Source: Burkholderiales bacterium
GTDB taxonomy: Bacteria; Patescibacteriota; Minisyncoccia; Phycocordibacterales; UBA9973
Length of the DNA: 64,000 nucleotides
Direction: 5' to 3'
Assembly: GCA_023701005.1 (NCBI GenBank)
Contig: JAMPXW010000002.1
Span: forward strand, 113,053-177,052
Part shown: positions 1-64,000 of the stretch, in pieces
How positions within the stretch are numbered: position 1 is the stretch's first letter
How the letters are laid out: each line of letters begins with the position of its first letter
Made by a program: the position numbers and the translations under genes
The notes under the pieces: generated by a model
What the model saw: only the letters and a program-made list of their open reading frames with translations
Databases searched by the model: none
What the model was told of the DNA's origin: nothing

Positions 1-30
1 CACCATGTCTTGTAATAAATTTTTTGCCAT
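1..30 (-). CDS. 5' end of a gene running off the window (MAKNLLQDMV...); position downstream of ftsA-like gene would fit ftsZ by synteny only
   Basis: ATG at 30 on minus strand, open frame to window edge; only ~10 codons visible. Confidence 0.25.
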   Translation of the reverse strand, partial: MAKNLLQDMV

Positions 31-39
31 AAATATATT

Positions 40-1215
40 TTAACAAATAAAACGATTAAGATAAATCGATTCTATAATGATAAATGGATCACGGTTAACA
101 TCATCTTTAAAAGATGTTACCCCATGCAAAATCTGTGCGTTTAAAAAAATAATTCTAAACTCTGACTCGGTTAAAGTATATTGATTAAATTGCTCTGTTT
201 TTATTATTTCTGAAAAGAAATCCGTTAATTCCTGATCAACAGTAATAAAAATAGTCGCTGGAATAGATATATCATCAGAAATATTTACCAATGATTCTTG
301 AAAAGCTTTTAGCCATTCCGTCTTTAATTTATTTATAACTGGTTCTAGCTTCTTCTCTACAGCTTCGGTCGCATGGCCATCTTTATACAAAGAAATTAGA
401 GATTTTGCTTCTCCTAAATCACAGGACAATTCACTAGCCACTTTACGTATCATAAAATTACGCCCTAAAGGAAATGAGATAGAATTACATAATATATCTT
501 TTTTGATCATAGATATATCTGTGACTTCTCCTGCTATATCTACTAAAAGAAAATCTTCTTGCTGAACAAACATGTCCCTAGACACTGTAAAAGAAGCCAT
601 TGCAAAAGAAGAAAATTTAATATCTATAAAATTAAAATGACTTAAAATAGCATTTTCTATTTTCTTTAAAATTTGTTCTGCACTCATGGAAATAAAAACA
701 ACCATTTCTATCTTTTTTGTTTTTTTATCAAATGGGTCAGAAGTAGAATATCCATTTAAAATAGTTTTCATATTTTTAAATTCAATAATACGTATCTTTT
801 TGTCTGTATCAACAAATTTTGCCATGTGTTCTTCTTCAAAGAAACTAATCTCTTTATCAATTAATTCATCAGCCAATTTGGGAGTAAAAACAAAAGGCAC
901 GTTTTTCTCTAATTTGATAGTCCTTGTTTGGGAAGCATACCAGGGGGAAGAAAGAACACAAGATATTTTAGATGGCTTACCTATGCCTGTAGTGCTTATT
1001 TTACTAACAACTTCTTTTAAAGCTTTTATAGTTAAAAAGAGAAATCTTTCACTGTCTATTTTGTCTTCAAAAATTATAGGTTCTCTAATAGAATAAATTA
1101 TTTTAGGAATTCCTCCTTTTTGTACTTCAAAAACAGCACCCCCTATCGAAGATGAACCAATATCAAAAATTACAGCCAATTCCTTTTCTCCTTTTTCTTT
1201 AGAAAAAATTCCCAT
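40..1215 (-). CDS. actin-like ATPase of the FtsA/PilM family (cell-division FtsA or pilus-assembly PilM)
   Basis: 391 aa; N-terminal 'VIFDIGSSSIGGAVFEV' phosphate-1 motif typical of FtsA/PilM actin-fold ATPases. Confidence 0.5.
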   Translation of the reverse strand: MGIFSKEKGEKELAVIFDIGSSSIGGAVFEVQKGGIPKIIYSIREPIIFEDKIDSERFLFLTIKALKEVVSKISTTGIGKPSKISCVLSSPWYASQTRTIKLEKNVPFVFTPKLADELIDKEISFFEEEHMAKFVDTDKKIRIIEFKNMKTILNGYSTSDPFDKKTKKIEMVVFISMSAEQILKKIENAILSHFNFIDIKFSSFAMASFTVSRDMFVQQEDFLLVDIAGEVTDISMIKKDILCNSISFPLGRNFMIRKVASELSCDLGEAKSLISLYKDGHATEAVEKKLEPVINKLKTEWLKAFQESLVNISDDISIPATIFITVDQELTDFFSEIIKTEQFNQYTLTESEFRIIFLNAQILHGVTSFKDDVNRDPFIIIESIYLNRFIC

Positions 1216-1249
1216 ATATTAAATTATATCACAAAAATAAATCAAAAAA

Positions 1250-2893
1250 CTATAAAAGCACAGCCTTTATGCGTCTAACACCCGCCGAGACAGCTTCTTC
1301 TTTTTGAATTTTAAATTTCCCTAATTCACTGGTATTTGAGACATGTGGACCACCACAAAATTCTTTAGATACTGGTGTGCCATTTTCATCTTCTATAAAA
1401 TATACTGAAACGATATCTGGATATTTTGCTCCAAATTCCATCTCAGCTCCCAAACTTTGTGCTTCTGAAAGAGGCATTTCTTTTCGAACTACTACTAAAT
1501 TCTCATTTATCTTTTCATTAACAAAATCTTCCACTTTTTTCTTTTCTTCTTCTGTTAATTTATGATCACAAACAAAATCCATACGTAGACGTTCTTCTGT
1601 GATATTACTTCCCTTTTGTTTTATATTTTTATCGACAATATTCTGTAACCCAGCCAATAATAAATGGTGGGCCGTATGTAATTTGATCGTATTTTTATTA
1701 TGATTTGCCAAACCACCCTTAAACATACCAGCGGAAGATGTTTGTGATAATTTCTGATGTTCCACCATTTTTTTATTAAAATCTTCCAAATCTATTTCTA
1801 TACCTTTTTCTTTTGCTAATTCAAGAGTCAACTCTATAGGGAAACCATAAGTTGTAAACAAAATAAATGGATCTTGTCCTTTTTCAAATTCTTTAAGACC
1901 ATGATCTAAAGTTAATTTAAATTTATCAGCTTCTTTTTTTATCTCTCCTTTATCATTCAATAAATATATATTTTTATATTTATATATATTTTTATCAATT
2001 ATTTGTTCAAGTGGATCTTTAGAAAATCTTACAGCTCGACGAATCAATCGACGTAAAATATAACCACGTCCTGTGTTAGAAGGAACAACACCATCTGTAA
2101 TCATAAATAATGCTGCTTTTATATGATCAACAACTATTCTTTCTTCTTTGTTTTCTTCATTATTAAATAAATCTGTATCGTAAACACTTTTCTTTTTTTG
2201 TACGATAGAAACCAGACGCTCTAAGCCCATTCCAGTATCAATACCTAAAATATCTAATTTCTTTAACTTTGCTTCGCCTTTATCTAATTTTTCTCTAGAT
2301 CCATCACAAAAATATTCATTAAAAACTATGTTCCATATCTCTACATCTTCTCCATTAGCATTCTTACAATAAATTTCTGTCGTAGGACCACACGGACCAG
2401 CATCACCTGTCGGACCCCAAAAAACATCACTTCCTTCTTCTCTAATCTCTGTCATACCTAAATCTCTCCATATCTTTTCTGATTCATCATCCCTAGGTAC
2501 ATTTTCACTTCCTTTATAAATGGTTATATAAGATATATCCAAATTCATCTCTTTAGTTATAAATTCGTAAGCATATTCTATCGCTTCTTTTCTGCCATAT
2601 CCACCAAAGGAAAAATTGCCCAACATTTCAAAAAAAGTAAGATGGGATGAATCACCAACTTCTTCAATATCTCCTGTACGTATACATTTTTGAGTCGTTG
2701 TGACATTTACACTTCCAAAATCTTTTTCTGCATCTTTTGGATTAGTATAATATGGTTTAAATTGTTGCATTCCTGCTGTAGTAAAAAGTACAGAAGGATC
2801 ATTTTCTGGAATCAACGAAGAGGAAGGGATTATTTTATGCCCACGTGCTTCAAAAAATTTTAAAAATCTTGTCCTAATTTCATTTGATTCCAT
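1250..2893 (-). CDS. alaS: alanine--tRNA ligase, unusually short form (aminoacylation + editing domain, no C-Ala domain)
   Basis: N-term 'RFLKFFEARGHKIIPSSSLIPENDPSVLFTTAGMQQFKPYY' class-II AlaRS motifs; editing-domain metal ligands 'HTAHHLL' and 'CGGPHV'; only 547 aa. Confidence 0.85.
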   Translation of the reverse strand: MESNEIRTRFLKFFEARGHKIIPSSSLIPENDPSVLFTTAGMQQFKPYYTNPKDAEKDFGSVNVTTTQKCIRTGDIEEVGDSSHLTFFEMLGNFSFGGYGRKEAIEYAYEFITKEMNLDISYITIYKGSENVPRDDESEKIWRDLGMTEIREEGSDVFWGPTGDAGPCGPTTEIYCKNANGEDVEIWNIVFNEYFCDGSREKLDKGEAKLKKLDILGIDTGMGLERLVSIVQKKKSVYDTDLFNNEENKEERIVVDHIKAALFMITDGVVPSNTGRGYILRRLIRRAVRFSKDPLEQIIDKNIYKYKNIYLLNDKGEIKKEADKFKLTLDHGLKEFEKGQDPFILFTTYGFPIELTLELAKEKGIEIDLEDFNKKMVEHQKLSQTSSAGMFKGGLANHNKNTIKLHTAHHLLLAGLQNIVDKNIKQKGSNITEERLRMDFVCDHKLTEEEKKKVEDFVNEKINENLVVVRKEMPLSEAQSLGAEMEFGAKYPDIVSVYFIEDENGTPVSKEFCGGPHVSNTSELGKFKIQKEEAVSAGVRRIKAVLL

Positions 2894-2909
2894 AGTAAAA
2901 ATAAAAATT

Positions 2910-3398
2910 TTATTTATTTATATTCTCGTTAGATATACGGCGAATGGGTTGCTCTAAAATTCCCATTACAATAAAAATAATTAATATCAATATTGTAGCA
3001 ATAATCGCTAAATTAAAAAATCCAAAACCTACTGCCATGCCTATACCTGCCGTAACCCACAAACCTCCTGCGGTAGTAAGACCTATCAATCTATCTCCCT
3101 GCATTATTATCAAACCAGCACTCAAAAAACCAACACCCATTATAATATTTGCTGGCATCATTCCTGGATTAAAACCACTTACTCCTGAATATTTTTGTGA
3201 CAAAAACTCTGAAACTATAACAAATAAAGTCGCCCCCATAGCTACCAGAGAATGAGTCTTCATGCCTGCTTCTTTGTGAACAAAAAGGCGTTCTGCCCCG
3301 ATAAACATACCCAAAACAACTGCTACTGATAATTTTAAAATTATTTCACTATTTTGTGTAAAAAATTGTTCCATAAAAGCATTATATAACAATTCCAC
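2910..3398 (-). CDS. MgtC/SapB family membrane protein
   Basis: 162 aa, 4 TM, 'GMFIGAERLFVHKEAGMKTHSLVAMGATLF' MgtC signature. Confidence 0.7.
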   Translation of the reverse strand: MELLYNAFMEQFFTQNSEIILKLSVAVVLGMFIGAERLFVHKEAGMKTHSLVAMGATLFVIVSEFLSQKYSGVSGFNPGMMPANIIMGVGFLSAGLIIMQGDRLIGLTTAGGLWVTAGIGMAVGFGFFNLAIIATILILIIFIVMGILEQPIRRISNENINK

Positions 3399-4584
3399 CT
3401 CCTAAACAAACATCTTTATCATATAGAACACAAGACTGACCACTAGCAATCAATATCGGTTTTTCAAATATCAGTTTCGCGGAAGCCGGGCTTCCGCAAA
3501 TTATTTTACAAGGTAAAAATTCACCATGATAACGAATCTGAGCAATATATTCTTTATCAGGTCTTGGAATATCAGAAATCCAATTTGTATCTTTAATTTT
3601 CACAAAATACAAAGCAGAGCTTTTTTCGGCATACGCAATGGTATTGTCTTTTATTGTTTCCAGGTTGGAGTGCGGGCCGTGAAAAAGCTGCTGCTTTGTA
3701 TTTTGTGATACATATAAAATATTCTTTTTTAAATCCTTAGCAACTACATAATAAGCTCCATCATTCGGACTCTTTTTTGTAATTGTAAAACCATGTCTCT
3801 CTCCTAAGGTGTGAAAAACAACACCGTTGTGATAACCAATAACCTCTCCAAAGTCAGGCCCTTTTAAAAATTTAAAGTCCGACCTTATTACTTTGCCTTT
3901 TTTTTCTTTTATATAATGTTTTAAAAAATCTTTCAAATCTACTGCCCCCAAAAAACAGATTCCTTGACTATCTTTCTTTTCCGCCACAGGTAATTTAAAT
4001 TTATTTGCTAATTTACGAACTTCAGATTTTTTTAAATGACCGATAGGAAACAAAATATTTTTTAATTGTTCTTGCTTAAGAGTCCAAAGAAAATAACTTT
4101 GATCTTTAGAAGGATCTATTCCCTTCTCTAAAAAATAAAAATTTTCTAAATTCTTAAGATCGGCCCTTTTTGAAGATTTAAAGGACGACTTTTGAAAATT
4201 TGTATTTTTTGCATAATGTCCTGTAGCCACATAGTCAGCTCCCATTTTGATAGCTTTTTTCAAGAAAGCACCAAATTTAACTTCTTTATTACACATCACA
4301 TCTGGATTAGGAGTTCTTCCCATTTTGTATTCAGATATCATATAATCTGCAACCTCTTTTTTGTAAACATCTGAAAGATCAAAAGTCAAAAATGGAATAT
4401 CTAAAAAAGTAGCCACACGCATGGCATCGAGTCTTTCCTCTTCTTCATTGCATTCTAAAAAATCTGGATGCCACGTACGTATAAAAACACCAACGACTTC
4501 ATAACCTTGTCGTTTTAATAAAGCTGCTGAGACAGCACTATCTACACCCCCAGAAAGACCAACAAAAACTACCTTTTTCTCCAT
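3382..4584 (-). CDS. mnmA: tRNA-specific 2-thiouridylase MnmA
   Basis: PP-loop 'VGLSGGVDSAVSA', 400 aa, conserved Cys residues of MnmA. Confidence 0.85.
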   Translation of the reverse strand: MEKKVVFVGLSGGVDSAVSAALLKRQGYEVVGVFIRTWHPDFLECNEEEERLDAMRVATFLDIPFLTFDLSDVYKKEVADYMISEYKMGRTPNPDVMCNKEVKFGAFLKKAIKMGADYVATGHYAKNTNFQKSSFKSSKRADLKNLENFYFLEKGIDPSKDQSYFLWTLKQEQLKNILFPIGHLKKSEVRKLANKFKLPVAEKKDSQGICFLGAVDLKDFLKHYIKEKKGKVIRSDFKFLKGPDFGEVIGYHNGVVFHTLGERHGFTITKKSPNDGAYYVVAKDLKKNILYVSQNTKQQLFHGPHSNLETIKDNTIAYAEKSSALYFVKIKDTNWISDIPRPDKEYIAQIRYHGEFLPCKIICGSPASAKLIFEKPILIASGQSCVLYDKDVCLGGGIVI

Positions 4585-4610
4585 AATTTCTTCTTTTTAC
4601 AAAATAAAAT

Positions 4611-4685
4611 AATGCTTTCTTTGGCATATGCAATATTAGTTTCGTTAACCACATTCAGATTCGTGTGCGAGCCATGAGAAAGCAG
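4611..4685 (-). pseudogene. diverged in-frame fragment copy of an internal mnmA segment lying in the mnmA 5' leader
   Basis: minus-strand translation LLSHGSHTNLNVVNETNIAYAKESI matches mnmA residues QQLFHGPHSNLETIKDNTIAYAEKSS (nt 3611-3698); preceded by stop, no start codon. Confidence 0.6.
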
Positions 4686-4717
4686 TTATTTTATTTTGGA
4701 TATTTTATATTTTGATA

Positions 4718-5245
4718 CTACAATTTCATTAATTTTTTGTAAAGCTCATATGTAGCATAAGCATCCGATAAAGCACTATGAGCTTTTTTGTTTTCTATCT
4801 CAAAATGTTTACACAATTCTCTCAAAGAAAAATGTGTTATATCTTTCTTGTGGTTTAATTTAGCCCAAGCTATAGAGATGGTATCAAGCTTATGATAATG
4901 CATGCTATTTTTTATTCCAGTTTTGGAAAAACTAAAATCCAAAAAACTTGAATCAAAAGATACATTTTGACCAACCATAATACAATCAGTAACTTTTTTG
5001 GAGAAAATTTTCATTGCCTCTTTTAAAGACATAGCCTCTTCCCAATCTTTTGGACTATAATGATTTATCTTTAGAGAGACAGGGTCCGCATTTTCTATAT
5101 TCTCTGGTTTTATTTTTAATTCAAATTTTTCAATCACCTCTAAGTCTTGAGCCACAATCACACAACCAATCTCAATAATCTCATGTTTTAAGACATCTAA
5201 TCCCGTGGCTTCTATATCAACAAAAGCTAAATTGTGTTTTCTCAT
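4718..5245 (-). CDS. DEDD 3'-5' exonuclease (DnaQ/epsilon-like)
   Basis: Exo I motif 'FVDIEATGLD', Exo III 'HSALSDAYAT'; 175 aa. Confidence 0.75.
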   Translation of the reverse strand: MRKHNLAFVDIEATGLDVLKHEIIEIGCVIVAQDLEVIEKFELKIKPENIENADPVSLKINHYSPKDWEEAMSLKEAMKIFSKKVTDCIMVGQNVSFDSSFLDFSFSKTGIKNSMHYHKLDTISIAWAKLNHKKDITHFSLRELCKHFEIENKKAHSALSDAYATYELYKKLMKL

Positions 5246-5257
5246 AATTTTAATTTT

Positions 5258-6214
5258 TTATTTTAAATATTTTTGTTTATTTATTTTATGTTCCTCAAAA
5301 GTCCTAGCAAAATGTACTTGGCCTTCTTTGCCATGCAAATAATAAAGATAAGAAGAATTCATCGGATTTATGGCCGCTTCGATAGCTTCTATCCCCGGAT
5401 TCGAAATAGGACTAGAGGGCAAACCTTTTGTTTTATATGTACTTGGCTCAGCATCTACCTGCAAAGGCATGCCAATAGAAATTCTCTTCCACAAAATCCC
5501 CGAGATCAACTTCCTGTCTTCATCTCCTTTAGATTCTTTTTCTAATATAGAAGCCATCGTTATTATATCTTTTTCTGTTTTCTTAGAAATATCTATTTTG
5601 GATTTAAACAATGCGATTTTTTTCTGAAAATTATTACTCATATATTCAATAACTTCTTCTTCTGTGTCTGTTGTTAAGAAAAAATAAGTATCAGGGAAAA
5701 GATATCCTTCTCTTGCTTTGGTCAAAAATTTATCTTTATCGAAATTAGGTAATTTAGTATCAAAAAGTTTTGATATCTCCATGAGATTAAAACCTTCAGG
5801 AACTGTGACTTTCACTGGAAGAAGGTTGTGTTCACCATTTGCTATACGTTTAGCTATCTCAAAAACAAATAATCTGTCTTCAAACATATAATCTCCAGAT
5901 TCAATATGTTTTTCTCCATCAAAAATTATGACAAATGTTTCGAAAATAGCTCTAGATTTTATAATATTATTTTTTTCTAAATCCCTAGACAAAGACCTAA
6001 GGCTAGAACCCTCTTTTATATTTATTATTTTTCCTACCGGGAAATCTTTAGGCACACTAAAAAAAAGAACATAAATAAAAAGAAGAAAAACGATAAAAAG
6101 GAGAAAATAAAACAATATCTTCTTTTGAAGAAATTTATTATTACCAAACTTGGACATTGAATGTCCAAGTGCTCCAAAATCTTGTATTTTATCTTCTTTA
6201 TTAAAATCTTCCAT
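5258..6214 (-). CDS. mltG: endolytic murein transglycosylase MltG (YceG-like)
   Basis: N-terminal TM, C-terminal 'LQVDAEPSTYKTKGLPSSPISNPGIEAIEAAINP' YceG signature. Confidence 0.75.
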   Translation of the reverse strand: MEDFNKEDKIQDFGALGHSMSKFGNNKFLQKKILFYFLLFIVFLLFIYVLFFSVPKDFPVGKIINIKEGSSLRSLSRDLEKNNIIKSRAIFETFVIIFDGEKHIESGDYMFEDRLFVFEIAKRIANGEHNLLPVKVTVPEGFNLMEISKLFDTKLPNFDKDKFLTKAREGYLFPDTYFFLTTDTEEEVIEYMSNNFQKKIALFKSKIDISKKTEKDIITMASILEKESKGDEDRKLISGILWKRISIGMPLQVDAEPSTYKTKGLPSSPISNPGIEAIEAAINPMNSSYLYYLHGKEGQVHFARTFEEHKINKQKYLK

Positions 6215-6217
6215 ATA

Positions 6218-7516
6218 TTACATAGGTAAATTTGTAGGAGGAGAAGCTTCTTTTGATTCTATACGTTCCAAAGTAGGAACTTTCAATATCTGACCTGGGA
6301 AATGCCACAAAGTAGCTAGCTCTTCTGTGTTTAGTACATTTATGTGATGATGAAAAAAGTTTGGGAATATTAAAGGTGAAAGAGGCCAGGGTAAACTTAT
6401 CTTATGACGCATTGGTGGATGAAAAAATTCTCTCTCTTGATATTCCAAAAGCATTCTGTTTGCCAAACGTGCTATCTTTTTACTAGATAAGGGAAAAAAT
6501 TCAGCAATCTTATTTGTAGAAAATGCATCTGCTTGAGTAGAATTAATACGCTCAAGTTGATTCAAAAAAGGAGCTGCATATTGTCTAAATATAAGACGGA
6601 TATTTCTTCTATTACTCATATTAAACAGTTCCCTTTTTGCAACATAACAAACCCTGATGCCTGTATCAAAACCAACTTTCATAAATTTACGTCCAGCACC
6701 TTTAACCATTTCACTCATAAAATCAGGCGCACGAATTTCTTTTGCTTTTGTACCATCTGGTCTATCATGCAAACGAGTGAATTCTGCTAAAGATTTCCTA
6801 ATTTGTAATTCTGATTCTTTTACCCAATCATGTGTCTTTGTAAATGGTCCTGCGTGCTCTGGGTATTCTTTCTTTGAAGGTCTCACTACTATCTGCATCC
6901 ACATTTGTTCTCCTTTGCCTATAGAACCAAAAAGCTCTACGACAGGCGTGATAGGATCTACTTTATATTCTTCTTTGGGATCTTTATCTAAACCAAAATC
7001 AATATATGTCTTAATAGGAAAAGCGTCCGGTTTTGCTAACTTAAATTCACAACCCCAAAGATTCCATTTACTATCAAGTGTTATCTCGTCGACAGCTAAA
7101 GTATAATCTTCAACTACTTTCACTTGAGCCTGAGGAAATTGAGCATACATCTGAGTCTCAATAAGACTCTTGACACGCGTTGGTGTACGTATATAAAAAT
7201 GCACTTGTCCATCGATAGAAGCTATTTCCAAAGAAAACCAAAACCACACAGCACCTTGCCAATATGTCTCAAGTCCACTTTTATTACTCATATGATAAAG
7301 CGCATTAGTTATAAAAAGCTCCATTGCTTTTGGAGATCTCACAACATCTCTTGGAGGAACTATTTCAAGTAACACCCAATCAATACCAGAAATAAAATCT
7401 GCTCTCACGTAATGAAGCCAGAAAGCATGAGCCATATATGCCAAAACAGCTGTACCAAAAAAAGGTAAGATTGCTAATAAGATTTTATAAATCCATAAGA
7501 TTATCAAATCTATCAT
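6218..7516 (-). CDS. hypothetical membrane-anchored protein
   Basis: 432 aa ORF, N-terminal TM helices, no recognisable motif. Confidence 0.4.
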   Translation of the reverse strand: MIDLIILWIYKILLAILPFFGTAVLAYMAHAFWLHYVRADFISGIDWVLLEIVPPRDVVRSPKAMELFITNALYHMSNKSGLETYWQGAVWFWFSLEIASIDGQVHFYIRTPTRVKSLIETQMYAQFPQAQVKVVEDYTLAVDEITLDSKWNLWGCEFKLAKPDAFPIKTYIDFGLDKDPKEEYKVDPITPVVELFGSIGKGEQMWMQIVVRPSKKEYPEHAGPFTKTHDWVKESELQIRKSLAEFTRLHDRPDGTKAKEIRAPDFMSEMVKGAGRKFMKVGFDTGIRVCYVAKRELFNMSNRRNIRLIFRQYAAPFLNQLERINSTQADAFSTNKIAEFFPLSSKKIARLANRMLLEYQEREFFHPPMRHKISLPWPLSPLIFPNFFHHHINVLNTEELATLWHFPGQILKVPTLERIESKEASPPTNLPM

Positions 7517-7593
7517 TCTTTATATTTTAATATAAAGCACATCTAAAGTAAATAAAAAAACCAAGCTTCTAAGCTTGGTCTTTTTATTTTAAT

Positions 7594-8622
7594 TTAAGCT
7601 AGAGTATAAAGTCCGTTTTTATTCTTTTTGAAAAATTTAGTATTTACAAGATTTACTAAAATTGTATTTTTCTTGAAGTATCTTTCTTTCATAACTTTCT
7701 CAACTACATCTTCTTTAGAAAGCGGCCCTTCTCTCTTTAAAATATCTTTTATTACGTCACGAGCTATGCCTGTCTTGTATCCCCATTCTGCTAGTGCATA
7801 CAAACCTCTACCTACTAAAACAAAACGAGAATCTTTAATGAGCTCATTGTGACAAGTAGCATAATGTGTCTTTCTGCCAAAAGTCTTTGATATAGCATCT
7901 GCTACTTCTTTGAAATGCATAGGTGAACCATGTTTTCTCATAACAAGAAAAGCGTAATCTTTAACTCCGCGAGTACGAACATTTGGTGAACTTGCCTTAC
8001 CCCATTCTCCTAATGGATTTTTAGAGATAGTTTTTGACATAGAAAGCCATCTTCGAGCTATCTCTTCATTGCGATAATGTTCTGCAACATCTTTCATGTG
8101 ATCAAAGAATTTCTTGATCATTTCTGTTTCCAAAACTAAATCTTCATCATTTAAAGTAGAAAAAAGTTTCTTTAAGGAATCGTGTACCTTATCAGCTATC
8201 TCATCATCAACACTCCAACGAACCTTAAAATGATCGTCTTCTCTGTGTTTTCTGAAATAATCTCCAAGTTCTAAATAAAAATGAATATGATTTTGAGTAT
8301 TTTTATCCTTAGAAACATGACTCAAAAGATCACTTTCTGAAACTATTGAACCCAAAGAGTGTATCAATTGCTTAAGTTCTTCAAAAATAGCTTGCTCCTC
8401 TTTGTAGACTGAAGATTTCTTGATCAATGCCAAAGCACTGTCTTCTATCTGACGAACCCTCTCTCTTGTTATGTTGTATTTTTTACCTATTTCTTCTAAG
8501 GTCTTTCTTTTTGCATCCGGAGTCAAACCAAAACGGTTCATGATCACATCACGTGTGCGATCTTGTAAGTGAGAAGTTATTTTTTTAGTGACTTGTTTTG
8601 GTTTAAAAGATATTGTTGACAT
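7594..8622 (-). CDS. DNA-binding protein with sigma-70 region-4-like HTH (N-term) and HARE-HTH domain (C-term)
   Basis: 'RDVIMNRFGLTPDAKRKTLEEIGKKYNITRERVRQIEDSAL' sigma r4-like; 'SPMHFKEVADAIS...RFVLVGRGLYALAEWGY' HARE-HTH signature. Confidence 0.5.
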   Translation of the reverse strand: MSTISFKPKQVTKKITSHLQDRTRDVIMNRFGLTPDAKRKTLEEIGKKYNITRERVRQIEDSALALIKKSSVYKEEQAIFEELKQLIHSLGSIVSESDLLSHVSKDKNTQNHIHFYLELGDYFRKHREDDHFKVRWSVDDEIADKVHDSLKKLFSTLNDEDLVLETEMIKKFFDHMKDVAEHYRNEEIARRWLSMSKTISKNPLGEWGKASSPNVRTRGVKDYAFLVMRKHGSPMHFKEVADAISKTFGRKTHYATCHNELIKDSRFVLVGRGLYALAEWGYKTGIARDVIKDILKREGPLSKEDVVEKVMKERYFKKNTILVNLVNTKFFKKNKNGLYTLA

Positions 8623-8726
8623 AATTTTTTTAAAATAAATTTTTATTAAAGAAAATGTTAAATATTACATATATATAATACACCTTATTGACTTAAAGTC
8701 AAATTTTGTTTCCAAAATATAAATCT

Positions 8727-10538
8727 TTAAATCTTTTTCCCTCTACCTGCCCTTACTCTATCAATCTCAGTTAAATATTTCTTACGAATTCTTACTGATT
8801 TCGGAGTAACTTCTAAATATTCATCTCCATTCATTACCTCCAATCCTCTTTCTATGCTTAGAATAAAAGGTGGATTTAAATAAATAGCATCATCTGTACC
8901 TGAGGCTCGCATGTTTGTAAGCTGTTTACCTTTTGTCGGATTGACACTCATGTCATCACCCTTCAAAACATTACCTATAACCATACCTTCATATACCTCT
9001 GTACCATGCTCAACATACATAATACCACGTTCTTGTAAATTTGCAAGTGCAAAGGCTACAGCCTTTCCATGGACAATGGAAACCATAGACCCATACTCTC
9101 TTTTTTTGATCTCGTCTGCATATTTCTTAAAACCTATAACTCTAGAAGACATGATGCCCTCTCCTTTTGTATCTATGATAAATTCACCACGATAGCCCAA
9201 CAATCCTCGAGTTGGTATATCAAAAACGATTCTAGCAATACCCTCTTTTTCTGCCATACCACTCATGATGCCTCTCCTTTTACCTATTTTTTCAATAACA
9301 GTACCAGAAAATTCCATAGGCACGTCAATAACTAATTCTTCATATGGTTCTGTTTTTATTCCATTTTCTTCTTTGATAATTACTTCTGGTTGTGATACTT
9401 GCATTTCAAATCCTTCACGACGCATATTTTCTAAAAGAATAGCAATATGTAATTCGCCCCTACCATAAACTTTAAAGAACGAAGGCCCCATCTTGTCACC
9501 CTGGTCTGGAGAAAAATCAACCTTTAGTCCAACATTTATTTCTAATTCTTTTTCTAATCTTTCTTTGATTTGCCTAGAGGTAACATATTTACCTTCCTTG
9601 CCCGCAAAAGGAGAATCATTAACTAAAAAGTTTAGAGAAAGCGTTGGTTCATCTATGGCTATATGAGGAAGTTGTTCTACACTTTCATCTTCACAAATTG
9701 TCTCTCCTATATAAATATCTGGAATACCTGCCAAGAGTACTATATCTCCTGCTGTCGCAGAAGAAACCTCTTTTCTATTTATTCCTTCAAATGTGAAAAG
9801 TTTTGTTATCTTTCCTTTTCTATTATCTTTTTCTCCTTTCACAACAACTTCTTTTGCTGAACTAATCTCTCCAGAATATATTCTCGCCACAGCCATACGT
9901 CCCAAAAAATTATCATACCCTAGATTAAAAACTTGAGCAGACATTTTGCTTTCTCCTTGCAAAGAAGCTGGTGGAACATGTGTAAGCAACATATCTAAAA
10001 GTGGAGACAAATCTTCACTCTCATCGCCCAATTTCCTAAAAGCTTTTCCTTGACGTCCTATCGCATAAATAGTTTCAAAGTTTGCTTGTTCTTCATTTGC
10101 ACCTAGCTCAAAAAACAAATTTAGTACTTCTTCATGTACTCGATGAGGATCTGAAGCTGGCTTATCTATCTTATTTATTACTACTATTGGCTTTATTCCT
10201 AATTCCAATGATTTCTTTAAAACAAATCTTGTTTGTGGCATTGGCCCTTCTACCGCATCTACAAGCAACAAAACAGAATCAACAGCGCGAAGCACACGTT
10301 CTACTTCTGAACCGAAATCTGCGTGGCCGGGCGTATCAACGATATTGATCTTTGTGCCCTTGTACATTATAGAAGTATTTTTTGAATAAATAGTAATACC
10401 TCGCTCTTTTTCTAGAGCATTTGAATCCATCGAGATATTTTCATCTTGTAAGCCACCATTTTGCTTCATTAAAGCATCTGTGAGAGTCGTCTTTCCATGG
10501 TCGACGTGAGCAATGATTGCTATATTTCTGATTTCCAT
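8727..10538 (-). CDS. typA: translational GTPase TypA/BipA
   Basis: '[22 protein letters not shown]' G1 motif, 603 aa, BipA-type rather than LepA N-terminus. Confidence 0.85.
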
Positions 10539-10645
10539 AAATTATTTTTTATTATCTTTATTTAAAAACACACATTAAACGAAAAAAGCCTTCAGGCCTT
10601 AATTTAGTTAAATTAACTATAGCATACTTTTTAAAAAAATACAAA

Positions 10646-11566
10646 TTAAATCTTTTTAGGGAAAATAACAGATAATATTATAGATGAAAAAAGAGCAAAC
10701 ATTATAACTCCAAAAGAAAGAAGTGAAGAAATATGCAAACCGAATATTCCAGAAAGCATCTTTAAACCAATAAAAAGCAAAATGAAAGCTAATCCTTTTT
10801 GTAAATGATGAAAACGATGTAAAACATTTTCTATTAAGAAAAACAAAGCACGAAGACCCATAATGGCAAGAATGTTTGAAGTAAAAACAATAAATAAGTT
10901 TTGAGAAATCGCAAAAACAGCGGGGATAGAATCAACGGCAAAAATAATATCTGTGGCTTCCACCAAAAGAACTATCATAAACAAAGAAGTAAAATAAAAC
11001 TTACCATTTTCTCGAACGAAAAATCTACCATTGTGATGACTATTTGTGAACGGCAGAATTTTATGCGCAAATTTTATTACTTTATTATTATTAAAATCTA
11101 TATGTTCTTCTTTTTTATCTTTTAATAATTTTATACCTGTATACAAAAGCACTGCACCAAAAATATATAATACCCAATAAAACTGATGAATAATATAGGC
11201 CCCTGCTCCTATAAAAATTCCTCGGAAAACGATGGCACCTAAAATACCCCAAAACAATGCTTTGTGATGATATTTTTCTTCTAATTTAAAGAAACTGAAT
11301 ATAAGCATTATCACAAAGAGATTATCTACGGAAAGCATCTTTTCTGTGACATAAGCGCTGATGAATTCAGCTGCCAACTCTTTACTCATATATAAAGAAA
11401 CAAGAAAACCAAACACGAGAGCTATGGCAATCCAAAATAAAGATTGATAAAGCGCTTCTTTAAATTCTATTTTATGACTTTTTCTATTGAAATAGCCTAG
11501 GTCAACAGCCAAAAAACCTACGATGATGACAGTAAATAAAATCATTAAATTACTTTGAGCTTCCAT
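10646..11566 (-). CDS. TerC family integral membrane protein
   Basis: 306 aa multi-TM; 'EKMLSVDNLFVIMLIF' TerC motif. Confidence 0.7.
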   Translation of the reverse strand: MEAQSNLMILFTVIIVGFLAVDLGYFNRKSHKIEFKEALYQSLFWIAIALVFGFLVSLYMSKELAAEFISAYVTEKMLSVDNLFVIMLIFSFFKLEEKYHHKALFWGILGAIVFRGIFIGAGAYIIHQFYWVLYIFGAVLLYTGIKLLKDKKEEHIDFNNNKVIKFAHKILPFTNSHHNGRFFVRENGKFYFTSLFMIVLLVEATDIIFAVDSIPAVFAISQNLFIVFTSNILAIMGLRALFFLIENVLHRFHHLQKGLAFILLFIGLKMLSGIFGLHISSLLSFGVIMFALFSSIILSVIFPKKI

Positions 11567-11600
11567 GGTGATAGATTATAACATATATCATAAATAAATT

Positions 11601-11640
11601 TACAAAATAAAAAGTCCGGTTGATAAAAACAACCGGACTT
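11601..11640 (-). terminator. rho-independent terminator after receiver gene
   Basis: perfect 11-bp stem AAGTCCGGTTG/CAACCGGACTT with 7-nt loop, U-run on minus strand. Confidence 0.6.
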
Positions 11641-11646
11641 CGAAAA

Positions 11647-12030
11647 TTACTTACTAAGCACTTCTTCGATCTTTTGTTTGAAAAGTGAAAAATCGAAAGG
11701 TGTAAAAATTAAATTATTAAAATCATTCTTTGCTACACTTTTAACATTTTCTTCTATCCGGTTTGACGCTATACCTATAACTGGCGTCTTATTTATACGA
11801 ATATCCGAATCTCCTCTTATCTTTTTTATAAGAGTTGTGTTGTGGCAATGAACATTCCAATCGCTTAGAACAAGCTTGTAATTACTATTTTCTCTTAATT
11901 TATTAATAGCATCCAAGCCATCGCTAGCTTCAACAAAATTAGTAAAATTAAGATTTTTTAATGAATTGCTAATACTTTTTCTTTTTTCAACCGAAGAACC
12001 TACAACTAAAATAACGCCACTCATTTGCAA
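11647..12030 (-). CDS. stand-alone CheY-like response-regulator receiver domain protein
   Basis: 127 aa; 'LVLSDWNV' phospho-acceptor Asp context, conserved Lys near C-terminus. Confidence 0.7.
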   Translation of the reverse strand: MQMSGVILVVGSSVEKRKSISNSLKNLNFTNFVEASDGLDAINKLRENSNYKLVLSDWNVHCHNTTLIKKIRGDSDIRINKTPVIGIASNRIEENVKSVAKNDFNNLIFTPFDFSLFKQKIEEVLSK

Positions 12031-12043
12031 CCTCCCTCGCTTA

Positions 12044-12292
12044 TTATTTGTTGGATTTAGATAAAGAAAAGCATTCTACTTTAAACACTTCTCTCTTTTT
12101 AGTATTTCGTGTAATTTTAATAAAAAAATTTTTTTCCTCTTCTTTAAATTTTTTATTCACTCTTTTCTGACATTCTTTCATGTCAAAAGATTCATGAACT
12201 GTAAAATTAAAGAATTCTCCAAATCTCATTTCTAAAAAAAATCTAGGATCCTTTATGGTATCCCAAAATAAAACTAATCCTGTTTCTAACAT
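12044..12292 (-). CDS. hypothetical small protein
   Basis: 82-aa ORF, no motif. Confidence 0.25.
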   Translation of the reverse strand: MLETGLVLFWDTIKDPRFFLEMRFGEFFNFTVHESFDMKECQKRVNKKFKEEEKNFFIKITRNTKKREVFKVECFSLSKSNK

Positions 12293-12366
12293 TTTATCTC
12301 CAAAATTAAATTAACAAAGTTACAATTTATTTATTAAAAAATACCATTTTAAAAGATATAAGTCAA

Positions 12367-12383
12367 TGTGCGCCGGGTAGGAA
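12367..12383. repeat. partial direct copy of the tRNA-Tyr 3' end (16 bp, TGTGCGCCGGGTAGGA)
   Basis: identical to 12535-12550 at the 3' end of tRNA-Tyr; att-site-like remnant. Confidence 0.5.
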
Positions 12384-12500
12384 TTTCTATCCTTACAAGA
12401 TCAGTACACCTTTTCAATTTCGCTATGCAAAATAATGAAAAGCTTTTCGAATACTACACAAAAGCCAAACATTTGGCTTTCTCTCGGCGAGACATAAATT

Positions 12501-12528
12501 AAAAAGCTTGAGCAAAAGCTCAGCTTTT
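12501..12528. terminator. bidirectional rho-independent terminator at tRNA-Tyr 3' end
   Basis: GCTTGAGC-AAAA-GCTCAGC hairpin flanked by T/A runs. Confidence 0.55.
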
Positions 12529-12535
12529 AATTTTG

Positions 12536-12618
12536 TGCGCCGGGTAGGATTCGAACCTACGTAGCCCGAAGGCGACAGATTTACAGTCTGTTGTAATTGA
12601 CCACTCTACCACCGACGC
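12536..12618 (-). tRNA. tRNA-Tyr (GTA), class II with long variable arm
   Basis: manual fold: acceptor GCGTCGG/CCGGCGC, anticodon loop CUGUAAA, T-loop GTTCGAATC, long variable arm; no encoded CCA. Confidence 0.85.
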
Positions 12619-12735
12619 GTTTATATAAAATAACATAAAAAATATTTTTTTGCATCTTTTTTTTAAAAATTGACTTTTAAAAACAAAGTTGTAAAGTTTA
12701 AATAAATAAACAGCTTTTTGAAAAAGGAGAATAAA

Positions 12736-12885
12736 ATGGAAAAGACATTATTTTTCGGTAGAATAATTGTTTTCTGGATATTTCTACTATTCTTGGCAAT
12801 AACCATAATAGTAGCTTTTATCCCCTACTTCGTCTGCTCATCTTTAGATAAACAAAAAAACTTTAATGGTTTTGATTTTTCTTAA
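12736..12885 (+). CDS. small hydrophobic single-TM peptide (49 aa)
   Basis: ATG 7 nt after AGGAGA; MEKTLFFGRIIVFWIFLLFLAITIIVAFIPYFVCSSLDKQKNFNGFDFS; not in ORF track (short). Confidence 0.35.
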   Translation: MEKTLFFGRIIVFWIFLLFLAITIIVAFIPYFVCSSLDKQKNFNGFDFS

Positions 12886-12913
12886 AAATAACAAAAACTA
12901 AAATGAGGTTCGT

Positions 12914-13819
12914 ATGGAGAACAAAAGAAAATTATTTTTAGTAATAGAAGATGACTATGCATCTTCTAAGCTATTACATAATTATTTGAATTACGGTAGT
13001 TTTGATTCAATTATCGTCAGTTCTGAAATACAAGTTTGGGATATTTTAGAGAAAAAAGAAATATCAATCATTCTTGTTGATGAAGAATACACCCAAAACA
13101 AATTATTTCTAGAAAAAATAATTCAGCATCCAAAAACACAAAATATTTCTATCCTAATTATTGGAGTAGATTATGAATTACAAAAAATCACCCTAGTAAA
13201 AGAAATTGATTATTTTATGCAAAATGAAGAATCTTTCAAAGATTACATAAATATGGAAGATCTTCATTGTAAACTTGAATCAATTTTTAATTCAGGTAAA
13301 GAAATTGGAAATATCTTAGAGAACATTCACGTTACTGAAAAAAAATCCCAAAAAATCCTTTTGGCTGAAGATTATAAACATTCTCAGCTGATATTAGTTA
13401 GGCTCTTAAAAAACATGGGTTTAGAAAATGTTATTGTTGCTGAAAATGGGGAAGAGGCTTTGAAATTAGCTGCATTAAATCATTTTGATTTAATGCTTAT
13501 CGATATGCAAATGCCAATAATGAATGGATTTGAAGCCACCAAAAAAATACGATTATTGGATAAATATAAAGAAACTCCAATAATCGCACTCACTGCCTTC
13601 GCAATGAGAGGCGACAGAGAAAAATGTATTGAAGCTGGAGCCACAGACTACCTAGCAAAACCGATCGATAGTAATGATTTTAAAGTTAAATTAAATTACT
13701 ATCTTGATTTACTAACATCCCAAAAAGGTATTTTAGTAGAAGATCGTTCTACTATCAAAAAAGAATTGATTGTACTAAATTTCAAAAATTCTTTTTGCCG
13801 AGCAGAAGCTCATGCATAG
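12914..13819 (+). CDS. tandem receiver-domain protein (first REC degenerate, second canonical), no output domain
   Basis: second domain 'KILLAEDY...LMLIDMQMPIMNG...IIALTAFAM...DYLAKPI'; first domain keeps DD/D but lacks Thr/Lys consensus. Confidence 0.7.
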   Translation: MENKRKLFLVIEDDYASSKLLHNYLNYGSFDSIIVSSEIQVWDILEKKEISIILVDEEYTQNKLFLEKIIQHPKTQNISILIIGVDYELQKITLVKEIDYFMQNEESFKDYINMEDLHCKLESIFNSGKEIGNILENIHVTEKKSQKILLAEDYKHSQLILVRLLKNMGLENVIVAENGEEALKLAALNHFDLMLIDMQMPIMNGFEATKKIRLLDKYKETPIIALTAFAMRGDREKCIEAGATDYLAKPIDSNDFKVKLNYYLDLLTSQKGILVEDRSTIKKELIVLNFKNSFCRAEAHA

Positions 13820-13832
13820 TGTTTCTTAATCG

Positions 13833-13870
13833 AATAGCCGTTGGTCAATGACCAACGGCTATTTTTATTT
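13833..13870. terminator. bidirectional rho-independent terminator between convergent genes
   Basis: perfect 13-bp inverted repeat TAGCCGTTGGTCA/TGACCAACGGCTA followed by TTTTTATTTT. Confidence 0.7.
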
Positions 13871-16543
13871 TTCCAGAACTTTTACTTTTAATAATTTCTT
13901 CTTTCCCTTCCTAGTTTCAATAAAAATATCTTTATCCTTTACAGAAACATAAACACTATCTCCTTTTTGCAAATTATTAGAAATAATAAACGAAGCAACT
14001 GGATTTAATATCTTATTTTGAATTAAACGATTAAGTGGCCTTGCGCCATAATGTGGATCATATCCTTCTTTTGCTAAATAAGAAAATGCTTCATCTTTTA
14101 TATTCAATTCTATACCCTTTGCCAAAAGTCTTTCTTTTACCACATTTATTCTCAAACTGACTATCTCTTTTATCGATTCCAAAGAAAGAATATCAAAAAC
14201 GATAATTTCATCTAAGCGATTTATAAACTCAGGACGAAAATGATCTTTCATCGCTTCCATGACTTTCTCTTTCATGTTACTATAATCTTCCTTATCAGAT
14301 TTATTAGAAAAACCGATTGATTCCATCTTCTCTATAAATTGAGAACCAATGTTAGAAGTGAGGATGATGATAGTATTTTTAAAATTAACAACTCTACCCT
14401 TTCCGTCTGTTAATCTTCCTTCATCTATTACTTGCAAAAGAGTATTAAAAACTTCTGGATGAGCTTTTTCAATTTCATCAAAAAGTATCACAGAAAAAGG
14501 ACGATGTCTCACAGATTCTGTAAGCTGCCCCGCTTCGTCATATCCCACATATCCAGGAGGAGAACCTATAAGCTTAGAAATAGAATGCTTCTCCATGTAT
14601 TCAGACATATCTACACGGATAAGCGCACTGTCATCATTAAACATAAATTGAGCTATAGCTTTCGTAAGCTCTGTCTTTCCCACACCCGTAGGTCCCAAGA
14701 AAATAAAAGAACCATTGGGCCTATTTGGATCACCAATACCAGCACGAGATCGACGTATAGCATCAGCCACACGTTTGATGGCTTCATCTTGCCCAACGAC
14801 TCTTTTCTTTAATTCTTCTTCAATCCTTTGCAATTTTATTCTGTCTTCTTCAAGCATCTTGGTAAGAGGTACTCCAGTCCAACGAGCCACGACTTCTGCA
14901 ATATCTTCAGCTGTCACTTCTTCTTTCAAAATTCTTCTAGATTTTTGTAATTTCTTCAGGCGCAAAAGTTTTGTATCCAATTCTTTTTTCAAAGTAGGAA
15001 TCTTTCCATAACGAATCTCTGCTGCTAAAGATAAATCAGCTCTCATTTCAGCATCTTCAGCTAACAAACGCAAAGAATCTAACTCTTTTTTTATGGCACG
15101 AATCTCTACTACTGTGTCTTTCTCATTTTGCCATTTTAATTCTAATTCTTTTGTTTTCTCATGAAGGTTAGCTATCTCTTTATCAATTTCTTTTATCCTG
15201 CTTTTATTTATTTTATTTTCTTCTTTGGAGCTATTATCAATCTCTTTTTTCAATGCTTCCTTTTCTATTTCCAAACGCATTATCTTTCTGTGTGCATCTT
15301 CTAAAATAGGTGGTTTGTTTTCTAAAGCTATTTTTAATGAAGAAGAAGCTTCATCTATTAGGTCTACAGCTTTGTCAGGTAAAAATCTGCTAGTCACATA
15401 ACGAGTAGATAAATTTACAGCAGAAACAATAGCATCATCTGTAATTCGCACGCCATGAAAAAGCTCATACTTTTCTTTTAATCCACGAAGTATCGTAATA
15501 GCATCTTCCACACTTGGTTCTTCTATATATACTGGTTGAAATCTACGAGCAAGCGCAGGATCTTTCTCTATGTGTTTTTGATATTCTTTTAAAGTTGTAG
15601 CACCTATCGCTCTCAATTCTCCACGAGATAAAGCTGGTTTTAACATATTAGAAGCATCCATAGTGCCTTCAGAACCACCTGCTCCTACTATCGTATGTAT
15701 CTCATCAATAAATAAAATTATTTTCCCATCAGCTCTTTCAATCTCTTTCATTATGCCCTTCAATCTTTCTTCAAATTCTCCCCTATACTTTGTTCCAGCA
15801 ATGAGTAAACCTAAATCTAAAGAAACTAATTCTTTGTCTTTCAAAGATTCAGGAACATTGTTTTTAGCTATTCTCTCTGCCAAACCTTCCACAACTGCAG
15901 TCTTTCCTGTGCCTGCTTCTCCTATCAAGATAGGATTGTTCTTTGTTCTACGAGAAAGAATCTGAACAATACGCATTATCTCATTGTCTCGTCCTATCAC
16001 TGGGTCTAATTTATCTTCTTTTGCTAATTTAGTTAGATTACGAGTATATTTTAAAATTAATTTAAATTTCTTAGGTTCTGAATTTTCTGTAACATTTTGG
16101 TTACGCAACTCTTCCAACACTTTTACAACTGGCTCTTTAAGAATTTTAAATCTTGCTAAAACTTCTCTGGCTTCTCCTGTTACATCCAACATGGCTATAA
16201 AAAGATGTTCAGTAGAAACGAAATCATCTTTCATGTATTCTGCTAATTTTACTGAATGCTCTATAACTTGAGCTAGGTCTGGATTTAAATATATTTGATA
16301 TGCAGGAGAAAGAGTACTTTGTGATTCAGGAGATTCTATGGCTTCCAGGATATTTTCTGTTAAAAACATCGTATCTATTTCCAATTTATCTAAAATAGCA
16401 TTCACTATACTTTCCTCTTGCAATAAAAGTGCTGCCAAAAGATGCATAGAAGAAACGTGGTTTTGGCCACGCTCAATAGCTAGCTCGTGAGCTTTTTTGA
16501 TAGATTCTTTTGCTTTAGTTGTAAATTTATTAAGTGGTGGCAT
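13865..16543 (-). CDS. clpB: ATP-dependent chaperone ClpB
   Basis: 892 aa; Clp_N repeats, two AAA+ modules (Walker A 'GEAGTGKT' and 'GPTGVGKT'), long coiled-coil M-domain. Confidence 0.9.
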   Translation of the reverse strand: MPPLNKFTTKAKESIKKAHELAIERGQNHVSSMHLLAALLLQEESIVNAILDKLEIDTMFLTENILEAIESPESQSTLSPAYQIYLNPDLAQVIEHSVKLAEYMKDDFVSTEHLFIAMLDVTGEAREVLARFKILKEPVVKVLEELRNQNVTENSEPKKFKLILKYTRNLTKLAKEDKLDPVIGRDNEIMRIVQILSRRTKNNPILIGEAGTGKTAVVEGLAERIAKNNVPESLKDKELVSLDLGLLIAGTKYRGEFEERLKGIMKEIERADGKIILFIDEIHTIVGAGGSEGTMDASNMLKPALSRGELRAIGATTLKEYQKHIEKDPALARRFQPVYIEEPSVEDAITILRGLKEKYELFHGVRITDDAIVSAVNLSTRYVTSRFLPDKAVDLIDEASSSLKIALENKPPILEDAHRKIMRLEIEKEALKKEIDNSSKEENKINKSRIKEIDKEIANLHEKTKELELKWQNEKDTVVEIRAIKKELDSLRLLAEDAEMRADLSLAAEIRYGKIPTLKKELDTKLLRLKKLQKSRRILKEEVTAEDIAEVVARWTGVPLTKMLEEDRIKLQRIEEELKKRVVGQDEAIKRVADAIRRSRAGIGDPNRPNGSFIFLGPTGVGKTELTKAIAQFMFNDDSALIRVDMSEYMEKHSISKLIGSPPGYVGYDEAGQLTESVRHRPFSVILFDEIEKAHPEVFNTLLQVIDEGRLTDGKGRVVNFKNTIIILTSNIGSQFIEKMESIGFSNKSDKEDYSNMKEKVMEAMKDHFRPEFINRLDEIIVFDILSLESIKEIVSLRINVVKERLLAKGIELNIKDEAFSYLAKEGYDPHYGARPLNRLIQNKILNPVASFIISNNLQKGDSVYVSVKDKDIFIETRKGKKKLLKVKVLEK

Positions 16544-16607
16544 AAGATAAATTATAAAGTTAAAAGTTTATAAATGTAAAATTGATTATTAAAAAGATAT
16601 TAAAAAC

Positions 16608-17387
16608 TTATGGAGTTTTAGTTTCTACTTTAACATCTTTTGCTTTCAATGATTCTAAAATAGAATCGATAGAAGCGAAAGAATTAGAATCTGATGACAA
16701 AGCTATTCCCAAGACTTCTCCATCCAAATTTAGAACCATAGCTCCACCGTTTGATTTTGTGACATTTATTTTTATGTCTTTATCCCCTTCAAAAATAAAA
16801 GAAGAAATTGTGCTACCTAAAACTAATATTTTCTGTCCAATTTTCATTTTGCTTAAATCTCCAAAAACTGGAACCGTGTAAGATATTTTATTTTTCTCAT
16901 CAATAGGTGCGCCTATCTTAATTAAAGAAAAACCATTTTTACTTGAAGAAACAAAAGAAGCTTTAAATTTACCACTAGAATTCTTTACAAAATAAGTTCC
17001 CCCTTCGTAGACAGAAGAACTATCAGTGACAATAATACCTTCATTGGATATTACGAAACCTTTTCCAGCTGAAACTTCAATTATATTACCTATCTCATCT
17101 TGTGCATCTTTTGTTATAGAAAAGACAGAAGCTTCATTTTTTGCAATAGCATCTACAACTAAATCTTCCTCCTTAATAATGACTGTCTGAACTGTATCTT
17201 TACCAGGAAGAGAAGGAACTATTTTCTCTACTGTTTGACGTACTATACGATTAATAGGCACCGTCACAGAAGAAGGTGCTTGTTGCATCAAGGTAACAGT
17301 CGTTATGCCTGTCGCTATGGATGTGATAAATGAAAGCAATAATGCCAACAATATAAGTTGTGATTTATTTAAATCTTTAACGTCCAT
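16608..17387 (-). CDS. membrane-anchored trypsin-like (HtrA/S1C-like) domain protein with all three catalytic residues substituted
   Basis: 'GKGFVISNEGIIVTDSSSV' (His->Ser), 'NGFSLIKI' (Asp->Asn), 'KSNGGAMVLNLDGEVLGIA' (Ser->Asn) vs HtrA 'TNNHVV','DIALLK','GNSGGPL'; no PDZ. Confidence 0.55.
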   Translation of the reverse strand: MDVKDLNKSQLILLALLLSFITSIATGITTVTLMQQAPSSVTVPINRIVRQTVEKIVPSLPGKDTVQTVIIKEEDLVVDAIAKNEASVFSITKDAQDEIGNIIEVSAGKGFVISNEGIIVTDSSSVYEGGTYFVKNSSGKFKASFVSSSKNGFSLIKIGAPIDEKNKISYTVPVFGDLSKMKIGQKILVLGSTISSFIFEGDKDIKINVTKSNGGAMVLNLDGEVLGIALSSDSNSFASIDSILESLKAKDVKVETKTP

Positions 17388-17390
17388 AAA

Positions 17391-18569
17391 TCAATTATAC
17401 CACTTTTTTAACTTTAACAAAATTTGAGATAAAACTTTTAAAGTATAATCTATATCTTCTTTTTTTGTATTTTTACCCAAAGAAAAACGAAGACCTCCAA
17501 TCTCCTTCTGCGGAAGCAAGGCTTCTGCAGAATGCAAAGCTTCTATAACATAAGAACCTTCTTTGTTGGAACTTTTACAAGCACTCTTTGAAGATGTCAT
17601 CACACCCTTAGCAGACAATTCGAGCACCAAAAGATCACTCGGGATTTTATTAAATGTCACATTTATGTTGTTTGGCAATCTATTCTCCAGATCTCCATTT
17701 AAAAAACAACCAAATTTAATAATTTTTTTAATAAAATAATCTCTTAATTTTATTAAACGTTTATTTTCTTTTTCACTACCTTCTATAGTAGATTTCAATG
17801 CTTTAGATAATTTTAATATTTCTGGTAGATTTTCTGTACCTCCTCTTAATCCCATCTCTTGATCACCACCACCAAACAAAGGCGAGAGCTTCACGTTTCT
17901 CTTTTTATAAAGCACTCCTATTCTTCCTGCCCTCTCTATTTTAGTTCCTGAAATAGATAATAAATCTACGCCCAATCTTTCAACATTCACATCCAAATAA
18001 TTTATCGCTTGCACAGCATCTGTATGGAACAGGCAAGGCCTGTCTTTTAACAGGCCTTGCCTGTTATTTTTATTAAAATGTCTAATCTCTTTTGCTATTT
18101 CTCTAATAGGCTGAATCGTGCCTATCTCATTATTTGCATACATCACAGACACAAGGACAGTGTTCCCTTTCAACTCTTTTCTAATTTTTTTAGGATCTAA
18201 TATTCCATTTTCTTCTACTGGCAATATTGTTATCTCTGCTAGTTTTCTTTTTTCAAGAATTTTAAATGTTTCCAAAACAGAAGGATGTTCAATATTGGTA
18301 GTTATTATATGAGGTTTAATTTTGTTAGAATTTTTTTCTAAAAAAGAATAAACAGCACCTTGTATGGCAAGGTTGTTGCTTTCCGTACCACCACTAGTAA
18401 AAAATACTTCATCATCATGAGCTCCCAACACCAAAGCTACTTCTTTTCTTGCTTTTTGTAGATCTTTTTTAGCTTTTACGCCGAGAGAATGTATCGAACT
18501 TGGATTAGGCAGGACAGAAGCTGCGTAATCTAAATATATATTCTTTAATTTTCGGTTTGATTTTGCCAT
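17391..18569 (-). CDS. cysteine desulfurase / class-V aminotransferase (IscS/NifS family)
   Basis: 'FFTSGGTESNNLAI', 'LFHTDAVQAI', PLP-Lys region 'SISGTKI'; 392 aa. Confidence 0.75.
   Translation of the reverse strand: MAKSNRKLKNIYLDYAASVLPNPSSIHSLGVKAKKDLQKARKEVALVLGAHDDEVFFTSGGTESNNLAIQGAVYSFLEKNSNKIKPHIITTNIEHPSVLETFKILEKRKLAEITILPVEENGILDPKKIRKELKGNTVLVSVMYANNEIGTIQPIREIAKEIRHFNKNNRQGLLKDRPCLFHTDAVQAINYLDVNVERLGVDLLSISGTKIERAGRIGVLYKKRNVKLSPLFGGGDQEMGLRGGTENLPEILKLSKALKSTIEGSEKENKRLIKLRDYFIKKIIKFGCFLNGDLENRLPNNINVTFNKIPSDLLVLELSAKGVMTSSKSACKSSNKEGSYVIEALHSAEALLPQKEIGGLRFSLGKNTKKEDIDYTLKVLSQILLKLKKWYN
18028..18065. repeat. perfect 16-bp inverted repeat with 6-nt loop, embedded in-frame in cysteine desulfurase CDS
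   Basis: AACAGGCAAGGCCTGT-CTTTTA-ACAGGCCTTGCCTGTT; ~55 % GC in a ~30 % GC genome; encodes 'NRQGLLKDRPC', an apparent insertion relative to IscS 'HGVLFHVDA' region. Confidence 0.7.
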
Positions 18570-18593
18570 TAAAATAGTATATATTGAAAACGT

Positions 18594-19049
18594 ATGAATA
18601 CAAAGCTCGAAGCTGTTTTTTTTATTGTTTTCTTAATTACTATTCTAATAGGCGCTATTTGGATTATTCGAACAGAAAAACGCTTAAAAAGATTTTTTGC
18701 TGGTAAGAAAGGAAAAGATTTAGAAGAAAATATAATTCTTTTAGAAAAAAATATAGCCAATCTAGAATCAGCAAAAACAAAAATAGAAAAAGAGCTTATA
18801 GAAGTAAATAATAAATTGAAAAAAAGCATAAGAGGCATGGAGACAATAAGATTCAATCCATTTCCTGATCAAGGAAGCAATCAAAGTTTTGCTGTAGGAA
18901 TGTTAAACGAAGATGGAGATGGTGTTGTATTTTCTAGTCTATATTCTCGTGAACGAATGAGTGTATTTGCTAAACCTATCAAAAACGGAAAATCAGAATA
19001 TGAACTTACCGCAGAAGAAAAAGAAGTATTGAGTAAAGCAAAAGTATAG
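18594..19049 (+). CDS. DUF4446-family membrane protein
   Basis: N-terminal TM, 'IRFNPFPDQGSNQSFAVGMLNEDGDGVVFSSL' motif. Confidence 0.45.
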   Translation: MNTKLEAVFFIVFLITILIGAIWIIRTEKRLKRFFAGKKGKDLEENIILLEKNIANLESAKTKIEKELIEVNNKLKKSIRGMETIRFNPFPDQGSNQSFAVGMLNEDGDGVVFSSLYSRERMSVFAKPIKNGKSEYELTAEEKEVLSKAKV

Positions 19050-19058
19050 TAAAAAAAT

Positions 19059-20579
19059 ATGGAAAAAATAAATGAAAACAAAAATACAGAACGACCACCC
19101 GTAGTCGTGATAATGGGACATATTGATCATGGTAAATCAACACTTCTTGATTATATAAGAAAATCAAACATAGTAGACAAAGAAGTAGGAGGTATAACTC
19201 AAAATATTTCTGCATATGAAGTAATACATTCTACTAAAGATGGAATAGAAAAAAAGATAACTTTTATAGATACACCTGGCCATGAATCATTTTCTAAAAT
19301 GCGTGAACGAGGTGCAGAGATAGCCGACATAGCCATATTGATAGTATCAGCCGAAGACGGAGTAAAGCCTCAAACCATAGAAGCTTGGAAAACTATCGTT
19401 GAAAATAATATTCCAGCGATTGTCGCGATAAACAAAATAGATAAGCCGAATGCCAACGTAGAAAAAACAAAAACAGAACTCGCTGAAAATGAAATATATC
19501 TTGAAAATTATGGAGGCAAAATTCCCTTCGTAGAAATATCAGCTAAGACAGGTACTCATGTCGATGATCTTTTGTCCTTGATAAACATACTAGCTGAAAT
19601 GGAAAATTTTACTGGGAACAAAGAACAAGATGCTTCTGGTTTTGTATTAGAGGCAAATTTAGATTCAAAAAGAGGCATCCAGGCTACTCTTATCATAAAA
19701 GATGGAACAATCAAAAAAGGCATGACTTTGGTTGTGGAAGACAGTATTTGCTCTACAAACATAATGGAGAATTTCTTAGGTGAAAAAATAAATGAAGCAA
19801 GCTTTTCTTCTCCTATCAGACTCATAGGTTTTTGTAAAATGCCAAAAATAGGAGCCCCTTTTAAATCTTTCCAAAATAAAAAAGATGTAGAAAAATATAT
19901 AAATTCTTTAAATCTCAAGGATGCTCTTTTAGAAAAGTCTTCTAAAGATCGTACATCAAGTGCTAATAGTAATAAGAAAATAATACCAATAATATTAAAG
20001 GCTGATATATCAGGATCAATAGAAGCTATTGAAAAAGAAATAAACAAAATAAAAAATGATGGCGCTGAATTTAGAATAGTGCAAAAAGGAGTAGGACCAA
20101 TATCTGAATCTGATATCAAAAATATCGGTGGTTGTGAAAATGTATTGGTTATCGCTTTCAATGTAAAAATAGACAAAAGTGCAATAGAATTAGCAAACAA
20201 AAGAGGCATTTTAATATCATCCTTTGACATAATATACAAAATGACAGAGTGGCTAGAAATTGAAATGGAAAACCGTAGGCCTAAAGTAGAGACAATAGAA
20301 ACCACAGGTAGAGCAAAAATATTAAAAGTTTTTAGTCGTACAAAAGAAAGACAAATAGCTGGTGGTAAGGTCATACAAGGAAGAATGATTTTAGATAAAG
20401 TAGTAAAAATAATGCGAAGAGAATTTGAAATAGGAAAAGGTAAAATAATAAATCTAGAAAAAGCAAAGACAAAAGTACGAGAGGTGGAAGAAGGAGCAGA
20501 ATTTGGAATGATGATAGAATCAAAAATAGAAATAGTCGAAGGAGACGTGATTGAATCTTTTAATATCACACAAAAATAA
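19059..20579 (+). CDS. infB: translation initiation factor IF-2 (short form lacking N-terminal region)
   Basis: '[25 protein letters not shown]...[10 protein letters not shown]' G-domain; 506 aa; followed by rbfA. Confidence 0.85.
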
Positions 20580-20899
20580 TGGAAAGAAAAGAAAAAGTAG
20601 CAAATTTAATAAAAGAATTAAGTGCACAATTTCTAGAAAGAGAAAACAATCATACTTCTCTTGTCACTGTGACATCTTGTGACGTTTCTCCAGATATCAA
20701 ACGTGCCACTATATATATAACGGTACTCCCCGATAGCAAAGAAAAAGCTGCTCTCGATTTCGCAAAAAGAAAAAGAGGAGAATTGCGTGATCATTTAAAG
20801 AAAAATATGGAAGTTAAGAATATTCCTTTTATTGATATTGAGTTAGATCTTGGAGAAAAGAATAGACAAAAAATTGACGAATTATTAAGAGCACAGTAA
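20579..20899 (+). CDS. rbfA: ribosome-binding factor A
   Basis: 106 aa; 'LVTVTSCDVSPDIKRATIYITVL' RbfA core; infB-rbfA synteny. Confidence 0.8.
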   Translation: MERKEKVANLIKELSAQFLERENNHTSLVTVTSCDVSPDIKRATIYITVLPDSKEKAALDFAKRKRGELRDHLKKNMEVKNIPFIDIELDLGEKNRQKIDELLRAQ

Positions 20900-20912
20900 T
20901 ATTTATAAATAA

Positions 20913-20984
20913 GGCCTGGTAGCCAAGTGGTAAGGCAGAGATCTGCAAAATCTCTATGCGGCGGTTCAATTCCGCCCCAGGCCT
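20913..20984 (+). tRNA. tRNA-Cys (GCA)
   Basis: manual fold: acceptor GGCCTGG/CCAGGCC, anticodon loop CUGCAAA, T-loop TTCAATT. Confidence 0.8.
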
Positions 20985-21053
20985 CCCTAAAACTTTTGTT
21001 TTAGAATTGTAATTTAAAAATAAATATATATAATAAATTGGTTAGTTTAAAAT

Positions 21054-21135
21054 GCCCGGATGGCGGAACTGGTATACGCGCACGACTTAAAATCGTGTCT
21101 CGCAAGGGATGTGGGTTCGATTCCCACTCCGGGCA
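21054..21135 (+). tRNA. tRNA-Leu (TAA), class II
   Basis: acceptor GCCCGGA/TCCGGGC, anticodon loop CUUAAAA, long variable arm, T-loop TTCGATT. Confidence 0.8.
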
Positions 21136-21169
21136 CATTGCAAAATTAATTTTGCAAATAAAATAACTT

Positions 21170-21189
21170 ATTTTCCGCCCTTAGCTGTT
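21170..21189 (+). repeat. 19-bp copy of the tRNA-Lys upstream/5' end (TTATTTTCCGCCCTTAGCT) not followed by a tRNA body
   Basis: identical to 21242-21260; downstream sequence does not fold as tRNA. Confidence 0.55.
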
Positions 21190-21248
21190 TTGGTAGGTAT
21201 ACAGCTAAATAAATGTTCTTTTGTTATAATGTTTCAATTATTTATTTT

Positions 21249-21321
21249 CCGCCCTTAGCTCAGCTGGTAGAGCAGATCCCTCTTAAGGATAAGGTCGAAG
21301 GTTCGATCCCTTCAGGGCGGA
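21249..21321 (+). tRNA. tRNA-Lys (CTT)
   Basis: acceptor CCGCCCT/AGGGCGG, D-arm GCTCAGCTGGTAGAGC, anticodon loop CUCUUAA, T-loop TTCGATC. Confidence 0.8.
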
Positions 21322-21367
21322 CACTTTAAAAATATTTTTAAAGTATTCGTTTTTAGTTTTTATATAT

Positions 21368-21451
21368 GCCGAGGTGGCGAAATTGGCAGACGCACTTGCC
21401 TTAGGAGCAAGCGAGAGTAATCTCATGGGAGTTCAAGTCTCCCCCTCGGCA
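21368..21451 (+). tRNA. tRNA-Leu (TAG), class II
   Basis: acceptor GCCGAGG/CCTCGGC, anticodon loop CUUAGGA, long variable arm, T-loop TTCAAGT. Confidence 0.8.
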
Positions 21452-21458
21452 CAAATTA

Positions 21459-21496
21459 GTTAAGGGCCGCCCTTCAATTGAAGGGCGGCCCTTAAC
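21459..21496 (+). terminator. 38-bp perfect GC-rich palindrome closing the tRNA cluster (likely terminator)
   Basis: GTTAAGGGCCGCCCTTCAA/TTGAAGGGCGGCCCTTAAC; followed by T-rich sequence. Confidence 0.55.
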
Positions 21497-21504
21497 TTAA
21501 TGAC

Positions 21505-21533
21505 TTGACTTTTGTATCTGAATATGCTATACT
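21505..21533 (+). promoter_or_regulatory. sigma-70-like promoter TTGACT-N17-TATACT; predicted TSS at or within a few nt of the ATG (leaderless mRNA)
   Basis: TTGACT 21505-21510, 17-nt spacer, TATACT 21528-21533; ATG at 21540. Confidence 0.55.
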
Positions 21534-21539
21534 ATTAGT

Positions 21540-22172
21540 ATGAGTAAAATAAATAACAATTTAATATCAACTTTTGGGATTTTAACCTTTATTTTTGGAC
21601 TATTTATAACTTCCCCTGTATATGCTTCTGTTGGAAGCACTATGTATACTGGTGTAACATATTTCCCTCAAAATGATGTTGTTTACCAAAACAATACAAA
21701 CAACCAAGGACAAGTATCAATAGTCGGTTGTGAAGGAAGAAATACTGGTTTTAGTACTGTCTCCGGGCAATCTTGTGTTGGTAATTATATAAATAATAAA
21801 AATAACACTTCCCCATCAAATACAAATACTAGAACTATTACCTCACGTACTTCAAATAATGAGAATGTTTCAAACACAACTACAAACAAAACAGTTGCAA
21901 AATTAACAGACGTAAGTAAAGATTTCTTTGGAACAAATACCAATACAGAAAGTACAAACAACACTACGAATGAAAATTCTGAAAATACTTTAACTAAAGA
22001 AAATACTTTCAGTGGTGTCACAGCAAATGCATTAGTTGGGTCAAATAGTTTTATGCCTACTGGTCTTTTGCAATGGATAATATTGTTGATAATAATAGTA
22101 GCAATAATGTTCTTGTGGAGATATGTACATGCTGAAGAAAAATACTTAGCAGAACCATTAAAACACGCTTAA
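21540..22172 (+). CDS. secreted low-complexity (Asn/Thr-rich) protein with C-terminal TM anchor
   Basis: signal peptide 'ILTFIFGLFITSPVYAS', N/T-rich middle, C-terminal 'LLQWIILLIIIVAIMFLW'. Confidence 0.5.
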   Translation: MSKINNNLISTFGILTFIFGLFITSPVYASVGSTMYTGVTYFPQNDVVYQNNTNNQGQVSIVGCEGRNTGFSTVSGQSCVGNYINNKNNTSPSNTNTRTITSRTSNNENVSNTTTNKTVAKLTDVSKDFFGTNTNTESTNNTTNENSENTLTKENTFSGVTANALVGSNSFMPTGLLQWIILLIIIVAIMFLWRYVHAEEKYLAEPLKHA

Positions 22173-22213
22173 ATCTAAAAGAAATATTAAACAAAAAGGT
22201 CAATCTTAACAGG

Positions 22214-22242
22214 TTGACTTTTTTGTTTATGTGTGATATACT
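22214..22242 (+). promoter_or_regulatory. second TTGACT-N17-TATACT promoter
   Basis: TTGACT 22214-22219, 17-nt spacer, TATACT 22237-22242. Confidence 0.55.
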
Positions 22243-22277
22243 TTATAGGTATAAAGTATCTTGAAAAACATGTTTTA

Positions 22278-22344
22278 TTAGTTTGTTTGTTCGAGAGGCT
22301 AACAACTTCCCTATCCCCTTCGGCCCTTCAAACAAACAAACTAA
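22278..22344 (+). promoter_or_regulatory. structured 5' leader: perfect 14-bp long-range stem (TTAGTTTGTTTGTT / AACAAACAAACTAA) enclosing 39 nt, ending 8 nt before an AAGGAG RBS
   Basis: inverted repeat 22278-22291 / 22331-22344; RBS 22353-22359; ATG 22367. Confidence 0.5.
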
Positions 22345-22366
22345 AAACATAATAAGGAGAAACAAA

Positions 22367-23443
22367 ATGGAAAATTACGTATTTATTATTCCAATATTAA
22401 TATTAATATTGGGAGCTTTTATTCTTCAAGGATTAATAAAGATTTCAGCAAGTCCGCCTTGTGTAGGATTAGGTACAAGATTTGGCAAAAGAAATCAAAA
22501 AATATACGAGGAAGGTTGGAATTTTTTTCCTTTATATCCATATTTAAAAGGATTTATTCTTATAAAAATGGAAAGAATAAATATTGAGGTATCCTGCGAC
22601 AAAGTAAGGACATTAGACAAAGCAGAATCAAAAATATCAATAGGCTTAACTATTCGTCCAGTCAAAGAACTATTAATACCATATATTGATAGCGGGCAAG
22701 AAAAAAAAGTAACAGAAATATTAATTAAAATTATTGAAGAAAAAATCCGTGAATGGTGTATGAACAAAGGAGAAGGACCTAATAATTGGGAAGAATTAAA
22801 TATGTCCAAACTCGAAGGAGTAAGTGTATTGATAAAAAAAATTGCTGGAAATAAATCAGAATATCTTACACAAATAACTGGAATCGCTCAAAAAGTACCT
22901 ACCTGGATATGGTTACGCTATTTTTCTAACCCACAACCCAGAGAAGAAAATTTACTGGAAAATGAAAAATATTGGGCAGAAAATGAGTGGAATAATGTAA
23001 ACACCGTTCTTAATGAAATTAGAATGAAAGAAGGAGAAGAAGGTATTAATCTATTAATTACACAAGTAGCTAAAAGAAGAGAAGATTTAGAAAAAATTCG
23101 TAGTGGACAAGGAAAGTTGATAATAAAAGATTTGGGCATTATCATTGAAAGGTTAAACATTGGTGAAATAAATGTTCTTGGTGAAGTTGGTAAAAAAGCT
23201 GAAAATGAAGCAAAAGAAAAACAAGAAAAAGCAGCAGAAATTTTAGAACTAGAACACATTTCAAAAAGAATCTTGGCCTTAATGAAAGATCCTCCTGACG
23301 GACCTGGGCTCACAAGAGAACAAGCTCTTGAACAAATTCAACTTTCCCAAGGAAAAACAACCAAAACAATTGATGCAAAGTCAATTAATTTAGACCCTAC
23401 CACATCTGCCCTAATAGGTAAGATTCTAAACAAAATTATTTAG
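22367..23443 (+). CDS. membrane protein, possibly SPFH/band-7-like, with C-terminal coiled coil
   Basis: start chosen at Met29 of track ORF (strong RBS); N-terminal TM, long Lys/Glu coiled-coil tail; weak SPFH resemblance. Confidence 0.4.
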   Translation: MENYVFIIPILILILGAFILQGLIKISASPPCVGLGTRFGKRNQKIYEEGWNFFPLYPYLKGFILIKMERINIEVSCDKVRTLDKAESKISIGLTIRPVKELLIPYIDSGQEKKVTEILIKIIEEKIREWCMNKGEGPNNWEELNMSKLEGVSVLIKKIAGNKSEYLTQITGIAQKVPTWIWLRYFSNPQPREENLLENEKYWAENEWNNVNTVLNEIRMKEGEEGINLLITQVAKRREDLEKIRSGQGKLIIKDLGIIIERLNIGEINVLGEVGKKAENEAKEKQEKAAEILELEHISKRILALMKDPPDGPGLTREQALEQIQLSQGKTTKTIDAKSINLDPTTSALIGKILNKII

Positions 23444-23451
23444 GAGAAAAA

Positions 23452-23919
23452 ATGTCACATTCAGATTCAGAACCACAAAAAGAAGAAAAAAATCAAAAGA
23501 AAGAATACGAAAGCGTTCCTCCTTGGGCTTGGAACACTCTTGTTGCCATTTGTTTGATATTTTTCATTGTACTTTGGATCAGTAGTTGTGATGGTAAGGA
23601 AAAAAATATCAATAGTGATAATTCTTCCAATACAACCATAGAATACCCAAGAAGTGGATATTCATCTGCTACTATTGATAAACCAATAGAAGCATACATA
23701 GATCCATCAAAATCCTACACTAAAGTTATCGGTGGAGGTTATGCTAAATTCGTATATGCAAATAACCAAAATAAATTTTGGATTTGCAACGAATCTCCAG
23801 AATCAAATTCTGAACACATGAAAGAATATTGGAGAATGCCAAAAGGAAATTATCTCATTTATCTTTATCCCAGAGAAGGATACACGAAAAATGAAATTGA
23901 TTTTTCATGGCATCAGTAA
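23452..23919 (+). CDS. hypothetical membrane-anchored protein
   Basis: 155 aa, AGGAG 6 nt upstream, one TM 'LVAICLIFFIVLWISS'. Confidence 0.4.
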   Translation: MSHSDSEPQKEEKNQKKEYESVPPWAWNTLVAICLIFFIVLWISSCDGKEKNINSDNSSNTTIEYPRSGYSSATIDKPIEAYIDPSKSYTKVIGGGYAKFVYANNQNKFWICNESPESNSEHMKEYWRMPKGNYLIYLYPREGYTKNEIDFSWHQ

Positions 23920-23940
23920 TTAAATTATAACAAACAACGC

Positions 23941-23978
23941 AAAGAGCGTTTCCTTTTTAGGAAGCGCTCTTTTTTTAT
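23941..23978. terminator. bidirectional rho-independent terminator
   Basis: 13-bp stem AAAGAGCGTTTCC/GGAAGCGCTCTTT followed by TTTTTTATTT. Confidence 0.65.
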
Positions 23979-23998
23979 TTCATATTTTATCTTACAAA

Positions 23999-24322
23999 TT
24001 AGTTATTAGGCAATTGTATTTCTACTCTTCCTTCTTCGGGATCAATTCCTTCGATATTAAAAGTATTCATTATCATATCTAATATCGTAAATACTCCCAT
24101 CATTATAACAATACCGAGTATCCCCCATATTATATGATCTCTACCTTTTATCTTAGCCTCCTCATTGTCTTGATTAGAAATAAACTGAAATACTCCATAC
24201 AAGAAATAAGCAAAAGCTGCGGCAAATAGTAATGCAATAATCGGATTTATGATCATTCTGTTAACATTCAAGACAAAAGAATCCACACTTGCATAAGCTA
24301 TATTTGTAAAAAGAAAATCCAT
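23999..24322 (-). CDS. VirB2/TrbC-like two-TM pilin-like protein, paralog 1
   Basis: TM1-'SNQDNEEAKIKGRDH'-TM2 hairpin shared with the four neighbours. Confidence 0.5.
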   Translation of the reverse strand: MDFLFTNIAYASVDSFVLNVNRMIINPIIALLFAAAFAYFLYGVFQFISNQDNEEAKIKGRDHIIWGILGIVIMMGVFTILDMIMNTFNIEGIDPEEGRVEIQLPNN

Positions 24323-24333
24323 ATTTTTATCTA

Positions 24334-24711
24334 CTAGAAATTAGGAGCTAAAACAGGGATATCAGTACTTGCACCTGTTAGACCGAAGGTATTCTTTACG
24401 ATACCTACAAGCCCCCACATAGCAACGATAACAACCAAACCGATGATACCATAGATCATTCTGTCTCGTCCTTTTGTCTTTGCTTCTTCATCATCAGAAA
24501 TGACGAAAGTAACAACTCCATAAACAAAGAATACTACTCCTAATACGATAAGTATTGGGATAATAATATCTAAGATATTTCCAACCTTACAAATGATACT
24601 TTGAATAGTACCTGGTTGAACACTATTACAACCTGATGACATTTGAGCAGATGCTACAAATGGAGCAAAACTTAAAGCAACACTAGACAAACCAATTAAT
24701 TTTTTCTTCAT
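24334..24711 (-). CDS. VirB2/TrbC-like pilin-like protein with Sec signal peptide, paralog 2
   Basis: signal 'SFAPFVASAQ', Cys pair, TM1-'SDDEEAKTKGRDRM'-TM2. Confidence 0.5.
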   Translation of the reverse strand: MKKKLIGLSSVALSFAPFVASAQMSSGCNSVQPGTIQSIICKVGNILDIIIPILIVLGVVFFVYGVVTFVISDDEEAKTKGRDRMIYGIIGLVVIVAMWGLVGIVKNTFGLTGASTDIPVLAPNF

Positions 24712-24806
24712 ATGATTTAAACTTAATAATAATTAAAAAACGACCTTATAATATACTAATAATGTACCCTTATTATATCACAAAAAGAACAATAAATATG
24801 CAAATC

Positions 24807-25106
24807 CTACTGTTTCAACTGTGGAATAAATTTACTATCAATATTGAAAGTATTGCCTACCACTCTAACGAGTGACCACATTGTAACCATCACAGTCAAT
24901 GCAATAATACCCCAAATCATAAAATCTCTACCTTTTTCCTTCTTTGCTTCTTCATCACTATTTATGACGTATTGAACTACTCCCCATATAAACGAAGCTA
25001 TGGCCAAAGCAAAGATTAAAGGGATTATTGAACCAAATATAATGCATCTAAAATAAACTAATAAATCTTGAAATTTTGGATCCGCAATCAAATTACAGGC
25101 TAACAT
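24807..25106 (-). CDS. VirB2/TrbC-like pilin-like protein, paralog 3
   Basis: TM1-'NSDEEAKKEKGRDFM'-TM2. Confidence 0.5.
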   Translation of the reverse strand: MLACNLIADPKFQDLLVYFRCIIFGSIIPLIFALAIASFIWGVVQYVINSDEEAKKEKGRDFMIWGIIALTVMVTMWSLVRVVGNTFNIDSKFIPQLKQ

Positions 25107-25125
25107 ATTTGTTTAAATAAATTAT

Positions 25126-25530
25126 TTATAATGCCTTTACTGTATCTGTTATAAGCTGAGCAAGACCCCACGACCCTAAGAGTATCGCAGCACCGATGAG
25201 TGTATATATAAGCGAACGCTTGGCTTCATCTAATTTTTCAGAATTACCTTGAGCAGCCACAAAAAGAAAACCAGAATAAATAATGGCTAAGACAATGATG
25301 GGCATACCTAATTTAACTATCCCTACTAAAACTTTTTCAATCAATTGTGTAAGGGTCTTTGATTCTATTGGATTAACAAGTTTTAAAGATTCAGAAGATG
25401 GTGGCTGAGTGCCAATATCTGAAGTTGGAGGTTTTGTTCCTGTATCTGTTTGCCCAAAAGAAATTAATGGCAAAAATAACATAAACATTATCAATACTAT
25501 ATTCAATAAATTTTTCTTTAAATAATTCAT
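25126..25530 (-). CDS. VirB2/TrbC-like pilin-like protein with signal peptide, paralog 4
   Basis: signal 'FLPLISFGQ'; 'LIEKVLVGIVKLGMPIIVLAIIYSGFLFV...KRSLIYTLIGAAILLGSWGLAQLI' matches VirB2 two-helix topology. Confidence 0.5.
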   Translation of the reverse strand: MNYLKKNLLNIVLIMFMLFLPLISFGQTDTGTKPPTSDIGTQPPSSESLKLVNPIESKTLTQLIEKVLVGIVKLGMPIIVLAIIYSGFLFVAAQGNSEKLDEAKRSLIYTLIGAAILLGSWGLAQLITDTVKAL

Positions 25531-25625
25531 CCCATTAAAAATTTTAATTATTTATAATTCTTCTTTTAGCTTTCCCGTAGTTAAATTTCTAACGGGACAA
25601 GTATCTATATTATACCTCTATAATA

Positions 25626-27218
25626 TTAAAATCCAAACATATTTATACCTGCATTTGTATCAAACCCAACTATGTTTAATACCGTCTTTACTATCAAAAA
25701 TGCCCCCAGGGAAACAACTAATCCAATCAACACGTTTATAAATATATTTTTGGCTTTTGACTTTTTCTCTGTATCTCCACCTGATGTAACTAATTCAAAT
25801 CCTGCGTAGGCAAACAAAATTGCTGAAACAGGTAAAATAAATCCAAGGAAAAGATAATCCATAACTTTCTTTATCAAAGCAAAAATATCATTAAAACCAC
25901 AAGGGTTACTGATCATGCCACTCACATCTTCATAGCTTCCATTAATTTTACTATTTTTTAAATCACCTTCTTTGTTTCTAAAAGTATTTTCTGCATACCT
26001 CTCTGTTCCACAAGGTACTAATCCACCACTTACTTTATTACTATTATCTACATAAGCTGGGGCTTCTGTGGGCTTTACTTGTGTAGTGAATGCATGTGTA
26101 GCTGTGACATCAAAAAGTTCGGATGCATTTATCAATCTATATTGATATGGCGTACCAGAATTAAGATTGGTTAATTTAAAACTAGTTTTACCAAAACTAT
26201 CAATAACTAAAAAATCACTTTGAGTGGTTAATTCTCCTTCACCATATTCCAATTTTAATTTCAAACTTTGTCTATTTTCATTATATATATATGCATTAAA
26301 AACAGCTGAATTTTCTGTAATATCATCCATGGAAACACTCGCTAATATCGTCGAGCCTGTCGTACTTTTAGTAACAAAAAAACTTTGATTTGATGGTTTT
26401 AATCTTGAAGTTGTATCAAACAATCTAAAATAATATTTCTTTTCTGGTTTTAAATCTTTTAAAGTAGCAACCAAATCCCCCTTCGCATCAATCTTTAAAA
26501 TATCAGAAGAGAAATCAAAATTCTTTTCTCCATATTCTAATTTCAATTTCAAATCTTGGGGTTTTGTATTAGAAATCCTTGTCTTTATTTCTGCACTATT
26601 GTCTGTGACATTTATTAAAAAGTAACTATTTATAATCTGTGTAGGGTTATATTTTGAGTAAGAAGGCCCGACTCCATCTATGGGTCTACCATTAGCACCA
26701 ATGCTAATACCATAGGTATAAGGATAAGTATAACCAATAGGAATGTATCCTGTGCGAATGGTCATAACATCTCCATAAAACTTTTCTTCCGGTCTTTCGT
26801 TAAAATATCCAACTGCTCTAAAATAATAAGTAGAAAATAGATTCAACTCTGGACTTATATGGAAAACACCACTTACTTCTGGATTTAATTCTCTTTCTAT
26901 CTCTATTGTTTTCTGTATATCTTTCTCTGATTTAAGAAATAATTTTAATAAATCAGAAGAACTTAAATTTATATTGGTACTAGTATTTGTATCAGCTTTT
27001 TCAAATTCAAAATAAGTAGTAATATCTTCTTCATTTACATTACCACTATAATATCCACTAAACACAAAAGACTGTGCACTCAAAATAGAATAACCCGTAG
27101 TATATATTTTTAAATTATCTGTATTCTGAGCTGAAACTTTTGTATTAGAAATAAAAAATAATAAACCTCCTAAGACTAGGACTAAACTTAAAATTAATTT
27201 AATATTTATTTTCTTCAT
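25626..27218 (-). CDS. secreted protein with three FN3-like repeats fused to a C-terminal VirB2-like two-TM pilin module
   Basis: signal peptide; repeats '...LKLKLEYGE...YYFRLF'; C-term 'NPCGFNDIFALIKKV...FILPVSAILFAYAGFELVTSGGDTEKKSKAK...LIGLVVSLGAFLIV'. Confidence 0.5.
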   Translation of the reverse strand: MKKINIKLILSLVLVLGGLLFFISNTKVSAQNTDNLKIYTTGYSILSAQSFVFSGYYSGNVNEEDITTYFEFEKADTNTSTNINLSSSDLLKLFLKSEKDIQKTIEIERELNPEVSGVFHISPELNLFSTYYFRAVGYFNERPEEKFYGDVMTIRTGYIPIGYTYPYTYGISIGANGRPIDGVGPSYSKYNPTQIINSYFLINVTDNSAEIKTRISNTKPQDLKLKLEYGEKNFDFSSDILKIDAKGDLVATLKDLKPEKKYYFRLFDTTSRLKPSNQSFFVTKSTTGSTILASVSMDDITENSAVFNAYIYNENRQSLKLKLEYGEGELTTQSDFLVIDSFGKTSFKLTNLNSGTPYQYRLINASELFDVTATHAFTTQVKPTEAPAYVDNSNKVSGGLVPCGTERYAENTFRNKEGDLKNSKINGSYEDVSGMISNPCGFNDIFALIKKVMDYLFLGFILPVSAILFAYAGFELVTSGGDTEKKSKAKNIFINVLIGLVVSLGAFLIVKTVLNIVGFDTNAGINMFGF

Positions 27219-27224
27219 GAAAAT

Positions 27225-28520
27225 TTATTTTACTAATAAAAGCCCCAACTTTGCGCTAGCGTCATTGATAGCTTCTTCAACACTCATACTATTTGATAAT
27301 ACTTTTTCTATCATACCTTTAAATATGGCATCAGTATCTTCTACTTTTGGGTCAGGCCAACTTTTCGCAAAAAAAGCAGAAGAATAGAAAACTGGGAAAT
27401 ACGCATCCGTCGGTATTATCTTCAGTAAGTCACGCCTTACAGGCACGACACCTGTAGCCGAAGCTAACTTGGAAGCAAAATCTCCACTAGACATCAAATT
27501 TGAAGCTGCGAATGCAGTATTTAAATTTTTTGTCATTGAAGATATAGCAACCCCCAACACATGTCCATTTGTTAATTTAAAATTACTATTTTTAATTTGT
27601 GGTAAAGGAGCTACTAAGAAATTCTGATTTGGATTTTTATTTACCAAAGATTGCACTTCACTAGCGTATCCAAAATAAAATGCTAAATCTTCCTTACTAA
27701 ATGCATCACGAGAATTAGAAAAAGATTTATTCCAAGAATATGATTCTTTTAATGGATCAGCAAAATCTGTATAATATTTCAAAACTGCTGACAAATTATT
27801 TTTTGTATTATCTTCTTTTAATAAAGAAACATATATACCATTCTTTTCACCAACGATAGAGTTGCCTGCTTGCATAAATAATGCACTCAATAAATCCTTG
27901 GAATGAAGAACATTTGAAAATTGCCCCATAGCTACAGCGCTCTTTGTTATCAACCCTTTTTCATCTTTTTTAGTCAAAATAGGTGCCAAGGTTCTAAATT
28001 CATCCCAATATAAAGGAGGATAAGCAATACTGTGTGCATCTAACGTACTTCTGTTGTAATACATAACGAGTGGATCTACTGTAAGAGGAAAAGCTAACAT
28101 TCCTTTCGAATTTATAAACGCTTCTCCTGCTCCTACGAAGGTATTTTTAAATGTATTTAATGGAAAACTTTCGTAAGGTATCGTATATATTTTATTAGTG
28201 TATTTAAATACTAAATCGTCTGTTATAAAAAACATATCTGGACCTTTGCCTTCTGCCAATGCTTCTAGTAAATCATTGTCAAAAGTATCTGCTGATTTTT
28301 GTACATATTTAACAGAGAAAGAAGTATTTACTCTATTGAAATCTTCTATTAAAGAAGCCATAACTTGAGATTTGATAGTACCCCACAAAACTACAGTGCC
28401 ACTCGCAGTATTCGTGCCACTATTGTTGCCTAAAGGTATCGCACCAGAAAAAACAAAAACCCCCAACACAGCAGCGGCTATAAATACTACTAACATTATA
28501 ATTTGGAAATTACCTTTCAT
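27225..28520 (-). CDS. membrane-anchored extracellular solute-binding-protein-like (family 1) protein, no cognate permease nearby
   Basis: N-terminal anchor, 'GTVVLWGT...FNRVNTSFSVKYV...LLEALAEGKGPDMFF' SBP_bac_1-like. Confidence 0.45.
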   Translation of the reverse strand: MKGNFQIIMLVVFIAAAVLGVFVFSGAIPLGNNSGTNTASGTVVLWGTIKSQVMASLIEDFNRVNTSFSVKYVQKSADTFDNDLLEALAEGKGPDMFFITDDLVFKYTNKIYTIPYESFPLNTFKNTFVGAGEAFINSKGMLAFPLTVDPLVMYYNRSTLDAHSIAYPPLYWDEFRTLAPILTKKDEKGLITKSAVAMGQFSNVLHSKDLLSALFMQAGNSIVGEKNGIYVSLLKEDNTKNNLSAVLKYYTDFADPLKESYSWNKSFSNSRDAFSKEDLAFYFGYASEVQSLVNKNPNQNFLVAPLPQIKNSNFKLTNGHVLGVAISSMTKNLNTAFAASNLMSSGDFASKLASATGVVPVRRDLLKIIPTDAYFPVFYSSAFFAKSWPDPKVEDTDAIFKGMIEKVLSNSMSVEEAINDASAKLGLLLVK

Positions 28521-28524
28521 TATA

Positions 28525-29142
28525 TTAATTCTTAATAAATATTATACCATAATGGTGTTCCCCTGCATCTATCTCTCTATCTATTTTAAAACCTTCTTTC
28601 AAAAACATTTCTTTCGCTTTATTTTTATCAATAATTTTACCAAAACCTACACCAAAAACACTCGTATTGTCAGACCAATCAATAAGTAAAACTTTGCCAT
28701 TCTCTTTTAATATCCTTTTTGTCTCTTTAACAAATTTTTCTTTATCTTCTACCTGAAATAAAACATTTGAAGCTATCACAGCATCGACTGTCTCGTCTTT
28801 TATTTTTGTTCCTCCTATTTTTTCTATGTCACCCAAAAAACACTCAACATTATTTAAATGAGCTTCTTTTGTCTTATTTCTAATAGTCGTCAAAAAATCT
28901 TTCTGTATTTCTACAGCATAGACCTTACCCCTAGAGACAATATGAGCAAGAGGAATAGTGTAAAATCCTGAACCAGCACCCAAATCTGCAACAATCATAT
29001 TTTCTCTCAACCCGAATGCTTTTAAATTTTTTACCGGATCAGTAAACATATTATAAATTATAACACTAAAACGATGTAAGAGATGCAATACTATCACCAG
29101 AACGTAAACGCATGATGGTGACTCCTTGAGTTTGCCTACCAA
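28525..29142 (-). CDS. class I SAM-dependent methyltransferase (true start probably Met31 at 29052, avoiding overlap with gyrA)
   Basis: '[16 protein letters not shown]' motif I; track start overlaps gyrA 3' end by 77 nt. Confidence 0.6.
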
Positions 29143-31525
29143 GAGATGAAATATCTTTCAGGGCCGTCCTTATAACTTGGCCTTTTTTAGACATCGCGAT
29201 CAATTCTTCCTCTTCTCCTGTTAAAACTTTAGCTACTATCAATCTACCTGTTTTTGGTGTCACTTTAGCTGTCTTAATACCTGAGCCTCCTCTCTTTTGA
29301 ACTTTATATTCTTTTAGAGAAGTTTTCTTTCCGAATCCATTAGCACTCATCGTCAAAAATGTACCTTCTTTGTTTTCTTTTTTAACTACATCAACACTAA
29401 TAACTTCATCTCCTTTGCCGAGTTTGATGCCTCTCACTCCACCTGCTGTTCTTCCCATCTCTCTTATGTCACTTTCTTTAAATCTTATAGATTGACCTCC
29501 ACCAGTAGCCACCATGACTTCATCTCCTTTGTCTACTATTAGAGCAGAGACGAGTTGATCTCCTTTGTCTAAACGAATAGCAATGATGCCACTTCTTCTA
29601 ACATCCTTGAATCCTTCTCCAGACATCTTCTTGGCTGTGCCATCTTTCGTAACAAGCATTAAAGAAATTGGAGACTTTTTCAACTCTTTTGGCATTGGTA
29701 ATATAGAAGTAACTTTCTCATCATTGTTCAAAGCTAAGAAATTCATGATAGACTTACCTTTTGTTGCGCGACGCCCTTCAGGAATATCATACATTTTCAT
29801 TTGATAAACCTTTCCTAAGTTTGTAAAGAATAACAAATCATTGTGTGTAGTCCCAGAGACAAGCATCGTCACAAAATCTTCTTCTTTTGTTTCAAGATCT
29901 ACGACACCGACTCCTCCACGTTTTTGTGAATGATATTCAGAAGGATCTGTGCGCTTCACATAACCTCCAGCCGTAAAGACAAGTACTGTCTCTTTATCTG
30001 GGATTAAGTCTTCATCAGAAATTTCTTTGTTGCCTCCTTTCACTATTTTTGTCCTTCTATCGTCTGCATACTTTTCACGAATTTCTTTTAATTCTTTTCC
30101 GATCACTGCAAGAATCTTTTTTGGGCTTGCCAAAAGATCCTTTGTTTCTTTGATAAATTTCTGTTTTTCAGCTAATTCATTCTCTACGGCCTTTCTCTCT
30201 AACCCTGCTAATTTTTGTAATTTCATTTCCAAAATAGCTATTGCCTGCAATTCTGAAAACTTAAATTCTTTTATCAAATTAAATTTAGCAACTTGTCCAT
30301 CTTTAGATCCACGGATCACTGTGATGACGCGATCTATCTTATCTAAAGCTTTTTTCAAACCAAGCAAAATGTGTTCTCGTTCTTCTGCTTTTCTTAAATC
30401 ATAAATATTTCTTCTTTTTACAACTTCTTTTCTGTGTTCAATAAATAAAGCGAGTATTGATTTTAAAGAAAGAGTTTGCGGCACTCCGTCCACCAAAGCC
30501 ACAACGTTAAAATTAAAATTTGATTCGAGCTGAGTATTTTTGTAAATATAATTTAAAACTTTTTCAGGAACTGCAGTATTTTTTAAATCGATAACTATTC
30601 TGATATCTCTCGTAGATTCATCTCTCAAACCTTTAATACCGTCTAATTTCTTTTCTTGTACAAGTTCTGCAATAGCCATTATCAAATTGGCTTTATTTAC
30701 TCTATAAGGAATAGAAGTTATGATTATTTGAAAACCTCCTTTTTGTTCTACAATTTCTGCTTCTCCACGACACACGACTCCTCCTCTGCCTGTGCCATAT
30801 GCATGCAACATATCTTTATAATTATAAGCAATACCTCCTGTAGGGAAATCTGGGCCTTTAACAAATTGCATCAAATCTTCAGTTGTCGCGTCTTCATTTT
30901 CAATCAAATAATTTGTCGCATCTAAAACTTCTCCTAAATTGTGTGGAGGAATGTTTGTCGCCATGCCGACGGCAATACCTAAGGTTCCATTCAAAAGAAG
31001 AGATGGCACAGATGATGGAAGTACTATCGGCTCTTTGCGAGTCTGGTCGTAGTTTGGACGAAAATCTACAGTCTCTTTTTCTAAATCCTGCAAAAGCAGA
31101 TTAGAAACTTTAGACATTTTTGCTTCTGTGTAACGCATAGCTGCAGCACCATCGCCATCGATAGAACCAAAGTTTCCTTGACCTAGAATCAAAGGATAAC
31201 GATAAGAAAATTCCTGTGCCATACCCACCATAGAATCATAAACAGCTACATCTCCATGGGGATGATATTTTCCAAGCACATCTCCGACTACTGCCGCAGA
31301 CTTTCTAAAACGAGCACTAGAAGAAAGCCCCATTTCATTCATGGCATATAATATCCTGCGATGTACAGGCTTTAATCCATCTCTGACATCCGGCAAGGCA
31401 CGTGAAGTGATGACACTCATCGCATACGCAATGTATGAATCTTGCATTTCTTTCACAACATCAACTCCTATTATTCCATCTGTGCGCACTTTGATTGGTT
31501 CTATATCTTTTTCTTTTTTTGCCAT
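29066..31525 (-). CDS. gyrA: DNA gyrase subunit A
   Basis: '[21 protein letters not shown]', active-site Tyr region, C-terminal GyrA box '[10 protein letters not shown]'; 819 aa. Confidence 0.85.
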
Positions 31526-31528
31526 AAA

Positions 31529-31735
31529 TTATTTTATAATTGTATCTTTTAATTCAGTAAACGGTTTCAAATCTTCTTGCATTTTTGTTTGTGTATCCGG
31601 ATCAGATAAACTTTTACTTAAACTTAATATCCAAAGCATTATCATTACAACTGCCAAGAAAAATATAATGATATGTAAAATATGCCTTCTCGTTTCTTCT
31701 GGTTGTTGTCTTAAGTTATGAATAATTTTCTTCAT
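31529..31735 (-). CDS. small single-TM protein upstream of gyrA
   Basis: 68 aa, one TM 'ILHIIIFFLAVVMIMLWIL'. Confidence 0.3.
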   Translation of the reverse strand: MKKIIHNLRQQPEETRRHILHIIIFFLAVVMIMLWILSLSKSLSDPDTQTKMQEDLKPFTELKDTIIK

Positions 31736-31739
31736 TTTT

Positions 31740-32384
31740 TTATACTGGTTTTAAAACTACAACTTCACCTTCTTTGCCATCCAAATCTTTTAATTTTAAG
31801 GTCAATTTATCTACTTCTGGAGCCTTTTCTTCTCCTATCTCTTTCAAGAATATTTTTAAAGAAGCATCATCATAACTCATAGGAATGATCAATTTAGGTT
31901 CAAACAATAATGCAAATTTTGCAGCAGCTTTCGCATCGAGGAAAGTAGCTTCTTTGGAGACAGTACTTCCTCCAATAGGAATAAACATTATATCTGGACT
32001 ATCTATAACTTCTTGAGCTTCTTTGGAAACTTCCCCAGAAGACAATGCTCCCAAAAATGCTACTTTAATATTATCTAAGGTAAATGAATATATTGTATTA
32101 ATATATTTCTTGTCATTTATCAAAGCATTAGACATGGCAGCTTTAACAAAAACTTCTTTCACTTCATAATCTCCCGGACCTTCAATAACAAAAGGCATGC
32201 GCTCACCATGAGAAAGCTGTTCTATCCCATTAAAAAGAGGATGATTTGTTGTGACGAATGCTATATCAGAACCAAAATGCGCTGAGACTTTAGACTTGGC
32301 ATTTTTACTAACTGGATTAAAAGCGAGGACCATGTCCCCTTGTGTCATCTTAAAAAATTGTTCCCCAAAATATGTAATTATCAT
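31740..32384 (-). CDS. MBL-fold metal-dependent hydrolase (UPF0173-like)
   Basis: 'IITYFGEQFFKMTQGDMVLAFNP' start typical of UPF0173; 214 aa. Confidence 0.6.
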   Translation of the reverse strand: MIITYFGEQFFKMTQGDMVLAFNPVSKNAKSKVSAHFGSDIAFVTTNHPLFNGIEQLSHGERMPFVIEGPGDYEVKEVFVKAAMSNALINDKKYINTIYSFTLDNIKVAFLGALSSGEVSKEAQEVIDSPDIMFIPIGGSTVSKEATFLDAKAAAKFALLFEPKLIIPMSYDDASLKIFLKEIGEEKAPEVDKLTLKLKDLDGKEGEVVVLKPV

Positions 32385-32439
32385 TACTACTATTATATCA
32401 AAATGATAAACAAAAACAAAGCAAAAATTAACTTTTTTT

Positions 32440-32580
32440 GTATTTCAAAACCTCTTGCTTTTTTAAAAAATTATAGTAAGATTATCAGTAATATATTAAA
32501 AGCATGGATTTAGGGTAACCCTAACGAGGCGCAAGCCAAATTAGAACCTAAGCCTTATATCCGCTTGTAGGCGGATTTTT
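32440..32580 (+). ncRNA. candidate small structured RNA / transcription attenuator immediately upstream of rpsA
   Basis: no ORF; hairpin TAGGG-TAA-CCCTA; terminator-like ATCCGC-TTGTAG-GCGGAT + T7 ending 12 nt before rpsA ATG. Confidence 0.3.
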
Positions 32581-32591
32581 TTAATCAAATT

Positions 32592-33671
32592 ATGAATAAA
32601 GAAGAAGTAGTTCAAGAAAATCTAGTATTGAAGTCTATTGTAGACAGAAGTGCTAGTAGGCCTGAAGTAGATTCTCTAGTAGAAGGACCTGTTATTTTAA
32701 TTGAGAAATCGTCTGTATATGTTGACCTTTCCCCTTTTGGAACAGGTATTATATACGGAAGAGAATTTATTAATGCAAAAGACATCATCAAAAAGATTAG
32801 TCTTGGTGACATCATAAAAGCAAAGGTTGTAGAAAAAGAAAATGAAAATGGCTATACAGAGCTCTCATTGAAAGAAGCTAAACAAGCTCTCACATGGAGT
32901 GAAGCTGAGAAAGCTATCAAAGCAAAAACTGTATTAGACCTAGAAATAAAAGATGCAAACAAAGGAGGTTTGATATTAGAATGGCAAGGAATACAAGGAT
33001 TCTTACCAGCTTCTCAATTGAAAGCAGATCATTATCCTAGAGTATTAGATTCTGATAAAGATAAAATTTTGAAAGAATTAAAGAAACTCGTCGGAGAAAA
33101 AATATCTGTTATGATCATTTCTACTCTTCCAAAAGAAGGTAAATTAATCTTCTCAGAAAAAGATAACAATCCTGAAGAGAAAAAAGAAATATTAAGCAAA
33201 TACAATGTCGGAGATGAATTGGAATGCACAATAGCTGGACTCGTAGATTTCGGAGTATTCTTGAAATTAGAAGACGGCTTAGAAGGATTGGTACACATAT
33301 CAGAACTCGATTGGGGTTTGGTTGAAGATCCTCGTACAATGTTTAAAGTTGGAGATAAAATAAGAGCGAAAGTTATAGAAATTAAAGAAGGTAAAATCTC
33401 TCTTTCTATCAAGGCTCTAAAGGAAAATCCTTGGACAGAATATGAAGGTAAATTAAAGAAAGGTGACATCATAAAAGGTGTCGTGATCAAATACAACAAA
33501 CATGGTGCATTGGTATCTATCAAAGAAGGTGTCGCAGGACTTGTACACAATTCTACTTTTGGATCTGAAGCTATGCTTCGTACCAAATTGGAACTTGGAA
33601 AGAACTACAATTTCCAAATTACACTATTTGAACCAAAAGAACACAAAATGACATTGGTGCATTTAGAATAA
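32592..33671 (+). CDS. rpsA: 30S ribosomal protein S1 (short, four S1 domains)
   Basis: repeated S1 OB-fold motifs ('GDIIKAKVV', 'GDELECTIAGLVDFGVFL', 'GDKIRAKVIEI', 'GDIIKGVVIKYNKHGALV'). Confidence 0.75.
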   Translation: MNKEEVVQENLVLKSIVDRSASRPEVDSLVEGPVILIEKSSVYVDLSPFGTGIIYGREFINAKDIIKKISLGDIIKAKVVEKENENGYTELSLKEAKQALTWSEAEKAIKAKTVLDLEIKDANKGGLILEWQGIQGFLPASQLKADHYPRVLDSDKDKILKELKKLVGEKISVMIISTLPKEGKLIFSEKDNNPEEKKEILSKYNVGDELECTIAGLVDFGVFLKLEDGLEGLVHISELDWGLVEDPRTMFKVGDKIRAKVIEIKEGKISLSIKALKENPWTEYEGKLKKGDIIKGVVIKYNKHGALVSIKEGVAGLVHNSTFGSEAMLRTKLELGKNYNFQITLFEPKEHKMTLVHLE

Positions 33672-33690
33672 AAATACTGAAACTAAATAC

Positions 33691-33722
33691 AAAAAAGCCC
33701 CCGCAGTAGCGGGGGCTTTTTT
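33691..33722. terminator. rho-independent terminator, GCCCCCGC-AGTA-GCGGGGGC, copy 1
   Basis: 8-bp G/C stem flanked by A6/T6; identical to 35177-35208. Confidence 0.75.
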
Positions 33723-33750
33723 GTATAAATATCTATTCTCTAAATTAAAA

Positions 33751-35061
33751 CTACGGAGCTGAAGTTATTGTCTCCCAAGTTGTAGTGTAAACATTTAATT
33801 TATTTGCTGTCGTATTGTAAATAACCATTCCGGCAGTTGGACTCGGAATCGCATCTCTCTGAGCCGTAGTCATTCGAGGAGGCATAAAAGCTTTGGTGGT
33901 ACTTGTTAAATCAACAATAGCATTTGCATTTGGACTCGTCGTCCCGATGCCGACGTTGCCATTGTTATTAATGAGCACTTTGTTATTCGCATATAAATAA
34001 TTGGACGTGCTCTCATTATATGCTGCAATAATTTGTTCATTGTCGTTATATAATCCTGATTCATTTGACGAAAAACTGCCTTTTGGTCTGATAGCGATCC
34101 CGCTAGAATAAAAACCGCCGCCTGAACCAACCTGGCCCTGTACTCCCAATGAATAATTTCCAAAGTCTTCATTGTAACTAGAGTTGCCGACCAATATGGT
34201 TTGGCCTGGTGTTGTTAATCTCATTCCGCCTTCAGGATCTATCCTTACGTAGCTGTTATAGTCAATAGTATCCCCGATGATCAATTGACCGATATTATTC
34301 CTATATATTTTCATGGATGAATAACCCAAAGGGTCGCTCCTTGTTTCCGGGAATTCAAATGCAACCAAATTATTAGTCCCGCCGACTGTAGCATTTCCTC
34401 GGAAGATCATAGTTCCATTTACATCTAACTTTGCTGCTGGTGCTGTAGTACCTATGCCGACGTTGCCGCTATTTGTAATTATCATTTTAGTTGCTTTGGT
34501 TCCAGTAGTGTTTGTGGTATCAAAAGTGATTTTAGTAGGAGTTATATTTGTACTTACTGTTCCATCCACCTTAAAATTTATTTCAGCTGCATCTTTATAT
34601 TGAGTTCCATCATGAGCTTGTGCCACCCAAGCCATTATAGTATCACCACTAACAACAGCTGTGGGACTAGCTGATGTACCCCTAGAACGTCCGATATGAA
34701 TAAAATTACCCATCCAACTAGTATCATTGTGTGCTTGTATTTTAACTTGATTGAGAGTATCTGCTTCAAAAAATATTGTTGGCGAAGAACTTGAAATAAC
34801 ATGCAGTTTCGCTGTTGGACTCGTAGTCCCTATCCCCACCTTCCCCGTCATCAAACCACCACCAATAATTATATTACCAGTAGTCGTAGTCGAACCTAGG
34901 TTAATATTTGAAGAAGCTTCACCATTTAGGTTAAGTGCTCCACTACTTGAAACAGTCAATGCTTCTAGTGTTAAGGCAGCATTGGCAAAACTTGCCCCTA
35001 TACCTAGAACCAAAAACAGGGCGACAATACCTATACTCACATATTTTAATTTTTTAGACAT
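33751..35061 (-). CDS. secreted Gly/Thr/Ser-rich surface protein with phage tail-fibre-like repeats
   Basis: signal peptide; repeated 'GNIIIGGG...GKVGIGTTSPTAKLHV', 'GNVGIGTTAPAAKLDV', 'GNVGIGTTSPNANAIVDL'; C-terminal 'MTTAQRDAI...GMVIYNTT'. Confidence 0.5.
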   Translation of the reverse strand: MSKKLKYVSIGIVALFLVLGIGASFANAALTLEALTVSSSGALNLNGEASSNINLGSTTTTGNIIIGGGLMTGKVGIGTTSPTAKLHVISSSSPTIFFEADTLNQVKIQAHNDTSWMGNFIHIGRSRGTSASPTAVVSGDTIMAWVAQAHDGTQYKDAAEINFKVDGTVSTNITPTKITFDTTNTTGTKATKMIITNSGNVGIGTTAPAAKLDVNGTMIFRGNATVGGTNNLVAFEFPETRSDPLGYSSMKIYRNNIGQLIIGDTIDYNSYVRIDPEGGMRLTTPGQTILVGNSSYNEDFGNYSLGVQGQVGSGGGFYSSGIAIRPKGSFSSNESGLYNDNEQIIAAYNESTSNYLYANNKVLINNNGNVGIGTTSPNANAIVDLTSTTKAFMPPRMTTAQRDAIPSPTAGMVIYNTTANKLNVYTTTWETITSAP

Positions 35062-35176
35062 ATACTATTATCCTGCAAGACTTTATGTAAAGCAGAATTA
35101 ATTAAATTAATAACAAAATAATTATAACTCCTATTGCCTTGACTTTAAATAGATGAAGTGGATAAAACTGTGTATA

Positions 35177-35208
35177 CAAAAAGCCCCCGCAGTAGCGGGG
35201 GCTTTTTG
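35177..35208. terminator. rho-independent terminator, GCCCCCGC-AGTA-GCGGGGGC, copy 2
   Basis: identical hairpin to 33691-33722. Confidence 0.75.
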
Positions 35209-35224
35209 TATTTTTAATTATTAT

Positions 35225-35842
35225 TTATGAACTTACTTTTCCTGCTATTAAATTCTCATCACCTATTTCATTCATTATGGAAATCACTTGATCTACGTAT
35301 TTAGGTACAATAGAAGGAGGATTGTAGGCTTTAAGTATTTCTCTAGTATTTTTATCAGCATAATGTCTCGCAGTATTAGGATTATTACCACCCAAGTTCT
35401 TAGCAACAGTTTCTATAGCTTGTTCATTAGATTTAAAACCTATCTTACAAGAACCCCAACCGAAAGAGTTATAAGTAGCTTTTATACAAGCAAACTTTCC
35501 TCCAGTAGATTCACGTACAGATATAGCAGCTAAAAGTCTCCAATCAAGGCCATTCTTCTCGGCTTCTTCTACCATTTTCTTACCCATGCCTTCCAAGGGC
35601 ATATCATGGTCTTTGAAATAAGTATCTATAGCTTCCGCTTTAGCCTTTAAATCTTTTGCCTCCTGGTCTAAAGCCTGGTTAAGGGCTAATACACCATCGG
35701 TCATATTCTCTTTTTGTATAAATACAGTTTGAATAGTCTCTTTCGCAGTATCTTTTATCATAGTTCCTAAAGGTACCGGCCCTGCCATAAGGGGAATAAA
35801 CATAAGAGATTGGGCAAACCGTATTAAATTGTTTTTATTCAT
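35225..35842 (-). CDS. secreted putative peptidoglycan hydrolase (glucosaminidase/lysozyme-like)
   Basis: signal peptide; 'GLDWRLLAAISVRESTGGKFAC...NSFGWGS' resembles glucosaminidase/FlgJ-type motif. Confidence 0.35.
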   Translation of the reverse strand: MNKNNLIRFAQSLMFIPLMAGPVPLGTMIKDTAKETIQTVFIQKENMTDGVLALNQALDQEAKDLKAKAEAIDTYFKDHDMPLEGMGKKMVEEAEKNGLDWRLLAAISVRESTGGKFACIKATYNSFGWGSCKIGFKSNEQAIETVAKNLGGNNPNTARHYADKNTREILKAYNPPSIVPKYVDQVISIMNEIGDENLIAGKVSS

Positions 35843-36009
35843 ATTAGGGCGGTTGATGCTCCGCCAACTTCATATCCGTTTATTCAGCTTTTACTGAAAT
35901 AGCCCTTATTTAAAAGATAATCTACCATTTAATAAGGACATACCTATATACTAGCATATTCCATATCAAAAGTCAATAGTTATGCAACAATTTTGCTGTA
36001 TGTCAAATT

Positions 36010-36038
36010 AAAAAACCCTTATTTTATAAGGGTTTTTT
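36010..36038. terminator. rho-independent terminator AACCCTTA-TTTTA-TAAGGGTT + T-run
   Basis: seen in intergenic region 175 nt downstream of murC stop. Confidence 0.55.
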
Positions 36039-36215
36039 AGAACAGCCCATTGACAAATAAGGCTAAAATATGGGTAATTTAGGCTTTGGGGATAAATAAT
36101 AAAAATAGAAAGAGCTAATTTTAAGTCGGTACGGAATTTTTGAAGCTTAAAAATTCCTGAAATTGGCTCGTCGACACTCGCCAAACCCCTTTTAAAATCA
36201 CTCTTTCTATTTTTA

Positions 36216-37529
36216 TTATAATTTAAAAACTTTTTCAGCTACTTTATAGGCCTCTCCTGCCCCCATAGTCACAAATACATCATTCTCTCCTAAGTTTAAA
36301 TCCTTTATGAAGATCTCAGCTGAAGCAAAATCAGGAAAAGCCTTGGCTCTATCACCTGCTAGTGATATAGCTGAAGCTAGCTTTTCGCTAGAAATACTCT
36401 CATCTTTAACTTCTCTGGCAAAAAAGATAGGCAAAAGATAAATATTGTCTGCCCCCTTAAAACATTTTGCAAAATCATTAAAGAGGGCTTTTGTCCTACT
36501 ATAAAGGTGTGGCTGAAACAAAATCGTAATCTTTTTATCCCCTATTTTGTAAATTTCCCTTAAAGCTTCTATACTTGCCTTTATTTCTGTGGGATGATGG
36601 GCATAATCATCATAAATGATAGTTCCTGTGCTCGTCTTGCCCTTTTTCTCTAATCTTCTCCAAGTCCCAGAAAATTGAGCAATGGACTTTTGAGCATCTT
36701 CATCTTTTATATTAAAAATATTAGCAACAGCCAACGCAGCTGCAGCATTCAAACGATTGTGTATTCCTGGGACAGATAAATCTGGGACTTTGTCTATGTA
36801 ATGTGTATAATTAATCACCTTTGCTTTATATTTCTTTTTTAAAATATTATTAACTGATACTTGATTTAAATTACAAACAATATAATTGTCTGTCTTGTCT
36901 GCCAAATCAGCAAAAGCATCCTCGATGTCATTCAAATCTTTATAATAATCTAAATGATCTTCTTCTATATTTGTAATCACTAAAATTTTTGGTTTTAAAT
37001 TCAAAAAAGATCTTTCATATTCGCAAGCTTCGACGACAAAAGCACTACCTTTGCCTATCACTAAATTAGAATTATTTTCTTTCAACAAAGAACCGACGAT
37101 GACTGAAGGATCTTTATGATTATCAATCAATATCTTGGCTATCATGGCTGTCGTCGTCGTTTTGCCGTGAGTTCCTGATACAGCTATGGTGTATTTATGT
37201 TTTGTCACGATACCGAGCATCTCTGGATAAGATCTAATCGGTATTCTTTGCTGGCTTTTTATTTTTGAGAAAAATTCCGGATCATAATTAATGATAGCTG
37301 TCGTGTAGACAATCAATTCAACATCTTTTGGTATATCTTCATATGATTGACCTACCGTTATCTTTGCCCCCATTTTACGCAAACTTTCTACTACTATTCC
37401 TTCTTGCATATCCTGTCCTGTGACATCTTTCTTTTCATCTATCATTATGCGCGCAATCGCCGAAATACCTATTCCACCTATCCCTACAAAGTGCACATGT
37501 TTAATTTTTGATAAATCCAATTCTTCCAT
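36216..37529 (-). CDS. murC: UDP-N-acetylmuramate--L-alanine ligase
   Basis: 'HFVGIGGIGISAIARIM' MurC N-terminus, Mur ligase P-loop 'VSGTHGKTTTTAM'. Confidence 0.85.
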   Translation of the reverse strand: MEELDLSKIKHVHFVGIGGIGISAIARIMIDEKKDVTGQDMQEGIVVESLRKMGAKITVGQSYEDIPKDVELIVYTTAIINYDPEFFSKIKSQQRIPIRSYPEMLGIVTKHKYTIAVSGTHGKTTTTAMIAKILIDNHKDPSVIVGSLLKENNSNLVIGKGSAFVVEACEYERSFLNLKPKILVITNIEEDHLDYYKDLNDIEDAFADLADKTDNYIVCNLNQVSVNNILKKKYKAKVINYTHYIDKVPDLSVPGIHNRLNAAAALAVANIFNIKDEDAQKSIAQFSGTWRRLEKKGKTSTGTIIYDDYAHHPTEIKASIEALREIYKIGDKKITILFQPHLYSRTKALFNDFAKCFKGADNIYLLPIFFAREVKDESISSEKLASAISLAGDRAKAFPDFASAEIFIKDLNLGENDVFVTMGAGEAYKVAEKVFKL

Positions 37530-37530
37530 G

Positions 37531-38892
37531 TTATTTAAGTTTTTTTATTATCTTCAAAAATAAATCATTTCTTTCATATTCATTATTAAATTGTCCAAAA
37601 GATGCAAAGGCTGGAGAAAATAATATTATGTCGCCTTTCTTTGATTGTTTAATAGCTTCTTTCACAGCTTCGTTTAGATCTTTAACCAGCAAACTATTTT
37701 TTAATTTAAACTTATTATTTAATTCATCTGTTCCAGTCCCTGGTATCATTATAATCCCTTTACAATATTTATTCACAACCTTAACAAAATCTTCCAAGGG
37801 AAGCTTTTTGTCTGCTCCACCACAAATTAAAATAACTCTCTTTTCTTCCCCGAAGCCAGGGTTAGGGGAAACTTTTACAGACAAAGCTTCGATACCTGCC
37901 ATTGTCGCTTCTGGGGTAGTAGCATTGTTGTCGTTATATATTTTTACACCTTTTATCGTCTTTATGTATTGAAGTCTGCCTTCTAATCCTTTAAAATTCT
38001 TTATTGCTTTAGCTATTTTAGAAATAGGAATATTAAATTGTTCTGCCACTTTCACAGCGCATGCTAGATTTTCTTTCTGATATTTACCAGGAACAATAAA
38101 ATTGTATTTATCTACATCTTTCGCATCTACAATTATCAATTTACCTTTCGTATCACCTTTCTTTATAAAATCTTTCATTCCTTCACGGATAATTAAAATA
38201 TCATTCTCTTTTTGAAATTTAAAAATATTCGCTTTATCATCAAAATATCTTTCCATGGAATTACCATAATAATTCATATGATCAGGCATAAAAGAAGTAA
38301 AAACAGAAATATGTGGAGATAGTTTGGAATCGCCGAAGCCTTGCAATTGCCAAGAATCAAGTTCGCAGACCAAAATATCTCCTTCTTTTACTTTTTTAAG
38401 AAGAGGCAAAGTAGCAACACCTCTCACATTACCTCCAATAAATACATTGCGTTTCAGGAATTTTTCATTTTGTTTTAAAATCTCATAGATAAGTGCTGTT
38501 GTCATGGATTTACCTCTAGTGCCTGTTGCCCCTATCAACATAACTTCTGGCGCACTTTTTGCAAACAAAGAGACGTCCATTTCTATGGGAATATTATTTT
38601 TAACTGCTTCTTTTATATAAATAGAATCTATGGGGACGCCTGCTGCTTTCATTATTAGATCTCTATTTTTAAAATCTTCTAATCTATGTTCCCCAAGAAC
38701 AAATTTAATATTTTTATATTTAGATAAAACTTTTACAGAACTTTCAATTTGTTCTTTTGTTTTAAGATCAGTCACTATTAAATCTGCACCACATTCTGCA
38801 AAAAATTTGGTATAACCTAGGCCACGCCCCAAAAGACCCAATCCCATGATCGTAATCTTTTTCCCTTTAAATTGTTTTTTATAATCTATCAT
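37531..38892 (-). CDS. murD: UDP-N-acetylmuramoylalanine--D-glutamate ligase
   Basis: 'KKITIMGLGLLGRGLGYTKFFAECGADLIVTD' MurD N-terminus; 'GATGTRGKSMTT' P-loop. Confidence 0.8.
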   Translation of the reverse strand: MIDYKKQFKGKKITIMGLGLLGRGLGYTKFFAECGADLIVTDLKTKEQIESSVKVLSKYKNIKFVLGEHRLEDFKNRDLIMKAAGVPIDSIYIKEAVKNNIPIEMDVSLFAKSAPEVMLIGATGTRGKSMTTALIYEILKQNEKFLKRNVFIGGNVRGVATLPLLKKVKEGDILVCELDSWQLQGFGDSKLSPHISVFTSFMPDHMNYYGNSMERYFDDKANIFKFQKENDILIIREGMKDFIKKGDTKGKLIIVDAKDVDKYNFIVPGKYQKENLACAVKVAEQFNIPISKIAKAIKNFKGLEGRLQYIKTIKGVKIYNDNNATTPEATMAGIEALSVKVSPNPGFGEEKRVILICGGADKKLPLEDFVKVVNKYCKGIIMIPGTGTDELNNKFKLKNSLLVKDLNEAVKEAIKQSKKGDIILFSPAFASFGQFNNEYERNDLFLKIIKKLK

Positions 38893-38895
38893 CTT

Positions 38896-40569
38896 TTAAA
38901 TAACTTCTTTCTGATAACACTTTTCACAATACATAATCGGAGCCACTTCCTCAGTCAAATTTGTATAACATACTTTATTACAATTTGAACAATTGCGATT
39001 AAAAAACTTAAATGAGCCCCTACGAACTATACGGCCTTTATGCCTACAATAAAAGCACCTTCTTGGTATTGGCAAAATCATTTTACGATAAAAAGTAAGC
39101 TCTTGCATAGTTATCTTATAATTGCGATCACATTCTATACACTTAAACACTTCATTCACAACCGAATCTTTTATATCTTTGATATGATCTGGAATTTCTT
39201 CCGGGCTCATTGTTTCTTTGCCTGTTGTCATCTGTATATCTTCTTCCCATCTAAAACCTTGTGCCAAGGCTTCTTCTTTGGTTAAAGGCATATTATCTTG
39301 CCCAACTGTTTCATTATAAGCAAAAGGTGATATTTCTGGAGACATTATTAATCCATACATATCATCTTTTATTAATTCATCTATTATTTTATTTTTTAAT
39401 CTTTCATATTCATCCTTTTCATATTCCTTATTTAAAATAGCATATTGTCCATCTTTTAATGCATCACAACCAATACAATCCTTACATCTTCTTAAATCGA
39501 AACTATTTAAAATATTACTACAATTCTCAGCCCAATATGACCCTATAATATTATTGGAATGTCCTGTAGCAACAACTTCCAGCAAGCATTCTGATTTTGT
39601 CCCAAAACCAATTGTACCTATAGAATCTTTAATTAATTTTGAAGAAAAAATATAACGACAATTTTCTGACATAGCTACTTCAAATGAATTATGAATATTC
39701 TTACACTCAGAAAGATAATCCCCCGTAGAATCCACCGTCTTTAAATTGTTATTCTCTTTTCGTGGAAGTGTTTTACAAAATTCTATAAATTTTTTCTTGG
39801 CTTCTTCCATCTTTTTATAACTTCCCTTTATTTCTTTTATTTTCTTTTGATATTCTTCCGCGCTTAATTGTTCATTAAAATAACAATTACTTTTATTACG
39901 CAAATTTACACAGCCAAAACAATTTGTAAGTCCACTGCCGTTTAGAATAAACATGGAATCTAAGCAATTACTTATATTTTGACCCCATAATACTCCTGAT
40001 GATTCTTGGGCATTTATACATTCATAACAACGCTCAAATTTTACTCCAAAATAGACATCTGAAGAATCAAGACCATATCTCATTCCTCTCGAATATAATA
40101 ATTCTTCAGCTGGACCTCCATTAAAAACAAGATAACAATTCTTGCAAGCACTAATCATATTTGTATATTCACTATTTATACTAACTCCTCCTCCAGAAGA
40201 TGTCCCTAAATTAATTTTGGGGACTTTGATTAAAAGCTCTTTAAATTGGTCTAAAAATGAACGTGATTCATCGTACTCCATGGCATAATCTTTTGCATTC
40301 CATTTATCAGAATAAAAACAATCATAACAATAAATCTTATAAGGAGATTTAGGATTATACATAGATATAACAGATTTATTACACATATGACATTTTCTTC
40401 CTGTATATAATGTAGTTTCATTTCTCCACATCGCACGCATCTTAAAACGACAATCTGGGCAAAAATTTGGAGGAGGAACCTTCATTTTTTCATAAAAAGA
40501 AAAATCATCTTGTTCTAAAACAAAATCATTTTTACATTTATTACATTTTTTTATTTCAGATTCTTTCAT
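38896..40569 (-). CDS. 557-aa cysteine-rich protein: homologous N- and C-terminal zinc-ribbon modules flanking a CxxC/NC-repeat core; embedded between murE and murD
   Basis: N-term 'CNKCKNDF...FYEKMKVPPPNFCPDCRFKMRAMWRNE...CHMCNK...YCYDCFY' and C-term 'CIECDRNY...FYRKMILPIPRRCFYCRHKGRIVRRGS...CSNCNK...YCEKCYQ'; 13-nt and 3-nt gaps to neighbours. Confidence 0.6.
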   Translation of the reverse strand: MKESEIKKCNKCKNDFVLEQDDFSFYEKMKVPPPNFCPDCRFKMRAMWRNETTLYTGRKCHMCNKSVISMYNPKSPYKIYCYDCFYSDKWNAKDYAMEYDESRSFLDQFKELLIKVPKINLGTSSGGGVSINSEYTNMISACKNCYLVFNGGPAEELLYSRGMRYGLDSSDVYFGVKFERCYECINAQESSGVLWGQNISNCLDSMFILNGSGLTNCFGCVNLRNKSNCYFNEQLSAEEYQKKIKEIKGSYKKMEEAKKKFIEFCKTLPRKENNNLKTVDSTGDYLSECKNIHNSFEVAMSENCRYIFSSKLIKDSIGTIGFGTKSECLLEVVATGHSNNIIGSYWAENCSNILNSFDLRRCKDCIGCDALKDGQYAILNKEYEKDEYERLKNKIIDELIKDDMYGLIMSPEISPFAYNETVGQDNMPLTKEEALAQGFRWEEDIQMTTGKETMSPEEIPDHIKDIKDSVVNEVFKCIECDRNYKITMQELTFYRKMILPIPRRCFYCRHKGRIVRRGSFKFFNRNCSNCNKVCYTNLTEEVAPIMYCEKCYQKEVI

Positions 40570-40582
40570 TCGAAATTCGTAA

Positions 40583-41842
40583 TTATTTCAATACTTTCTT
40601 ATATTCCTCTATATCATCAAAATGATTTTTTACCCCTTTTATTTCTTGATAATCTTCATGACCTTTCCCAGCACAAAGAACAATATCACCACTCTTTGCT
40701 AATTTTACAGATTCTTCTATAGCTAGACGACGATCTACTATCGTAATTACTTTATTATTTTCTTCATGCGTCAAATCATCTTTCATATTTTCTATAATTT
40801 TTTCAGGATCTTCTCCTCTTGGATTGTCTGAAGTAAATATCGCAATATCAGATAAGCTCGCCCCGATCTTCCCCATTTTAGGGCGTTTTATAGGATCACG
40901 ATCTCCTCCACAACCAAACACAGATATGACCCTACTACCTTCTTTTTTTATTTCTTTTATCGTAGACAAAACATTTTCTAATGCATCGGGTGTATGAGCA
41001 TAATCTACAACAACAAGTACCCCATCTTTAGACATAAAATGTTCAAACCTGCCCTTGGGTGGCATTATGTTTTCTAAGCTCTTGTTTACATTTTCAGTAT
41101 CAAAATTTAAAAGTTTACAAACACTCCATACTGCCAATAAATTGTAAGCATTAAATTTTCCTAAAAGTTTCGTGTTTATAATTCTATTTTCTGGCATATT
41201 TTTCTGATGAAATTCTAAGCCAAGACCAGAAAAATCAGACCTTTTTATTTCTCCAAAGAAATCAGAAAAAAGAGCACGATTACCATATCTATAAAAATAA
41301 TTTTTTGCTTTTATTCCATCCAAGATTATTTCTCCATGATCGTCGTCTATGTTTGATAAAGCAAAAGCATCTTTCTGCAACATTTCAAAAAATTTCTTTT
41401 TAGCTTTAAAATAATTTTGTAAATCTTTATGATAATCTAAATGATCGTGTGTAAGATTTGTAAATACTCCTCCTGTAAATCTGACACCAGCAACCCTATT
41501 TTGATCTAAAGCATGAGAAGAAACTTCCATAAAAACATATTCACAATCTGCATCTACCATCTTTTTAAAAAGTTTAGTTAGAGATACAGAATCAGGAGTA
41601 GTGCTAGGAGCCTTATCATCATGTGGCAAAACATCAAAACCTATAATATTTTCTACTGTACTAATGAGCCCAGCCTTATGACCCAAGTCTGTGGCGACTT
41701 TATAAAGCAATGTAGCTGTCGTCGTCTTGCCGTTTGTGCCCGTCACTCCTATTATTTTTAATTTCTTAGATGGATTACCATAATAATATCTAACTACAAA
41801 TGATTTCACTCTCCACCAAATCTTTTTAAAAACTTTTTTCAT
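40583..41842 (-). CDS. murE: UDP-N-acetylmuramoyl-tripeptide ligase MurE (short form)
   Basis: 'IGVTGTNGKTTTATLL' P-loop, MurE-specific 'DNPR' motif ('FTSDNPRGEDP'). Confidence 0.8.
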   Translation of the reverse strand: MKKVFKKIWWRVKSFVVRYYYGNPSKKLKIIGVTGTNGKTTTATLLYKVATDLGHKAGLISTVENIIGFDVLPHDDKAPSTTPDSVSLTKLFKKMVDADCEYVFMEVSSHALDQNRVAGVRFTGGVFTNLTHDHLDYHKDLQNYFKAKKKFFEMLQKDAFALSNIDDDHGEIILDGIKAKNYFYRYGNRALFSDFFGEIKRSDFSGLGLEFHQKNMPENRIINTKLLGKFNAYNLLAVWSVCKLLNFDTENVNKSLENIMPPKGRFEHFMSKDGVLVVVDYAHTPDALENVLSTIKEIKKEGSRVISVFGCGGDRDPIKRPKMGKIGASLSDIAIFTSDNPRGEDPEKIIENMKDDLTHEENNKVITIVDRRLAIEESVKLAKSGDIVLCAGKGHEDYQEIKGVKNHFDDIEEYKKVLK

Positions 41843-41843
41843 A

Positions 41844-42101
41844 TTATTTTTTTCTTGGTTTTATTAAAATTTTTTGATTAATTTTTTTAAATCTTTCAAC
41901 TTTTTTACCTTCTACTTTTATACTTTCCAAAAACATCTTCTTGGAACGAACCCAAGTAGCCCCATCTTCTAAATGAATATAAATAACGACTGGCTCCAAG
42001 CTTTCACTATCAAAAGCCTCGCCTAAAATTTTAACTTTAGTCCCCTTATAATGCTTATATATAGCACCAATTTCTAACTTTTTCATAGAATTATTATACA
42101 A
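41844..42101 (-). CDS. DUF1653-family small protein
   Basis: 'YKHYKGTKVKILGEAFDSESLEPVVIYIHLEDGATWVRSKKMF' matches DUF1653 pattern. Confidence 0.55.
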   Translation of the reverse strand: MYNNSMKKLEIGAIYKHYKGTKVKILGEAFDSESLEPVVIYIHLEDGATWVRSKKMFLESIKVEGKKVERFKKINQKILIKPRKK

Positions 42102-42594
42102 TACTTTGCCTCAATTCAGATACTTTAATATTAAATTCTTTTACTGAATCTCTAAAATTATTTTCAAAATCTTTTATTAATAAATCCTTAATTTCTAATG
42201 GATAAATTAACATATTTTCAATCTTTTCTAATTTAACCCATAATGGCTTATGAAAATCCTTACCAAGAGATAATTCGTCTTCTTCTTTCTCCTCAGAATC
42301 ATCCCCTAGCTTAGGCTCTCCAGATATATATTCACAAAGATAAAAATATTGTTCAGAATTATCATCATATTTATGTATATAAAGCAATTTTTTTATTTTT
42401 GCTTCAATTGTAGTCTCTTCTCTCAGCTCACGAAGTACAGCTTGTTCTATCGTTTCTTTATCTTCCATCTTTCCTCCTGGAAAATTAAAATATTCTTTCT
42501 CATTTTTTCGATACATCAAAAGAACCTCATCTCCTTTCATTACAATTGCCACTGCCCGTATCCTTTTCATAAATTTTATTTTTTCTTCTTCCAT
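42094..42594 (-). CDS. NUDIX hydrolase
   Basis: Nudix box 'GGKMEDKETIEQAVLRELREETTIE'. Confidence 0.75.
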   Translation of the reverse strand: MEEEKIKFMKRIRAVAIVMKGDEVLLMYRKNEKEYFNFPGGKMEDKETIEQAVLRELREETTIEAKIKKLLYIHKYDDNSEQYFYLCEYISGEPKLGDDSEEKEEDELSLGKDFHKPLWVKLEKIENMLIYPLEIKDLLIKDFENNFRDSVKEFNIKVSELRQSIV

Positions 42595-42959
42595 GCATGT
42601 GGTAATAATCTATCTGCTTTTATCATTTTTTTCTCAGAAATAATCACGTCAGCTTTTGGACAATAAGTCACATAAAGCTCTCTACATAATGCACATGGAG
42701 GATAAATTTCATAAGTTTTATCTTCATACTTTCTCACTGCTACCACCATTTCAATATCGCTATCTCCTTCTGAAAATGCTTGACCAATGGTTATCCATTC
42801 AGAACACAAATTAATTTTTTGAGCATTAATAGAAACACCCGTATATATTTTCCCTGACTTTGTTTTTACAGCACAACCCACTACCGATTGATTATTTTTG
42901 TATCTTTTATCAATTATCTTCTTGGCCTCTTTAATCAAACCCTGCATATCTTTTTTCAT
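42576..42959 (-). CDS. cytidine/deoxycytidine deaminase family protein
   Basis: 'VGCAVKTKSGKIYTGVSIN...LCSEW...PCALCRELY' zinc-ligand pattern of tetrameric Cdd. Confidence 0.6.
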   Translation of the reverse strand: MKKDMQGLIKEAKKIIDKRYKNNQSVVGCAVKTKSGKIYTGVSINAQKINLCSEWITIGQAFSEGDSDIEMVVAVRKYEDKTYEIYPPCALCRELYVTYCPKADVIISEKKMIKADRLLPHAWKKKK

Positions 42960-42972
42960 AATTTTAATTATA

Positions 42973-43377
42973 TTATTTTCCTAATATAACTTTATCAAAA
43001 GCTTCTTCTGCTTTTTCTTTATTAATACCAAATCTTTGTAAGTGATTTATAACCTTATGAACTTTTTTACAATTTCCACAAAAATTAGATGTTTCTCGTG
43101 GTAATCCAACAAATAAATAAATCTCTTGCCAGAATGCTTTTCTGTTCATAAATTTTCTAACAGAATTTTTTGTAATTCCCCAAATCTCTCCATCTATATT
43201 AAATCTCCAATAAAGCCATAACTGTAAAAAATGTAGCACATCTTCAAACTCTTCTTTAATACCTTCTCTGTTAAATTTTAAAATCTCAACAATTAACTCC
43301 TGAACCTCACAAAGAAATTCTCGAAAAGTAATTCTTTCTCCGTTGGAATATTCTTTTAAATAATCACTGACTTTCAT
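42973..43377 (-). CDS. hypothetical protein, possibly all-alpha NTP pyrophosphohydrolase (MazG-like)
   Basis: 'GIKEEFEDVLHFLQLW' EExxD-like motif; weak. Confidence 0.3.
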   Translation of the reverse strand: MKVSDYLKEYSNGERITFREFLCEVQELIVEILKFNREGIKEEFEDVLHFLQLWLYWRFNIDGEIWGITKNSVRKFMNRKAFWQEIYLFVGLPRETSNFCGNCKKVHKVINHLQRFGINKEKAEEAFDKVILGK

Positions 43378-43384
43378 ATTTTAA

Positions 43385-43795
43385 TTATATCACTTTATTT
43401 TCTATGTATTTTTGTAAAAATTCAAAAGTCTTAGGCCAGATTCTTATATCTTTTCCCATTTCTTCTTTTGTAAACCAGCCAACATCGGCCAACTCTTCTT
43501 TGTTTACGTTCATATCAAAATTTAAAAGCTCGCATTCATACCACGATATAATATAATCTTTTACATCTCCCAAGCATTCTCCTACTTTTTCTCCTACTTT
43601 TATATCAAAATTCAATTCTTCTTTTATTTCTCTAACTAATGTTTGTATTTCTGTCTCTCCTTCTTCCATATGACCACCTGGTGGGTACCAACAACCAGTA
43701 AATTCACCAAAATCTTTTTGAGATTTCACTAGCAAATATTCTTCCTGTTTATCCTCTCTTTTTCGTGAAATTATAGCGACAACTACATGTATCAT
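43385..43795 (-). CDS. NUDIX hydrolase
   Basis: Nudix box 'GGHMEEGETEIQTLVREIKEELNFDI'. Confidence 0.75.
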   Translation of the reverse strand: MIHVVVAIISRKREDKQEEYLLVKSQKDFGEFTGCWYPPGGHMEEGETEIQTLVREIKEELNFDIKVGEKVGECLGDVKDYIISWYECELLNFDMNVNKEELADVGWFTKEEMGKDIRIWPKTFEFLQKYIENKVI

Positions 43796-43801
43796 ATAAT
43801 T

Positions 43802-44185
43802 TTAAATTCCTTTTTTTCTATGTTCTTTTTTAATTCTCCAATACTCACTTTCAGTGCCTGGACCACCTTTTCCTATACGCATCAATTTAGCTGGATATTT
43901 TTTATCTACTCGAGCTAATTTCTTACGAATAATTTTTTCTGTATCAAGATTCAATAGAACAGACATTTCAATAGAATAAATAAGAACATCAGCAAGTTCA
44001 TTTTTAATTTCTTCTATTTTTTCCTTATTCTTTTTTATTTCTTCAAGTGAAAGATTTTCCCATTGGAAAAGCTCCAAAAGTTCTGCTCCTTCTATCATAA
44101 TCGATTTTGCTACATCAGAAGGACGCAAATTATGCCAATTTCTTTCTTTTAAATGCTTATAAATTTTCTTTTCCAATTCTTTCAT
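43802..44185 (-). CDS. MazG-like nucleotide pyrophosphohydrolase
   Basis: 'RNWHNLRPSDVAKSIMIEGAELLELFQW...ELADVLIYSIEM...KKYP' matches MazG-like NTP-PPase family. Confidence 0.65.
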   Translation of the reverse strand: MKELEKKIYKHLKERNWHNLRPSDVAKSIMIEGAELLELFQWENLSLEEIKKNKEKIEEIKNELADVLIYSIEMSVLLNLDTEKIIRKKLARVDKKYPAKLMRIGKGGPGTESEYWRIKKEHRKKGI

Positions 44186-44259
44186 ATTTTAAAGATTCCT
44201 TAACCTATCATATGTGAGATATTAAGCTTTTTAATTATGTCAAAGACGGTCTTTGACAT

Positions 44260-46746
44260 TTATGCCCCGTGGCATTTTTTGTATTTTTTACCACTACCAC
44301 AAGGACAAGGGTCATTTCTACCAACTGCATTTTTATCTGCATCTCCTTTCCCTTCTTCTTTAAATTCTCCGATCTCTTTGTGAGTTGTGACTAAGGTTTG
44401 TTTTGGCTCATTTACTTCAGTAGTTATATTTATTTTACTTTCTGTATTTATCGTCTCAACAAGAGAAAGAACTTGATCTTTAAAAGATTCTTCCATTTCT
44501 TTAAACATAAATAAACCTTCTTTTTTGTATTCTACGATAGGCTCTCTTTGCCCATAAGCTCTCAAATTAACAGAGCTACGTAGATAATCCATGGCTTCTA
44601 TGTGTTCCATCCATAATGTATCTGTAGTATAAAGTGATATTCTTCTAACAGTTTCAAAGAATGCTTCATCTCCCAATTTCAATCTTTTATCCTCAATAAT
44701 TTCTTCTAACTTTTCTCTATTTTCTTTACCTTCAACTATTTGTTCTAAAAGATTTTTAATCTCCTCTTTATCAGAACGCATCATTTTTTGTCTTCTTTCA
44801 TAAATAACTTTACGTTGATGATTCATAACATCATCATATTCAAGAGTGTTCTTACGAGCATCAAAGTGAAAACCTTCTATTTTAGCTTGAGCGTTTTCAA
44901 GAGATCTACTTATAAAACCATTTTCAATAGGCATATCTTCTGGAATACCAAAACGTCCCATCATTGTCTTTATTCTCTCTGAACCGAAAACACGCATCAA
45001 ATCATCTTCGAGAGATACATAAAATTGTGTTTCTCCTGGATCTCCTTGTCTACCCGAACGACCTCGAAGCTGATTGTCTATTCTTCTAGCTTCATGACGT
45101 TCAGTACCCAACACAAATAACCCTCCTGCATTTTTAACAAATTCATACTCTTCTGGAACTAAAGGATTCCCTCCAAGCTTGATATCGATTCCACGGCCCG
45201 CCATGTTTGTGGCTATAGTGACTGCACCCCTTTTACCAGCTTGAGCAATTATTTCTCCTTCTTTCTCATGATTTTTAGCATTTAAAATAACATGATGAAC
45301 TCCTTCTTGTTTTAAATAAACAGAAAGTAATTCATTTTTCTCTATCGAAATAGTACCTATTAAAACTGGTTGCCCTTTTTCATTTAATTCTTTAACCTTC
45401 TTAGCGATGGCTTGGAATTTACCTTTCTCAGTTTGGAAAATCAAATCTGGATGATCTTTTCTAACTACAGGACGATTGGTAGGAATGACGATAACATCTA
45501 AATTGTAAACTTTCAAAAATTCTTCTGCTGAAGTTTCAGCCGTACCTGTCATACCTGACAACTTTTTATAAAATCTAAAATAATTCTGGAAAGTAATAGA
45601 ACCAGAAGAACGAGTTTCTTTTTCTATCTTCACACCTTCTTTGGCTTCAATAGCTTGGTGAATACCTTCAGACCATCTACGTCCTGGTTGCAATCTGCCT
45701 GTAAAAGGATCAACGATTATGACTTCTCCTTCTTTCACAACATAATCTCTATCTTTTTCAAAAATAGCTTGCGCTTTTACAGCTGTTTCTAAATGATGTA
45801 CATACTTTATACCTTTTTCTGTATATATATTTTGTATACCTAATAAATTTTCGGCTTTTGTTATTCCTTCATCTGTAAGAGTAATTGCTTTTAATTTTTC
45901 ATCTACTAAATAATCCGTATCTTTCTTTAATTGTTTTGCAATTTGATAAAACTTAACATAAAAATCTTCTGAATCACCAGAAGCTGAAGAAATGATAAGT
46001 GGAGTACGAGCTTCATCTATCAATATAGAGTCTACTTCGTCGACTATAGCAAAATTGTGTTCTCTTTGAACTAAATCATTTAAAGAAGTGGAAAGATTAT
46101 CTCTCAGATAATCAAAACCATATTCATGATTTGTACCATAAGTGATATCAGCATTGTAAGCTTCACGACGAGTGGATGGTTTCAAAAAATCATAAACAAT
46201 TTTAAATTCTCCTATCCTGTCTCTTTCCTTATCTTCTTCTACATGAGAAGCATCATACAGATAAGAAACATTTTGAGAATTGATGACCCCGACAGTTAAT
46301 CCTAAAAAATTATATATTTGACCCATGCGAACAGCATCTCTTCTGGCAAGATAATCATTCACAGTAATAACGTGCACACCTTTACTTGATAACGCATTCA
46401 AATACACAGCTGGAGTAGCAACGTTTGTCTTACCTTCTCCTGTTTTCATTTCTGCAATTTTACCTCCATGCAACGCTAAAGCTCCTATAAGCTGTACATC
46501 ATAAAGTCTTTCATTTAGACATCTCTTACCAGCCTCACGAACTAGAGCAAAAGCTTCAGGCAATACATCATCCAGACTCTCTCCTTTTTCTAATCTATCT
46601 TTAAATTCTTTAGTCTTTTTAGGGAAATCTGCATCACTTAATTTAGAGATATCTTTTTCGAAATTATTAATGATTATAACGGTTTTTTCTGCGTCTTTTA
46701 TAAATTTAGAGCTCGTATCTCCAAATATCTTATTAAATAAATTCAT
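44260..46746 (-). CDS. secA: preprotein translocase ATPase SecA
   Basis: 828 aa; DEAD-like motor motifs, C-terminal zinc finger 'CPCGSGKKYKKCHG'. Confidence 0.9.
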   Translation of the reverse strand: MNLFNKIFGDTSSKFIKDAEKTVIIINNFEKDISKLSDADFPKKTKEFKDRLEKGESLDDVLPEAFALVREAGKRCLNERLYDVQLIGALALHGGKIAEMKTGEGKTNVATPAVYLNALSSKGVHVITVNDYLARRDAVRMGQIYNFLGLTVGVINSQNVSYLYDASHVEEDKERDRIGEFKIVYDFLKPSTRREAYNADITYGTNHEYGFDYLRDNLSTSLNDLVQREHNFAIVDEVDSILIDEARTPLIISSASGDSEDFYVKFYQIAKQLKKDTDYLVDEKLKAITLTDEGITKAENLLGIQNIYTEKGIKYVHHLETAVKAQAIFEKDRDYVVKEGEVIIVDPFTGRLQPGRRWSEGIHQAIEAKEGVKIEKETRSSGSITFQNYFRFYKKLSGMTGTAETSAEEFLKVYNLDVIVIPTNRPVVRKDHPDLIFQTEKGKFQAIAKKVKELNEKGQPVLIGTISIEKNELLSVYLKQEGVHHVILNAKNHEKEGEIIAQAGKRGAVTIATNMAGRGIDIKLGGNPLVPEEYEFVKNAGGLFVLGTERHEARRIDNQLRGRSGRQGDPGETQFYVSLEDDLMRVFGSERIKTMMGRFGIPEDMPIENGFISRSLENAQAKIEGFHFDARKNTLEYDDVMNHQRKVIYERRQKMMRSDKEEIKNLLEQIVEGKENREKLEEIIEDKRLKLGDEAFFETVRRISLYTTDTLWMEHIEAMDYLRSSVNLRAYGQREPIVEYKKEGLFMFKEMEESFKDQVLSLVETINTESKINITTEVNEPKQTLVTTHKEIGEFKEEGKGDADKNAVGRNDPCPCGSGKKYKKCHGA

Positions 46747-46768
46747 TATTATATATTAACACATAAGG

Positions 46769-46801
46769 CTAAAACTAAAAAATCCCGCCATAGGCGGGAT
46801 G
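46769..46801 (-). terminator. rho-independent terminator ATCCCGCC-ATAG-GCGGGAT + U-run (minus strand)
   Basis: immediately downstream of the Lys-rich micro-ORF, just upstream of secA start. Confidence 0.65.
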
Positions 46802-46821
46802 TTTTAGAAGTAGGAAAAAGA

Positions 46822-46893
46822 TTATGCTCGCTTCTTTGTTGTCTTTTTTGCTGCCTTCTTTACTACTTTCTTTGCTTTCTTTTTTGCTGCCAT
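46822..46893 (-). CDS. 23-aa Lys/Ala-rich micro-ORF (MAAKKKAKKVVKKAAKKTTKKRA)
   Basis: ATG...TAA intact, followed 20 nt later by a terminator; not in ORF track. Confidence 0.25.
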   Translation of the reverse strand: MAAKKKAKKVVKKAAKKTTKKRA

Positions 46894-47237
46894 TTTTTTA
46901 GTCGCTTACGCGAAATTATTTTTTTAATTTAGTTTGCAATAATACGACCTCAAAATATTTTTCAAATAAAAAATAAAAGAAAAATATTTTTAAATAATTA
47001 CTGCGGAACATATTAATTATCTCGCATAATAAAAAAGAACACAAGATTTTTTTATAAAAAACTGTGGATAACTCCAAAATTTTTTATTTATGAAATAAAT
47101 TTCAAAAAAATATTTTTCAAATGAAAATAAAAAAATTGTTTTCATTTGAAGCGGGTGATGGCTAAACTCCAACATATGTGCCTATGTGAGTGCGACCACC
47201 CGCTACAGATAAAAACAATTTAGTATAAGTAATTATA

Positions 47238-48176
47238 TCACAATACCTTTTTATTTAAAGCTCTTTCTAGAATATGGTGAAAAACATGTTCTATTTTTGC
47301 ACCAACCATTTCACAAGATTGTCGCAAGTGCGACTCTTCTCTCGGGTCAGGTAATGAATCAATGCTTAAAAGAAAATAACCTCTTTTAGAATGTAAAACA
47401 AAATCTGATTTTAAATAATTATCTATTCCTAAATGATTGTGTAAGCTTTTCACTAAAGAAAATAATTCTTCTTTTTCTTTTTGTAAAAAATCTTTATGTG
47501 TATTAACTAAAGGAAAAGTATATATATCTTCTCCGCGAAACCCTGGTACAGAATGCACAGAAGCAATCTTTCCTGAAATAAATTCTTCTATCAAAATACT
47601 TTTTTTATGAGCCACACCATCTCTAATAGATTCTACTAATTCTGGAAAGGTCTTTGCCAGATGTATACCCATATTCTTATCTTCTGTAAAAGATTTAACT
47701 ATCCATGGAGCTCCAAATTTATTTAATACTTCCGTTGCCTTTTTGACGACATATTCTGCTTCTTTACCATCAAAATCTTTTTGATATAAAGGCAAAAGAA
47801 TCGATCTAGGTATTTTAATACCTGTCCCTTTCATATGCTTATCTAGCATATCTGTATTATTTTCTAAAGTTTTCAAAAAAGATCCATTATTTATACTAGG
47901 TAAAGACAAATGATTTACTGTAGAAGATAATGCTGGATTTTTAGATGTATTCCATACAATATCAACTTTATTAATCAAATCCATTGGATTAATCAAAATA
48001 CCATTTATATGCCAATTATTTTTTTTATCAACAAAAATATCTACATGTTTATATTTTTCTGATAGATTTTCAAAAATATGTGAAATTATATCTCCACCTT
48101 TACGTAAAGAAATGAAATGGTGTTCCCCTTCTCCACCACGTAATATTCCGACTCGTATTTTGTTTTCTTTTTCCAT
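47238..48176 (-). CDS. ddl: D-alanine--D-alanine ligase
   Basis: 'KIRVGILRGGEGEHHFISLRKG' Ddl N-terminus; ATP-grasp core; 312 aa. Confidence 0.7.
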   Translation of the reverse strand: MEKENKIRVGILRGGEGEHHFISLRKGGDIISHIFENLSEKYKHVDIFVDKKNNWHINGILINPMDLINKVDIVWNTSKNPALSSTVNHLSLPSINNGSFLKTLENNTDMLDKHMKGTGIKIPRSILLPLYQKDFDGKEAEYVVKKATEVLNKFGAPWIVKSFTEDKNMGIHLAKTFPELVESIRDGVAHKKSILIEEFISGKIASVHSVPGFRGEDIYTFPLVNTHKDFLQKEKEELFSLVKSLHNHLGIDNYLKSDFVLHSKRGYFLLSIDSLPDPREESHLRQSCEMVGAKIEHVFHHILERALNKKVL

Positions 48177-48229
48177 ACTTAGATTATATCTTTTTTAAGA
48201 TAAGTTTTCTATAAAAATCAAAACAAATA

Positions 48230-49420
48230 TCATTTCGGTTCAAATTGCCATAGATCCCAAATATATTTAGCTATGTTTACTGGCTCACCTTCTAAAGGAA
48301 AAGCATGTAGATCAATAAATGGTAAAGAATTACATTCTATAATTCCCCATCTTTGCGTGTCTGGATCTTTCGTTGGATCTTCTATTATCAAATCAAAGCC
48401 AGCCACGGGAACACTCACCAGCTCTCCTGCATTTTTAAAAATTAAATGAAATTTTGGATGAACTTCTGGCAACATTTCTTTCGTATACCCACCATAAAAT
48501 CTACCTGTTTTTGCTAACAAATTTATCTTCTTATCTTTTTCTAAAATGTCATCGACTGTATAACCTTGTCTTTTTATAAAATTAACAAGCTCATCACTAA
48601 TGACTATTTCAGAAACTTTTTCATTTCGATTTTTATTTTTTTCTAAAATTAAATCTTTTATCATCTTCACTCCATCTCCTATGACAAAAGGTGGGTCGGC
48701 TCTAAAAAACCCAACCAAAACATTATTAACGACAGTAGCTCTGTAAACACTTCCAAACAAATGCTCCTGTGCCACCATAGAAAAAGTAATTTGACGGGCT
48801 AGACGATAAGCTTTTTCTAATTCTTCTTTAGTATTTATATTTGTTGTAGTGTGTCTACCCAAAGATCCCGCTTCTGGTTTTATGATGATTGGTTTTGATA
48901 ATTTACCAAAAGCCCGAAGAGCACTTCTAAAAGAAACTATTCTCTCTGTTTTAGGAGAAGGAATATTCGCCTTTTGAAAATTCTTAGCAAATATAAATTT
49001 ATCATCAATCCATCTATATCCTTTATGTGGAAGCCAATAAGGTATAGGTAGACTTTGAAAAAAAACATTTTTACCATTTATCTTTGCTCTATAAAAATCA
49101 ATAGGTTTGCCAAAAAATAGTAATTGCTTCATTTCTATATTTCTTCTTCTTGCTTCTTCCCAAACAAGCCTGGAACGCCCATTGATGACTTTTTCCAAAT
49201 CGTCACTATAACGAATAAAACCTAAAATATATAAAACATTCAATAAAAATTTCTCAATGTAGTCAACAAGTTTTGTATTTTTAAATATAAAAAAAAGAGG
49301 AGAATAAATATTTACGATTTTACTCATTATTTCATCCATTAATCGTAAAAAAAACATCAATCTATGGTTGACTTGGCTAGTGCCACACGAACTGCATATC
49401 TTCTTTGCTTCTTTTCTCAT
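48230..49420 (-). CDS. ATP-grasp domain carboxylate-amine ligase (RimK/cyanophycin-synthetase-like), unknown substrate
   Basis: 'PIIIKPEAGSLGRHTTTNINTKEEL', 'GIIECNSLPFIDLHAFP' ATP-grasp C-terminal motifs; adjacent to ddl. Confidence 0.5.
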   Translation of the reverse strand: MRKEAKKICSSCGTSQVNHRLMFFLRLMDEIMSKIVNIYSPLFFIFKNTKLVDYIEKFLLNVLYILGFIRYSDDLEKVINGRSRLVWEEARRRNIEMKQLLFFGKPIDFYRAKINGKNVFFQSLPIPYWLPHKGYRWIDDKFIFAKNFQKANIPSPKTERIVSFRSALRAFGKLSKPIIIKPEAGSLGRHTTTNINTKEELEKAYRLARQITFSMVAQEHLFGSVYRATVVNNVLVGFFRADPPFVIGDGVKMIKDLILEKNKNRNEKVSEIVISDELVNFIKRQGYTVDDILEKDKKINLLAKTGRFYGGYTKEMLPEVHPKFHLIFKNAGELVSVPVAGFDLIIEDPTKDPDTQRWGIIECNSLPFIDLHAFPLEGEPVNIAKYIWDLWQFEPK

Positions 49421-49584
49421 ACAATATAATTATAAAACAAAAAAGACAGTAAAGATAAACTCTACTGCCTTTTTGTTTACGAAATTAATGTCCTCCTGTC
49501 ATATAAATATAATAAGTAAACAACATTAATAAATCGACACTATATTAATTATATCACCTTTTTAAAAATGCAACAATAAATGCA

Positions 49585-49615
49585 AAACACCCCGCTTACG
49601 CGAGGTGTTTTTGTT
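49585..49615. terminator. hairpin ACACCCCGC-TTAC-GCGAGGTGT with T-runs, ~230 nt downstream of 16S 3' end
   Basis: bidirectional T-runs; overlaps a 73-aa track ORF judged spurious. Confidence 0.5.
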
Positions 49616-49826
49616 TGCTGTTCTATGTTTTGTTTCGTTCTATAAACTTTTTTAATGTATGTCTTTCCACACTTGTCATAAAGTTTTAAGTTCTTAAAAA
49701 CTATTGTGTCGTCAATTGAGCGACACAATACCGACTCAATAAATTCAACCTCTCCGAGGTCAGTCTTCATTTGAGATGAAGAGCTCAGTACTGAAAAATT
49801 TCTTTTTCAGTATTGGAATATTTTCA

Positions 49827-51365
<1,539 letters not shown>

Positions 51366-51749
51366 CTAAAAGTTTAAATTACAAAGTAATTTACCCTTCA
51401 TAGTTCCGTTAGGAACGTAGTAGGGTTATTAATTCTGCTTCGCATAAAGCTACACAGAATAGATTTTACTTCATAAAATCTAGAACGAAACAAAACAAAA
51501 AACAGCATTTACTTAAGTATTTTTTGTCATTCGTTAGAGTTTAATATTTGCTCTAAAAATTATTCTACTTACTCAAAAAACATATTGAGACTTGCTACCC
51601 AATCTGATCTTATAGATTGGGGTTCTCAAGTTATTAACTTGTCAAAGATTGAAACAAAAACGCCCTATCAAATTGGTAGAGACGCTCAGGGGAAAGTATA
51701 TATCAAGCCGACTTCTATGTCAAGCACATAATTAACCTAAAAATACCTA

Positions 51750-51790
51750 TCTAAAAAAGACGGTCCTTGAAAAATTCTTCCAAGGACCGT
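51750..51790 (-). terminator. rho-independent terminator ACGGTCCTTG-(11 nt)-CAAGGACCGT + U-run (minus strand)
   Basis: 10-bp perfect stem; directly downstream of second Lys-rich micro-ORF. Confidence 0.65.
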
Positions 51791-51795
51791 TCTTT

Positions 51796-51855
51796 AAAAT
51801 ATTGTCTATTTTTTTGCCTTTTTAGGCTTCTTTTTCTCTTTTCTATGCCCGTCTC
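51796..51855 (-). CDS. 19-aa Lys-rich micro-ORF (MAKGDGHRKEKKKPKKAKK)
   Basis: ATG...TAG intact, terminator 6 nt downstream; 38 nt after stop of upstream surface-protein gene. Confidence 0.25.
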
Positions 51856-51893
51856 CTTTTGCCATAAATTTATCTTTTTAATTAACTAATAAT

Positions 51894-53108
51894 CTACTCA
51901 CAAGTCACTTCGTGGATCAATATATTATTATTCTCATTGGATTCTTCTATTTCTGAACTACCCCAGCCACAAGCATTATCTGCACAAACTTTAAGTGTAA
52001 ATTTATCTCCCTTCGAACAAATTGGAATCCACCAATCATTGTCAGTAGGAGGAGAACTAAATACCTGATATCCAAACAAAGTTGGACCAACGGCAGAACC
52101 GACACCCAAACTTCCAAAATACCAAGAACCAGCTTCATACTGATTGTTGACTGTCATTCTCACTGTACCTGCTCTTCCCGCAGAAACTTCTCCAATATTT
52201 TTTTCTATAAAATTAAAAACTGGTTTTGATCCGCTCTTCACCGTCGTTGCCCATGTGCCAACTTTCTCAATCACAAAGTCTGGTTTTTTACTACAATCTA
52301 CAAAAACATCTCCGGAGATTTCATTATTATTTTCACTAACTTCAGTTAAACCATTACCACCATCTACTTTAAAAACATAATGATTATTACCACAAGCTGG
52401 CCCATCCCAAATTTCAAAATTACTTGGAAGACTAATATTAGTATTAAGATAAGAACTTAAATCATAAGTACCATTTGAACTTGTTCTTAAAATTGAAAAT
52501 ATTTTTTTCTTAACTTCATAAGAAGAATTATAAAAAACATAATCATATTCCTTTTTACCTAAGTTAAGAATTTTTGCATTTAATGTTATAAATTTGCCTT
52601 GAGAAACTTCAGTGGGCCAAATACCAACTTTCTGAACACTCAAATCAAAATCATTAACACTGAGTGTATTTGGTATCGTTGGTTGAGATATATTATTTAT
52701 ATCTTCTCCATAAGAAGATTTTACTACCACATTAAAAGATGCACTTGCTTCCCCGCTATTACAATCTGAAACACCTAGTTTAACATTATATGTACCAGCC
52801 TTTGACCATCCATGACTTATTCTCAAATATGTATTTGCTTCTTTAGCAGGACAAACCTTGGAAAAAGAAGAACCATCTCCCCAATCCATAGACCAAGCCA
52901 AATTGTCACCATCAGGATCTCTAGCCTTGAAATTAAAAATCACTGGATCATCTGTATAAGCTACACATGATTGCCCTTTTATTAATTTATAACCTGAGAC
53001 AGAAGAACAATCAGGTAGAGAATTTTGCGCATCTAAAAAATTAATTTTAAAAACAAAAAAACTCAACACAAAAGCTACAACAAAAAACAATAATGTGTAT
53101 TTCTTCAT
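51894..53108 (-). CDS. secreted protein with PKD and CARDB-like domains
   Basis: signal peptide; 'NLAWSMDWGDGSS...GTYNVKLGVSD' PKD; two 'xVxKVGxWxTxVxxG' CARDB-like segments. Confidence 0.6.
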   Translation of the reverse strand: MKKYTLLFFVVAFVLSFFVFKINFLDAQNSLPDCSSVSGYKLIKGQSCVAYTDDPVIFNFKARDPDGDNLAWSMDWGDGSSFSKVCPAKEANTYLRISHGWSKAGTYNVKLGVSDCNSGEASASFNVVVKSSYGEDINNISQPTIPNTLSVNDFDLSVQKVGIWPTEVSQGKFITLNAKILNLGKKEYDYVFYNSSYEVKKKIFSILRTSSNGTYDLSSYLNTNISLPSNFEIWDGPACGNNHYVFKVDGGNGLTEVSENNNEISGDVFVDCSKKPDFVIEKVGTWATTVKSGSKPVFNFIEKNIGEVSAGRAGTVRMTVNNQYEAGSWYFGSLGVGSAVGPTLFGYQVFSSPPTDNDWWIPICSKGDKFTLKVCADNACGWGSSEIEESNENNNILIHEVTCE

Positions 53109-53130
53109 AATTTAATTATACCTTTTTATT

Positions 53131-56100
53131 TTATTTCAAGAAAGCACGTGAAAGAGGCCCAAATACACCATCTACCACAAGCCCATTCTTAGCTTGAAAA
53201 GCTTTAACGGCTTTTTCTGTAGCCTTGCCAAAGAAATTTGTCTCTTTTCCTTCTTCTATGCCTTCAACCTTAAAACCATTTCTGTTTAACAATCTCTGAA
53301 GGCATTTTACTTGAGGATCTGTCTTCCCATTTTTCAAAATTATATTAAATTCTCCACAACTTAATTCTTGAGTTTTTACTTCATTTTTTATGGTATTCGT
53401 TTCTTGTTTTTCTTTTGTATTTTTAACATCATCGAAAGCATCCAAGGCACTTGCCATTAAAGATGGCTTGGATGATGCATTCGCAGTAGAACAAGACAAA
53501 TTATATTTAGTTAAAAGATAAGAAACATCAGCACTATTTACAGAACCATTTCTATCTGCATCAGCTCTGTTTTTCTGATCATCTGTAAAAGTTGTCGTTC
53601 CGACAAGGTATTGCATAATCATTGTCGTATCTTTACAATCCACGATACCATCTCCGCTCACATTTCCAAAGACTACTTCTGAAACAGCACATGTGGTATA
53701 ACCTGGAGTTACTGAACTTGACACCCTAGATTCACCCGCACTATTGTAGGCAACTATATTATATGAATATGTAGTATTACATTGAAAACCTGCTAAATCA
53801 GAATATGTTGTAACATTTGGACCAAGTGTAGCTAATAAAGAATTATTTTTATATATTTTAAAACCTGTTTCATTGTTTGAAGTATCTGTCCATGCAAAAT
53901 TTATTGAACTTGTACTAGCACTAGTGATGCGGAAACTTGCAGGTGTCAAAGGCAATTCTACTGGTATTACTTGAGTGCCTACAGTTATCTTTGCAGAAGC
54001 AGAAGCTCCTCCTCCAGCACCAATACATGTAAGAGTGTAATTCTTTGATGAAGTTAGATAATATCCTGCAACCTCACTTCCACTTGTTGCAGATTTTGGA
54101 CCTGACCAATCACCTCCTGCTGTACAAGATGTCGCATTCTTCACTACCCAATTGATCGTCGCCGTACCATTGTAAGATACTGAATCTGGAGAAGTGAAGA
54201 AAGAAATAACAGGAAGAGGAACGACGGGTGTTGTTTGTGGCAAAACATTTATTGTCACATAACTCGTCCCACTTGTGCCACCCGCGCCAGTACATTTAAG
54301 TGAAAAAGTTGTTGTTTTTGTCAGACTGCCTGTAAGCATATTTCCAGATGCAGTTTTGATACCTTCGTATGTACCATCACTTGCTGTACAAGATGTCGCG
54401 TTAATCGAGCTCCAATACATATTCGCCGTGCTTCCATAATCAACTGTCGTTTTATCTGAATAAAAATAACTTACAACTGGAACTGGAAGAGAAGGAATAG
54501 TATTACCTATAACCGTTATACTTAAATTTTTAGAATCACTTTGACCACTAGCATTTGTAGCACTAAATGAAGCTGTATATGTTCCTGCTGTACTATATGT
54601 ATGTGTGAAAGTAGAAGATGGCATAAATGATTGTCTTTGACCATCTCCCCATTCGACTGTATAAGAAACAGCTGTAGTACTATATGCATTTATTTTCCAT
54701 GTACCCGCAGTATTTGCATTGATCGATGTAGGTCCTGATACATCTGAAATATGTGGAGCGGTTGTACTTGTTTTTTGTAAACAAACACCATCCCCTGCTC
54801 CATATTCACATTTTATATTAGTATTTGTTGCATAACTAATACCATTTGTTGTAGTAGGGTCAGTACAAATCCATTCTATGACATAAGAATAACCATCTCC
54901 ATAAAAATTAGCTGGACGAACTGAGTCTGTTTGGTTCTTCATTATTCCATCTGTTCCTAATCCACTTATTGTTCCTTTTATATATTCATTATTCCCATCA
55001 GTATCTAAACAAGCAACAGATGGTTGTTTTTTAGGAACAAGAGTAAGTGTAGCAATATCTGATTTTACTCCTGAACTATTCACACATTGTAGTGTATATT
55101 TTTTTGTCGAAGTTATACTAGCCGTAGGCATACTTCCAGAAGTGGCCTTTAAACCAGAATATGTTCCATCACTTGCTGTACAAGATGTCGCATTAGCAGA
55201 AGCCCAATGTATCGTGACTGTCTCACCATATACTACTTCACCTGGCGTGGTCTGAGGTAGGTAGTAGAAAGAAGTTATTGTAGGAGTTGTGGTGTTTGTA
55301 GAAATGATAGTGAATGTCCCATTACTTTTAAATAAATCTGAAGAACTAACTGATCCATTTAAATTCGTTTCATAAAAGGCATTTATTGTATATTGTCCAG
55401 CTGGCATATTTACAGGAAATGTATACTGCATTGAACCAGAAGTATCAGGATTATTTTGAACTCGTGCGGAAGTTGAGTAAGTAGAATCATTTTTATAAAA
55501 ATTTATATAAGTAAGTCCTGGAGCACCCGGAGTCCATTTAATTGTTATCGTCTGACCTGCTGAAAAAATATCACCAACTTTTGGTGAAAGAACAGATATA
55601 GAAGAAACGCCTACTTTAACAGAAACACTAGCTGATCCAGTTTTTCCATTACTATTAGTAACAAAAAATTTTGGTCCGTATGTACCTGCTTTTAAATAAT
55701 AATGTGTAAAAGTTGCCGATTGTTGAGATGATCGCCAAGCTTCACTAGCATCAGTATCTCCGTCATCTCCCCAGCTAACATAATATGTAAGATTTCCAAC
55801 ACTTGAATCAGAAGCATTTACTGTCCAAGTCCCTGTTTGATTTACATTTAATGTTTGTGGACCAGAAACACTTAAAACGACAGGAGTAGTTGTAGTTTCT
55901 TCCACTTTCACACTCAAGCTTGTCTGTGTACTTTTTCCACTACTATTTGTGACAGTAAATGTCGGATTATATGTTCCAGCTTTACTATATGAATGAATGA
56001 ATGTCGCTGTTTGTCCTGTTTGTTCTGGTGTGTATGCCATAGCACAACTAGCCCCTGAAGGACATGTAAGTGTGACATCTCCCCAATTTACAGAGTATGT

Positions 56101-56595
56101 CAAATTTCCACCAGTTTTATCAGAAGCTTTTATTGTCCATTTTCCATTTTGTCCTATATTTAATGTCTGAGGACCTGTCGCACTCAAAATTGAAATTTCA
56201 TTTGTAATAGGGTCTTTATCTGGATCAACAACTATCTCCCCTCCACAAGAAGCACTTTTTATTTTTGCTTTCGTCGCTGGACCCACATATCCTGTAGGAC
56301 TAATATTATTATCTTTTTGAAAATCTTTTACGGCTTTAAGAGTTAAAATTCCAAAATATCCAGTCGGTTCTGAATTCAAATATCCCTTAACTTGCAAAAA
56401 ATCTTGAAGAAGAGAAACTTCCCCATTTGTATTTGCATCTCGTGCTCTATATCTCAAACCAGAACTTTGCAAAGAGATACAATCTGATGCTGTAGGATTA
56501 GGATCGACATCCCCTACTTGTGCAAAAGAGAAACTTGGGATAACAAGAACAGTTAGAAACAAAACTGAAAGAAAACCCAATATGTATTTTTTCAT
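53131..56595 (-). CDS. 1154-aa cell-surface protein: PG-binding domains at both ends, multiple PKD repeats, FN3, dockerin-like repeat
   Basis: 'LQDFLQVKGYLNSEPTGYFGILTLKAVKDFQ' and 'AVKAFQAKNGLVVDGVFGPLS' (PG_binding_1); '...WGD...AGTY...VTNS.GKS' x3 (PKD); 'DADRNGSVNSADVSYL' (dockerin). Confidence 0.65.
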   Translation of the reverse strand: MKKYILGFLSVLFLTVLVIPSFSFAQVGDVDPNPTASDCISLQSSGLRYRARDANTNGEVSLLQDFLQVKGYLNSEPTGYFGILTLKAVKDFQKDNNISPTGYVGPATKAKIKSASCGGEIVVDPDKDPITNEISILSATGPQTLNIGQNGKWTIKASDKTGGNLTYSVNWGDVTLTCPSGASCAMAYTPEQTGQTATFIHSYSKAGTYNPTFTVTNSSGKSTQTSLSVKVEETTTTPVVLSVSGPQTLNVNQTGTWTVNASDSSVGNLTYYVSWGDDGDTDASEAWRSSQQSATFTHYYLKAGTYGPKFFVTNSNGKTGSASVSVKVGVSSISVLSPKVGDIFSAGQTITIKWTPGAPGLTYINFYKNDSTYSTSARVQNNPDTSGSMQYTFPVNMPAGQYTINAFYETNLNGSVSSSDLFKSNGTFTIISTNTTTPTITSFYYLPQTTPGEVVYGETVTIHWASANATSCTASDGTYSGLKATSGSMPTASITSTKKYTLQCVNSSGVKSDIATLTLVPKKQPSVACLDTDGNNEYIKGTISGLGTDGIMKNQTDSVRPANFYGDGYSYVIEWICTDPTTTNGISYATNTNIKCEYGAGDGVCLQKTSTTAPHISDVSGPTSINANTAGTWKINAYSTTAVSYTVEWGDGQRQSFMPSSTFTHTYSTAGTYTASFSATNASGQSDSKNLSITVIGNTIPSLPVPVVSYFYSDKTTVDYGSTANMYWSSINATSCTASDGTYEGIKTASGNMLTGSLTKTTTFSLKCTGAGGTSGTSYVTINVLPQTTPVVPLPVISFFTSPDSVSYNGTATINWVVKNATSCTAGGDWSGPKSATSGSEVAGYYLTSSKNYTLTCIGAGGGASASAKITVGTQVIPVELPLTPASFRITSASTSSINFAWTDTSNNETGFKIYKNNSLLATLGPNVTTYSDLAGFQCNTTYSYNIVAYNSAGESRVSSSVTPGYTTCAVSEVVFGNVSGDGIVDCKDTTMIMQYLVGTTTFTDDQKNRADADRNGSVNSADVSYLLTKYNLSCSTANASSKPSLMASALDAFDDVKNTKEKQETNTIKNEVKTQELSCGEFNIILKNGKTDPQVKCLQRLLNRNGFKVEGIEEGKETNFFGKATEKAVKAFQAKNGLVVDGVFGPLSRAFLK

Positions 56596-56688
56596 AATTT
56601 TAGACTAATTTTTAATAAAATTTTAATATCAATATTATACTCTCCCTTATGGGAATAGCAAAAAAGTTATACACAATAGAGTCTTATT

Positions 56689-57801
56689 TTATTTACCTAA
56701 AATAATAGCTGCAATATCTGGAAAATGTTCTGTATAATCACCAAAGATTTGTTCTCCGAAAGCATCCACTTCAAATTTCTCCCAAGTTATTTTCTCTTTA
56801 AAACCTGCTCCTGAATATGAACCAAAGCTCATAGGTGAAGAATGTATTTCGATAAATCCTGCCCAAGAACGTACTATCTTTTCTTGCATCTCTTCTGTCT
56901 CTTCCGCGAGAAAATCTTTTTTAATATGTGGAACAACACAAATAGGAAAATCAGCAGCTATACCACCACCCAATTGTAAAAATGCTAAGCCTTTTTCTTT
57001 TGTATTATCCATATACCATTCTGCCAATCTGTGCATGTAACGGAATGAATGCGAGACAACTTCCGGGCTAATTGGTTTTTCTAATTTATATTTAGATAAT
57101 AGTGGATGATCACCATTATAAGATGCTTGAGTGAAAATATTTCCCATTGTTGAATCTTCTACCCCCGGCACAAAGACTGGAATTTTATTTAAAAATGCTT
57201 GATAGAGCCAACACTCATCAGGATTTGCTGTAGGGTCAAAAGTTATAAGTTTCTTTTCGAAAAGTTGGAAAAAATATTCGTGCCACAATAATGGTTTATT
57301 ATTTTCTTCAGCTTCACGCCATAATTTTTCTAATTCTGGTAAAACCACTCTAACTGATTCATCTTCTGGTAAAAATGTATCTGTGATTCTACGAAGTCCC
57401 GCTCTTGCTAATTCTTTTTCTTCCGCTCTGGTTAATTCAACATAATCTGGGATATAGGCATAATGACTATTTGCTACGAGTCTATACAAACTTTCTTCCA
57501 AATTAGCTCCTGTCACAGAAATAGCTGCTATCTTCCCAGCTCTTATAAGCTCAGATATCATGATACCTTGTTGGAAAGAAGAACCAGCGCCCGACATAGT
57601 CAAAAATATCTTCCCTCCTTCATCTGTGTGTTTTTTGAGCCAAAGACCAGCATTTACAGTCTTTCCACCATTACAATGCCTTTTTGTATTTACGAGCCAA
57701 TTGGTAATAGGTGTTTCGGAATTAGGTTTATAATTCCTCTCACCCATGAAAATTTTTGCTTGTAATTCTTTACTTAAAGATGATATTTTTTGTTGTGACA
57801 T
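56689..57801 (-). CDS. deoxyhypusine-synthase-like (DHS family) protein
   Basis: 370 aa; 'IFLTMSGAGSSFQQGIM...ISVTGANLEESL...LGGGIAADFPI' resembles DHS NAD-binding fold motifs. Confidence 0.4.
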   Translation of the reverse strand: MSQQKISSLSKELQAKIFMGERNYKPNSETPITNWLVNTKRHCNGGKTVNAGLWLKKHTDEGGKIFLTMSGAGSSFQQGIMISELIRAGKIAAISVTGANLEESLYRLVANSHYAYIPDYVELTRAEEKELARAGLRRITDTFLPEDESVRVVLPELEKLWREAEENNKPLLWHEYFFQLFEKKLITFDPTANPDECWLYQAFLNKIPVFVPGVEDSTMGNIFTQASYNGDHPLLSKYKLEKPISPEVVSHSFRYMHRLAEWYMDNTKEKGLAFLQLGGGIAADFPICVVPHIKKDFLAEETEEMQEKIVRSWAGFIEIHSSPMSFGSYSGAGFKEKITWEKFEVDAFGEQIFGDYTEHFPDIAAIILGK

Positions 57802-57897
57802 AATCCATATTATACAAAATTAAATATAAAAAATACAATATATAACACAACCCCTTAAATCCCTGTCTACCGACAGGCAGGTTCCTTCTCAAAAGTA

Positions 57898-57936
57898 AAA
57901 AAAGAAAAATCCGCAAGGATTTTTCTTTGCGGATTT
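57898..57936 (-). terminator. rho-independent terminator AAATCCGCAA-(9)-TTGCGGATTT
   Basis: 10-bp perfect stem overlapping stop of 57935-58441 gene, U-run on minus. Confidence 0.6.
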
Positions 57937-58441
57937 AAAAAAGCTTTACATAAAATTCAAACTTCTCAGCAAGTTCTCTTACTATGCCTTGAAGTGCTTG
58001 ATAATATGTACCTCCTCCATTGTCACTAACATAACCTCTGGATGTAGCAGCCACTAATCCATTGGTAGATATTATTGTTATCAAAACTTCTCCCCATTTG
58101 CCATTACGTCCTTTAGCCACTTTATTTTCACTCATGGGATCGTTATGTTGGAGAACTAAATTTACAATAAGAGTATCGCCACCTTTGTCTACTAAATTAA
58201 TTTTCTTTGCACGTGTCAATTCTTCACGGATAGCTGATTGGAGAAAAATACTATCTTCAGCATCTGCAATAATTTTAATGCTTGATACAAAAAAATTAAC
58301 CTGCACATCTCCATTTTCATCATAATAATATTCGTCTTGCACTTCTACATTTGTCTTTCTTGAAGATTGTTGTGCATTTGTGAATGTAAAAGAAAATAAT
58401 AAAACGAGAATTACTAACAGATTTTTCATTTGATACTCCAA
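57935..58441 (-). CDS. secreted hypothetical protein
   Basis: signal peptide 'LLVILVLLFSFTFTNAQ', 168 aa. Confidence 0.45.
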   Translation of the reverse strand: MEYQMKNLLVILVLLFSFTFTNAQQSSRKTNVEVQDEYYYDENGDVQVNFFVSSIKIIADAEDSIFLQSAIREELTRAKKINLVDKGGDTLIVNLVLQHNDPMSENKVAKGRNGKWGEVLITIISTNGLVAATSRGYVSDNGGGTYYQALQGIVRELAEKFEFYVKLF

Positions 58442-58592
58442 TTTGAGGTTTAGTTTTTGATTGTTTAGAACTTATTATCTATATAAAGTATAGCATATAT
58501 AATATTAAAAGTCAAGTAAAACCAGCAAAGAGCTTTAAAAAATAAAGACATATTAATAAAGAAGAGGGTTTTAGAGAAGGTTGTATTTTCTT

Positions 58593-58617
58593 CCCCTCTC
58601 CTTAATAAGGAGAGGGG
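58593..58617 (+). repeat. GC/purine-rich hairpin CCCCTCTCCTT-AAT-AAGGAGAGGGG upstream of secG
   Basis: 11-bp perfect stem; no flanking U-run. Confidence 0.5.
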
Positions 58618-58678
58618 TTAAGGGGTGAGGTAATTATTATATATTGCATTTAGTCTCTTTTTATGCAATACTATATGT

Positions 58679-58918
58679 ATGCAATTAGTAGCTACAATAC
58701 TTCCATATGCACAGATAATACTCTCTGTATTATTGGTGACAGCGATATTACTCCAACAATCTGGAGCTGGTTTAGGTGGCGCACTAGGAGGAAGCGATGG
58801 TGATGCATTTCATCACACACGTAGAGGTTTTGAAAAATTTCTTTTTTATCTATCCATAGTTTGTGGAATTCTTTTTACTTTATTTGCTTTTCTTACTATA
58901 ATAATAAAAAGTAATTAA
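58679..58918 (+). CDS. secG: preprotein translocase subunit SecG
   Basis: 79 aa; 'LLVTAILLQQSGAGLGGALGGSDG' SecG signature, two TM. Confidence 0.7.
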   Translation: MQLVATILPYAQIILSVLLVTAILLQQSGAGLGGALGGSDGDAFHHTRRGFEKFLFYLSIVCGILFTLFAFLTIIIKSN

Positions 58919-58963
58919 TCTTCCCTTTCCTCTCAGAGAAGTTTCGTATTAAATTTTAGTTTT

Positions 58964-60715
58964 ATGGAAAATCTTTATAATAGAATATTAAATTTTTTGC
59001 CGTCAAAAAATGAAATAAAGAAAGCTATCTCTTGTTTTACAAAAAGAGAATATTTTGTATTTATAATCTTCGTAGTTGTTTTTATAATAAGCACCCTAGC
59101 TATATTACAAAATATAAATAAATCACTAATGGTAAAGGTTGCCTTAAAAGGAGGCACAATTAGCGAAGGCATAGTAGGTACTCCTCGTTTTGTGAATCCT
59201 GCATTGGCTACATCTTCTGCTGACCAAGACCTAGTATCTCTCATATATTCTGGATTAATGAGAAAAAATTCTGATGGAACTTTAACTCTTGATTTAGCAG
59301 AAAAATATGAAGTATCAAAAGATGGATTAACTTATACTTTTACTTTAAAAGAAAATATTTATTTCCATGATGAAAAAGAAATAACTACCGATGATATTAT
59401 ATTTACTATAAAAACTATCAAAGACCCTGAAACAAAAAGTCTCAAAAAAGGCAATTGGGATGGAGTCAACGTAGAAAAAATAGATGAAAAAACAATCACA
59501 TTCACTTTGAAACAACCCTATGCGTCATTTTTAGAAAATACTACATTAGGTATAATGCCAGCACATATATGGGCAAATTCCCCTATAGAGCTCAGTGAAG
59601 CAAATACAAAACCAATAGGATCAGGACCATTTATGGTAGAAACTGTAAACAAACAATCAAATGGATTGATAGATTATTATGAATTAATTCCATTTAAAAA
59701 ATTTAAATTAGGAGAACCTTTCATAGAAAAACTAACTTTACAATTTTATCCAAATGAAGAAGAACAAATAGCAGCATTGGAAAGTGGAGAAGTAGATCAA
59801 ATAAGTTCCATAACTCCATCAAATGCTCAAATATTGAAAGCCAAAAATTATAGAGTCGAGTCTCTCACCTTACCTAGAGTATTTGGACTTTTCTTTAATC
59901 AAAGTCAAAATCAAATATTCACAAACAAACGTGTTATAGAAGCTATGGATTTAGCAATAAACAAAGATGCCCTAGTACGTACTGTGCTCTTTGGATATGG
60001 AGTAGCGATAGATACACCGATACCTCCAAATATGATAAATTATCAAAAATTAAACAAAGAAGAAGACTTATTGCATTCTGAGAGAGTAGAGAAAGCGCAA
60101 AGTCTTCTAGAGAAAGATGGTTGGCAAAGAGGAGCTGATGGATTCTTAGAAAAAACAACAGTAGACAAAAAGAAAAAGAAAAGTACTTCTTATTTAGAAT
60201 TTTCAATATCTACAGGAAACGCACCAGAATTGGTAAAATCAGCAGAATTGATTAAACAAGATTTAGAATCTATCGGAATGAAAGTCACTCTCAAAACTTT
60301 TGAAATTGGAAACTTAAACCAAAGTGTCATACGTCCCCGCAAATATGATGCCTTGCTATTTGGACAAATTATCAATCATGAATCTGATCTTTTTGCATTT
60401 TGGCATTCTTCACAAAGAAAAGATCCAGGCCTTAATGTAGCAATGTATACCAATGCGAAAGTAGACAAAATTTTAGAAGACGCATTTATCACAGTCGATG
60501 AAAAATCAAGAATAAAAAAATATGCTCAATTTGAAGACGAAATAAAAAAAGATATGCCTGCTGTATTTTTATATAGTCCAGACTTTGTATATATCGTTTC
60601 AAAAAATATTCAAGGATTTACAATGGATCACATTATCACATCTTCAGATAGATTTTCTAATTCATATCTCTGGTACACAAAAACAGATAATGTTTGGAAA
60701 ATATTTGCTGAATAA
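58964..60715 (+). CDS. ABC-transporter substrate-binding protein, family 5 (peptide/nickel type), membrane-anchored
   Basis: 'LKGGTISEGIVGTPRFVNPALATSSADQDLVSLIYSGLM' SBP_bac_5 N-terminal motif; 583 aa. Confidence 0.65.
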   Translation: MENLYNRILNFLPSKNEIKKAISCFTKREYFVFIIFVVVFIISTLAILQNINKSLMVKVALKGGTISEGIVGTPRFVNPALATSSADQDLVSLIYSGLMRKNSDGTLTLDLAEKYEVSKDGLTYTFTLKENIYFHDEKEITTDDIIFTIKTIKDPETKSLKKGNWDGVNVEKIDEKTITFTLKQPYASFLENTTLGIMPAHIWANSPIELSEANTKPIGSGPFMVETVNKQSNGLIDYYELIPFKKFKLGEPFIEKLTLQFYPNEEEQIAALESGEVDQISSITPSNAQILKAKNYRVESLTLPRVFGLFFNQSQNQIFTNKRVIEAMDLAINKDALVRTVLFGYGVAIDTPIPPNMINYQKLNKEEDLLHSERVEKAQSLLEKDGWQRGADGFLEKTTVDKKKKKSTSYLEFSISTGNAPELVKSAELIKQDLESIGMKVTLKTFEIGNLNQSVIRPRKYDALLFGQIINHESDLFAFWHSSQRKDPGLNVAMYTNAKVDKILEDAFITVDEKSRIKKYAQFEDEIKKDMPAVFLYSPDFVYIVSKNIQGFTMDHIITSSDRFSNSYLWYTKTDNVWKIFAE

Positions 60716-60748
60716 ACCTAACTAATTATTAAAAAATAATAAACAAAA

Positions 60749-62695
60749 ATGAGAAAAAATAGACTATCTTTTAGCTCTGTCATGATGGAAGAGAAAAAGG
60801 AAAATAAAACAGAACAAAAGAATCCATCTACGGAAGGACATAACGATATAAATACGAAACGCCATCAAACAACTGGCACAAAAAAGAAACTTATAAAAAG
60901 TTCAACGTATCAATATACCAAAAAGAAATTTGGACCATCCAAAAATAACAATCGCCCTTTTGGTGATAAAAATAAATTTAAAAACACCACAGATAATAAA
61001 ATACCCGCACCACAAGAAGGAGTCATAAGAATAATCCCACTAGGTGGAGTAGAAGAAATAGGCAAAAATATGACAGCTATTGAAATAGGAGACGACATAA
61101 TCGTCGTAGACGCTGGTATGCACTTTTCGAACGAAGAAACTCCTGGAGTAGATTATGTTATTCCCAATACTACATATCTAGAAGAACACAAAGAAAAAAT
61201 TCGTGGCTTATTCATAACTCATGGACACTTAGATCATATAGGAGGAGTACCTTTAGTACTTTCACGTATAGGCAATCCCCCAGTATATGCACGAAAACTA
61301 TCAATGCTATTAATGAAAAAGAGGCAAGCCGAATTTCCTCAATTGCCAGCCATCAAAGAAAATATCGTAGAAAAAGATGAGGTTGTCACTTGTGGAAAAA
61401 TAAAAATAAGATTTTTTGGAGTCACACACACCATTCCTGATTCTATGGGGATAATCATAGAAACCAAAAACGGCTGGATAGTCACTCCTGGTGATTACAA
61501 GCTTGACCAAGTAGATGGAATAGTATCGCCAGAAGAAGAAAAAGAATATTCAATCTTTGATAAAGCTAAAGTTCTTCTTTTAATGACAGATTCTACAAAT
61601 ATAGAAAATGAAGGATTTTCTTTGCCAGAAATAAAAGTTCATCAAGGGTTGGAAAATCTAATCAGGAAAGTTAATGGGCGTATTATTATCGCAGCTTTTG
61701 CTTCTCATATCACACGTCTCACCCATGTCGTCAAAGTAGCAGAAAATCTTGGAAAGAAAATAGCCATAGATGGACGTTCAATGAAAACAAATATTGATGT
61801 GGCCATAGAAGCAGGTTATTTCAAGCCTAAAAAAGATACAATAATTCCAATAGAAGAAGCAGACAAATACCCTCCTAGTAAAGTCGTGATCCTTATGACA
61901 GGTTCACAAGGAGAAGAATTTGCAGCTTTAAGTAGGGCTGCAAATAAGTCACACACAAAATTTGCTATCAAAAAAGGAGACACTATTATCCTCTCTTCTT
62001 CCGTCGTTCCAGGGAATGAAATAAAAGTTCAAAGAATCAAAGATAACTTATCTCGACAAGGAGTCAAAATAATAAGTTACCGAACAGCTGGAGAAGATTT
62101 TATCCATGCGACAGGTCACGGAAACAAAGAAGACGTTAGATGGCTTCATAGGAAGACTCATCCAAAATTCTTTATTCCAATTCATGGCAATCATTTTATG
62201 CTAGAACTTCACAAAGAATTAGCTTTAGAATTAGGAATGTCTGAAGAAAGAATCGCAGTTCCTGACAATGGATCGATCATAGAAATATCAGCTGATGGAG
62301 AAAAGATATCAACCAGAAAAGAGAAAGCTCCTTCTGCACCTATGATGGTAGACGGTTTTGCTATTTCTGATGTACAAGATGTCGTCATCAGAGACAGACA
62401 AATGCTCGCCCAAGATGGAATGTTTGTTATCATTGCTCTTGTCGATCAAAAAACAGGCAAGTTGAAAAAATCTCCAGACTTAATTTCTAGGGGTTTCGTT
62501 TATTTGAAAGAAAACCAAGAACTCTTGAGACAAGTAAGAATAATAATCAAAAAAAGTGTTGAAGAGGTGTCTATGAAAAATAATGCTATTGATTTGGATT
62601 ATATAAAAGCTAACTTGGGAGAAACAGTATCTAAATTCTTATATCAAAAAACAGCCAAAAGACCATTAGTCATACCAGTAGTTTTGAGTATATAA
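60749..62695 (+). CDS. rnj: ribonuclease J (beta-CASP MBL RNase) with ~90-aa Lys-rich N-terminal extension
   Basis: 'IRIIPLGGVEEIGKNMTAIEIGDDIIVVDAG', 'HGHLDHIGG' MBL motif, beta-CASP region. Confidence 0.8.
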   Translation: MRKNRLSFSSVMMEEKKENKTEQKNPSTEGHNDINTKRHQTTGTKKKLIKSSTYQYTKKKFGPSKNNNRPFGDKNKFKNTTDNKIPAPQEGVIRIIPLGGVEEIGKNMTAIEIGDDIIVVDAGMHFSNEETPGVDYVIPNTTYLEEHKEKIRGLFITHGHLDHIGGVPLVLSRIGNPPVYARKLSMLLMKKRQAEFPQLPAIKENIVEKDEVVTCGKIKIRFFGVTHTIPDSMGIIIETKNGWIVTPGDYKLDQVDGIVSPEEEKEYSIFDKAKVLLLMTDSTNIENEGFSLPEIKVHQGLENLIRKVNGRIIIAAFASHITRLTHVVKVAENLGKKIAIDGRSMKTNIDVAIEAGYFKPKKDTIIPIEEADKYPPSKVVILMTGSQGEEFAALSRAANKSHTKFAIKKGDTIILSSSVVPGNEIKVQRIKDNLSRQGVKIISYRTAGEDFIHATGHGNKEDVRWLHRKTHPKFFIPIHGNHFMLELHKELALELGMSEERIAVPDNGSIIEISADGEKISTRKEKAPSAPMMVDGFAISDVQDVVIRDRQMLAQDGMFVIIALVDQKTGKLKKSPDLISRGFVYLKENQELLRQVRIIIKKSVEEVSMKNNAIDLDYIKANLGETVSKFLYQKTAKRPLVIPVVLSI

Positions 62696-62697
62696 AT

Positions 62698-63852
62698 ATG
62701 CAAATGAAACATAATAGAAAAATAATATTTCTCGCAGGATTTTTATTTTCTATACCGGTAGCTTTAGTTTCATATATAAACTCAAGCTATCTAGAAACAT
62801 ACATCGACAAAAATTATGTAGGTATTATATACATAGTGGCATCTACTGTAGCAATATTAGGTTTACTTAAGATGCCTAAAGCTCTTAATATTTTTGGTAA
62901 TCGTTTAACAATACTTTTATCTTTCTTGTTAACATTTTCCTCTCTTATTTTATTAGCGACTACAAGCAATATATTGGTAGCTATTCCTGCTTTTGTTGTT
63001 TATTTTGCTTCAATTAGTTTTATAATTTTCTCTTTAGACATATTTATTGAAGATTTTTCAAAAGATTCTTCGGTCGGTTCATTAAGAGGATTATATCTAA
63101 CCATAATAAACATAGCTTGGATAATATCTCAAATAATTTCTGGCTCTGTTATAAACAATACTTCCCTATCAAAAATATACTTAATAAGTGCAGGGTTTAT
63201 TTTTGTAGGCATGTTAATATTTGTTTTCTTTTTACGAAATTTTAAAGATCCAGAGTATAAAAAAATATCAGTACTAAAGACTCTCAAGTCTTTTATCGAA
63301 AACAAAAATATCTCAAAAATATATTTAAGTAGCCTAATATTACAATTTTTTTATGCTTGGATGATAATATACACACCAATATATCTTCATGAATATATGA
63401 ATTTTAGTTGGGATAAAATCGGTGTTATATTTTCAATTATGTTGATACCTTTTATCCTTCTAGATTATCCTCTAGGCAAATTATCTGACAAAATTGGAGA
63501 GAAAAAAATGTTAAATATAGGATTTATAATAATTTTTATTTCTGTTTTTTGTATACCATTTTTAAAAGAATCTTCTGTATTAATTTGGGCAATGATATTA
63601 TTTATGACAAGAGTTGGAGCAGCTACAATAGAAATAATGAATGAAGCTTATTTCTTTAAAAATGTAAAAGAAGAAAACGCTGATGAAATCAGTTTTTATC
63701 GTAATGCTTCACCTTTTGCTTATATAATAGCTCCTCTCCTCGCAGTACCTATCTTGTTTTTAATCCCCTCTTTTAAATATTTATTCTTTGTACTAAGCGC
63801 AATATTACTCTCTGGATTCTTTATCTCTCTCAGAATAAAAGATGTAAAGTAA
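62698..63852 (+). CDS. multi-TM transporter, MFS-like
   Basis: 384 aa, ~10-12 predicted TM helices; no specific family motif. Confidence 0.45.
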   Translation: MQMKHNRKIIFLAGFLFSIPVALVSYINSSYLETYIDKNYVGIIYIVASTVAILGLLKMPKALNIFGNRLTILLSFLLTFSSLILLATTSNILVAIPAFVVYFASISFIIFSLDIFIEDFSKDSSVGSLRGLYLTIINIAWIISQIISGSVINNTSLSKIYLISAGFIFVGMLIFVFFLRNFKDPEYKKISVLKTLKSFIENKNISKIYLSSLILQFFYAWMIIYTPIYLHEYMNFSWDKIGVIFSIMLIPFILLDYPLGKLSDKIGEKKMLNIGFIIIFISVFCIPFLKESSVLIWAMILFMTRVGAATIEIMNEAYFFKNVKEENADEISFYRNASPFAYIIAPLLAVPILFLIPSFKYLFFVLSAILLSGFFISLRIKDVK

Positions 63853-64000
63853 TTATTCTTTGGCAGCTTCTAATTTTACTTGAACACTTTTTTCTATACC
63901 TTTATGTAATATTCTTAAAGTTACGACACTCCCTATTATCTTTTGTCTGATAACAGAAGCCAAAGTTGTATTAGAATCTAATTTAACTCCATCTACTTCA
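63853..64000 (-). CDS. 3' end of an HtrA/Do-like serine protease gene (C-terminal PDZ domain), continues beyond window
   Basis: minus-strand translation '...EVDGVKLDSNTTLASVIRQKIIGSVVTLRILHKGIEKSVQVKLEAAKE*' matches HtrA PDZ tail. Confidence 0.45.
   Translation of the reverse strand, partial: EVDGVKLDSNTTLASVIRQKIIGSVVTLRILHKGIEKSVQVKLEAAKE

Follow-up and report, generated by a model that had tools for sequence, protein, structure and literature searches.

An in-frame 38-nt palindrome in a patescibacterial cysteine desulfurase gene, read as a REP-type doublet that is probably moved by a RAYT-like transposase

The window, by which we mean the whole 64-kb stretch of DNA that was analyzed, comes from an ultra-small patescibacterial cell type and carries on its minus strand an intact gene for a cysteine desulfurase, and a perfect palindrome of 38 nt lies in frame within this coding sequence. 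The gene, the parts of the palindrome, the loops of the protein in which palindromes occur and the other GC-rich palindromic sequences are as follows:

17391..18569, minus strand: cysteine desulfurase, class V aminotransferase, NifS/IscS-like, 392 aa, intact (PF00266, solved relatives)
18028..18065, no strand: 38-nt perfect palindrome, read as a REP doublet (REPIN-like) of the CAGGCAAGRCCTG family (repeat search, folding, family scan)
18028-18043, plus-strand sequence: left arm, AACAGGCAAGGCCTGT
18044-18049, plus-strand sequence: loop, CTTTTA
18050-18065, plus-strand sequence: right arm, ACAGGCCTTGCCTGTT
Site 1, between EIRHF and FHTDAVQ of the protein: length-variable loop that holds the 38-nt palindrome
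Site 2, between YVIEALH and EIGGLRFS of the protein: length-variable loop that holds the 17506-17532 palindrome
17506..17532, no strand: GC-rich palindrome TTCTGCGGAAGC-AAG-GCTTCTGCAGAA, one mismatch, in frame as SAEALLPQK, at site 2
3476..3500, inside the minus-strand ORF 3382-4584: GC-rich hairpin GCGGAAGCC-G-GGCTTCCGC, in frame as CGSPASAK

A repeat search of the window showed that the arms of the 38-mer pair over 16 nt with 100% complementarity around a loop of 6 nt, as the first-pass annotation, made from the sequence alone, had claimed. When the window was shuffled 40 times, perfect stems with a loop of up to 12 nt reached a maximum of 9-12 bp, and the real stem of 16 bp is not due to chance. 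As RNA, the palindrome folds with -33.8 kcal/mol (z = -7.3); the value for DNA is -19.8 kcal/mol (z = -8.1). The GC content of about 55% that had been given for the element fits the arms, which have 56% GC, but not the full 38-mer, which has 50%, while the background of about 30% agrees with the 31-32% that we measured locally. Each arm is itself a mini-hairpin of 7+3+7 nt (AACAGGC-AAG-GCCTGTT), i.e. a REP singlet, and the 38-mer is therefore an inverted doublet. On the minus (coding) strand, the palindrome is translated in frame as NRQGLLKDRPCL, and the reading N-R-Q-G-L-L-K-D-R-P-C-L runs directly into FHTDAVQ of the cysteine desulfurase ORF (17391..18569), so that its earlier placement in frame within an IscS/NifS-like gene, just before this motif, was correct.

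The best solved relative of the host protein is the A. fulgidus IscS2 (4r5f, E = 5e-68), PF00266 was recorded for the protein and its relatives, and the nearest of these, from Ca. Nomurabacteria/Paceibacterota, are 72% identical. Residues H182, D184, Q187, K210 and C331, which we take to have catalytic roles in the host enzyme, are invariant in the alignment with these relatives, and two loops of the protein, sites 1 and 2, vary strongly in length among homologues. HMMER alignments to solved IscS/NifS structures contained a gap of 10-12 residues exactly at FNKNNRQGLLKD, in line with the first-pass annotation, which had canonical IscS shorter by about 12 residues at this point. The spacing from NNEIGT to HTDAVQ is 30 residues in canonical NifS/IscS, about 36-37 in the patescibacterial proteins and 42-48 in the carriers of the element. 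On the strength of these sequence comparisons, the palindrome is an insertion relative to the cysteine desulfurase family that would add about 12 residues, despite which the enzyme otherwise looks intact. In the AlphaFold2 model of the host protein, which has a mean pLDDT of 68.8 and is poor in its C-terminal third, the insert lies between the helix at 155-168 and the strand at 180-184, and it is predicted to form a loop between that helix and the strand bearing the PLP-binding Asp. The insert appears to be translated through without a required role for the host, and it is probably neutral and tolerated in a surface loop.

The palindrome at 17506-17532 resembles a REP singlet and shares the GC-AAG-GC center, and in orthologues site 2 holds perfect doublets with the same outer stem (48 nt in L107 and 50 nt in L150). 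The hairpin at 3476-3500, which lies in an ORF identified by eye as a tRNA 2-thiouridylase-like (MnmA-like) gene, may be related, its stem resembling the element at site 2. Two decayed palindromes in the MnmA-like ORF (KRADLKNLE and RSDFKFLKGPDF) were dropped because their DNA symmetry was only weak.

We scanned public metagenomes with the pattern CAGGCAAGRCCTG-N4-20-CAGGYCTTGCCTG, which specifies an identical 13-nt core in both arms. This exact-core scan returned 84 copies on 77 contigs, and the 71-73 copies that remained after removal of redundancy were all perfect palindromes of 32-59 nt, with a loop of zero nt in 19 of 73. The outer and inner stem extensions vary among the copies but remain complementary, and the loop is unconserved, being even flipped (AAAA versus TTTT). 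At the positions left free in the search, exchanges among A-T, G-C, T-A and C-G preserve pairing, giving a covariation score of 0.257 compared with 0.082 in shuffles, none of 500 shuffles reaching the observed value. G-U and A-C departures were equally rare in the arms, which points to symmetry at the DNA level rather than RNA pairing.

Many copies of this dispersed family are genic: 31 of the 71 non-redundant copies (about 44%) are located well within ORFs of 150 aa or more, and the intragenic copies use all three frames (peptides NRQDL.., QARPV.. and TGKTC..). The hosts assigned by Pfam were DnaG, Dus, LigA, an XerC/D-like recombinase, LeuRS, ArgRS, LepA, the ATP synthase gamma subunit, GT1 and YceG, and the 13-nt core is free of stop codons in all six frames. 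Among the classifiable intergenic copies, 27 of 31 were located between convergent or co-directional genes. These data support the initial suggestion of a MITE/REP-like palindromic element inserted without a break in the frame: canonical enzymes lack these residues, and no fewer than 70 further occurrences of the palindrome were found, roughly half of which lie in frame within unrelated genes. Five contigs carried two or three copies and contigs of 45-265 kb carried one exact-core copy each, so that the copy number per genome looks like a handful and not hundreds. The same pattern gave 0 matches in viral contigs, and there is therefore no sign of a phage vector.

On four contigs (L093, L099, L134 and L147), two copies directly bracket an ORF of 216-218 aa, which scored 36-46 bits against PF01797 (Y1_Tnp; cut-off 23) and in which HFH (HUH) and YIHLNP (tyrosine) motifs are present. 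The best NCBIfam model was NF047646, REP-associated tyrosine transposase, with 40-49 bits (72 for L004) against an equivalog cut-off of 80. A copy also adjoins homologous transposase genes on L137, L154 and L156, and more divergent RAYT-like genes on L097, L140, L004, L162 and L163 adjoin palindromes of their own. The related palindrome on L097 contains GTAG, those on L163 and L164 consist of two singlets with inverted loops, and one-arm singlets occur in L004, P0033, L137 and L163. RAYT-like genes were present at 10 of the 77 palindrome-selected loci and at 0 of 80 control loci (Fisher p = 6e-4). The link to IS200/IS605-type hairpins that had been raised at the outset thus holds, in that copies flank a Y1 transposase gene (IS200 superfamily, RAYT-like). 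A threshold of E <= 1e-10 gave no fewer than 7,694 relatives of the RAYT-like protein; the named ones came from Paceibacterota, Nomurabacteria or Patescibacteria, and some have the JGI name 'REP element-mobilizing transposase RayT'.

At the cysteine desulfurase locus itself, the element occurs in scattered members of the set of 120 closest homologues, the majority of which do not have it; the NJ tree of these 120 is star-like, and the scattered distribution is therefore suggestive only. A scan of genomes for related loci gave at least 600 matches, a sample weighted towards distant relatives. In other lineages and sister sequences the loop at site 1 contains unrelated GC-rich palindromes. Among eight orthologous genes, arm identity ranges from 91 to 100% with a mean of 96%, third codon positions and GC-rich codons included, whereas four-fold synonymous sites in the same genes are saturated at 35% identity and the proteins are about 70% identical. 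L003 differs from the window by a G>A change in one arm, for which a C>T change in the other compensates. One-arm alleles were found in L004/P0016 and in P0033, and these fit a deletion between internal direct repeats. The same insert was present in independent assemblies from NCBI, JGI, ENA and Logan. An ancestral loop encoded by non-palindromic DNA, with no copies elsewhere, is ruled out: in close homologues the extra residues are encoded by the same palindromic DNA, the changes in its arms are compensatory, and many copies exist elsewhere.

It is highly probable, in our judgment, that the palindrome is a REP/REPIN-type copy belonging to a Y1/HUH, IS200-superfamily RAYT system that is widespread in Patescibacteria. 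The family is probably moved by a REP-type tyrosine transposase, and we infer that its mobility is RAYT-catalyzed. The unit would be the mini-hairpin (N)CAGG-CAAGR-CCTG(N), two inverted units of which would form the perfect palindrome of 32-59 nt. By analogy with the E. coli RAYT and the IS200/IS608 TnpA, the transposase may bind the folded single-stranded hairpin and cut beside it, and the element may then be re-inserted into single-stranded DNA elsewhere. Insertions into genes would persist only where the frame is kept, no stop codon arises and the loop is tolerant.

Certain observations sit less easily with a REP-type copy. An arm identity of 96% beside saturated four-fold sites would be unexpected for a passive, decaying selfish insert. 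The window contains no RAYT-like gene, as judged by tblastn with the RAYT-like proteins across the 64 kb, and no second copy of the family, a search of the whole 64-kb window with the arm at up to 3 mismatches having given no further match (0.27 expected). Copies per genome appear to be few, a GTAG/CGTC tag is absent, the transposases lie below the NCBIfam equivalog cut-off, and no empty site was found among the members of 90%-identity clusters, where the sole length variant (P0248 versus P0016) concerned the start codon only.

A more speculative reading, which we regard as rather unlikely, is that REP doublets in Patescibacteria are not mere passengers and that the RAYT system or the hairpins have a maintained role. 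This possibility is based on the nucleotide-perfect copies in essential genes and on the recolonization of the same loops by different palindrome families. Such a role could lie in the diversification of surface loops by site-specific re-insertion or exchange, or in a structural function of the DNA or RNA in very compact genomes.

It is also conceivable, though unlikely, that the hairpin, whatever its origin, is now a nucleic-acid structure selected by the host, for which roles in stopping antisense transcription, slowing ribosomes between folding units, stabilizing the mRNA or binding RAYT or another protein can be proposed. An intragenic RNA structure had also been raised as a possibility in the first-pass annotation. 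The difference between arm and four-fold identity in the eight orthologues (mean 96% versus 35%) and the compensated arm changes are consistent with such selection. On the plus (antisense) strand, the hairpin followed by ATTTTTATT fits the pattern of an intrinsic terminator, although this T-run merely reflects the upstream Lys/Asn-rich codons; on the gene's own strand the tail after the hairpin, UCCAUACAG, is without a U-run. However, the carriers are scattered among homologues that mostly have no element, unrelated palindromes occupy the same spot in sister sequences, and the identical element recurs both between genes and in numerous unrelated genes, irrespective of frame. Furthermore, the loop is unconserved and flipped, the equal rarity of G-U and A-C departures suggests symmetry at the DNA level, and an Rfam search of the gene region gave no match, returning sub-threshold noise alone (snR34, U7 and mir-1972).

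The copies that are perfect through the center (19 of 73), the differing yet complementary stem extensions and the one-arm allele in L004 could alternatively reflect local synthesis of the palindrome, in which template switching or fold-back synthesis duplicates local sequence in inverted form and no mobile element takes part. Quasi-palindromes can be converted into perfect ones by template switching, which may well act secondarily on these sequences. As their primary source, however, a local origin is very improbable and is already contradicted by the dispersed family, since the 13-nt core recurs unchanged beside transposase genes and in no fewer than 70 contexts unrelated to one another; moreover, with 56% GC in a Lys/Asn-rich stretch of 31% GC, the arms are not copies of local sequence. 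We give even less credence to the idea that the NNRQGLLKDRPC segment is not translated, whether through ribosome bypass, removal from the RNA, a pseudogene or an assembly artefact variant. The hairpin within the coding region is very stable (-33.8 kcal/mol), and bypassed GC-rich mobile hairpins do exist in one yeast mitochondrion ('byp' of Magnusiomyces). Nevertheless, 41 copies in ORFs of at least 150 aa are read through, free of stops, in three frames and with the flanking protein in register, although these open copies alone are no proof because the search selected for such ORFs. In addition, the host ORF retains the residues that are invariant across relatives, and the insert recurs in the independent NCBI, JGI, ENA and Logan assemblies.

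Lineage-specific insertions without an explanation abound in the proteins of Patescibacteria, whose genomes usually pass for streamlined ones with little mobile DNA. A concrete source for some of these insertions would be REP-type hairpins that are linked to a very abundant family of RAYT-like transposases, land in tolerated loops of housekeeping enzymes and are translated there. For GC-rich loop inserts of CPR proteins that are rich in Gly, Arg, Pro and Ala, the DNA should thus be checked for dyad symmetry before functional adaptation is assumed, and palindromes of this type can be a source of error in alignments, phylogenies and structure predictions. With these findings, the association of REPs with RAYTs would reach into a deep bacterial lineage, and the 13-nt core together with the 217-aa enzyme offers a compact natural system for tests of hairpin recognition. 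A full-text literature search found no work linking RAYT/REPIN or in-frame palindromes with Patescibacteria/CPR, which is no proof of novelty.

The REP/REPIN-RAYT systems of proteobacteria (E. coli, Pseudomonas and Stenotrophomonas) similarly consist of short GC-rich hairpins that occur as singlets and inverted doublets, their REPtrons contain a Y1/HUH transposase gene bracketed by two repeats, and each transposase lineage has its own repeat sequence; their intergenic copies, like 27 of 31 classifiable ones here, lie mostly between convergent or co-directional genes. The present family differs in its host phylum, Patescibacteria with tiny AT-rich genomes, and in its doublet, which at 32-59 nt is very compact and whose symmetry is usually perfect, in many copies right through the center. 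Its apparent copy number per genome is low, whereas hundreds are typical of classical REPs, about 44% of the detected copies are intragenic, whereas REPs are predominantly extragenic, and its transposases fall below the cut-off of the NCBI RAYT equivalog. Two REP superfamilies have been described with a GTAG or CGTC tetranucleotide tag at one end (PMC3733652); neither tag is found here, where CAGG stands at the outer end of the core in all copies. Genes for DNA ligase, tRNA synthetase and replication/repair have also been reported to contain REPs, in many cases dimers that encode 20-30 residues (PMC3733652).

The IS200/IS605 elements and the transposase-less PATEs share the PF01797 superfamily, and recognition of a single-stranded hairpin would be the expected chemistry; however, their ends are asymmetric, with two imperfect subterminal hairpins that differ from each other, whereas the present element is one dyad-symmetric palindrome, and here, unlike in IS200/IS605, the transposase gene lies between two complete copies. 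The GC clusters, double-hairpin elements and byp of fungal mitochondria, which we liken by description, are also GC-rich mobile hairpins in very AT-rich genomes and are sometimes coding, but they are organellar, have no transposase and in some cases are bypassed. The Rickettsia palindromic elements (RPE), reportedly described by Ogata et al. in 2000, are, again compared by description, in-frame, translated palindromic repeats at tolerated positions of essential genes, and their host genome is likewise reduced and AT-rich. With a length of about 100-150 bp, RPE-1 has no known transposase partner and is not known outside Rickettsia, whereas the present palindrome has 38 nt (32-59 nt in the family) and its family is RAYT-associated. 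RPEs are mentioned in PMC3733652. Intragenic REPs and the RPEs of Rickettsia are thus precedents for the palindrome in the cysteine desulfurase gene, which belongs to a kind of selfish DNA that is already known.

The palindrome under study lies within a cysteine desulfurase gene on the opposite strand:

17391-18569, minus strand: ORF of 392 aa, class-V aminotransferase / cysteine desulfurase
18028-18065, plus strand: 38-nt palindrome, AACAGGCAAGGCCTGT-CTTTTA-ACAGGCCTTGCCTGTT

A repeat finder returned two arms of 16 nt with full (100%) complementarity and 6 nt between them, which bears out the perfect 16-bp inverted repeat described in the first-pass annotation. The GC content of about 55% stated there holds for the arms (56%) but not for the whole 38-mer (50%), while its background of about 30% agrees with the 29-35% of the window. 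On the minus strand the palindrome reads in frame as NRQGLLKDRPCL, directly N-terminal to FHTDAVQ, so that the proposed in-frame position before a conserved block was confirmed by translation. The longest perfect stem in shuffles of the window (n = 40) was 9-12 bp, compared with 16 bp here, and folding gave -33.8 kcal/mol (z = -7.3) for the RNA and -19.8 kcal/mol (z = -8.1) for the DNA. The stem length, composition, folding and in-frame context together indicate that the palindrome is real and not a product of chance. With up to 3 mismatches allowed, its arm matched nowhere else in the window.

Solved IscS/NifS structures match the host protein (best E = 5e-68), and their alignments are gapped by 10-12 residues exactly at the insert, in accord with the extra residues relative to canonical IscS that had been noted earlier. 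H182, D184, Q187, K210 and C331 are among the residues invariant across its relatives, and the gene therefore looks functional. In an AlphaFold2 model of mediocre quality (mean pLDDT 68.8) the insert falls between a helix (155-168) and the strand that carries D184 (180-184), and the fold suggests that this loop is on the surface, at a distance from the PLP site. The nearest relatives are 72% identical, and all named ones are Candidatus Nomurabacteria, Paceibacterota or Patescibacteria, whereas the public record of the protein is labelled 'Burkholderiales bacterium'. A patescibacterial origin of the window (Nomurabacteria/Paceibacterota) is indicated by its 31% GC, its gene content and every close homologue, and the label probably reflects a mis-binned or mislabelled MAG.

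We searched public metagenome contigs for exact matches to CAGGCAAGRCCTG-N4-20-CAGGYCTTGCCTG and obtained 84 copies on 77 contigs, or 73 copies after de-duplication, every one a perfect palindrome of 32-59 nt. The stems run past the fixed core, both outward and inward, by variable yet complementary bases, and the loop is absent in 19 of the 73. Where the search pattern left bases free, pairs change as a whole and the stem stays paired: at the R/Y position 51 copies have A-T, 14 have G-C and only 4 a mispair, and the covariation score of 0.257 (0.082 in shuffles) was reached by none of 500 shuffles. The copies thus form a family of dispersed hairpins with conserved sequence, and contigs of 45-265 kb each carry one exact-core copy. 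In a set of 71 non-redundant copies, 31 are located well within ORFs of 150 aa or more. The remainder is intergenic, and the flanking ORFs are for the most part co-directional (18) or convergent (9). The 13-nt core holds, by inspection, a stop codon in no frame, and the intragenic copies use three reading frames (NRQDL.., QARPV.., TGKTC..). Besides cysteine desulfurase, the Pfam hosts are DnaG primase, dihydrouridine synthase, NAD-dependent DNA ligase, XerC/D-type recombinase, LeuRS, ArgRS, LepA, ATP synthase gamma, GT1 glycosyltransferase and YceG. In-frame copies occur in many essential genes, and the loop between EIRHF and FHTDAVQ (site 1) has presence/absence and partial-deletion alleles.

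On four contigs, two copies directly bracket an ORF of 216-218 aa, and more divergent RAYT-like genes (RAYT, REP-associated tyrosine transposase) adjoin palindromes of their own:

L099: copies 5145-5176 and 5859-5890, ORF 5179-5829
L134: copies 1118-1149 and 1841-1872, ORF 1150-1806
L093: copies 2078-2115 and 2846-2883, ORF 2147-2797
L147: copies 2282-2311 and 2998-3027, ORF 2340-2996
L097: CCTGTAGCAAGAAC-C-GTTCTTGCTACAGG, both sides of a RAYT-like gene
L140: TAACGATGT... palindrome, both sides of a RAYT-like gene
L162: TTAACAGGTCCGACCTGTTTAAACAGGTCGGACCTGTTAA, 9951-9990, upstream of a RAYT-like gene
L163/L164: singlets ATCGTGAGG-TCTTG-CCTCACGAT and TCGTGAGG-CAAGG-CCTCACGA, 9955-9977 and 10668-10688, loops inverted, adjoining a RAYT-like gene

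The bracketed ORFs match Pfam Y1_Tnp (IS200-like) above the cut-off, and both an HFH and a YIHLNP motif are present; among NCBIfam models the REP-associated tyrosine transposase fits them best, with a score below the equivalog cut-off. Homologous genes on L137, L154 and L156 likewise adjoin a palindrome copy. RAYT-like genes were present at 10 of the 77 loci selected by the palindrome and at 0 of the 80 selected by cysteine desulfurase only (Fisher p = 6e-4). The hairpin family is thus physically associated with cognate Y1 transposase genes. The protein family has at least 7,694 relatives at E <= 1e-10, the named ones from Patescibacteria, and some are labelled RayT by JGI. The RAYT-like genes of L162 and L163/L164 are about 60% identical to that of L134, and their hairpins are related but distinct: the L163/L164 singlets share the TCTTG/CAAGG loop but have a GTGAGG stem, and the L162 hairpin combines the AACAGG/CCTGTT stems of the CAGG family with a TCCGA/TCGGA centre, which connects this family with the site-1 palindromes of the GGTCGGACC type.

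The dispersed family and the adjacent transposase genes support the main proposal of the first-pass annotation, a small MITE/REP-like element, and the 38-nt palindrome probably belongs to the REP/REPIN-RAYT kind. Its arms are each equivalent to one REP singlet, and the whole 38-mer to a doublet in inverted orientation (REPIN).

Site 1 is a hot spot for palindromes. The spacing from NNEIGT to HTDAVQ is 30 residues in canonical Firmicutes and archaeal enzymes, 36-37 in most Patescibacteria and up to 74 in scattered lineages. In the long versions the GC-rich palindrome differs from lineage to lineage; five of these palindromes (arms 11 to ~21 bp) are listed here with the palindrome at a second length-variable loop, between YVIEALH and EIGGLRFS (site 2):

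L008, site 1: 13-bp arms, AAGGTCGGACCTT
L016, site 1: 21-bp arms
L017, site 1: 19-bp arms
L018, site 1: ACCCTCTCCTT-GGT-AAGGAGAGGGT
L022, site 1: ~20-bp arms
Window, site 2, 17506-17532: 27 nt, GC-rich, TTCTGCGGAAGC-AAG-GCTTCTGCAGAA, in frame as SAEALLPQK

Site 2 behaves like site 1: the orthologues L107 and L150 have perfect palindromes of 48-50 nt there, with the same outer stem as in the window. Gly/Arg/Pro-rich site-1 inserts of homologues such as P0047, P0039, P0025 and P0056, seen at the protein level, look like translated palindromes. The window's own palindrome recurs in the close homologues P0002, P0003, P0005, P0008, P0013, P0077 and P0111 as NRQ[GD]L...NR[PS]CL. The DNA of carrier homologues confirms it, with one arm mismatch in L001 and a left-arm G>A matched by a right-arm C>T in L003. 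In L004 a single arm is left (AACAGGCCTTGCCTGTT), which is consistent with a deletion between its internal direct repeats (AACAGG). This one-arm allele (P0016; L004 10001-11230) also has Gly/Pro/Arg/Ser-rich stretches absent from relatives (FPLPLGKRVAF, EPASTRTSLGG, KTGLDKNMSKPVFDTG), which may be further translated palindromes, and a RAYT-like gene at 787-1413 of the same contig is accompanied by hairpins of its own (1426-1501).

Several other palindromes were noted in the window. A hairpin at 3476-3500 (GCGGAAGCC-G-GGCTTCCGC), whose stem resembles that of the site-2 element, is in frame (CGSPASAK) inside ORF 3382-4584 (minus strand), which looks like a tRNA 2-thiouridylase (MnmA-like) gene; suspected relics in the same ORF at ~3863-3876 and 4139-4179 were rejected, their symmetry being only weak. 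An intergenic palindrome at 58593-58617 (CCCCTCTCCTT-AAT-AAGGAGAGGGG) is followed by TTAAGGGGTGAGG (tail to ~58631). With a tail of GGGGTG, the same palindrome (CCCTCTCC..GGAGAGGG) is inserted at site 1 of L018, where it is in frame, and has two copies in L021 and one in L055; it looks like another dispersed family common to several genomes. Four clustered tRNA genes (20913-21451) are directly followed by a 44-nt palindrome (21456-21499, TTAGTTAAGGGCCGCCCTTCAA|TTGAAGGGCGGCCCTTAACTTA; loop 0, 1 mismatch) whose arms are mini-hairpins (AAGGG-CCG-CCCTT), a doublet architecture as in 18028-18065. Hairpins of 38-40 nt at 33687-33726 and 35174-35211 (ATACAAAAA(A)GCCCCCGC-AGTA-GCGGGGGCTTTTT(T)GTAT) bracket ORF 33751-35061 (minus strand). 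A- and T-runs flank them on either side, as in bidirectional terminators, but the two are nearly identical, which suggests that they belong to a repeat family.

A model of simple passengers does not account for the conservation of the element in place. Eight orthologous carriers share about 70% protein identity and have saturated four-fold sites (35% identity), but the identity of their arms is 91-100% (mean 96%). The loops differ among carriers and are even inverted (AAAA versus TTTT): TTAAAA occurs in the window (18044-18049), L001, L107 and L104, and TTTTTT in L117 and L150, a pattern like that of known flip-flop inversions in hairpin loops. There are two ways to read this. The element may have been repeatedly re-inserted or replaced at exactly this position, through target specificity and a selection filter, or constraint at the nucleotide level may keep it there. 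Arms occur as both G-C and A-T alleles, which combine freely with either loop, two copies being mixed, and in a poorly resolved NJ tree the carriers are scattered, often beside sequences with other palindromes. Read antisense to the gene, the hairpin together with ATTTTTATT matches the pattern of a terminator, the tail being simply the complement of upstream Lys/Asn codons; an Rfam search of the gene region gave no family match.

The biochemistry of E. coli RAYT and IS608 TnpA is established (summarised in PMC3733652). By analogy, the transposase would recognise the folded single strand of the hairpin, cut beside it and move it, and selection would then spare only insertions that keep the frame and fall in a tolerant loop. 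Such a filter would explain the repeated gain of palindromes in two loops of one enzyme.

In-frame palindromes have a classic example in the Rickettsia RPEs. A full-text literature search found no paper linking RAYT/REPIN or in-frame palindromes to Patescibacteria. REP-RAYT systems, inverted REP doublets and intragenic REPs are known in Proteobacteria and some other phyla, and the intragenic ones are often dimers encoding 20-30 residues, for example in genes for DNA ligase and tRNA synthetase (PMC3733652). In the REPtrons of these systems repeats bracket a RAYT gene, and the contigs reported here show this arrangement. The present family differs from known REP-RAYT systems in its patescibacterial host phylum, in ending in CAGG rather than GTAG/CGTC, in its compact and usually perfect dyad symmetry, in its apparently low copy number per genome and in the high share of copies that are intragenic.

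Follow-up and report, generated by a model that had tools for sequence, protein, structure and literature searches.

Five tandem genes for small VirB2/TrbC-like proteins, one of them fused to a large ectodomain, raise the question of what such an array does where no T4SS machinery is encoded beside it. The original prediction regarded the locus as an orphan and as "not a described system". We analyzed the surrounding window, i.e., the whole stretch of 64,000 nucleotides, together with the corresponding loci of 80 fetched GTDB genomes (Nomurabacteria/Paceibacteria). The locus is best read as a chromosomal pilin operon of a Nomurabacteria-type bacterium (Paceibacteria, Patescibacteria), located away from its T4SS. 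We consider it probable that this remote operon feeds a Patescibacteria T4SS and includes an adhesin-bearing pilin, with the machinery placed by the genomes of relatives.

The six predicted open reading frames, five pilins and a solute-binding protein (SBP), were confirmed, all on the minus strand. The pilin genes occupy 23999-27218 and are, in order, position 1 (530 aa, 25626..27218), position 2 (134 aa, 25126..25530), position 3 (99 aa, 24807..25106), position 4 (125 aa, 24334..24711) and position 5 (107 aa, 23999..24322). Upstream lie the family-1-like SBP (431 aa, 27225..28520) and a class I SAM-dependent methyltransferase (174 aa, 28525..29049), which matches generic methyltransferases only, also in Pfam.

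Searches with Pfam PF18895 (T4SS_pilin; cut-off, 26.6 bits) matched all five modules. The score was highest for position 4 (46.5 bits), followed by position 2 (41.8), position 3 (31.7) and position 1 (27.9); position 5 scored 22.5 bits, under the cut-off, and its best cross-genome match was a position-5 protein in 60/60 cases. Among the small pilins of the window and its relatives, 106/107 matched PF18895 and 28/107 also matched PF04956 (TrbC/VirB2; cut-off, 27.9 bits), with a best E of 8.5e-11. NCBI annotation already calls the proteins "pilin", including MCM2339260.1, which is identical to pilin 1. Topology prediction gave the proposed membrane hairpin in 5/5 proteins, with two hydrophobic helices and a short charged loop between them, and AF2 modeled helix-loop-helix structures for positions 1 and 2. 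N-terminal signal-like segments were found in the 530-, 134- and 125-aa pilins and are missing from the 99- and 107-aa pilins, in agreement with the prediction of a Sec signal in at least two small pilins. A loop core had been described for all four small pilins; its 'DEEAK.KGRD' motif matches the 99-, 125- and 107-aa proteins, whereas the loops of the 134- and 530-aa pilins differ. A profile built from the pilins matched no solved VirB2/TraA sequence, and fold searches with the position-2 model returned generic helical hairpins only. Judged from their sequences, the five hairpin proteins are VirB2-like pilins, as had been proposed, and belong to the PF18895 family.

The fusion of an FN3 ectodomain to a pilin hairpin was borne out for pilin 1, in which a signal peptide and three FN3-like domains are followed by a linker with cysteines and, at the C-terminus, by a VirB2-like hairpin. 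Its N-terminal hydrophobic segment (aa 6-24, a helix over the same residues in the AF2 model) belongs to a putative signal peptide of aa 1-30 (27129..27218), with the cleavage site, between ...KVSA and Q, judged by eye. The AF2 model (pLDDT 81) contains beta domains D1 at aa 37-170, D2 at 197-282 and D3 at 293-378 (26085..27110), and Foldseek aligned ~355-375 columns to three-FN3 fragments with E 1e-12 to 1e-9. D2 and D3 share 35% identity (E 1e-13). Many positions of D1 hardly vary across homologues, and the middle region is length-variable. Small beta elements were modeled in the linker (aa 400-441, 25896..26021), where L400, V401, C403 and C440 are each shared by 90% or more of the 64 homologues. 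The hairpin (aa 442-516, 25671..25895) is composed of helices 442-477 and 483-516 (pLDDT ~90), with TM-like segments at 456-474 and 492-510 and the PF18895 match at 459-512. Position-1 ectodomains are modular, reach 350-740 aa in part of the lineage, and vary between species (fn3, DUF5018, InlB-B-repeat-like, TSP1). To our knowledge, an ectodomain fused directly to the pilin hairpin has not been described for canonical VirB2-family pilins.

Position 2 carries a signal peptide, a variable T/P/S-rich linker and a hairpin that stops directly after TM2 (AF2 helices, 60-92 and 97-133). Its own PF04956 score is 26.3 bits, i.e., under the cut-off; most of its listed orthologues match both PF18895 and PF04956, and one carries the annotation 'TrbC/VirB2 family protein'. 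Of the five paralogs, position 2 resembles VirB2/TrbC most closely, and it is the candidate major subunit. Position 3 lacks a signal peptide and contains two N-terminal cysteines and TM segments at 22-40 and 62-80. In many relatives a double pilin of 190-350 aa takes its place, the long forms carrying two PF18895 stretches, and the position reaches at least 190 aa in 31/59 arrays. Position 4 has a signal peptide, a Cys pair and a hairpin (TM segments, 49-67 and 86-104), with orthologue identity of up to 80%, and position 5 is without a signal peptide.

Comparative analysis revealed that the methyltransferase-SBP-pilin cassette is syntenic in 80/80 fetched genomes and occupies the same place in the core genome throughout, between gyrA and infB. 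Fifty-nine arrays have five pilins and 13 have six, while the remainder are interrupted by contig ends. The best cross-genome match of a pilin occupied the same position in 297/300 cases, and the five positions are kept as orthogroups across ~60 to at least 72 species. Based on these position-specific orthogroups, the five pilins would be non-redundant subunits and not variation cassettes.

The SBP matches PF01547 (SBP_bac_1, E 3.4e-20) and PF13416 (E 5.4e-16), has relatives in 306 GTDB species genomes, and is anchored by a single N-terminal TM helix (aa 7-25). Like the CUT1 SBPs (MalE, UgpB, SmoF; PF01547), it gives SBP_bac_1/SBP_bac_8 matches, although similarity to solved CUT1 sugar SBPs is weak (best E 3e-8). 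It differs from them in its TM anchor in place of a lipobox, in its constant linkage to a pilin array, and in the absence of a permease or ATPase gene at the locus, which the original prediction had correctly noted. Its participation in the pilin system is plausible.

No VirB4/VirD4-like gene was found in the 64-kb window, as had been stated for the flanks of the array; the large ORFs of the window are all housekeeping genes, except for four of 391-557 aa that have no significant family match. Nor did T4SS genes lie within 10 kb of the cassette in any of ~85 loci of the lineage. At the level of the lineage, however, the claim of a pilin family "without a secretion ATPase" did not hold, as the literature lists VirB4 for 17/19 named Nomurabacteria genomes that bear the SBP or cassette; the two carrier MAGs listed without VirB4 may be incomplete. 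According to the accessible part of PMC12102498, VirB4 and TrsD occur together, far from the cassette, in GCA_000989515.1, GCA_000991415.1 and GCA_001000035.1. The same part lists PrgI and T4CP homologues for the first two of these genomes and at least PrgI and TrsD for GCA_000999465.1. In Nomurabacteria GW2011_GWE1_32_28 (locus L011) it places VirB2-VirB4-TrsD-PrgI at genes 352-356, plus T4CP homologues, with GCA_000991415.1 arranged similarly, and in GCA_001000035.1 TrsD-VirB4-VirB2 at genes 642-645. In relatives for which this source gives gene numbers, the array is ~300 genes from virB4. Within the accessible portion of its Table S3, some cassette pilins of other genomes are entered as 'VirB2, not near VirB4', and no cassette pilin of GCA_000989515.1 appears. 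For the lineage, the term "orphan" is therefore true only locally.

Multi-paralog VirB2-like pilin arrays are already known from the Patescibacteria (PMC12102498, PMC10633639, PMC12857230), which contradicts the view that the system is undescribed. A survey counted 441 arrays of 2-11 VirB2-like pilins in 383 Patescibacteria assemblies, with a pilin gene near virB4 in only 1135/1948 assemblies (PMC12102498), and an array of this kind is, according to published work, essential in Southlakia epibionticum. This six-gene array (SEML1_0014-0019, strain ML1) adjoins VirB4-like, PrgI and VirB6-like genes and contains no SBP. Our locus shares with such arrays PF18895, in some also PF04956, the tandem arrangement of sequence-divergent two-TM pilins, a monoderm epibiotic-type host phylum and the lack of a relaxase context. 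In contrast to arrays inside a T4SS cluster, it lies far from virB4 in those relatives for which gene numbers exist, follows the methyltransferase and SBP genes in an unbroken block, and has five conserved orthogroup positions and, in part of the lineage, a position-1 ectodomain. The new details are these position-specific orthogroups, the extensions confined to positions 1 and 3, the VirB2-like character of position 2 and the uninterrupted SBP-pilin junction.

An unlikely alternative is that the five hairpin proteins, with ten TM helices, form a T4SS-independent membrane hetero-oligomer rather than a pilus, acting as an SBP-dependent uptake pore or receptor with the co-transcribed SBP, or as a surface anchor for the FN3 ectodomain and the SBP. 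It would account for a junction between SBP and pilin 1 (6 nt here; median, 5 nt across 78 loci) that exceeds 300 nt in 0/78 loci, although insertions interrupt gyrA-methyltransferase in 25/73 loci and also occur downstream of pilin 5. It also fits the missing permease and ATPase, a cassette that never adjoins T4SS genes in this lineage, and the two carriers listed without VirB4. Moreover, relatives own a separate VirB2-like gene adjoining virB4, and therefore the machine may not need the remote array. However, the methyltransferase, the first gene of the never-interrupted block, is joined to the SBP equally tightly (median, 7 nt; >300 nt in 0/79 loci), so that in compact genomes tight spacing alone does not show function. 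A second SBP of the window (family 5, 58964-60715) likewise has no adjoining permease gene, the S. epibionticum array includes no SBP, no transporter family matches the hairpins, and the characterized context of the hairpin family is the T4SS.

Far less credible is an array for antigenic or host-range variation, in which the paralogs would be interchangeable, diversifying major pilins, as proposed for the likewise tandem virB2-like genes of Bartonella and Anaplasma. The idea has been raised for Patescibacteria arrays (PMC12102498), paralogs within a genome are just 24-48% identical, and position-1 ectodomains differ between species. Nevertheless, each position is an orthogroup with 53-61% identity among orthologues, a divergence resembling that of the neighboring SBP (median pairwise identity, 63%), and the positions differ in signal peptide, C-terminal tail and extensions. 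The paralogs are therefore not interchangeable variants, and for positions 2-5 this explanation is largely refuted. It is hardly conceivable that the genes are mobile-element cargo or that the proteins belong to an unrelated family of small membrane proteins (holins, Flp/Tad or type IV pilins). The sub-threshold membrane-family matches were weak (e.g., Phage_holin_4_2, E 0.39), no holin or Flp match was significant, and the proteins have two TMs, whereas type IV/Flp pilins have one N-terminal helix and a class III leader. Cargo is contradicted by the fixed gyrA-infB position in 80 species, by a base composition like that of the surroundings, and by the absence of relatives from 2.9 million viral contigs. 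Both ideas were refuted by these profile searches and the synteny.

Under the preferred reading of a remote pilin operon, the subunits would insert into the membrane so that both termini face outward and the charged loop inward, and VirB4/TrsD/PrgI-type machinery encoded elsewhere would extract and polymerize them. Position 2, with its Sec signal, variable T/P-rich exposed N-terminus and short C-terminal end, would be the major subunit, and positions 3-5 conserved minor or accessory subunits. Pilin 1, with a conserved distal FN3-like domain and, here, two FN3 spacers, would put an adhesin-like domain on the filament or at its end for host-cell contact. The genes of the SBP-like protein and of the small methyltransferase are invariant neighbors that would be co-transcribed. 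We know of no pilus observed in any Patescibacterium for this pilin family. In VirB5/CagL tip adhesins and type IV minor pilins, a low-copy subunit shows a binding domain on a filament of small major pilins. Their likeness to pilin 1 is a functional analogy: the proteins are related neither in sequence nor in fold, and here the domain is covalently fused to a VirB2-type hairpin. Diderm VirB2/TrbC/TraA (PF04956) share the signal peptide, two hydrophobic helices and short charged loop, and position 2 and its orthologues match their family. Our locus differs in that its host is monoderm, it encodes five distinct paralogs, it lacks a VirB5-type tip protein, and its pilins show no detectable sequence match to solved VirB2/TraA chains. 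All five modules also match, over the hairpin, the Mbov_0395-family pilin-like protein of Mycoplasma ICEs (NF045849; E 1e-4 to 7e-9), whose hosts are likewise wall-less or monoderm; none of the scores (22-35 bits) reaches the curated cut-off of 40, and our locus lacks an ICE context.

The consensus promoters and tRNA cluster noted near the locus exist, but they lie on the opposite strand. The TTGACT-N17-TATACT sites at 21505 and 22214, both on the plus strand, stand in front of two convergent genes, at 21540-22172 and 22283-23443, rather than the pilin genes, and the tRNA cluster (20912-21452) is ~2.5 kb from the pilin genes. On the minus strand, the extended -10-like TGGTATAAT (28541..28549), read from the sequence, precedes the SBP start by 21-29 nt and is contained in the methyltransferase gene, at its 3' end; it is weak promoter evidence, because the motif occurs upstream of the SBP in only 10-11/59 loci. 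A hairpin with a 14-bp stem and T-runs on both sides (23941..23972), found by consensus scan alone, sits between a convergent plus-strand gene (end, 23919) and the end of pilin 5 at 23999, and is likely a bidirectional terminator that closes the operon. A possible internal promoter, TATAAT at 25609..25614 (minus strand), falls within the 95 nt that separate pilin 2 from pilin 1, and this motif is present within 80 nt upstream of pilin 2 in 35/59 loci compared with a 6% background. The gap before pilin 4 (95 nt here; median, 111 nt across loci) contains a further possible promoter, the extended -10-like TGATATAAT (24772..24780, minus strand), and TATAAT is found upstream of pilin 4 in 20/59 loci.

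The pilin locus is a run of six co-oriented minus-strand genes at 23999–28520, exactly the gene set of the original prediction. It begins with a 431-aa solute-binding protein (SBP; 27225–28520) and a 530-aa protein (25626–27218), followed by proteins of 134, 99, 125 and 107 aa; the last five are referred to as pilins 1 to 5. The intergenic gaps from the 431-aa gene to the 107-aa gene are 6, 95, 19, 95 and 11 nt, and a strong hairpin at 23941–23972 probably closes the operon. The G+C content of the locus is low, the same as that of the flanking DNA, and no tandem DNA repeats of note were found within it. The neighborhood is housekeeping in nature, with gyrA and a methyltransferase gene upstream and infB and clpB farther out. 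Convergent with the operon is a gene for a 210-aa protein (21540–22172, plus strand) that combines a signal peptide with a low-complexity region rich in N and T and is anchored by a C-terminal transmembrane (TM) segment; most relatives carry it downstream of the array on the opposite strand.

The exact motif TTGACT-N17-TATACT occurs three times in the 64 kb, at 21505–21533 (+), 22214–22242 (+) and 58487–58515 (−), compared with 0.03 occurrences expected; none of 100 shuffles reached three. All three sites start with TTGACTTTT and have TGn ahead of TATACT. Of the genes that follow them (21540–22172, 22283–23443 and 57935–58441), two encode small proteins that are exported or lie in the membrane and one encodes an SPFH-domain protein; the motif is a possible consensus of strong promoters specific to the lineage. 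The two consensus promoters that had been noted beside the pilin genes are real as sequences, but they lie on the strand opposite to the pilin genes.

Hydropathy analysis indicated that all five pilin-position proteins have a pair of hydrophobic helices at the C-terminus, with a short charged loop between them, and AlphaFold2 (AF2) placed these helices at residues 442–477 and 483–516 of pilin 1 and at 60–92 and 97–133 of pilin 2. Pilins 1, 2 and 4 have N-termini resembling signal peptides, while pilins 3 and 5 have no signal-like N-terminus, just a short N-terminal tail. The loop consensus originally proposed, DEEAK.KGRD, describes three of the five proteins; the loops of the 134- and 530-aa proteins differ. 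When compared with the T4SS_pilin family PF18895 (gathering score 26.6 bits), four modules scored above the cut-off (46.5, 41.8, 31.7 and 27.9 bits) and the 107-aa protein scored below it (22.5 bits); among small pilins of the window and its relatives, 106 of 107 matched at E ≤ 1e-3. For the TrbC/VirB2 family PF04956 (gathering score 27.9 bits), pilin 2 reached 26.3 bits (E 8.5e-6), slightly under the cut-off, and 28 of the same 107 proteins matched at E ≤ 1e-3, with a best E of 8.5e-11. PF04956 is also found in the precomputed annotation of most position-2 orthologues among the matches listed, one of which bears the name 'TrbC/VirB2 family protein'. NCBIfam gave solely sub-threshold matches, to NF045849, a Mycoplasma ICE pilin-like family. 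A profile of the 107 cassette pilins detected no similarity to solved VirB2, TraA or TrbC pilins among PDB sequences. The NCBI entries identical to the 530-aa and 134-aa proteins are named 'MAG: pilin [Burkholderiales bacterium]' and lie on a 267,744-bp contig. Type IV and Flp/Tad pilins, whose hallmark is a class III leader followed by a single N-terminal hydrophobic helix, were ruled out by the two TM helices per module and by the lack of any such profile match. As for a phage holin, the sole match was Phage_holin_4_2 at E 0.39, the locus belongs to the core genome, and no relatives were found in viral contigs.

The AF2 model of pilin 1 (64 homologues, pLDDT 81) consists, in order, of a signal helix, three beta-sandwich domains (residues 37–170, 197–282 and 293–378), a short linker that contains Cys and a 75-residue helical hairpin. 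Foldseek aligned it with three-FN3 fragments of fibronectin, LAR, Tie2 and others over approximately 355–375 columns (E 1e-12 to 1e-9), and nearly all of the top 50 matches were FN3-containing ectodomains, so that the fusion of three FN3 repeats to a pilin hairpin had been read correctly from the sequence. Pfam matches to fn3 and Pur_ac_phosph_N remained under their cut-offs. Domains 2 and 3 share 35% identity. In the homologue alignment, domain 1 and the C-terminal linker and hairpin are strongly conserved and the middle part varies in length; in other position-1 members, TSP1, DUF5018 or InlB-B-repeat-like modules replace FN3.

The SBP matched PF01547 (SBP_bac_1) at 73.7 bits and PF13416 (SBP_bac_8) at 59.6 bits, and it has a single N-terminal TM anchor. 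Its similarity to solved CUT1 sugar-binding proteins is weak (best E 3e-8), and it is strongly conserved, with 62–74% identity across more than 100 homologues among the matches listed. No cognate permease or ATPase was found in the 64-kb window or among the genes annotated on either side in relatives. The gene 4 nt upstream of the SBP (28525–29049, minus strand) encodes a generic class I SAM-dependent methyltransferase, for which the pilins, for example at their Lys/Arg-rich loops, would be a conceivable substrate. A second solute-binding protein, of the SBP_bac_5 family (E 8e-72), is encoded at 58964–60715 (+) and likewise lacks an adjoining permease; it is followed by RNase J and a polytopic membrane protein, the latter a putative MFS-type transporter. 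In this genome, the pilin locus is thus not the only place with a permease-less SBP.

A profile scan with the SBP alignment, using one genome per GTDB species, identified relatives in 306 genomes, and the best 80 of these are all Nomurabacteria/Paceibacteria. The gene order gyrA, methyltransferase, SBP, pilins was found in every locus that extends far enough, including those of the most divergent homologues of the big pilin that were looked up (P0062 and P0064), which share this context. Fifty-nine loci encode five pilins and 13 encode six. The pilins form five position-specific orthogroups, and in 297 of 300 cases the best cross-genome BLAST hit occupies an identical place in the array; orthologues are 53–61% identical (63% for the SBP), and paralogs within a genome 24–48%. 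Only position 1 (24 of the 59 loci) and position 3 (31 loci) carry extensions of at least 190 aa. Each of the three long position-3 proteins scanned (259–350 aa; L041:12156–12959, L024:12009–12785 and L063:12161–13210, all from loci of relatives) contains two tandem PF18895 modules, constituting a four-TM 'double pilin', in contrast to the single 99-aa module at position 3 of the window. Of 59 loci, 35 have a TATAAT in the 80 nt preceding pilin 2 and 20 have one in the 80 nt preceding pilin 4, with a background of 6%; pilin 1 almost never has the motif ahead of it. All fetched homologues being collinear, the SBP–pilin link is separable from general synteny by breakpoint analysis alone. Of 73 loci, 25 have genes inserted between gyrA and the methyltransferase gene, some directly upstream of the latter, and the stretch that follows pilin 5 is variable. 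There were zero interruptions at the methyltransferase–SBP junction (median 7 nt; never separated in 79 loci) or at the SBP–pilin 1 junction (median 5 nt).

VirB4-, VirD4- and VirB6-like genes are absent from the 64-kb window and from the 10 kb around the cassette in relatives, and the pilin locus is an orphan locally. The evidence from relatives' genomes suggests that it is not an orphan at the genome level: of 19 named genomes with the SBP or the cassette, 17 are listed as having VirB4 (PMC12102498, Table S1). In the portion of Table S3 of the same study available to us, the cassette carrier Nomurabacteria GW2011_GWE1_32_28 has VirB2-VirB4-TrsD-PrgI at genes 352–356 together with T4CP homologues, GCA_000991415.1 has a similar cluster, GCA_001000035.1 has TrsD-VirB4-VirB2, and PrgI-TrsD is visible for GCA_000999465.1; VirB4 and TrsD occur together, away from the cassette, in the three carriers whose rows are complete there. 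Pilin arrays have also been published: VirB2-like pilins were found in 1948 VirB4-containing assemblies, near virB4 in just 1135, and 441 arrays contain 2–11 pilin genes each with an average identity of 25% (PMC12102498). S. epibionticum has six PF18895 pilins (SEML1_0014–0019) inside its T4SS cluster, which are essential, and a 2025 review treats the Patescibacteria pilus as hypothetical, with a role as an uptake conduit being speculated. The idea of an undescribed system without machinery consequently fails for this lineage, although the observation on which it was based is confirmed and its interpretation is supported in part. The locus belongs to the known Patescibacteria VirB2-like pilin arrays; it differs from them in its site away from T4SS genes, its fixed five-subunit make-up, its ectodomain-bearing pilin and its invariant SBP neighbor. 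We found no mention of the SBP partner, the ectodomain-bearing pilin or the positional orthogroups in the literature searched. Table S3 lists no cassette pilin for GCA_000989515.1, so the survey missed the cassette in that genome (PMC12102498); the case shows that conserved remote pilin loci escape surveys anchored on the virB4 neighborhood.

The 432-aa product of the gene at 6218–7516 (minus strand), which has a pair of TM helices at its N-terminus, was considered as a possible TrsD/T4CP-like component, and no T4SS link was found. It has no Pfam, NCBIfam or PDB match. An exhaustive search yielded 1705 cluster representatives at E ≤ 1e-3, the best 150 of which are mostly stand-alone proteins of approximately 400–460 aa with no ATPase fusions among them; the protein belongs to a large uncharacterised family.

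We consider it probable that the locus is a remote pilin operon serving a Patescibacteria-type T4SS, with five non-redundant subunits. Position 2 would be the candidate major pilin of the filament, as it resembles VirB2 most closely, is often preceded by a promoter-like element of its own, and combines a variable, T/P-rich exposed N-terminus with the lack of a C-terminal tail. Position 1 would be a low-copy subunit presenting a modular adhesin-like ectodomain. Filament formation, these subunit roles and any role of the SBP or the methyltransferase are what we infer. A membrane complex that works with the SBP independently of a T4SS would agree with the unbroken SBP–pilin junction and with the separate virB4-adjacent pilin that relatives possess; we regard it as unlikely, however, since the methyltransferase junction is just as tight and the context of the hairpin family is the T4SS. 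That the array serves antigenic or host-range variation is very improbable, being contradicted by the position-specific orthogroups, and an origin as a holin, Flp pilin or mobile element is scarcely credible, since the profile searches, the conserved gene order and the lack of relatives in viral contigs all speak against it.

A more speculative extension, which we regard as unlikely, is that the uninterrupted SBP–pilin block is a functional unit, in which a heteromeric VirB2-type filament of five dedicated subunits contacts the host via the pilin 1 ectodomain and the co-expressed, membrane-anchored SBP binds a small molecule that comes from the host and reaches the SBP at, or by way of, the filament. 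If true, this unit would be a pilus-coupled nutrient-acquisition device and would provide a concrete molecular entry point to the role of 'uptake conduit' that has been speculated for the Patescibacteria T4SS.

A large part of bacterial diversity belongs to the Patescibacteria, whose cells live attached to those of a host. To our knowledge, no role has been established for their T4SS/pilin structure. The T4SS and VirB2-like pilins are essential in the sole genetically tractable Patescibacteria species. The lineage described here offers a clean natural dissection, with five fixed, non-interchangeable pilins, a swappable adhesin-like ectodomain and an invariant SBP partner. The position-1 ectodomain is a candidate host-specificity determinant, and the features of the cassette yield testable predictions on subunit stoichiometry, tip location and ligand binding.

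The contig is publicly labelled 'Burkholderiales bacterium'. As every relative is from Nomurabacteria/Paceibacteria, this label is evidently a binning error; since all homologues and the synteny of MCM2339260.1 (25626–27218) place the contig in that group, the MAG holding it is probably mis-binned or chimeric. The window contains a complete 16S rRNA gene (49827–51370, minus strand), and because no other rRNA match was found in the 64 kb, the rRNA genes appear to be unlinked. Two large secreted proteins with surface-type domains, one of 404 aa with PKD and CARDB (51894–53108, minus strand) and one of 1154 aa with PKD, peptidoglycan-binding, dockerin and FN3 domains (53131–56595, minus strand), are candidates for further surface or host-contact proteins. 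Between murE-like and murD-like genes, a 557-aa cysteine-rich protein (38896–40569, minus strand) has many CxxC pairs and no family match. Finally, a 342-aa protein (7594–8622, minus strand) has an unusual architecture, combining an N-terminal sigma-70 region-4-like HTH (E 9e-15 to RpoD models) with a weak RNA polymerase delta-like stretch at residues 222–286.

Follow-up and report, generated by a model that had tools for sequence, protein, structure and literature searches.

A gene for a phage-tail-fibre-like protein lies between two copies of a GC-rich hairpin and beside a gene for a cell-wall-hydrolase-like protein in the 64-kb stretch of DNA analysed here (the window). The question raised by this locus is whether the two genes form one unit, or whether the fibre gene is a separate element that entered a region of housekeeping genes. 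Our best explanation of the whole, with a probability of about 0.72, is a strain-variable exported fibre cassette in a duplicated terminator, with the hydrolase separate from it. This reading builds directly on observed homologies and synteny, on the repeats, on the unusual composition of the gene and on a close strain in which the site is empty.

Layout of the locus and its hairpin pair

Both open reading frames proposed by an earlier sequence-only reading exist and encode proteins of 436 and 205 aa; the coordinates were right, with the correction that both genes lie on the minus strand (Table 1). The annotated neighbours (gyrA, the S1 gene, the GH73-like gene and mur ligases) included no further phage genes. 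In GenBank, the locus tags of interest are NDI62_02320, NDI62_02325 and NDI62_00040.

Table 1 Features of the fibre locus, in window coordinates
Feature	Position	Strand	Remark
S1-domain RNA-binding protein gene	32592..33671	+	Converges on hairpin A; conserved right-hand neighbour of the slot
Hairpin A	33687..33726	.	Between the convergent S1 gene (+) and fibre gene (-)
Hairpin sequence, form for copy counting			ATACAAAAAGCCCCCGCAGTAGCGGGGGCTTTTTGTAT
Strain-specific segment	33721..35173	-	Fibre gene and its own promoter region; missing in near-identical strain L007
Fibre gene	33751..35061	-	436 aa; phage-tail-fibre/MAT kind
Motif 3 GNVGIGTTSPNANAIVDL, then C-terminal PTL_trimer (PF26696) module	33754..33960	-	Residues 368-436
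Variable region	33961..34398	-	Residues 222-367; no confident model, no specific homologue
Beta-helix module	34399..34689	-	Residues 125-221; homologous to the Bd1334/Bd2439/Bd2133/Bd3182 MAT beta-helix
Motif 2 GNVGIGTTAPAAKLDV	34420-34467	-	Terminates the beta-helix module
Capping-loop-type motif 1 GKVGIGTTSPTAKLHV	34798..34845	-	Residues 73-88; identity to paralogue P0011 is lost here
N-terminal stalk module	34846..34977	-	Codons 29-72; with the signal peptide, the constant N-terminal unit
Predicted Sec-type signal peptide MSKKLKYVSIGIVALFLVLGIGASFANA, cleavage before A	34978..35061	-	Codons 1-28; read from the sequence
Promoter-like site TTTAAA, 17 nt, TATAAT	35121..35149	-	Within the insert, 60 nt upstream of the fibre start; consensus match only
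Hairpin B	35174..35211	.	13 nt past the hydrolase stop codon; terminator-shaped
Hydrolase gene	35225..35842	-	205 aa, GH73-like; mur-neighbourhood core gene, outside the cassette

As had been claimed, the exact 20-mer GCCCCCGCAGTAGCGGGGGC stands at 33697-33716 and 35183-35202; it occurred nowhere else in the window, and in none of 100 shuffles. Its GC content was 85% (17/20), not the ~75% first given, in a window of 32.6% GC. The extended repeat reads ATACAAAAA(A)GCCCCCGCAGTAGCGGGGGCTTTTT(T)GTAT. In hairpin A, 18 bp pair perfectly below an AGTA loop, and an A-run and a T-run flank the stem on opposite sides; hairpin B has a 17-bp perfect stem and a 4-nt loop, and its core and loop orientation match those of hairpin A. 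RNA folding of the hairpins on either strand gave -31 to -32 kcal/mol (z = -7.5 to -8.8). Both lie 13-24 nt past stop codons and display, on both strands, the GC-rich stem-loop followed by a U-run of intrinsic terminators, a bidirectional shape from which termination activity may be predicted. No other repeat pair in the whole window reaches both 26 nt and 85% identity. Independent convergence of two hairpins was considered and rejected because the 40-nt copies are 95% identical, flanks and loop orientation included.

A 26-nt core of the hairpin was then searched in genome, metagenome and viral contigs (genome_contigs, metagenome_contigs and viral_contigs), three collections none of which yielded the source genome. 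Eight matches were obtained and none of them came from viral contigs. Seven lay in unrelated contigs of 51-70% GC, including Chitinophagaceae, a gammaproteobacterium and three near-identical high-GC contigs; the two matches whose neighbours were read stood behind unrelated genes, for glutamine synthetase III and isocitrate dehydrogenase. The eighth was found in a contig of 34% GC (L010), between nusA and a secreted-protein gene and adjoining a phage-like gene. Since the core occurs in unrelated genomes, the hairpin sequence taken by itself is, on this search, no mark of a mobile element.

Architecture and relatives of the fibre protein

The predicted signal peptide was recognised by inspection: its n-region is basic (KK-K), its hydrophobic core is 14 residues long, and A-N-A occupies -3/-1. 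Three GxVGIGTTxP motifs start at residues 73, 199 and 368. The sequence-only reading was right about their number; they take the form G(K/N)VGIGTT(S/A)P, motif 1 begins with GK and not GN, and motif 3 runs on as NANAIVDL and not as AKL(H/D)V. The C-terminal PPRMTTAQRDAI...GMVIYNTT tail that it described is present. The AF2 monomer was weak overall (mean pLDDT 63), with values of 78-94 for residues 140-220, 38-58 for residues 222-367 and 90-96 for residues 368-436. Residues 222-367 are a candidate for the ligand-binding part of the fibre.

Several comparisons identified the relatives of this protein. Among the PHROG tail-fibre families, phrog_9942 and phrog_18345 matched with E = 2.3e-18 and 3.7e-18, respectively. 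HMMER aligned residues 125-221 with the beta-helix of Bd1334 (residues 914-1013) at E = 5e-17, with the capping motif in register, and the same region also matched Bd2133, Bd2439 and Bd3182, all solved structures of MAT (mosaic adhesive trimer) fibres. In Foldseek searches of the PDB, MAT fibres took the first 14 places and the T5 L-shaped tail fibre came next, and BFVD returned 148 viral proteins at E ≤ 1e-3. The proposed likeness to tail fibres was thus borne out by PHROG, by the MAT crystal structures and by both structure searches. The protein is probably a secreted, trimeric, beta-helical fibre.

A local Pfam and NCBIfam profile search, with a library that does not hold PF26696, gave no match for the fibre protein (Pfam at E ≤ 1); the database protein P0001, which is 100% identical to it, has a precomputed PF26696 (PTL_trimer) match, as do most of the homologues. 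The C-terminal module is 77-88% identical to many PF26696-annotated members and carries the near-invariant residues P395, R396, M397, A404, G411, Y415, L422 and W429. A literature search for PF26696/PTL_trimer found no describing paper, and we take the function of the module from the family name alone. Elsewhere this highly conserved module is often internal, or repeated up to five times; therefore it is not simply a C-terminal tip. The earlier description of a 'tip' is not borne out; the module is widely shared and often repeated, and not obviously specificity-determining. The Peptidase_S74 chaperone domain (PF13884) was not found in the fibre protein at Pfam E ≤ 1; some homologues, P0015 among them, do carry an S74 domain.

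At least 562 stretches in the viral contigs encode the PTL_trimer module, where it ends proteins of 537-1112 aa. One phage tail module (L100) comprises a tape measure gene, a fibre gene of the same family, a DUF1833 gene and an NlpC/P60-like gene. A scan of the viral contigs for close relatives gave matches only via the C-terminal module. In tblastn against 50,697 phage records only five weak partial matches were returned; judged by this comparison, the gene has no close donor among cultured phages. The chromosomal singleton homologues that were examined have signal peptides, which the two examined from phage contexts lack. The genome also encodes a paralogue, P0011, whose residues 1-70 are 100% identical and whose remainder is unrelated, and in an exhaustive representative search the N-terminal module recurred in six other short fibre proteins at ~42-59% identity.

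We propose an exported fibre made up of a Sec signal peptide and short constant stalk, a beta-helix shaft, a variable stretch and the C-terminal PTL_trimer module, in which the three capping-loop motifs would punctuate the shaft. The chains would cross the membrane unfolded and the C-terminal module would nucleate their trimerisation. The fibre would then stand on the cell surface and bind a surface structure of another cell, and a role in host attachment is what we infer for it.

Occupied and empty sites, and the alternatives

In the near-identical strain L007, the DNA flanking the locus is 95.5% identical on one side and 92.9% on the other. There the order is hydrolase gene, one hairpin, S1 gene, with neither the segment 33721-35173 nor the fibre gene, and the two blastn HSPs overlap on the single hairpin. 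Among read sets, SRR28423913 has the empty site, and in SRR23907158, which comes from the same strain as the window, contig L003 ends 31 nt into the insert. Loss of the fibre gene in L007 through recombination between the repeats would give an identical picture. In more distant relatives the same slot is empty (L004/L005) or holds an unrelated gene (L006). The insert is ~1.45 kb long, has clean boundaries and contains one gene only; together with one hairpin copy it makes a 1486-bp unit, as measured by the start-to-start spacing of the repeats. Given the single-hairpin empty site of L007, the segment 33721-35173 plus one hairpin copy is therefore an insertion/deletion whose bounds are direct repeats of a terminator of bidirectional shape, and the duplicated cassette boundary suspected from the hairpins is real. 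The GC content (0.397) and GC3 (0.304) of the fibre gene are the highest among the 35 genes of the window, each ~2.7 sd above the window mean. Parsimony and composition, the only basis for a direction, point to insertion rather than deletion.

Comparable arrangements were found at other sites. Other fibre genes occupy unrelated chromosomal sites, and six such loci have no hydrolase neighbour. Duplications of local sequence, 34-102 nt long, also flank three more chromosomal fibre loci of related genomes; of the six chromosomal singleton fibre loci examined, four showed flanking duplications of this length. At L098 a 102-nt stretch of the dnaE 3' end, and no hairpin, forms the flanking repeat. 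At L013 a hairpin with an A-run, stem and T-run occurs four times within 1.8 kb and brackets a fibre gene and a 231-aa gene; the latter encodes HFH and YIHLNP motifs, scores 22.2 bits with Pfam Y1_Tnp (cut-off 23) and is IS200/RAYT-like. The loop orientation of the hairpin flips among the L013 copies and also between L007 and the window. A third hairpin pair, at L012, surrounds two fibre genes. When 146 kb were screened, other such repeat pairs were detected only around the RAYT-like gene, plus two low-complexity AT-rich pairs.

According to the explanation we prefer, the fibre gene with its own promoter would have been set, on the ~1.45-kb segment, into the bidirectional terminator between the hydrolase and S1 genes. 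The terminator hairpin would have been copied during insertion, giving a 38-40-nt direct repeat on both sides. With a hairpin on both sides, each flanking transcript would still end at one, and recombination between the copies could remove the fibre gene again.

The adjacent gene encodes a protein with 24.7 bits against Pfam PF01832, below the gathering threshold of 30.2; precomputed PF01832 matches exist for about half of the listed orthologues. In Foldseek, LytB, TM0633, Auto, FlgJ and AtlE ranked first (probability 0.96-1.0, with E-values of only ~1e-2), and the AF2 core, with pLDDT >90, has a lysozyme-like alpha fold. E111 in RESTGG was invariant across 54 hydrolase sequences, as was the YNPPS...Y...V..M tail, and a strongly conserved hydrophobic segment at the N-terminus is followed by a long helix before the catalytic domain. 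Because of an E-S motif and a weak MltF match the 205-aa protein was also considered as a lytic transglycosylase, which we ranked below GH73 because GH73 structures lead the fold search. The original glucosaminidase-like assignment holds up on fold, where GH73 matches best, with a PF01832 score below threshold. Homologues number 1436, in Nomurabacteria/Paceibacterota, the best 120 at 60-100% identity. The gene order murD-murC-hydrolase, slot, S1-gyrA is kept in L004/L005 and L007, which have no slot gene, and in L006 with its unrelated gene. The hydrolase is a conserved GH73-like housekeeping enzyme of the mur neighbourhood and unrelated to the fibre, its activity being predicted from sequence and model; this part of the earlier idea turns out to be ordinary.

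Three other explanations of the locus were weighed. The sequence-only reading had joined fibre and hydrolase into a domesticated phage tail-tip module, in which the adhesin binds a host and the wall enzyme penetrates it. The two genes are indeed adjacent on the same strand, a phage-like fibre beside a GH73-like fold, and the L100 tail module has a same-family fibre near an NlpC/P60-like gene; the hydrolase, however, is a core gene that stays beside murC with or without a fibre gene, the two genes are separated by a strong terminator-shaped hairpin and by a promoter-like site of the fibre gene's own, and the six other chromosomal fibre loci have no hydrolase as neighbour. We consider such a module highly improbable, largely refuted by synteny. 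A decayed prophage of which only the fibre gene is left, unused by the cell, would agree with the homologues in phage tail modules and many viral contigs and with the atypical composition of the gene. Yet the reading frame is uninterrupted and begins with a Sec signal peptide, like the chromosomal singletons and unlike the two phage-context homologues; it possesses its own promoter-like site and terminator, sits without other phage genes among its annotated neighbours in a cleanly bounded insert of just 1.45 kb, and shares its N-terminal module with the paralogue and other cellular short fibres, which makes a remnant very unlikely.

The hairpins could instead be REP-like palindromes under an IS200/RAYT-type HUH transposase, with the fibre gene as a passenger moved or captured. 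The four L013 hairpins around a fibre gene and a RAYT-like gene, the flipping loop orientation and the L012 pair all speak for this. On the other side, the 64-kb window contains only two palindrome copies, and tblastn with the RAYT-like protein of L013 found no RAYT-like gene in it; the L098 repeat is a gene end and not a hairpin, and unrelated genomes, high-GC ones and others, also have the 26-nt core as an ordinary terminator. Excision of the IS200/IS605 type is not known to leave a hairpin at the empty site, and this also counts against the passenger explanation, which we regard as unlikely.

Of the separate cassette that we favour, the occupied/empty pair and the recurring flanking duplications give a concrete case in which to study the gain and loss of surface genes in minimal genomes. 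The fibre gene varies between strains that are otherwise ~95% identical at the locus, and paralogues keep the N-terminus and swap the remainder. A more general but rather doubtful proposal is that CPR chromosomal fibre genes are single-gene surface-protein cassettes that insert into terminators or the 3' ends of genes, duplicating long stretches of the target, and loop out and re-enter. If so, the repeats would provide symbiont populations with a repertoire of host-recognition fibres that can be switched and exchanged; any enzyme that moves the cassettes may be a hairpin-acting HUH/RAYT transposase, as one candidate. To our knowledge, the hosts of Paceibacteria are mostly unknown, and our literature search found no paper linking MAT-type fibres to CPR bacteria. 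A preprint describes host recognition in CPR/Patescibacteria as largely unknown beyond the type IV pili of Saccharibacteria (bioRxiv 10.1101/2024.11.25.624915). The fibre is a candidate host-recognition molecule, open to expression and to binding assays with glycans or possible host cells.

Comparison with known systems

The hydrolase shares with GH73 N-acetylglucosaminidases (PF01832) the fold, the invariant Glu in RESTGG and the Y-x-P...Y...V tail; it differs by its score below the PF01832 cut-off and by the extra conserved N-terminal hydrophobic segment and long helix. The cassette resembles att-type integration and REP/RAYT systems in that direct repeats of target sequence bound the insert and a related strain has a single-copy empty site; the repeat of L098 is, as in att-type integration, a duplicated gene 3' end, while at L013 the RAYT-like gene is flanked by its locus-specific hairpin, as in REP/RAYT systems. 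In contrast to both, one 1.45-kb gene makes up the unit here, the repeats differ between loci in length and type (34-102 nt, hairpin or coding), and neither an integrase nor a transposase was found in the insert or within the 64-kb window.

With phage fibres (the T5 L-shaped tail fibre pb1, PDB 4UW7/4UW8, and PHROG 9942 and 18345) the protein has the shaft architecture and the capping motif in common, and the PTL_trimer module is found likewise in viral-contig proteins and in a tape-measure-linked tail module. Unlike them, the fibre here carries a Sec signal peptide, lacks S74 and has no phage neighbours, and its gene stands in a housekeeping region with its own promoter-like site and terminator.

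The closest known system is that of the MAT fibres of Bdellovibrio bacteriovorus, Bd1334, Bd2133, Bd2439 and Bd3182 (Caulton et al. 2024, PMC10769870). These proteins of ~1000 aa have a signal peptide followed by a conserved ~130-aa beta-rich domain and a beta-helical shaft with capping loops of the form V-G-G/N-pi-x-x-P-x-x-x-L, which forms an intertwined homotrimer along the fibre; the paralogues combine a constant presentation end with an exchangeable distal end (PMC10769870). The protein described here is shorter (436 aa), and the ~45 residues between its signal peptide and motif 1 are, compared by length, too few for the ~130-aa N-terminal domain. Its C-terminus is a PTL_trimer module, whereas MAT fibres end in S74, in a TNF-like domain or lectin, or in a novel sandwich tip, and its owner is a CPR bacterium, probably single-membraned, rather than a Gram-negative predator. 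In both systems, a signal peptide precedes the fibre, and the MAT structures are its best structural matches, with a capping-loop beta-helix shaft; the beta-helix ends in the same capping motif, GNVGVGVGAPTAKMDVNG of Bd1334 aligning with GNVGIGTTAPAAKLDVNG here. The mosaic logic is also the same, as the N-terminus is constant in P0011 and the remainder has diverged. Both owners would live on or from other bacteria, which for the present organism is suggested by its CPR affiliation.

A strain-variable fibre gene between duplicated hairpins

Exactly two copies of the 20-mer GCCCCCGCAGTAGCGGGGGC are present in the window (33697-33716 and 35183-35202), and none turned up in 100 shuffles of the window. 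The sequence-only reading had described two identical 20-nt hairpins and two ORFs; all four were found, with the shared sequence extending beyond 20 nt and both ORFs lying on the minus strand. The full repeat unit is ATACAAAAA(A)GCCCCCGCAGTAGCGGGGGCTTTTT(T)GTAT, and each copy has a perfect stem of 17-18 bp, a 4-nt loop, an A-run on the 5' side and a T-run on the 3' side. RNA folding gave -31 to -32 kcal/mol for each hairpin on either strand (z = -7.5 to -8.8), and by these predicted folds both are shaped like a bidirectional intrinsic terminator. The loop has the same orientation in both copies, which therefore form a direct repeat (start-to-start spacing 1486 nt); no other repeat pair in the 64-kb window reaches 26 nt with 85% identity. 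Since both ORFs are on the minus strand, transcription runs from murC through the hydrolase gene, hairpin B, the promoter-like site and the fibre gene to hairpin A.

Features of the window and of the compared loci
Locus	Feature	Position	Strand	Size or setting
Window	S1 gene	32592-33671	+	converges on hairpin A from the opposite side
Window	Hairpin A, repeat unit	33687-33726		
Window	Fibre ORF	33751-35061	-	436 aa
Window	Promoter-like site	35121-35149	-	between hairpin B and the fibre gene
Window	Hairpin B, repeat unit	35174-35211		
Window	Glucosaminidase-like ORF	35225-35842	-	205 aa
Window	Cysteine-rich protein gene	38896-40569	-	557 aa
Window	16S rRNA gene region	49616-56595		
Window	Inverted repeat	49616-49642 / 51481-51507		27 nt
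Window	16S rRNA gene	49827-51370		
L010	26-mer hairpin core	175-200		after nusA
L012	Hairpin pair			34-40 nt, around two fibre genes
L012	Fibre site			after rplL
L012	Segment after the fibre genes	7919-10759		
L013	Inverted pair			53 nt, around fibre gene
L013	Direct pair			47 nt, around neighbouring gene
L013	Four hairpin copies	4060-5853		within 1.8 kb
L013	Fibre site			adjoins RAYT-like gene
L015	Fibre site			between obg and gatB
L097	Fibre site			upstream of several small ORFs and ribonucleotide reductase genes
L098	Direct repeat	3723-3823 and 5267-5367		102 nt, 91% identical
L098	Fibre site			between dnaE and HU gene

L007, a contig of a near-identical strain (Logan SRR28423913), aligned to the window by blastn with 95.5% identity on the hydrolase side and 92.9% on the S1 side. 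The two alignments share the single hairpin of L007, which maps to both window copies, and window positions 33721-35173 have no counterpart in L007 by blastn. The window and L007 are an occupied/empty pair bounded by direct terminator repeats, which bears out the duplicated cassette boundary proposed earlier. Compared with window 33689-33720 and 35174-35205, the L007 hairpin (875-906) has identical stems and a reverse-complemented 4-nt loop, a small loop inversion inside a perfect palindrome. The contig L003, from the same strain in a different sample, stops 31 nt inside the insert, which is compatible with assembly trouble at a polymorphic site and proves nothing.

Insertion is favoured over loss, because more distant relatives lack the fibre gene at this site and that gene has both the highest GC (0.397; mean 0.325, sd 0.027) and the highest GC3 (0.304; mean 0.219, sd 0.031) of the 35 window genes; loss in L007 is compatible with all three lines of evidence. 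The insert is strain-variable, compositionally foreign and single-gene, and is flanked by duplicated terminator-shaped hairpins. Each hairpin would terminate transcription from both directions, leaving the neighbours undisturbed by the insert, and recombination from repeat to repeat could lead to loss or regain of the fibre gene.

The window is chromosomal, with gyrA, the S1-domain gene, three Mur ligases, a solitary 16S rRNA gene and five tRNA genes, and its GC content is 32.6%. Identical proteins (P0001, P0121) stand in GenBank under a MAG named "Burkholderiales bacterium", and their close homologues are all from Nomurabacteria/Paceibacterota. By these homologues, together with the GC and gene content, the source is a CPR bacterium and the GenBank label is probably wrong. 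Between a murD-like gene and another Mur ligase gene lies a gene for a cysteine-rich protein that contains numerous CxxC pairs, matches no Pfam family and has no counterpart at that position in the Nomurabacteria loci L004/L005. The 16S rRNA gene, with no 23S gene inside the window, is bracketed by an inverted repeat that is presumably a processing stem. Two large surface proteins are encoded beside it. The shorter (404 aa) has PKD and CARDB domains, and the longer (1154 aa) combines two PG_binding_1 domains with PKD, fn3 and dockerin domains.

Flanking repeats at other fibre loci

For a self-comparison, 146 kb comprising the window and ten loci were searched for repeat pairs 26 nt or longer with 85% identity or more. 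Away from fibre-gene flanks, this revealed only two pairs of low-complexity, AT-rich sequence and one pair lying within a fibre gene (capping motif); all the others adjoin fibre genes, in the window, L012, L013 and L098. No such flanking pair was present at L015 or L097. The L098 repeat reproduces the final 31 dnaE codons and stop beyond the fibre gene, and looks like a long target duplication without a hairpin.

In L013 (Nomurabacteria GCA_001786875), the neighbouring gene encodes a protein of 231 aa that contains HFH and YIHLNP motifs and scored 22.2 bits against Pfam Y1_Tnp (cut-off 23). Four copies of the terminator-like hairpin AAAAACGGAAGC-CTT/AAG-GCTTCCGTTTTT, with alternating loop orientation, bracket this RAYT/IS200-like gene and the adjacent fibre gene, one copy lying in frame inside the transposase-like ORF. 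The layout resembles a REP/RAYT arrangement. The 26-mer core of the window hairpin also occurs in unrelated high-GC and other genomes, was absent from viral contigs, and is found once in the low-GC L010 (metagenome contig Ga0172379_10088904, 34% GC), separating the nusA end from a converging gene for a 388-aa secreted protein, which is preceded by a gene matching phrog_3030; the flanks there are unlike those of the window. The core by itself is not diagnostic, and no RAYT-like gene was found in the 64-kb window; hence a dedicated cassette mechanism for such fibre genes is kept as a rather unlikely possibility and not as the main conclusion. In L012, the two fibre genes between hairpins are followed immediately by an excisionase-like HTH_17 gene, then by three small unknown genes and a large one that weakly matches T4SS_pilin; this segment may belong to an integrated conjugative element.

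The neighbouring hydrolase

Against Pfam Glucosaminidase, the 205-aa protein scored 24.7 bits, under the cut-off of 30.2. It has 1436 homologues, the best 120 of which are 60-100% identical; about half of these 120 contain PF01832, and several bear the name "glucosaminidase domain-containing protein". In all of 54 sequences, E111 (in RESTGG), GWGSC, NLGGNNP and YNPPS...Y...V..M are unchanged. The AF2 model is confident for core residues 50-200, whose best PDB fold matches are the GH73 enzymes LytB, TM0633, Auto, FlgJ and AtlE, with probabilities of 0.96-1.0, yet E values of about 1e-2 to 0.3. The protein is predicted to be a divergent GH73-like hydrolase. Its residues 1-20 (MNKNNLIRFAQSL.FLPFMTG) are nearly invariant across 54 orthologues, unusual for a plain signal peptide and suggestive of a specific role in anchoring or interaction.

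The sequence-only reading joined fibre and hydrolase in an adhesin-plus-hydrolase module, and the compared loci speak against this. L004/L005, whose hydrolase is 68% identical, have the gene order of the window (murD, a hydrolase-fold gene, murC, the GH73-like gene, the S1 gene converging on it, a Lactamase_B_3 gene, a small ORF, gyrA), except that a spacer of 137 nt and a different, AT-rich hairpin take the place of the fibre gene. In L006 (hydrolase 81% identical), the slot holds an unrelated 171-aa gene with its own terminators. Conversely, no hydrolase was found near the fibre genes of L012, L013, L015, L097 and L098, whose sites are unrelated to the window locus. The two genes are not one module, and the hydrolase is ordinary, conserved and evolving independently.

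A short fibre related to phage tail fibres and MAT adhesins

The 436-aa fibre protein had no match in Pfam (searched without the PF26696 model) or NCBIfam. The PHROGs search returned two tail-fibre families (E about 1e-18), and the PDB sequence search matched solely the mosaic adhesive trimer (MAT) fibres of Bdellovibrio bacteriovorus: Bd1334 (8OML) at residues 125-221 with E = 5e-17, then Bd2133, Bd2439 and Bd3182. In BFVD, 148 viral proteins matched at E <= 1e-3, many annotated with an S74 intramolecular chaperone domain. These results uphold the tail-fibre-like call; the initial observation, the fibre identity and the duplicated boundary stand, without the joint module. The Bd1334 alignment spans its "full beta-helix" and terminates at the capping loop (GNVGVGVGAPTAKMDVNG in Bd1334, GNVGIGTTAPAAKLDVNG in the fibre protein), for which the consensus V-G-G/N-pi-x-x-P-x-x-x-L was derived from MAT proteins (PMC10769870). 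The three GxVGIGTTxP motifs of the fibre protein (residues 73, 199 and 368) are this capping-loop motif, which punctuates such fibre shafts and recurred up to 26 times in giant fibre proteins in an exhaustive search. The AF2 monomer model (55 sequences) is weak overall (pLDDT 63) and confident at residues 140-220 and 385-436.

Over residues 380-436, the fibre protein shares 77-88% identity with the ends of many proteins that are dissimilar elsewhere. This C-terminal module, labelled PF26696 "PTL_trimer" in the database, is present in 109 of 120 homologues; 69 copies are C-terminal and 90 internal or N-terminal, with up to five per protein. At least 562 stretches of IMG/VR contigs encode it, and in the five viral contigs inspected it terminates proteins of 537-1112 aa. 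A literature search for PF26696 PTL_trimer found no paper, and the fold search gave weak local matches of ~45 residues to the collagen XVIII trimerisation domain, CBA120 TSP3 and Mtd. As the module is highly conserved and repeated, we infer a folding or trimerisation unit rather than a specificity determinant; the variable, unmodelled residues 222-367 would be the likelier ligand-binding part.

Family members in L100/L101 lie inside a clear tail module (tape measure, 161-aa protein, fibre, DUF1833, NlpC/P60-like) and in L102 within a phage-like gene string, and the two phage-context fibre proteins examined start without a signal peptide. In contrast, a basic, hydrophobic, A-x-A signal peptide stands at the N-terminus of every chromosomal singleton examined (the window gene, P0003, P0113, P0075, P0082, P0088 and the L013 and L098 genes). 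Thus a phage-type shaft appears to have been placed behind a Sec signal for export. The paralogue P0011 (NDI62_00040), on a different contig of the same MAG, matches the fibre protein with 100% identity through residue 70, stays similar until the first capping motif, and is then unrelated and devoid of the PTL_trimer module, suggesting recent recombination near that motif. Six other short proteins (243-379 aa) share the N-terminal module at 42-59% identity.

The fibre protein would be exported through Sec, trimerise from its C-terminal module, be displayed on the cell surface and bind a surface structure of the host cell. It is a plausible and testable candidate for host recognition in CPR bacteria; the unexplained association of such fibre genes with long flanking target duplications is a second ground of interest. 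MAT proteins have been shown to be surface-exposed trimers related to phage S74 fibres (PMC10769870). As in MAT proteins, the N-terminal presentation end is constant and the distal parts are swappable (PMC10769870). However, the fibre protein has 436 aa against about 1000 aa, is too short N-terminally for the ~130-aa MAT N-domain, and has a conserved C-terminus where that of MAT is diverse. Because of these differences, it is MAT-like in its working and not a member of the MAT family as defined: a short, putatively exported relative of phage tail fibres and MAT adhesins that ends in PTL_trimer and is encoded by a CPR bacterium.

Follow-up and report, generated by a model that had tools for sequence, protein, structure and literature searches.

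The cysteine-rich protein of 557 residues encoded between murE and murD in the analysed stretch of 64,000 nucleotides (the window) belongs to a large family of predicted zinc-finger-capped double β-solenoids, which is restricted to Patescibacteria going by the titles of the records, not all of which are reliable. Within this family it represents the most widely conserved member, termed group A. Based on the adjacency of family genes to genes of conjugation-type ATPases, we infer that the group A protein might act as non-enzymatic scaffold or adaptor of an ATPase-driven machine that has not yet been described, a proposal whose chance we judge to be about even. The cell-wall function that the original prediction had proposed for the protein, compelling from a single window, falls away on comparison of 79 relatives.

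The gene and its neighbours in the window

The ORF between murE and murD is a real gene, and a protein of 100% identity is recorded in two assemblies, an NCBI MAG and an independent Logan assembly. The gene and its closest neighbours are located as follows:

38896..40569, minus strand: whole gene, group A orthologue (ORF of 557 aa with ATG start)
38896..38898, minus strand: stop codon (TAA) of the group A gene
40583..41842, minus strand: murE, upstream neighbour (419 aa, without the usual N-terminal domain, TAA stop; context only)
37531..38892, minus strand: murD, downstream neighbour (453 aa, ATG start; context only)
36216..37529, minus strand: murC (437 aa; context only)

The tight packing that was originally described is evident from these coordinates, with 13 nt between the TAA of murE and the ATG of the group A gene, 3 nt between its TAA and the ATG of murD and 1 nt between the end of murD and the start of murC. 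Profile scoring confirmed the identity of the neighbours as MurE (TIGR01085, 1e-133), MurD (TIGR01087, 4e-87) and MurC (TIGR01082, 2e-121). It was also correctly observed that murF, mraY, ftsW and murG are missing, since Pfam scans of all listed ORFs of at least 205 aa in the window did not reveal any match to these proteins. A Ddl-like gene is found at 47238..48176. As a stand-in for MurF or MraY, the group A gene was rejected, as it encodes neither a Mur-ligase domain nor a membrane segment. Its product does not match any Mur model of Pfam or NCBIfam at E<=0.1, whereas the adjoining MurE, MurD and MurC score between 1e-87 and 1e-151. An identity as MraY or FtsW is equally incompatible with the lack of a Pfam match and with a maximal 19-residue hydropathy (KD19) of 0.98, which does not define any transmembrane segment. 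The group A protein is cytosolic.

The same-strand gene string surrounding the group A gene also includes secA, a MazG-like gene, two NUDIX genes, a deaminase-like gene and DUF1653. Given this mixture of functions, the tight packing of genes in the co-directional string says little about function, and the assumption that tight embedding in an operon reflects a shared role was thus not upheld. In the compact, co-directional genomes of the CPR, such embedding generally constitutes weak evidence of common function.

Zinc modules and predicted fold

The protein contains 33 cysteines, part of which form CxxC pairs in its N-terminal (9/12, 37/40, 60/63, 81/84) and C-terminal regions (477/480, 505/508, 527/530, 548/551). 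The proposed homology of these two end modules, each containing four CxxC pairs, was borne out in comparisons by BLASTP (E=1e-13) and between profiles (E=2.9e-30), a likeness far beyond chance. Together with the predicted structure of the core, the following organization emerges:

40285..40569, minus strand: N-terminal double zinc module, aa 1-95 (basic, pI 8.9)
39865..40209, minus strand: β-solenoid A, aa ~121-235 (hexad CxxCxx register; pLDDT 66-97)
39760..39864, minus strand: helical hairpin after solenoid A, aa 236-270 (basic, pI 9.6)
39430..39759, minus strand: β-solenoid B, aa ~271-380 (4-residue strands, period 6)
39160..39429, minus strand: helix 385-401 and conserved acidic linker, aa 381-470
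38899..39159, minus strand: C-terminal double zinc module, aa 471-557 (basic, pI 9.3)

By cysteine spacing and alignment, the end modules are classified as treble-clef fingers with predicted zinc binding, each module containing one finger of the zf_Tbcl (PF13451) and one of the zf_Tbcl_2 (PF23477)/TIGR04272 type. In the N-terminal module, the first predicted zinc site (C9/C12/C37/C40) would form a zf_Tbcl-type treble clef followed by an arginine-rich helix (R41/R45) and the second (C60/C63/C81/C84) displays CxxC-x17-CxxC spacing. Their C-terminal counterparts are the predicted sites C477/C480/C505/C508, with an arginine helix (R509/R513), and C527/C530/C548/C551, which is of the zf_Tbcl_2 or CxxC-x17-CxxC type. 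The spacing of TIGR04272, the 'CxxC-x17-CxxC domain', is exact at 60/63-81/84 and 527/530-548/551. For the window protein, the score of PF13451 (14.9 bits, E=0.027) is below the Pfam gathering cut-off of 24 and PF23477 is not reported. PF13451 reaches significance in 23 of the 73 family members examined, spanning aa 5-44 in one paralogue, and PF23477 is reported for 39 of 73 relatives. All 16 ligand cysteines of the window protein are present at zf_Tbcl/zf_Tbcl_2 spacing and align with members that pass these models. Searches of Pfam, NCBIfam and PDB sequences with the single protein returned only zinc-finger noise below threshold. Both models describe predicted treble clefs of about 40 residues without assigned function and leave a core of about 350 aa outside. 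Two successive four-ligand zinc sites within about 60-90 residues are also found in LIM domains such as those of CRP1/CRP2, and a LIM-like PDB profile shows a weak match (E=1e-3) to the C-terminal finger only. In the window protein, however, the ligands are all cysteines with no histidine and the sites are about 19 instead of 2 residues apart, and PF00412 (LIM) matched only one of 73 family members (E=0.0067). The resemblance is thus one of fold class and does not extend to membership. At the extreme C-terminus, the tail Y-Q-x-E-V-[YIV] is conserved family-wide in all paralogue groups.

An AlphaFold (AF2) model based on an alignment of 146 sequences with 31-58% identity reached a pLDDT of 90.7 and a pTM of 0.91. 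It replaced an earlier model from 36 sequences of at least 62% identity, for which the pLDDT was only 64. The modelled protein consists of a zinc module, two successive β-solenoids, a linker and a second zinc module. Both solenoids are narrow and lined by cysteine and serine, and the repeated C-x2-C and N-C motifs of the core, which the original prediction had noticed, are real and keep a strict hexad register. Solenoid A contains a conserved C217-x2-C220 in its last rung and an asparagine cap (N232) and is followed by hairpin helices 237-247 and 251-265 (assigned with DSSP), whereas in solenoid B C365-x2-C368 is conserved and N380 invariant. The subsequent linker carries the motif PFAYNET...PLTKEEA...GFxWE, with a pI of about 4.1 for aa 403-470. 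The core is duplicated (residues ~130-247 versus ~278-395, hhalign E=4.9e-35), and both the pair of zinc modules and the pair of solenoids arose by internal duplication.

No solved structure is homologous to this fold, which is predicted with confidence. Among narrow, non-enzymatic β-solenoids, we compared it to curli CsgA (8c50), the ryegrass ice-binding protein (3ult) and the spruce budworm antifreeze protein (1m8n); a narrow β-solenoid with a cysteine ladder is also known from the Tenebrio antifreeze protein. The compared proteins are secreted, lack zinc-finger caps and share 6-8% identity and no sequence similarity with the group A protein. The latter is in contrast cytosolic, its solenoid is duplicated with a helix behind either copy, and its cysteines are replaceable by Ser, Val or Leu. 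The features of an antifreeze-type cysteine-ladder β-helix, namely secretion, disulfide bracing and a TxT ice-binding face, were not found.

In an alignment of 204 family members, the columns with at least 85% conservation contain mostly Cys, aromatic residues, Gly, Pro and Asn. Histidine is absent from these columns and no known catalytic motif is found in them, in line with the initial observation that an enzymatic motif is missing, and the group A protein is probably non-enzymatic. Some charged residues are conserved (D100, D171, E302, D315, K143, K381, R509, R513), and although they do not fit any known catalytic motif, they may be part of an unrecognised catalytic or ligand-binding site.

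Family size and genomic context

The family comprises 4,254 clusters at 50% identity, of which 1,750 were found at E<=1e-30 and nearly all contain full-length proteins of 545-597 aa. At 90% identity, we count more than 3,622 clusters, each of which derives from Patescibacteria and is annotated as hypothetical. No description of the family was found in the literature, including surveys of CPR families and work on the zf_Tbcl and TIGR04272 fingers. In Patescibacteria, whose cell biology is poorly understood, the family ranks among the larger blocks of coding capacity that lack an explanation. The 81 analysed loci contain 227 family copies, with a maximum of 10 in 17.6 kb. At a distance cut-off of 55%, the paralogues fall into about 32 groups with few duplicates of the same group in one locus (16 of 204), and the paralogues in the tandem arrays are ancient. 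Two sampled MAGs carry at least 9-10 family copies each, which would account for roughly 1.5-2% of the genome if its size is near 1 Mb, the usual value for the group; the only complete chromosome sampled measures 808 kb. In two relatives (L005 and L006), group A proteins show an identity of 72-75%, compared to 67-75% for MurE, MurD and MurC. Judged from these values, group A appears to be under purifying selection and conserved like essential Mur ligases in close relatives.

Across the family, genes of TraD/VirD4-like ATPases are neighbours in 39 of 81 loci, dnaK is nearby in 22 and dnaJ in 19. In a typical block, the order is dnaK–ATPase–X–ATPase–dnaJ, where X is the group A gene located 1-4 nt after ATPase 1. 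This ATPase matches TrwB_AAD_bind, DUF87 and TraG-D_C and contains a CxxC-x17-CxxC finger (zf_Tbcl_2, 3e-13; TIGR04272, 3.5e-14) of the same type as found in the group A protein. Of 29 ATPases with the finger, 20 are immediately followed by a family gene, in most cases after 1-4 nt, and dnaJ follows 18 finger-less ATPases. ATPase 1 and ATPase 2 are both soluble proteins without a membrane anchor (maximal KD19 about 1.1). The recurrent pairing with conjugation-type ATPases and DnaK/DnaJ genes points to an undescribed machine. The ATPase context occurs throughout the group A tree, down to its deepest branches, and in about 40% of group A loci neither ATPase nor mur genes are found within 8 kb. 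In the window, ATPase 1, ATPase 2, dnaK and dnaJ are all absent, and the proposed partners, if this genome has them, would thus be encoded elsewhere. Paralogues of the group A protein were likewise not detected in the window by tblastn. As partner ATPase, the window ORF 6218..7516 was discarded, since its profile match covers only a membrane-anchored N-terminal accessory domain and no P-loop.

Possible functions of the group A protein

As rigid scaffold or adaptor, the group A protein would dock with its zinc-finger ends, and perhaps also with its conserved C-terminal tail, on the ATPase pair or, alternatively, on a ligand that both have in common, for instance nucleic acid, and it might form hetero-oligomers with its paralogues within an ATP-driven machine. 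The closest functional analogy, that of an adaptor and a hexameric ATPase, would be provided by the coupling proteins TraD/VirD4/TrwB with adaptors such as TraM and by HerA/FtsK-type systems. In contrast to type IV coupling proteins, the ATPases described here lack a membrane anchor and come as a constant pair flanked by dnaK and dnaJ, and neither relaxase nor VirB4 or channel genes are among the recurrent neighbours. In an extended form of this proposal, which we advance tentatively and consider possible though on the doubtful side, five to more than 10 ancient zinc-finger-capped double-β-solenoid paralogues would hetero-oligomerise into an undescribed cytoplasmic machine in Patescibacteria of the Parcubacteria type. 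Its loading, remodelling or powering would fall to the dedicated soluble pair of TraD/VirD4-like ATPases, one of which shares the zinc finger of the solenoid proteins and whose cassette would be co-expressed with DnaK/DnaJ, and the window gene would encode the most conserved core subunit. If true, nucleic acid or proteins could be handled by this machine in a manner central to the reduced, host-dependent lifestyle of these bacteria.

Several other functions were weighed against that of a scaffold or adaptor of such a machine. According to the original prediction, the protein would serve in the cell envelope or in division, as regulator or scaffold of Mur ligases that is co-translated with MurE, MurD and MurC and organises their complex. 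This function, for which the short junctions in the window speak, as does the murE-X-murD(-murC) order in 12 other species, some of them relatives with only 56-63% identity, and the two or three family copies enclosed by murE and murD in three loci (L019, L024, L065), appears quite unlikely in light of the synteny in relatives. The position between murE and murD is not generally kept, but instead found in only 12 of 79 species-level loci and confined to two or three sub-clades at shallow positions in the orthologue tree, while 67 loci contain no mur genes nearby and the deepest branches show the ATPase context. A Mur regulator or scaffold is thus unsupported. Family genes are also placed in pure arrays, behind rpoD or in between dnaK and dnaJ, the gene order of mur clusters is normal and without the gene where a genome shows the ATPase context, the string surrounding the window gene contains unrelated functions and the fold gives no hint of nucleotide-sugar or peptide binding. 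Even less probable, to an extreme degree, is a role as acyltransferase of a cell-wall precursor, in the form of a divergent left-handed β-helix (hexapeptide-repeat) protein similar in type to GlmU, LpxA and DapD. GlmU and DapD both feed peptidoglycan synthesis, and the hexad periodicity is shared with LpxA, LpxD, GlmU and γ-carbonic anhydrase, which besides DapD are among the weak structural matches. However, these matches are of low Z, and neither Hexapep repeats (PF00132/PF14602) nor a catalytic histidine were found.

C-terminal signals are recognised by type IV and type VII ATPases, and the family proteins could be cargo of the TraD/VirD4-like ATPases rather than parts of them. Such cargo would be recognised by its tail and either exported or passed on to secretion machinery, with the host cell of these episymbionts as one conceivable target. 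The TraG-D_C 'TraM recognition' region of the flanking ATPases, the tail that is kept in all paralogue groups and the numerous paralogues per genome would agree with such a function. Still, we regard it as distinctly unlikely, as both ATPases lack a membrane anchor, channel components are not among the recurrent neighbours, the proteins are predicted to be tightly folded zinc proteins without signal peptide, and their paralogue groups are ancient and conserved, whereas effectors usually diversify. Because the paralogue groups are ancient and conserved and neither PADLOC nor phage matches were obtained, a role in defence systems or mobile elements was rejected: PADLOC did not match the window protein or two paralogues, PHROGs returned only hits with E>=0.039 and the best hit in BFVD (E=0.013) covers the zinc finger alone. 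In a metal or redox protein, the Cys-lined solenoids would bind additional Zn or Fe-S for metal storage, thiol buffering or electron transfer, with C217/C220 plus C365/C368 or the CxxCxxCxxC rungs of paralogues as candidate sites. Such binding would be consistent with the 11-29 core cysteines in CxxC hexad register found in paralogues, the 85-100% conservation of C217, C220, C365 and C368 in group A and the CxxCxxC-type motif at the end of each solenoid. It is nevertheless quite improbable, since most core cysteines, above all in group A with its mean of 14, swap freely with Ser, Val, Leu, Ile and Gly, as would fit small residues packing in the interior of a narrow solenoid, which are known from 12-15-residue β-helices. 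Moreover, no Fe-S family model was matched and genes of Fe-S proteins or metal transport are not among the recurrent neighbours.

If the group A protein is a scaffold or adaptor of an ATPase-driven machine, its seat inside murE-murD-murC would result from a rearrangement particular to its lineage, in a genome that is compact and co-directional, and would not point to a role in the cell wall. In species with an orthologue that shares 60-75% identity with the window protein, the murE-X-murD-murC block is conserved together with secA upstream, and the group A gene may therefore have acquired a link to cell-wall synthesis in this particular lineage.

The gene X and its surroundings

The gene termed X encodes a protein of 557 residues and is located between murE and murD:

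40583..41842 (-): murE (TIGR01085, 1e-133), ending in TAA 13 nt before X
38896..40569 (-): X, 557 aa, ATG start, 33 cysteines
37531..38892 (-): murD (TIGR01087, 4e-87), with its ATG 3 nt past the TAA of X
36216..37529 (-): murC (TIGR01082, 2e-121), starting 1 nt past the end of murD

X is a genuine gene with the 13, 3 and 1 nt spacing (the last between murD and murC) described in the original prediction, and an identical protein is on record from an NCBI MAG and an independent Logan assembly. Judged by their sequences, the three neighbours are unambiguously Mur ligases. Pfam scans of the listed window ORFs of at least 205 aa detected neither MurF, MraY, FtsW nor MurG, in agreement with their claimed absence from the window, and revealed a Ddl-like gene at 47238..48176. 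The string that contains X, composed of secA, a MazG-like, two NUDIX, a deaminase-like and a DUF1653 gene, followed by murE, X, murD and murC, is long and mixed in function. A strong, GC-rich, palindromic hairpin of 17 bp (35174..35211), located between genes 33751..35061 (-) and 35225..35842 (-), is terminator-like and coincides with the end of this co-directional string.

The window MurE is short (419 aa), lacks the N-terminal domain PF01225 and is matched by MurE profiles from about position 90. Since the DUF1653 gene (41844..42101 (-)) ends 1 nt upstream, no N-terminus was overlooked. A short MurE (392-436 aa) is common to the closest relatives (loci L005, L006, L021, L030 and L038), and the protein comprises about 470 aa in remoter relatives with mur context.

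Architecture of the protein

X contains four CxxC pairs in residues 9-84 and another four in residues 477-551. The homology of both modules, proposed earlier from sequence, is confirmed by BLASTP (E=1e-13) and profile-profile comparison (E=2.9e-30), and the initial structural description was correct. A shallow alignment yielded a poor structure model (pLDDT 64) and an alignment of 146 sequences at 31-58% identity a confident one (pLDDT 90.7, pTM 0.91).

Predicted organization of X
aa 1-95: zinc module
aa 105-115: helix
aa ~121-235: β-solenoid A
aa 237-265: helical hairpin
aa ~271-380: β-solenoid B, strands of four residues with a period of six
aa 385-401: helix
aa 403-470: conserved acidic linker, pI 4.1
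aa 471-557: zinc module

The two solenoid-plus-helix units, A and B, are homologous to each other (hhalign E=4.9e-35), and X, with its two homologous zinc modules, thus consists of two types of duplicated elements. The zinc modules are basic (pI ~9), the solenoids mildly acidic, the C-terminal tail Y-Q-x-E-V-[YIV] is conserved, and no membrane segment was found in X. Cysteines of the core follow a strict hexad register, but most of these positions can be taken by Ser, Val, Leu, Ile or Gly instead. Their mean number is 14 in group A, the orthologue group containing X, compared to 19 in other groups, and only C145, C217, C220, C365 and C368 are conserved to at least 85% in group A. This pattern is more consistent with small residues that fill a very narrow solenoid than with obligate metal ligands, and a metal or redox role for this cysteine-rich protein appears quite improbable. 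Residues conserved across the family are mostly Cys, aromatic, Gly, Pro and Asn, with some charged residues matching no known catalytic motif, and include no His. X is a cytosolic, probably non-enzymatic protein with two predicted zinc-finger modules and two solenoids.

A family of paralogues and its genomic contexts

Searches of Pfam, NCBIfam and PDB sequences identified no curated family covering X. Alone, it showed sub-threshold similarity to zf_Tbcl in Pfam (E=0.027) and to the Elf1 zinc-ribbon in NCBIfam (E=0.0015, 18 bits vs a cut-off of 109), no significant match in the PDB and none in PHROGs or PADLOC. Clustered at 90% identity, the family comprises over 3,622 clusters; the best 120 are 62-80% identical to X over the full length, and all named matches are hypothetical proteins. 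An exhaustive profile search retrieved 4,254 clusters at 50% identity (1,750 with E<=1e-30), nearly all of 545-597 aa and matching end to end. In 73 diverse members, Pfam recognizes only two predicted treble-clef fingers, zf_Tbcl (23/73) at the first zinc site (aa 5-44) and zf_Tbcl_2 (39/73) at the final CxxC-x17-CxxC, right at the C-terminal end; by the spacing of their cysteines, the end modules of X belong to these predicted finger families, zf_Tbcl and zf_Tbcl_2 (TIGR04272), which are without assigned function.

Except for the entry of the window itself, which NCBI lists under Burkholderiales, all named homologues are from Patescibacteria (Paceibacterota, Nomurabacteria and others). The source MAG is named 'Burkholderiales bacterium', yet the close homologues are all patescibacterial, the GC content is about 31% and the gene content CPR-like; the name is probably a taxonomic mislabel.

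We compared 79 species-level loci (±8 kb) with the genes of the window. The order murE-X-murD(-murC) is found in 12, the closest of which also share the upstream secA and the short MurE, and in three loci (L019, L024, L065) murE and murD are separated by two or three members of the family. In the other 67 no Mur ligase adjoins the gene, and only two contain a lone MurC-like gene elsewhere within ±8 kb. The mur position is lineage-specific. These 67 loci are dominated by same-strand tandem arrays of paralogues of 30-40% mutual identity: L054 packs 10 copies into 17.6 kb, L045 has 9 and L078 has 7. Two MAGs are each represented by two loci that together carry 9-10 copies. At a 55% distance cut-off, 204 full-length copies fall into about 32 groups with only 16 same-group duplicates within a locus, and the arrays thus consist of ancient, distinct paralogues instead of recent amplifications. 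Group A has 72 members in this sample, about one per locus, a number that does not measure prevalence since loci were picked by similarity to X. An ORF family of about 210 aa (cluster 16), without Pfam or NCBIfam match, resides inside arrays at four loci (e.g. L004 13383..14018, L020 16298..16921).

Recurrent neighbours from clustering of all 918 ORFs at 81 loci
TraD/VirD4/DUF87-type ATPase cluster: 69 genes, 39 loci
DnaK: 22 loci
DnaJ: 19 loci
Mur ligases: 14 loci
RsmE: 10 loci

The TraD/VirD4-like P-loop ATPases are of two kinds. ATPase 1 (~630-830 aa) is soluble, has its Walker A motif around residue 42 and carries a CxxC-x17-CxxC finger around residue 456 (zf_Tbcl_2 3e-13; TIGR04272 3.5e-14), and ATPase 2 (~490-525 aa) is devoid of this finger. 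A family member directly follows 20 of the 29 finger-bearing ATPases, mostly after 1-4 nt, and dnaJ follows ATPase 2 in 18 cases. The recurrent block runs dnaK, ATPase 1, group A (sometimes accompanied by paralogues and rsmE), ATPase 2, dnaJ. Group A and the ATPase bearing the same finger form a conserved, tightly spaced gene pair. In a rough neighbour-joining tree of group A, every major branch, down to the deepest, has members with the ATPase context, and the mur context is found only in two or three shallow clades, one containing the window.

When compared with established families, X did not qualify as a Mur ligase, MraY/FtsW, a hexapeptide acyltransferase, a LIM protein, an antifreeze-family protein or a defence or phage protein, and the likeness of its core to narrow non-enzymatic β-solenoids is confined to the fold class. 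Literature searches found no published description of the family; a CPR protein-family survey (PMC6744442) describes Parcubacteria-enriched families as 'primarily hypothetical proteins' and says nothing more on them. The domain combination, paralogue arrays and ATPase pairing of the family match no known system; its parts are known fold types, and its function is putative.

Proposed role of X and further features of the window

The original prediction of a regulator or scaffold of Mur ligases found no support, since the gene string is mixed, the mur position lineage-specific and X without features of Mur ligases or membrane proteins of the dcw cluster. Within the same relatives, X and the Mur ligases are under equally strong purifying selection (72-75% vs 67-75% identity). 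A Mur-related role confined to the lineages that keep this order is quite unlikely. That X is a divergent hexapeptide acyltransferase, in line with its period of six, is very improbable. X might also be a cargo of the TraD/VirD4-like ATPases, which we consider unlikely.

We give roughly even weight to a reading of X as a family member acting as scaffold or adaptor tied to the ATPase pair, and much less to any specific substrate. As a rigid scaffold, X might dock via its basic zinc modules, its conserved C-terminal tail or both, and may possibly form hetero-oligomers with its paralogues; the placement of the cassette between dnaK and dnaJ would hint at co-regulation with chaperones. Despite the failed cell-wall claim, X opens onto a large, highly conserved and unexplained part of Patescibacteria biology.

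The window contains no paralogue of X, ATPase 1, ATPase 2, dnaK or dnaJ. As candidate partner ATPase we considered an ORF at 6218..7516 (-), whose profile match covers a membrane-anchored accessory domain only, without P-loop. Its product (432 aa, N-terminal transmembrane helix, no Pfam match) is homologous solely to the N-terminal accessory domain of T4CP-like ATPases of about 910 aa at L042 and L082. A 530-aa protein (25626..27218 (-)) weakly resembles type IV secretion pilins at its C-terminus (PF18895, E=2.5e-6).

A complete 16S rRNA gene (49827..51370 (-)) is the sole rRNA gene of the window, which contains neither 23S nor 5S, and the rRNA genes are thus unlinked. A tRNA cluster (Cys-Leu-Lys-Leu) is located at 20912..21452 (+) and a separate tRNA-Tyr at 12535..12618 (-). 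Two adjoining genes encode putative surface proteins, one of 404 aa with PKD/CARDB domains (51894..53108 (-)) and one of 1154 aa with PG_binding_1, PKD, fn3 and dockerin domains (53131..56595 (-)), and a deoxyhypusine-synthase-like protein is encoded in this bacterial genome at 56689..57801 (-) (PF01916, E=1e-26).
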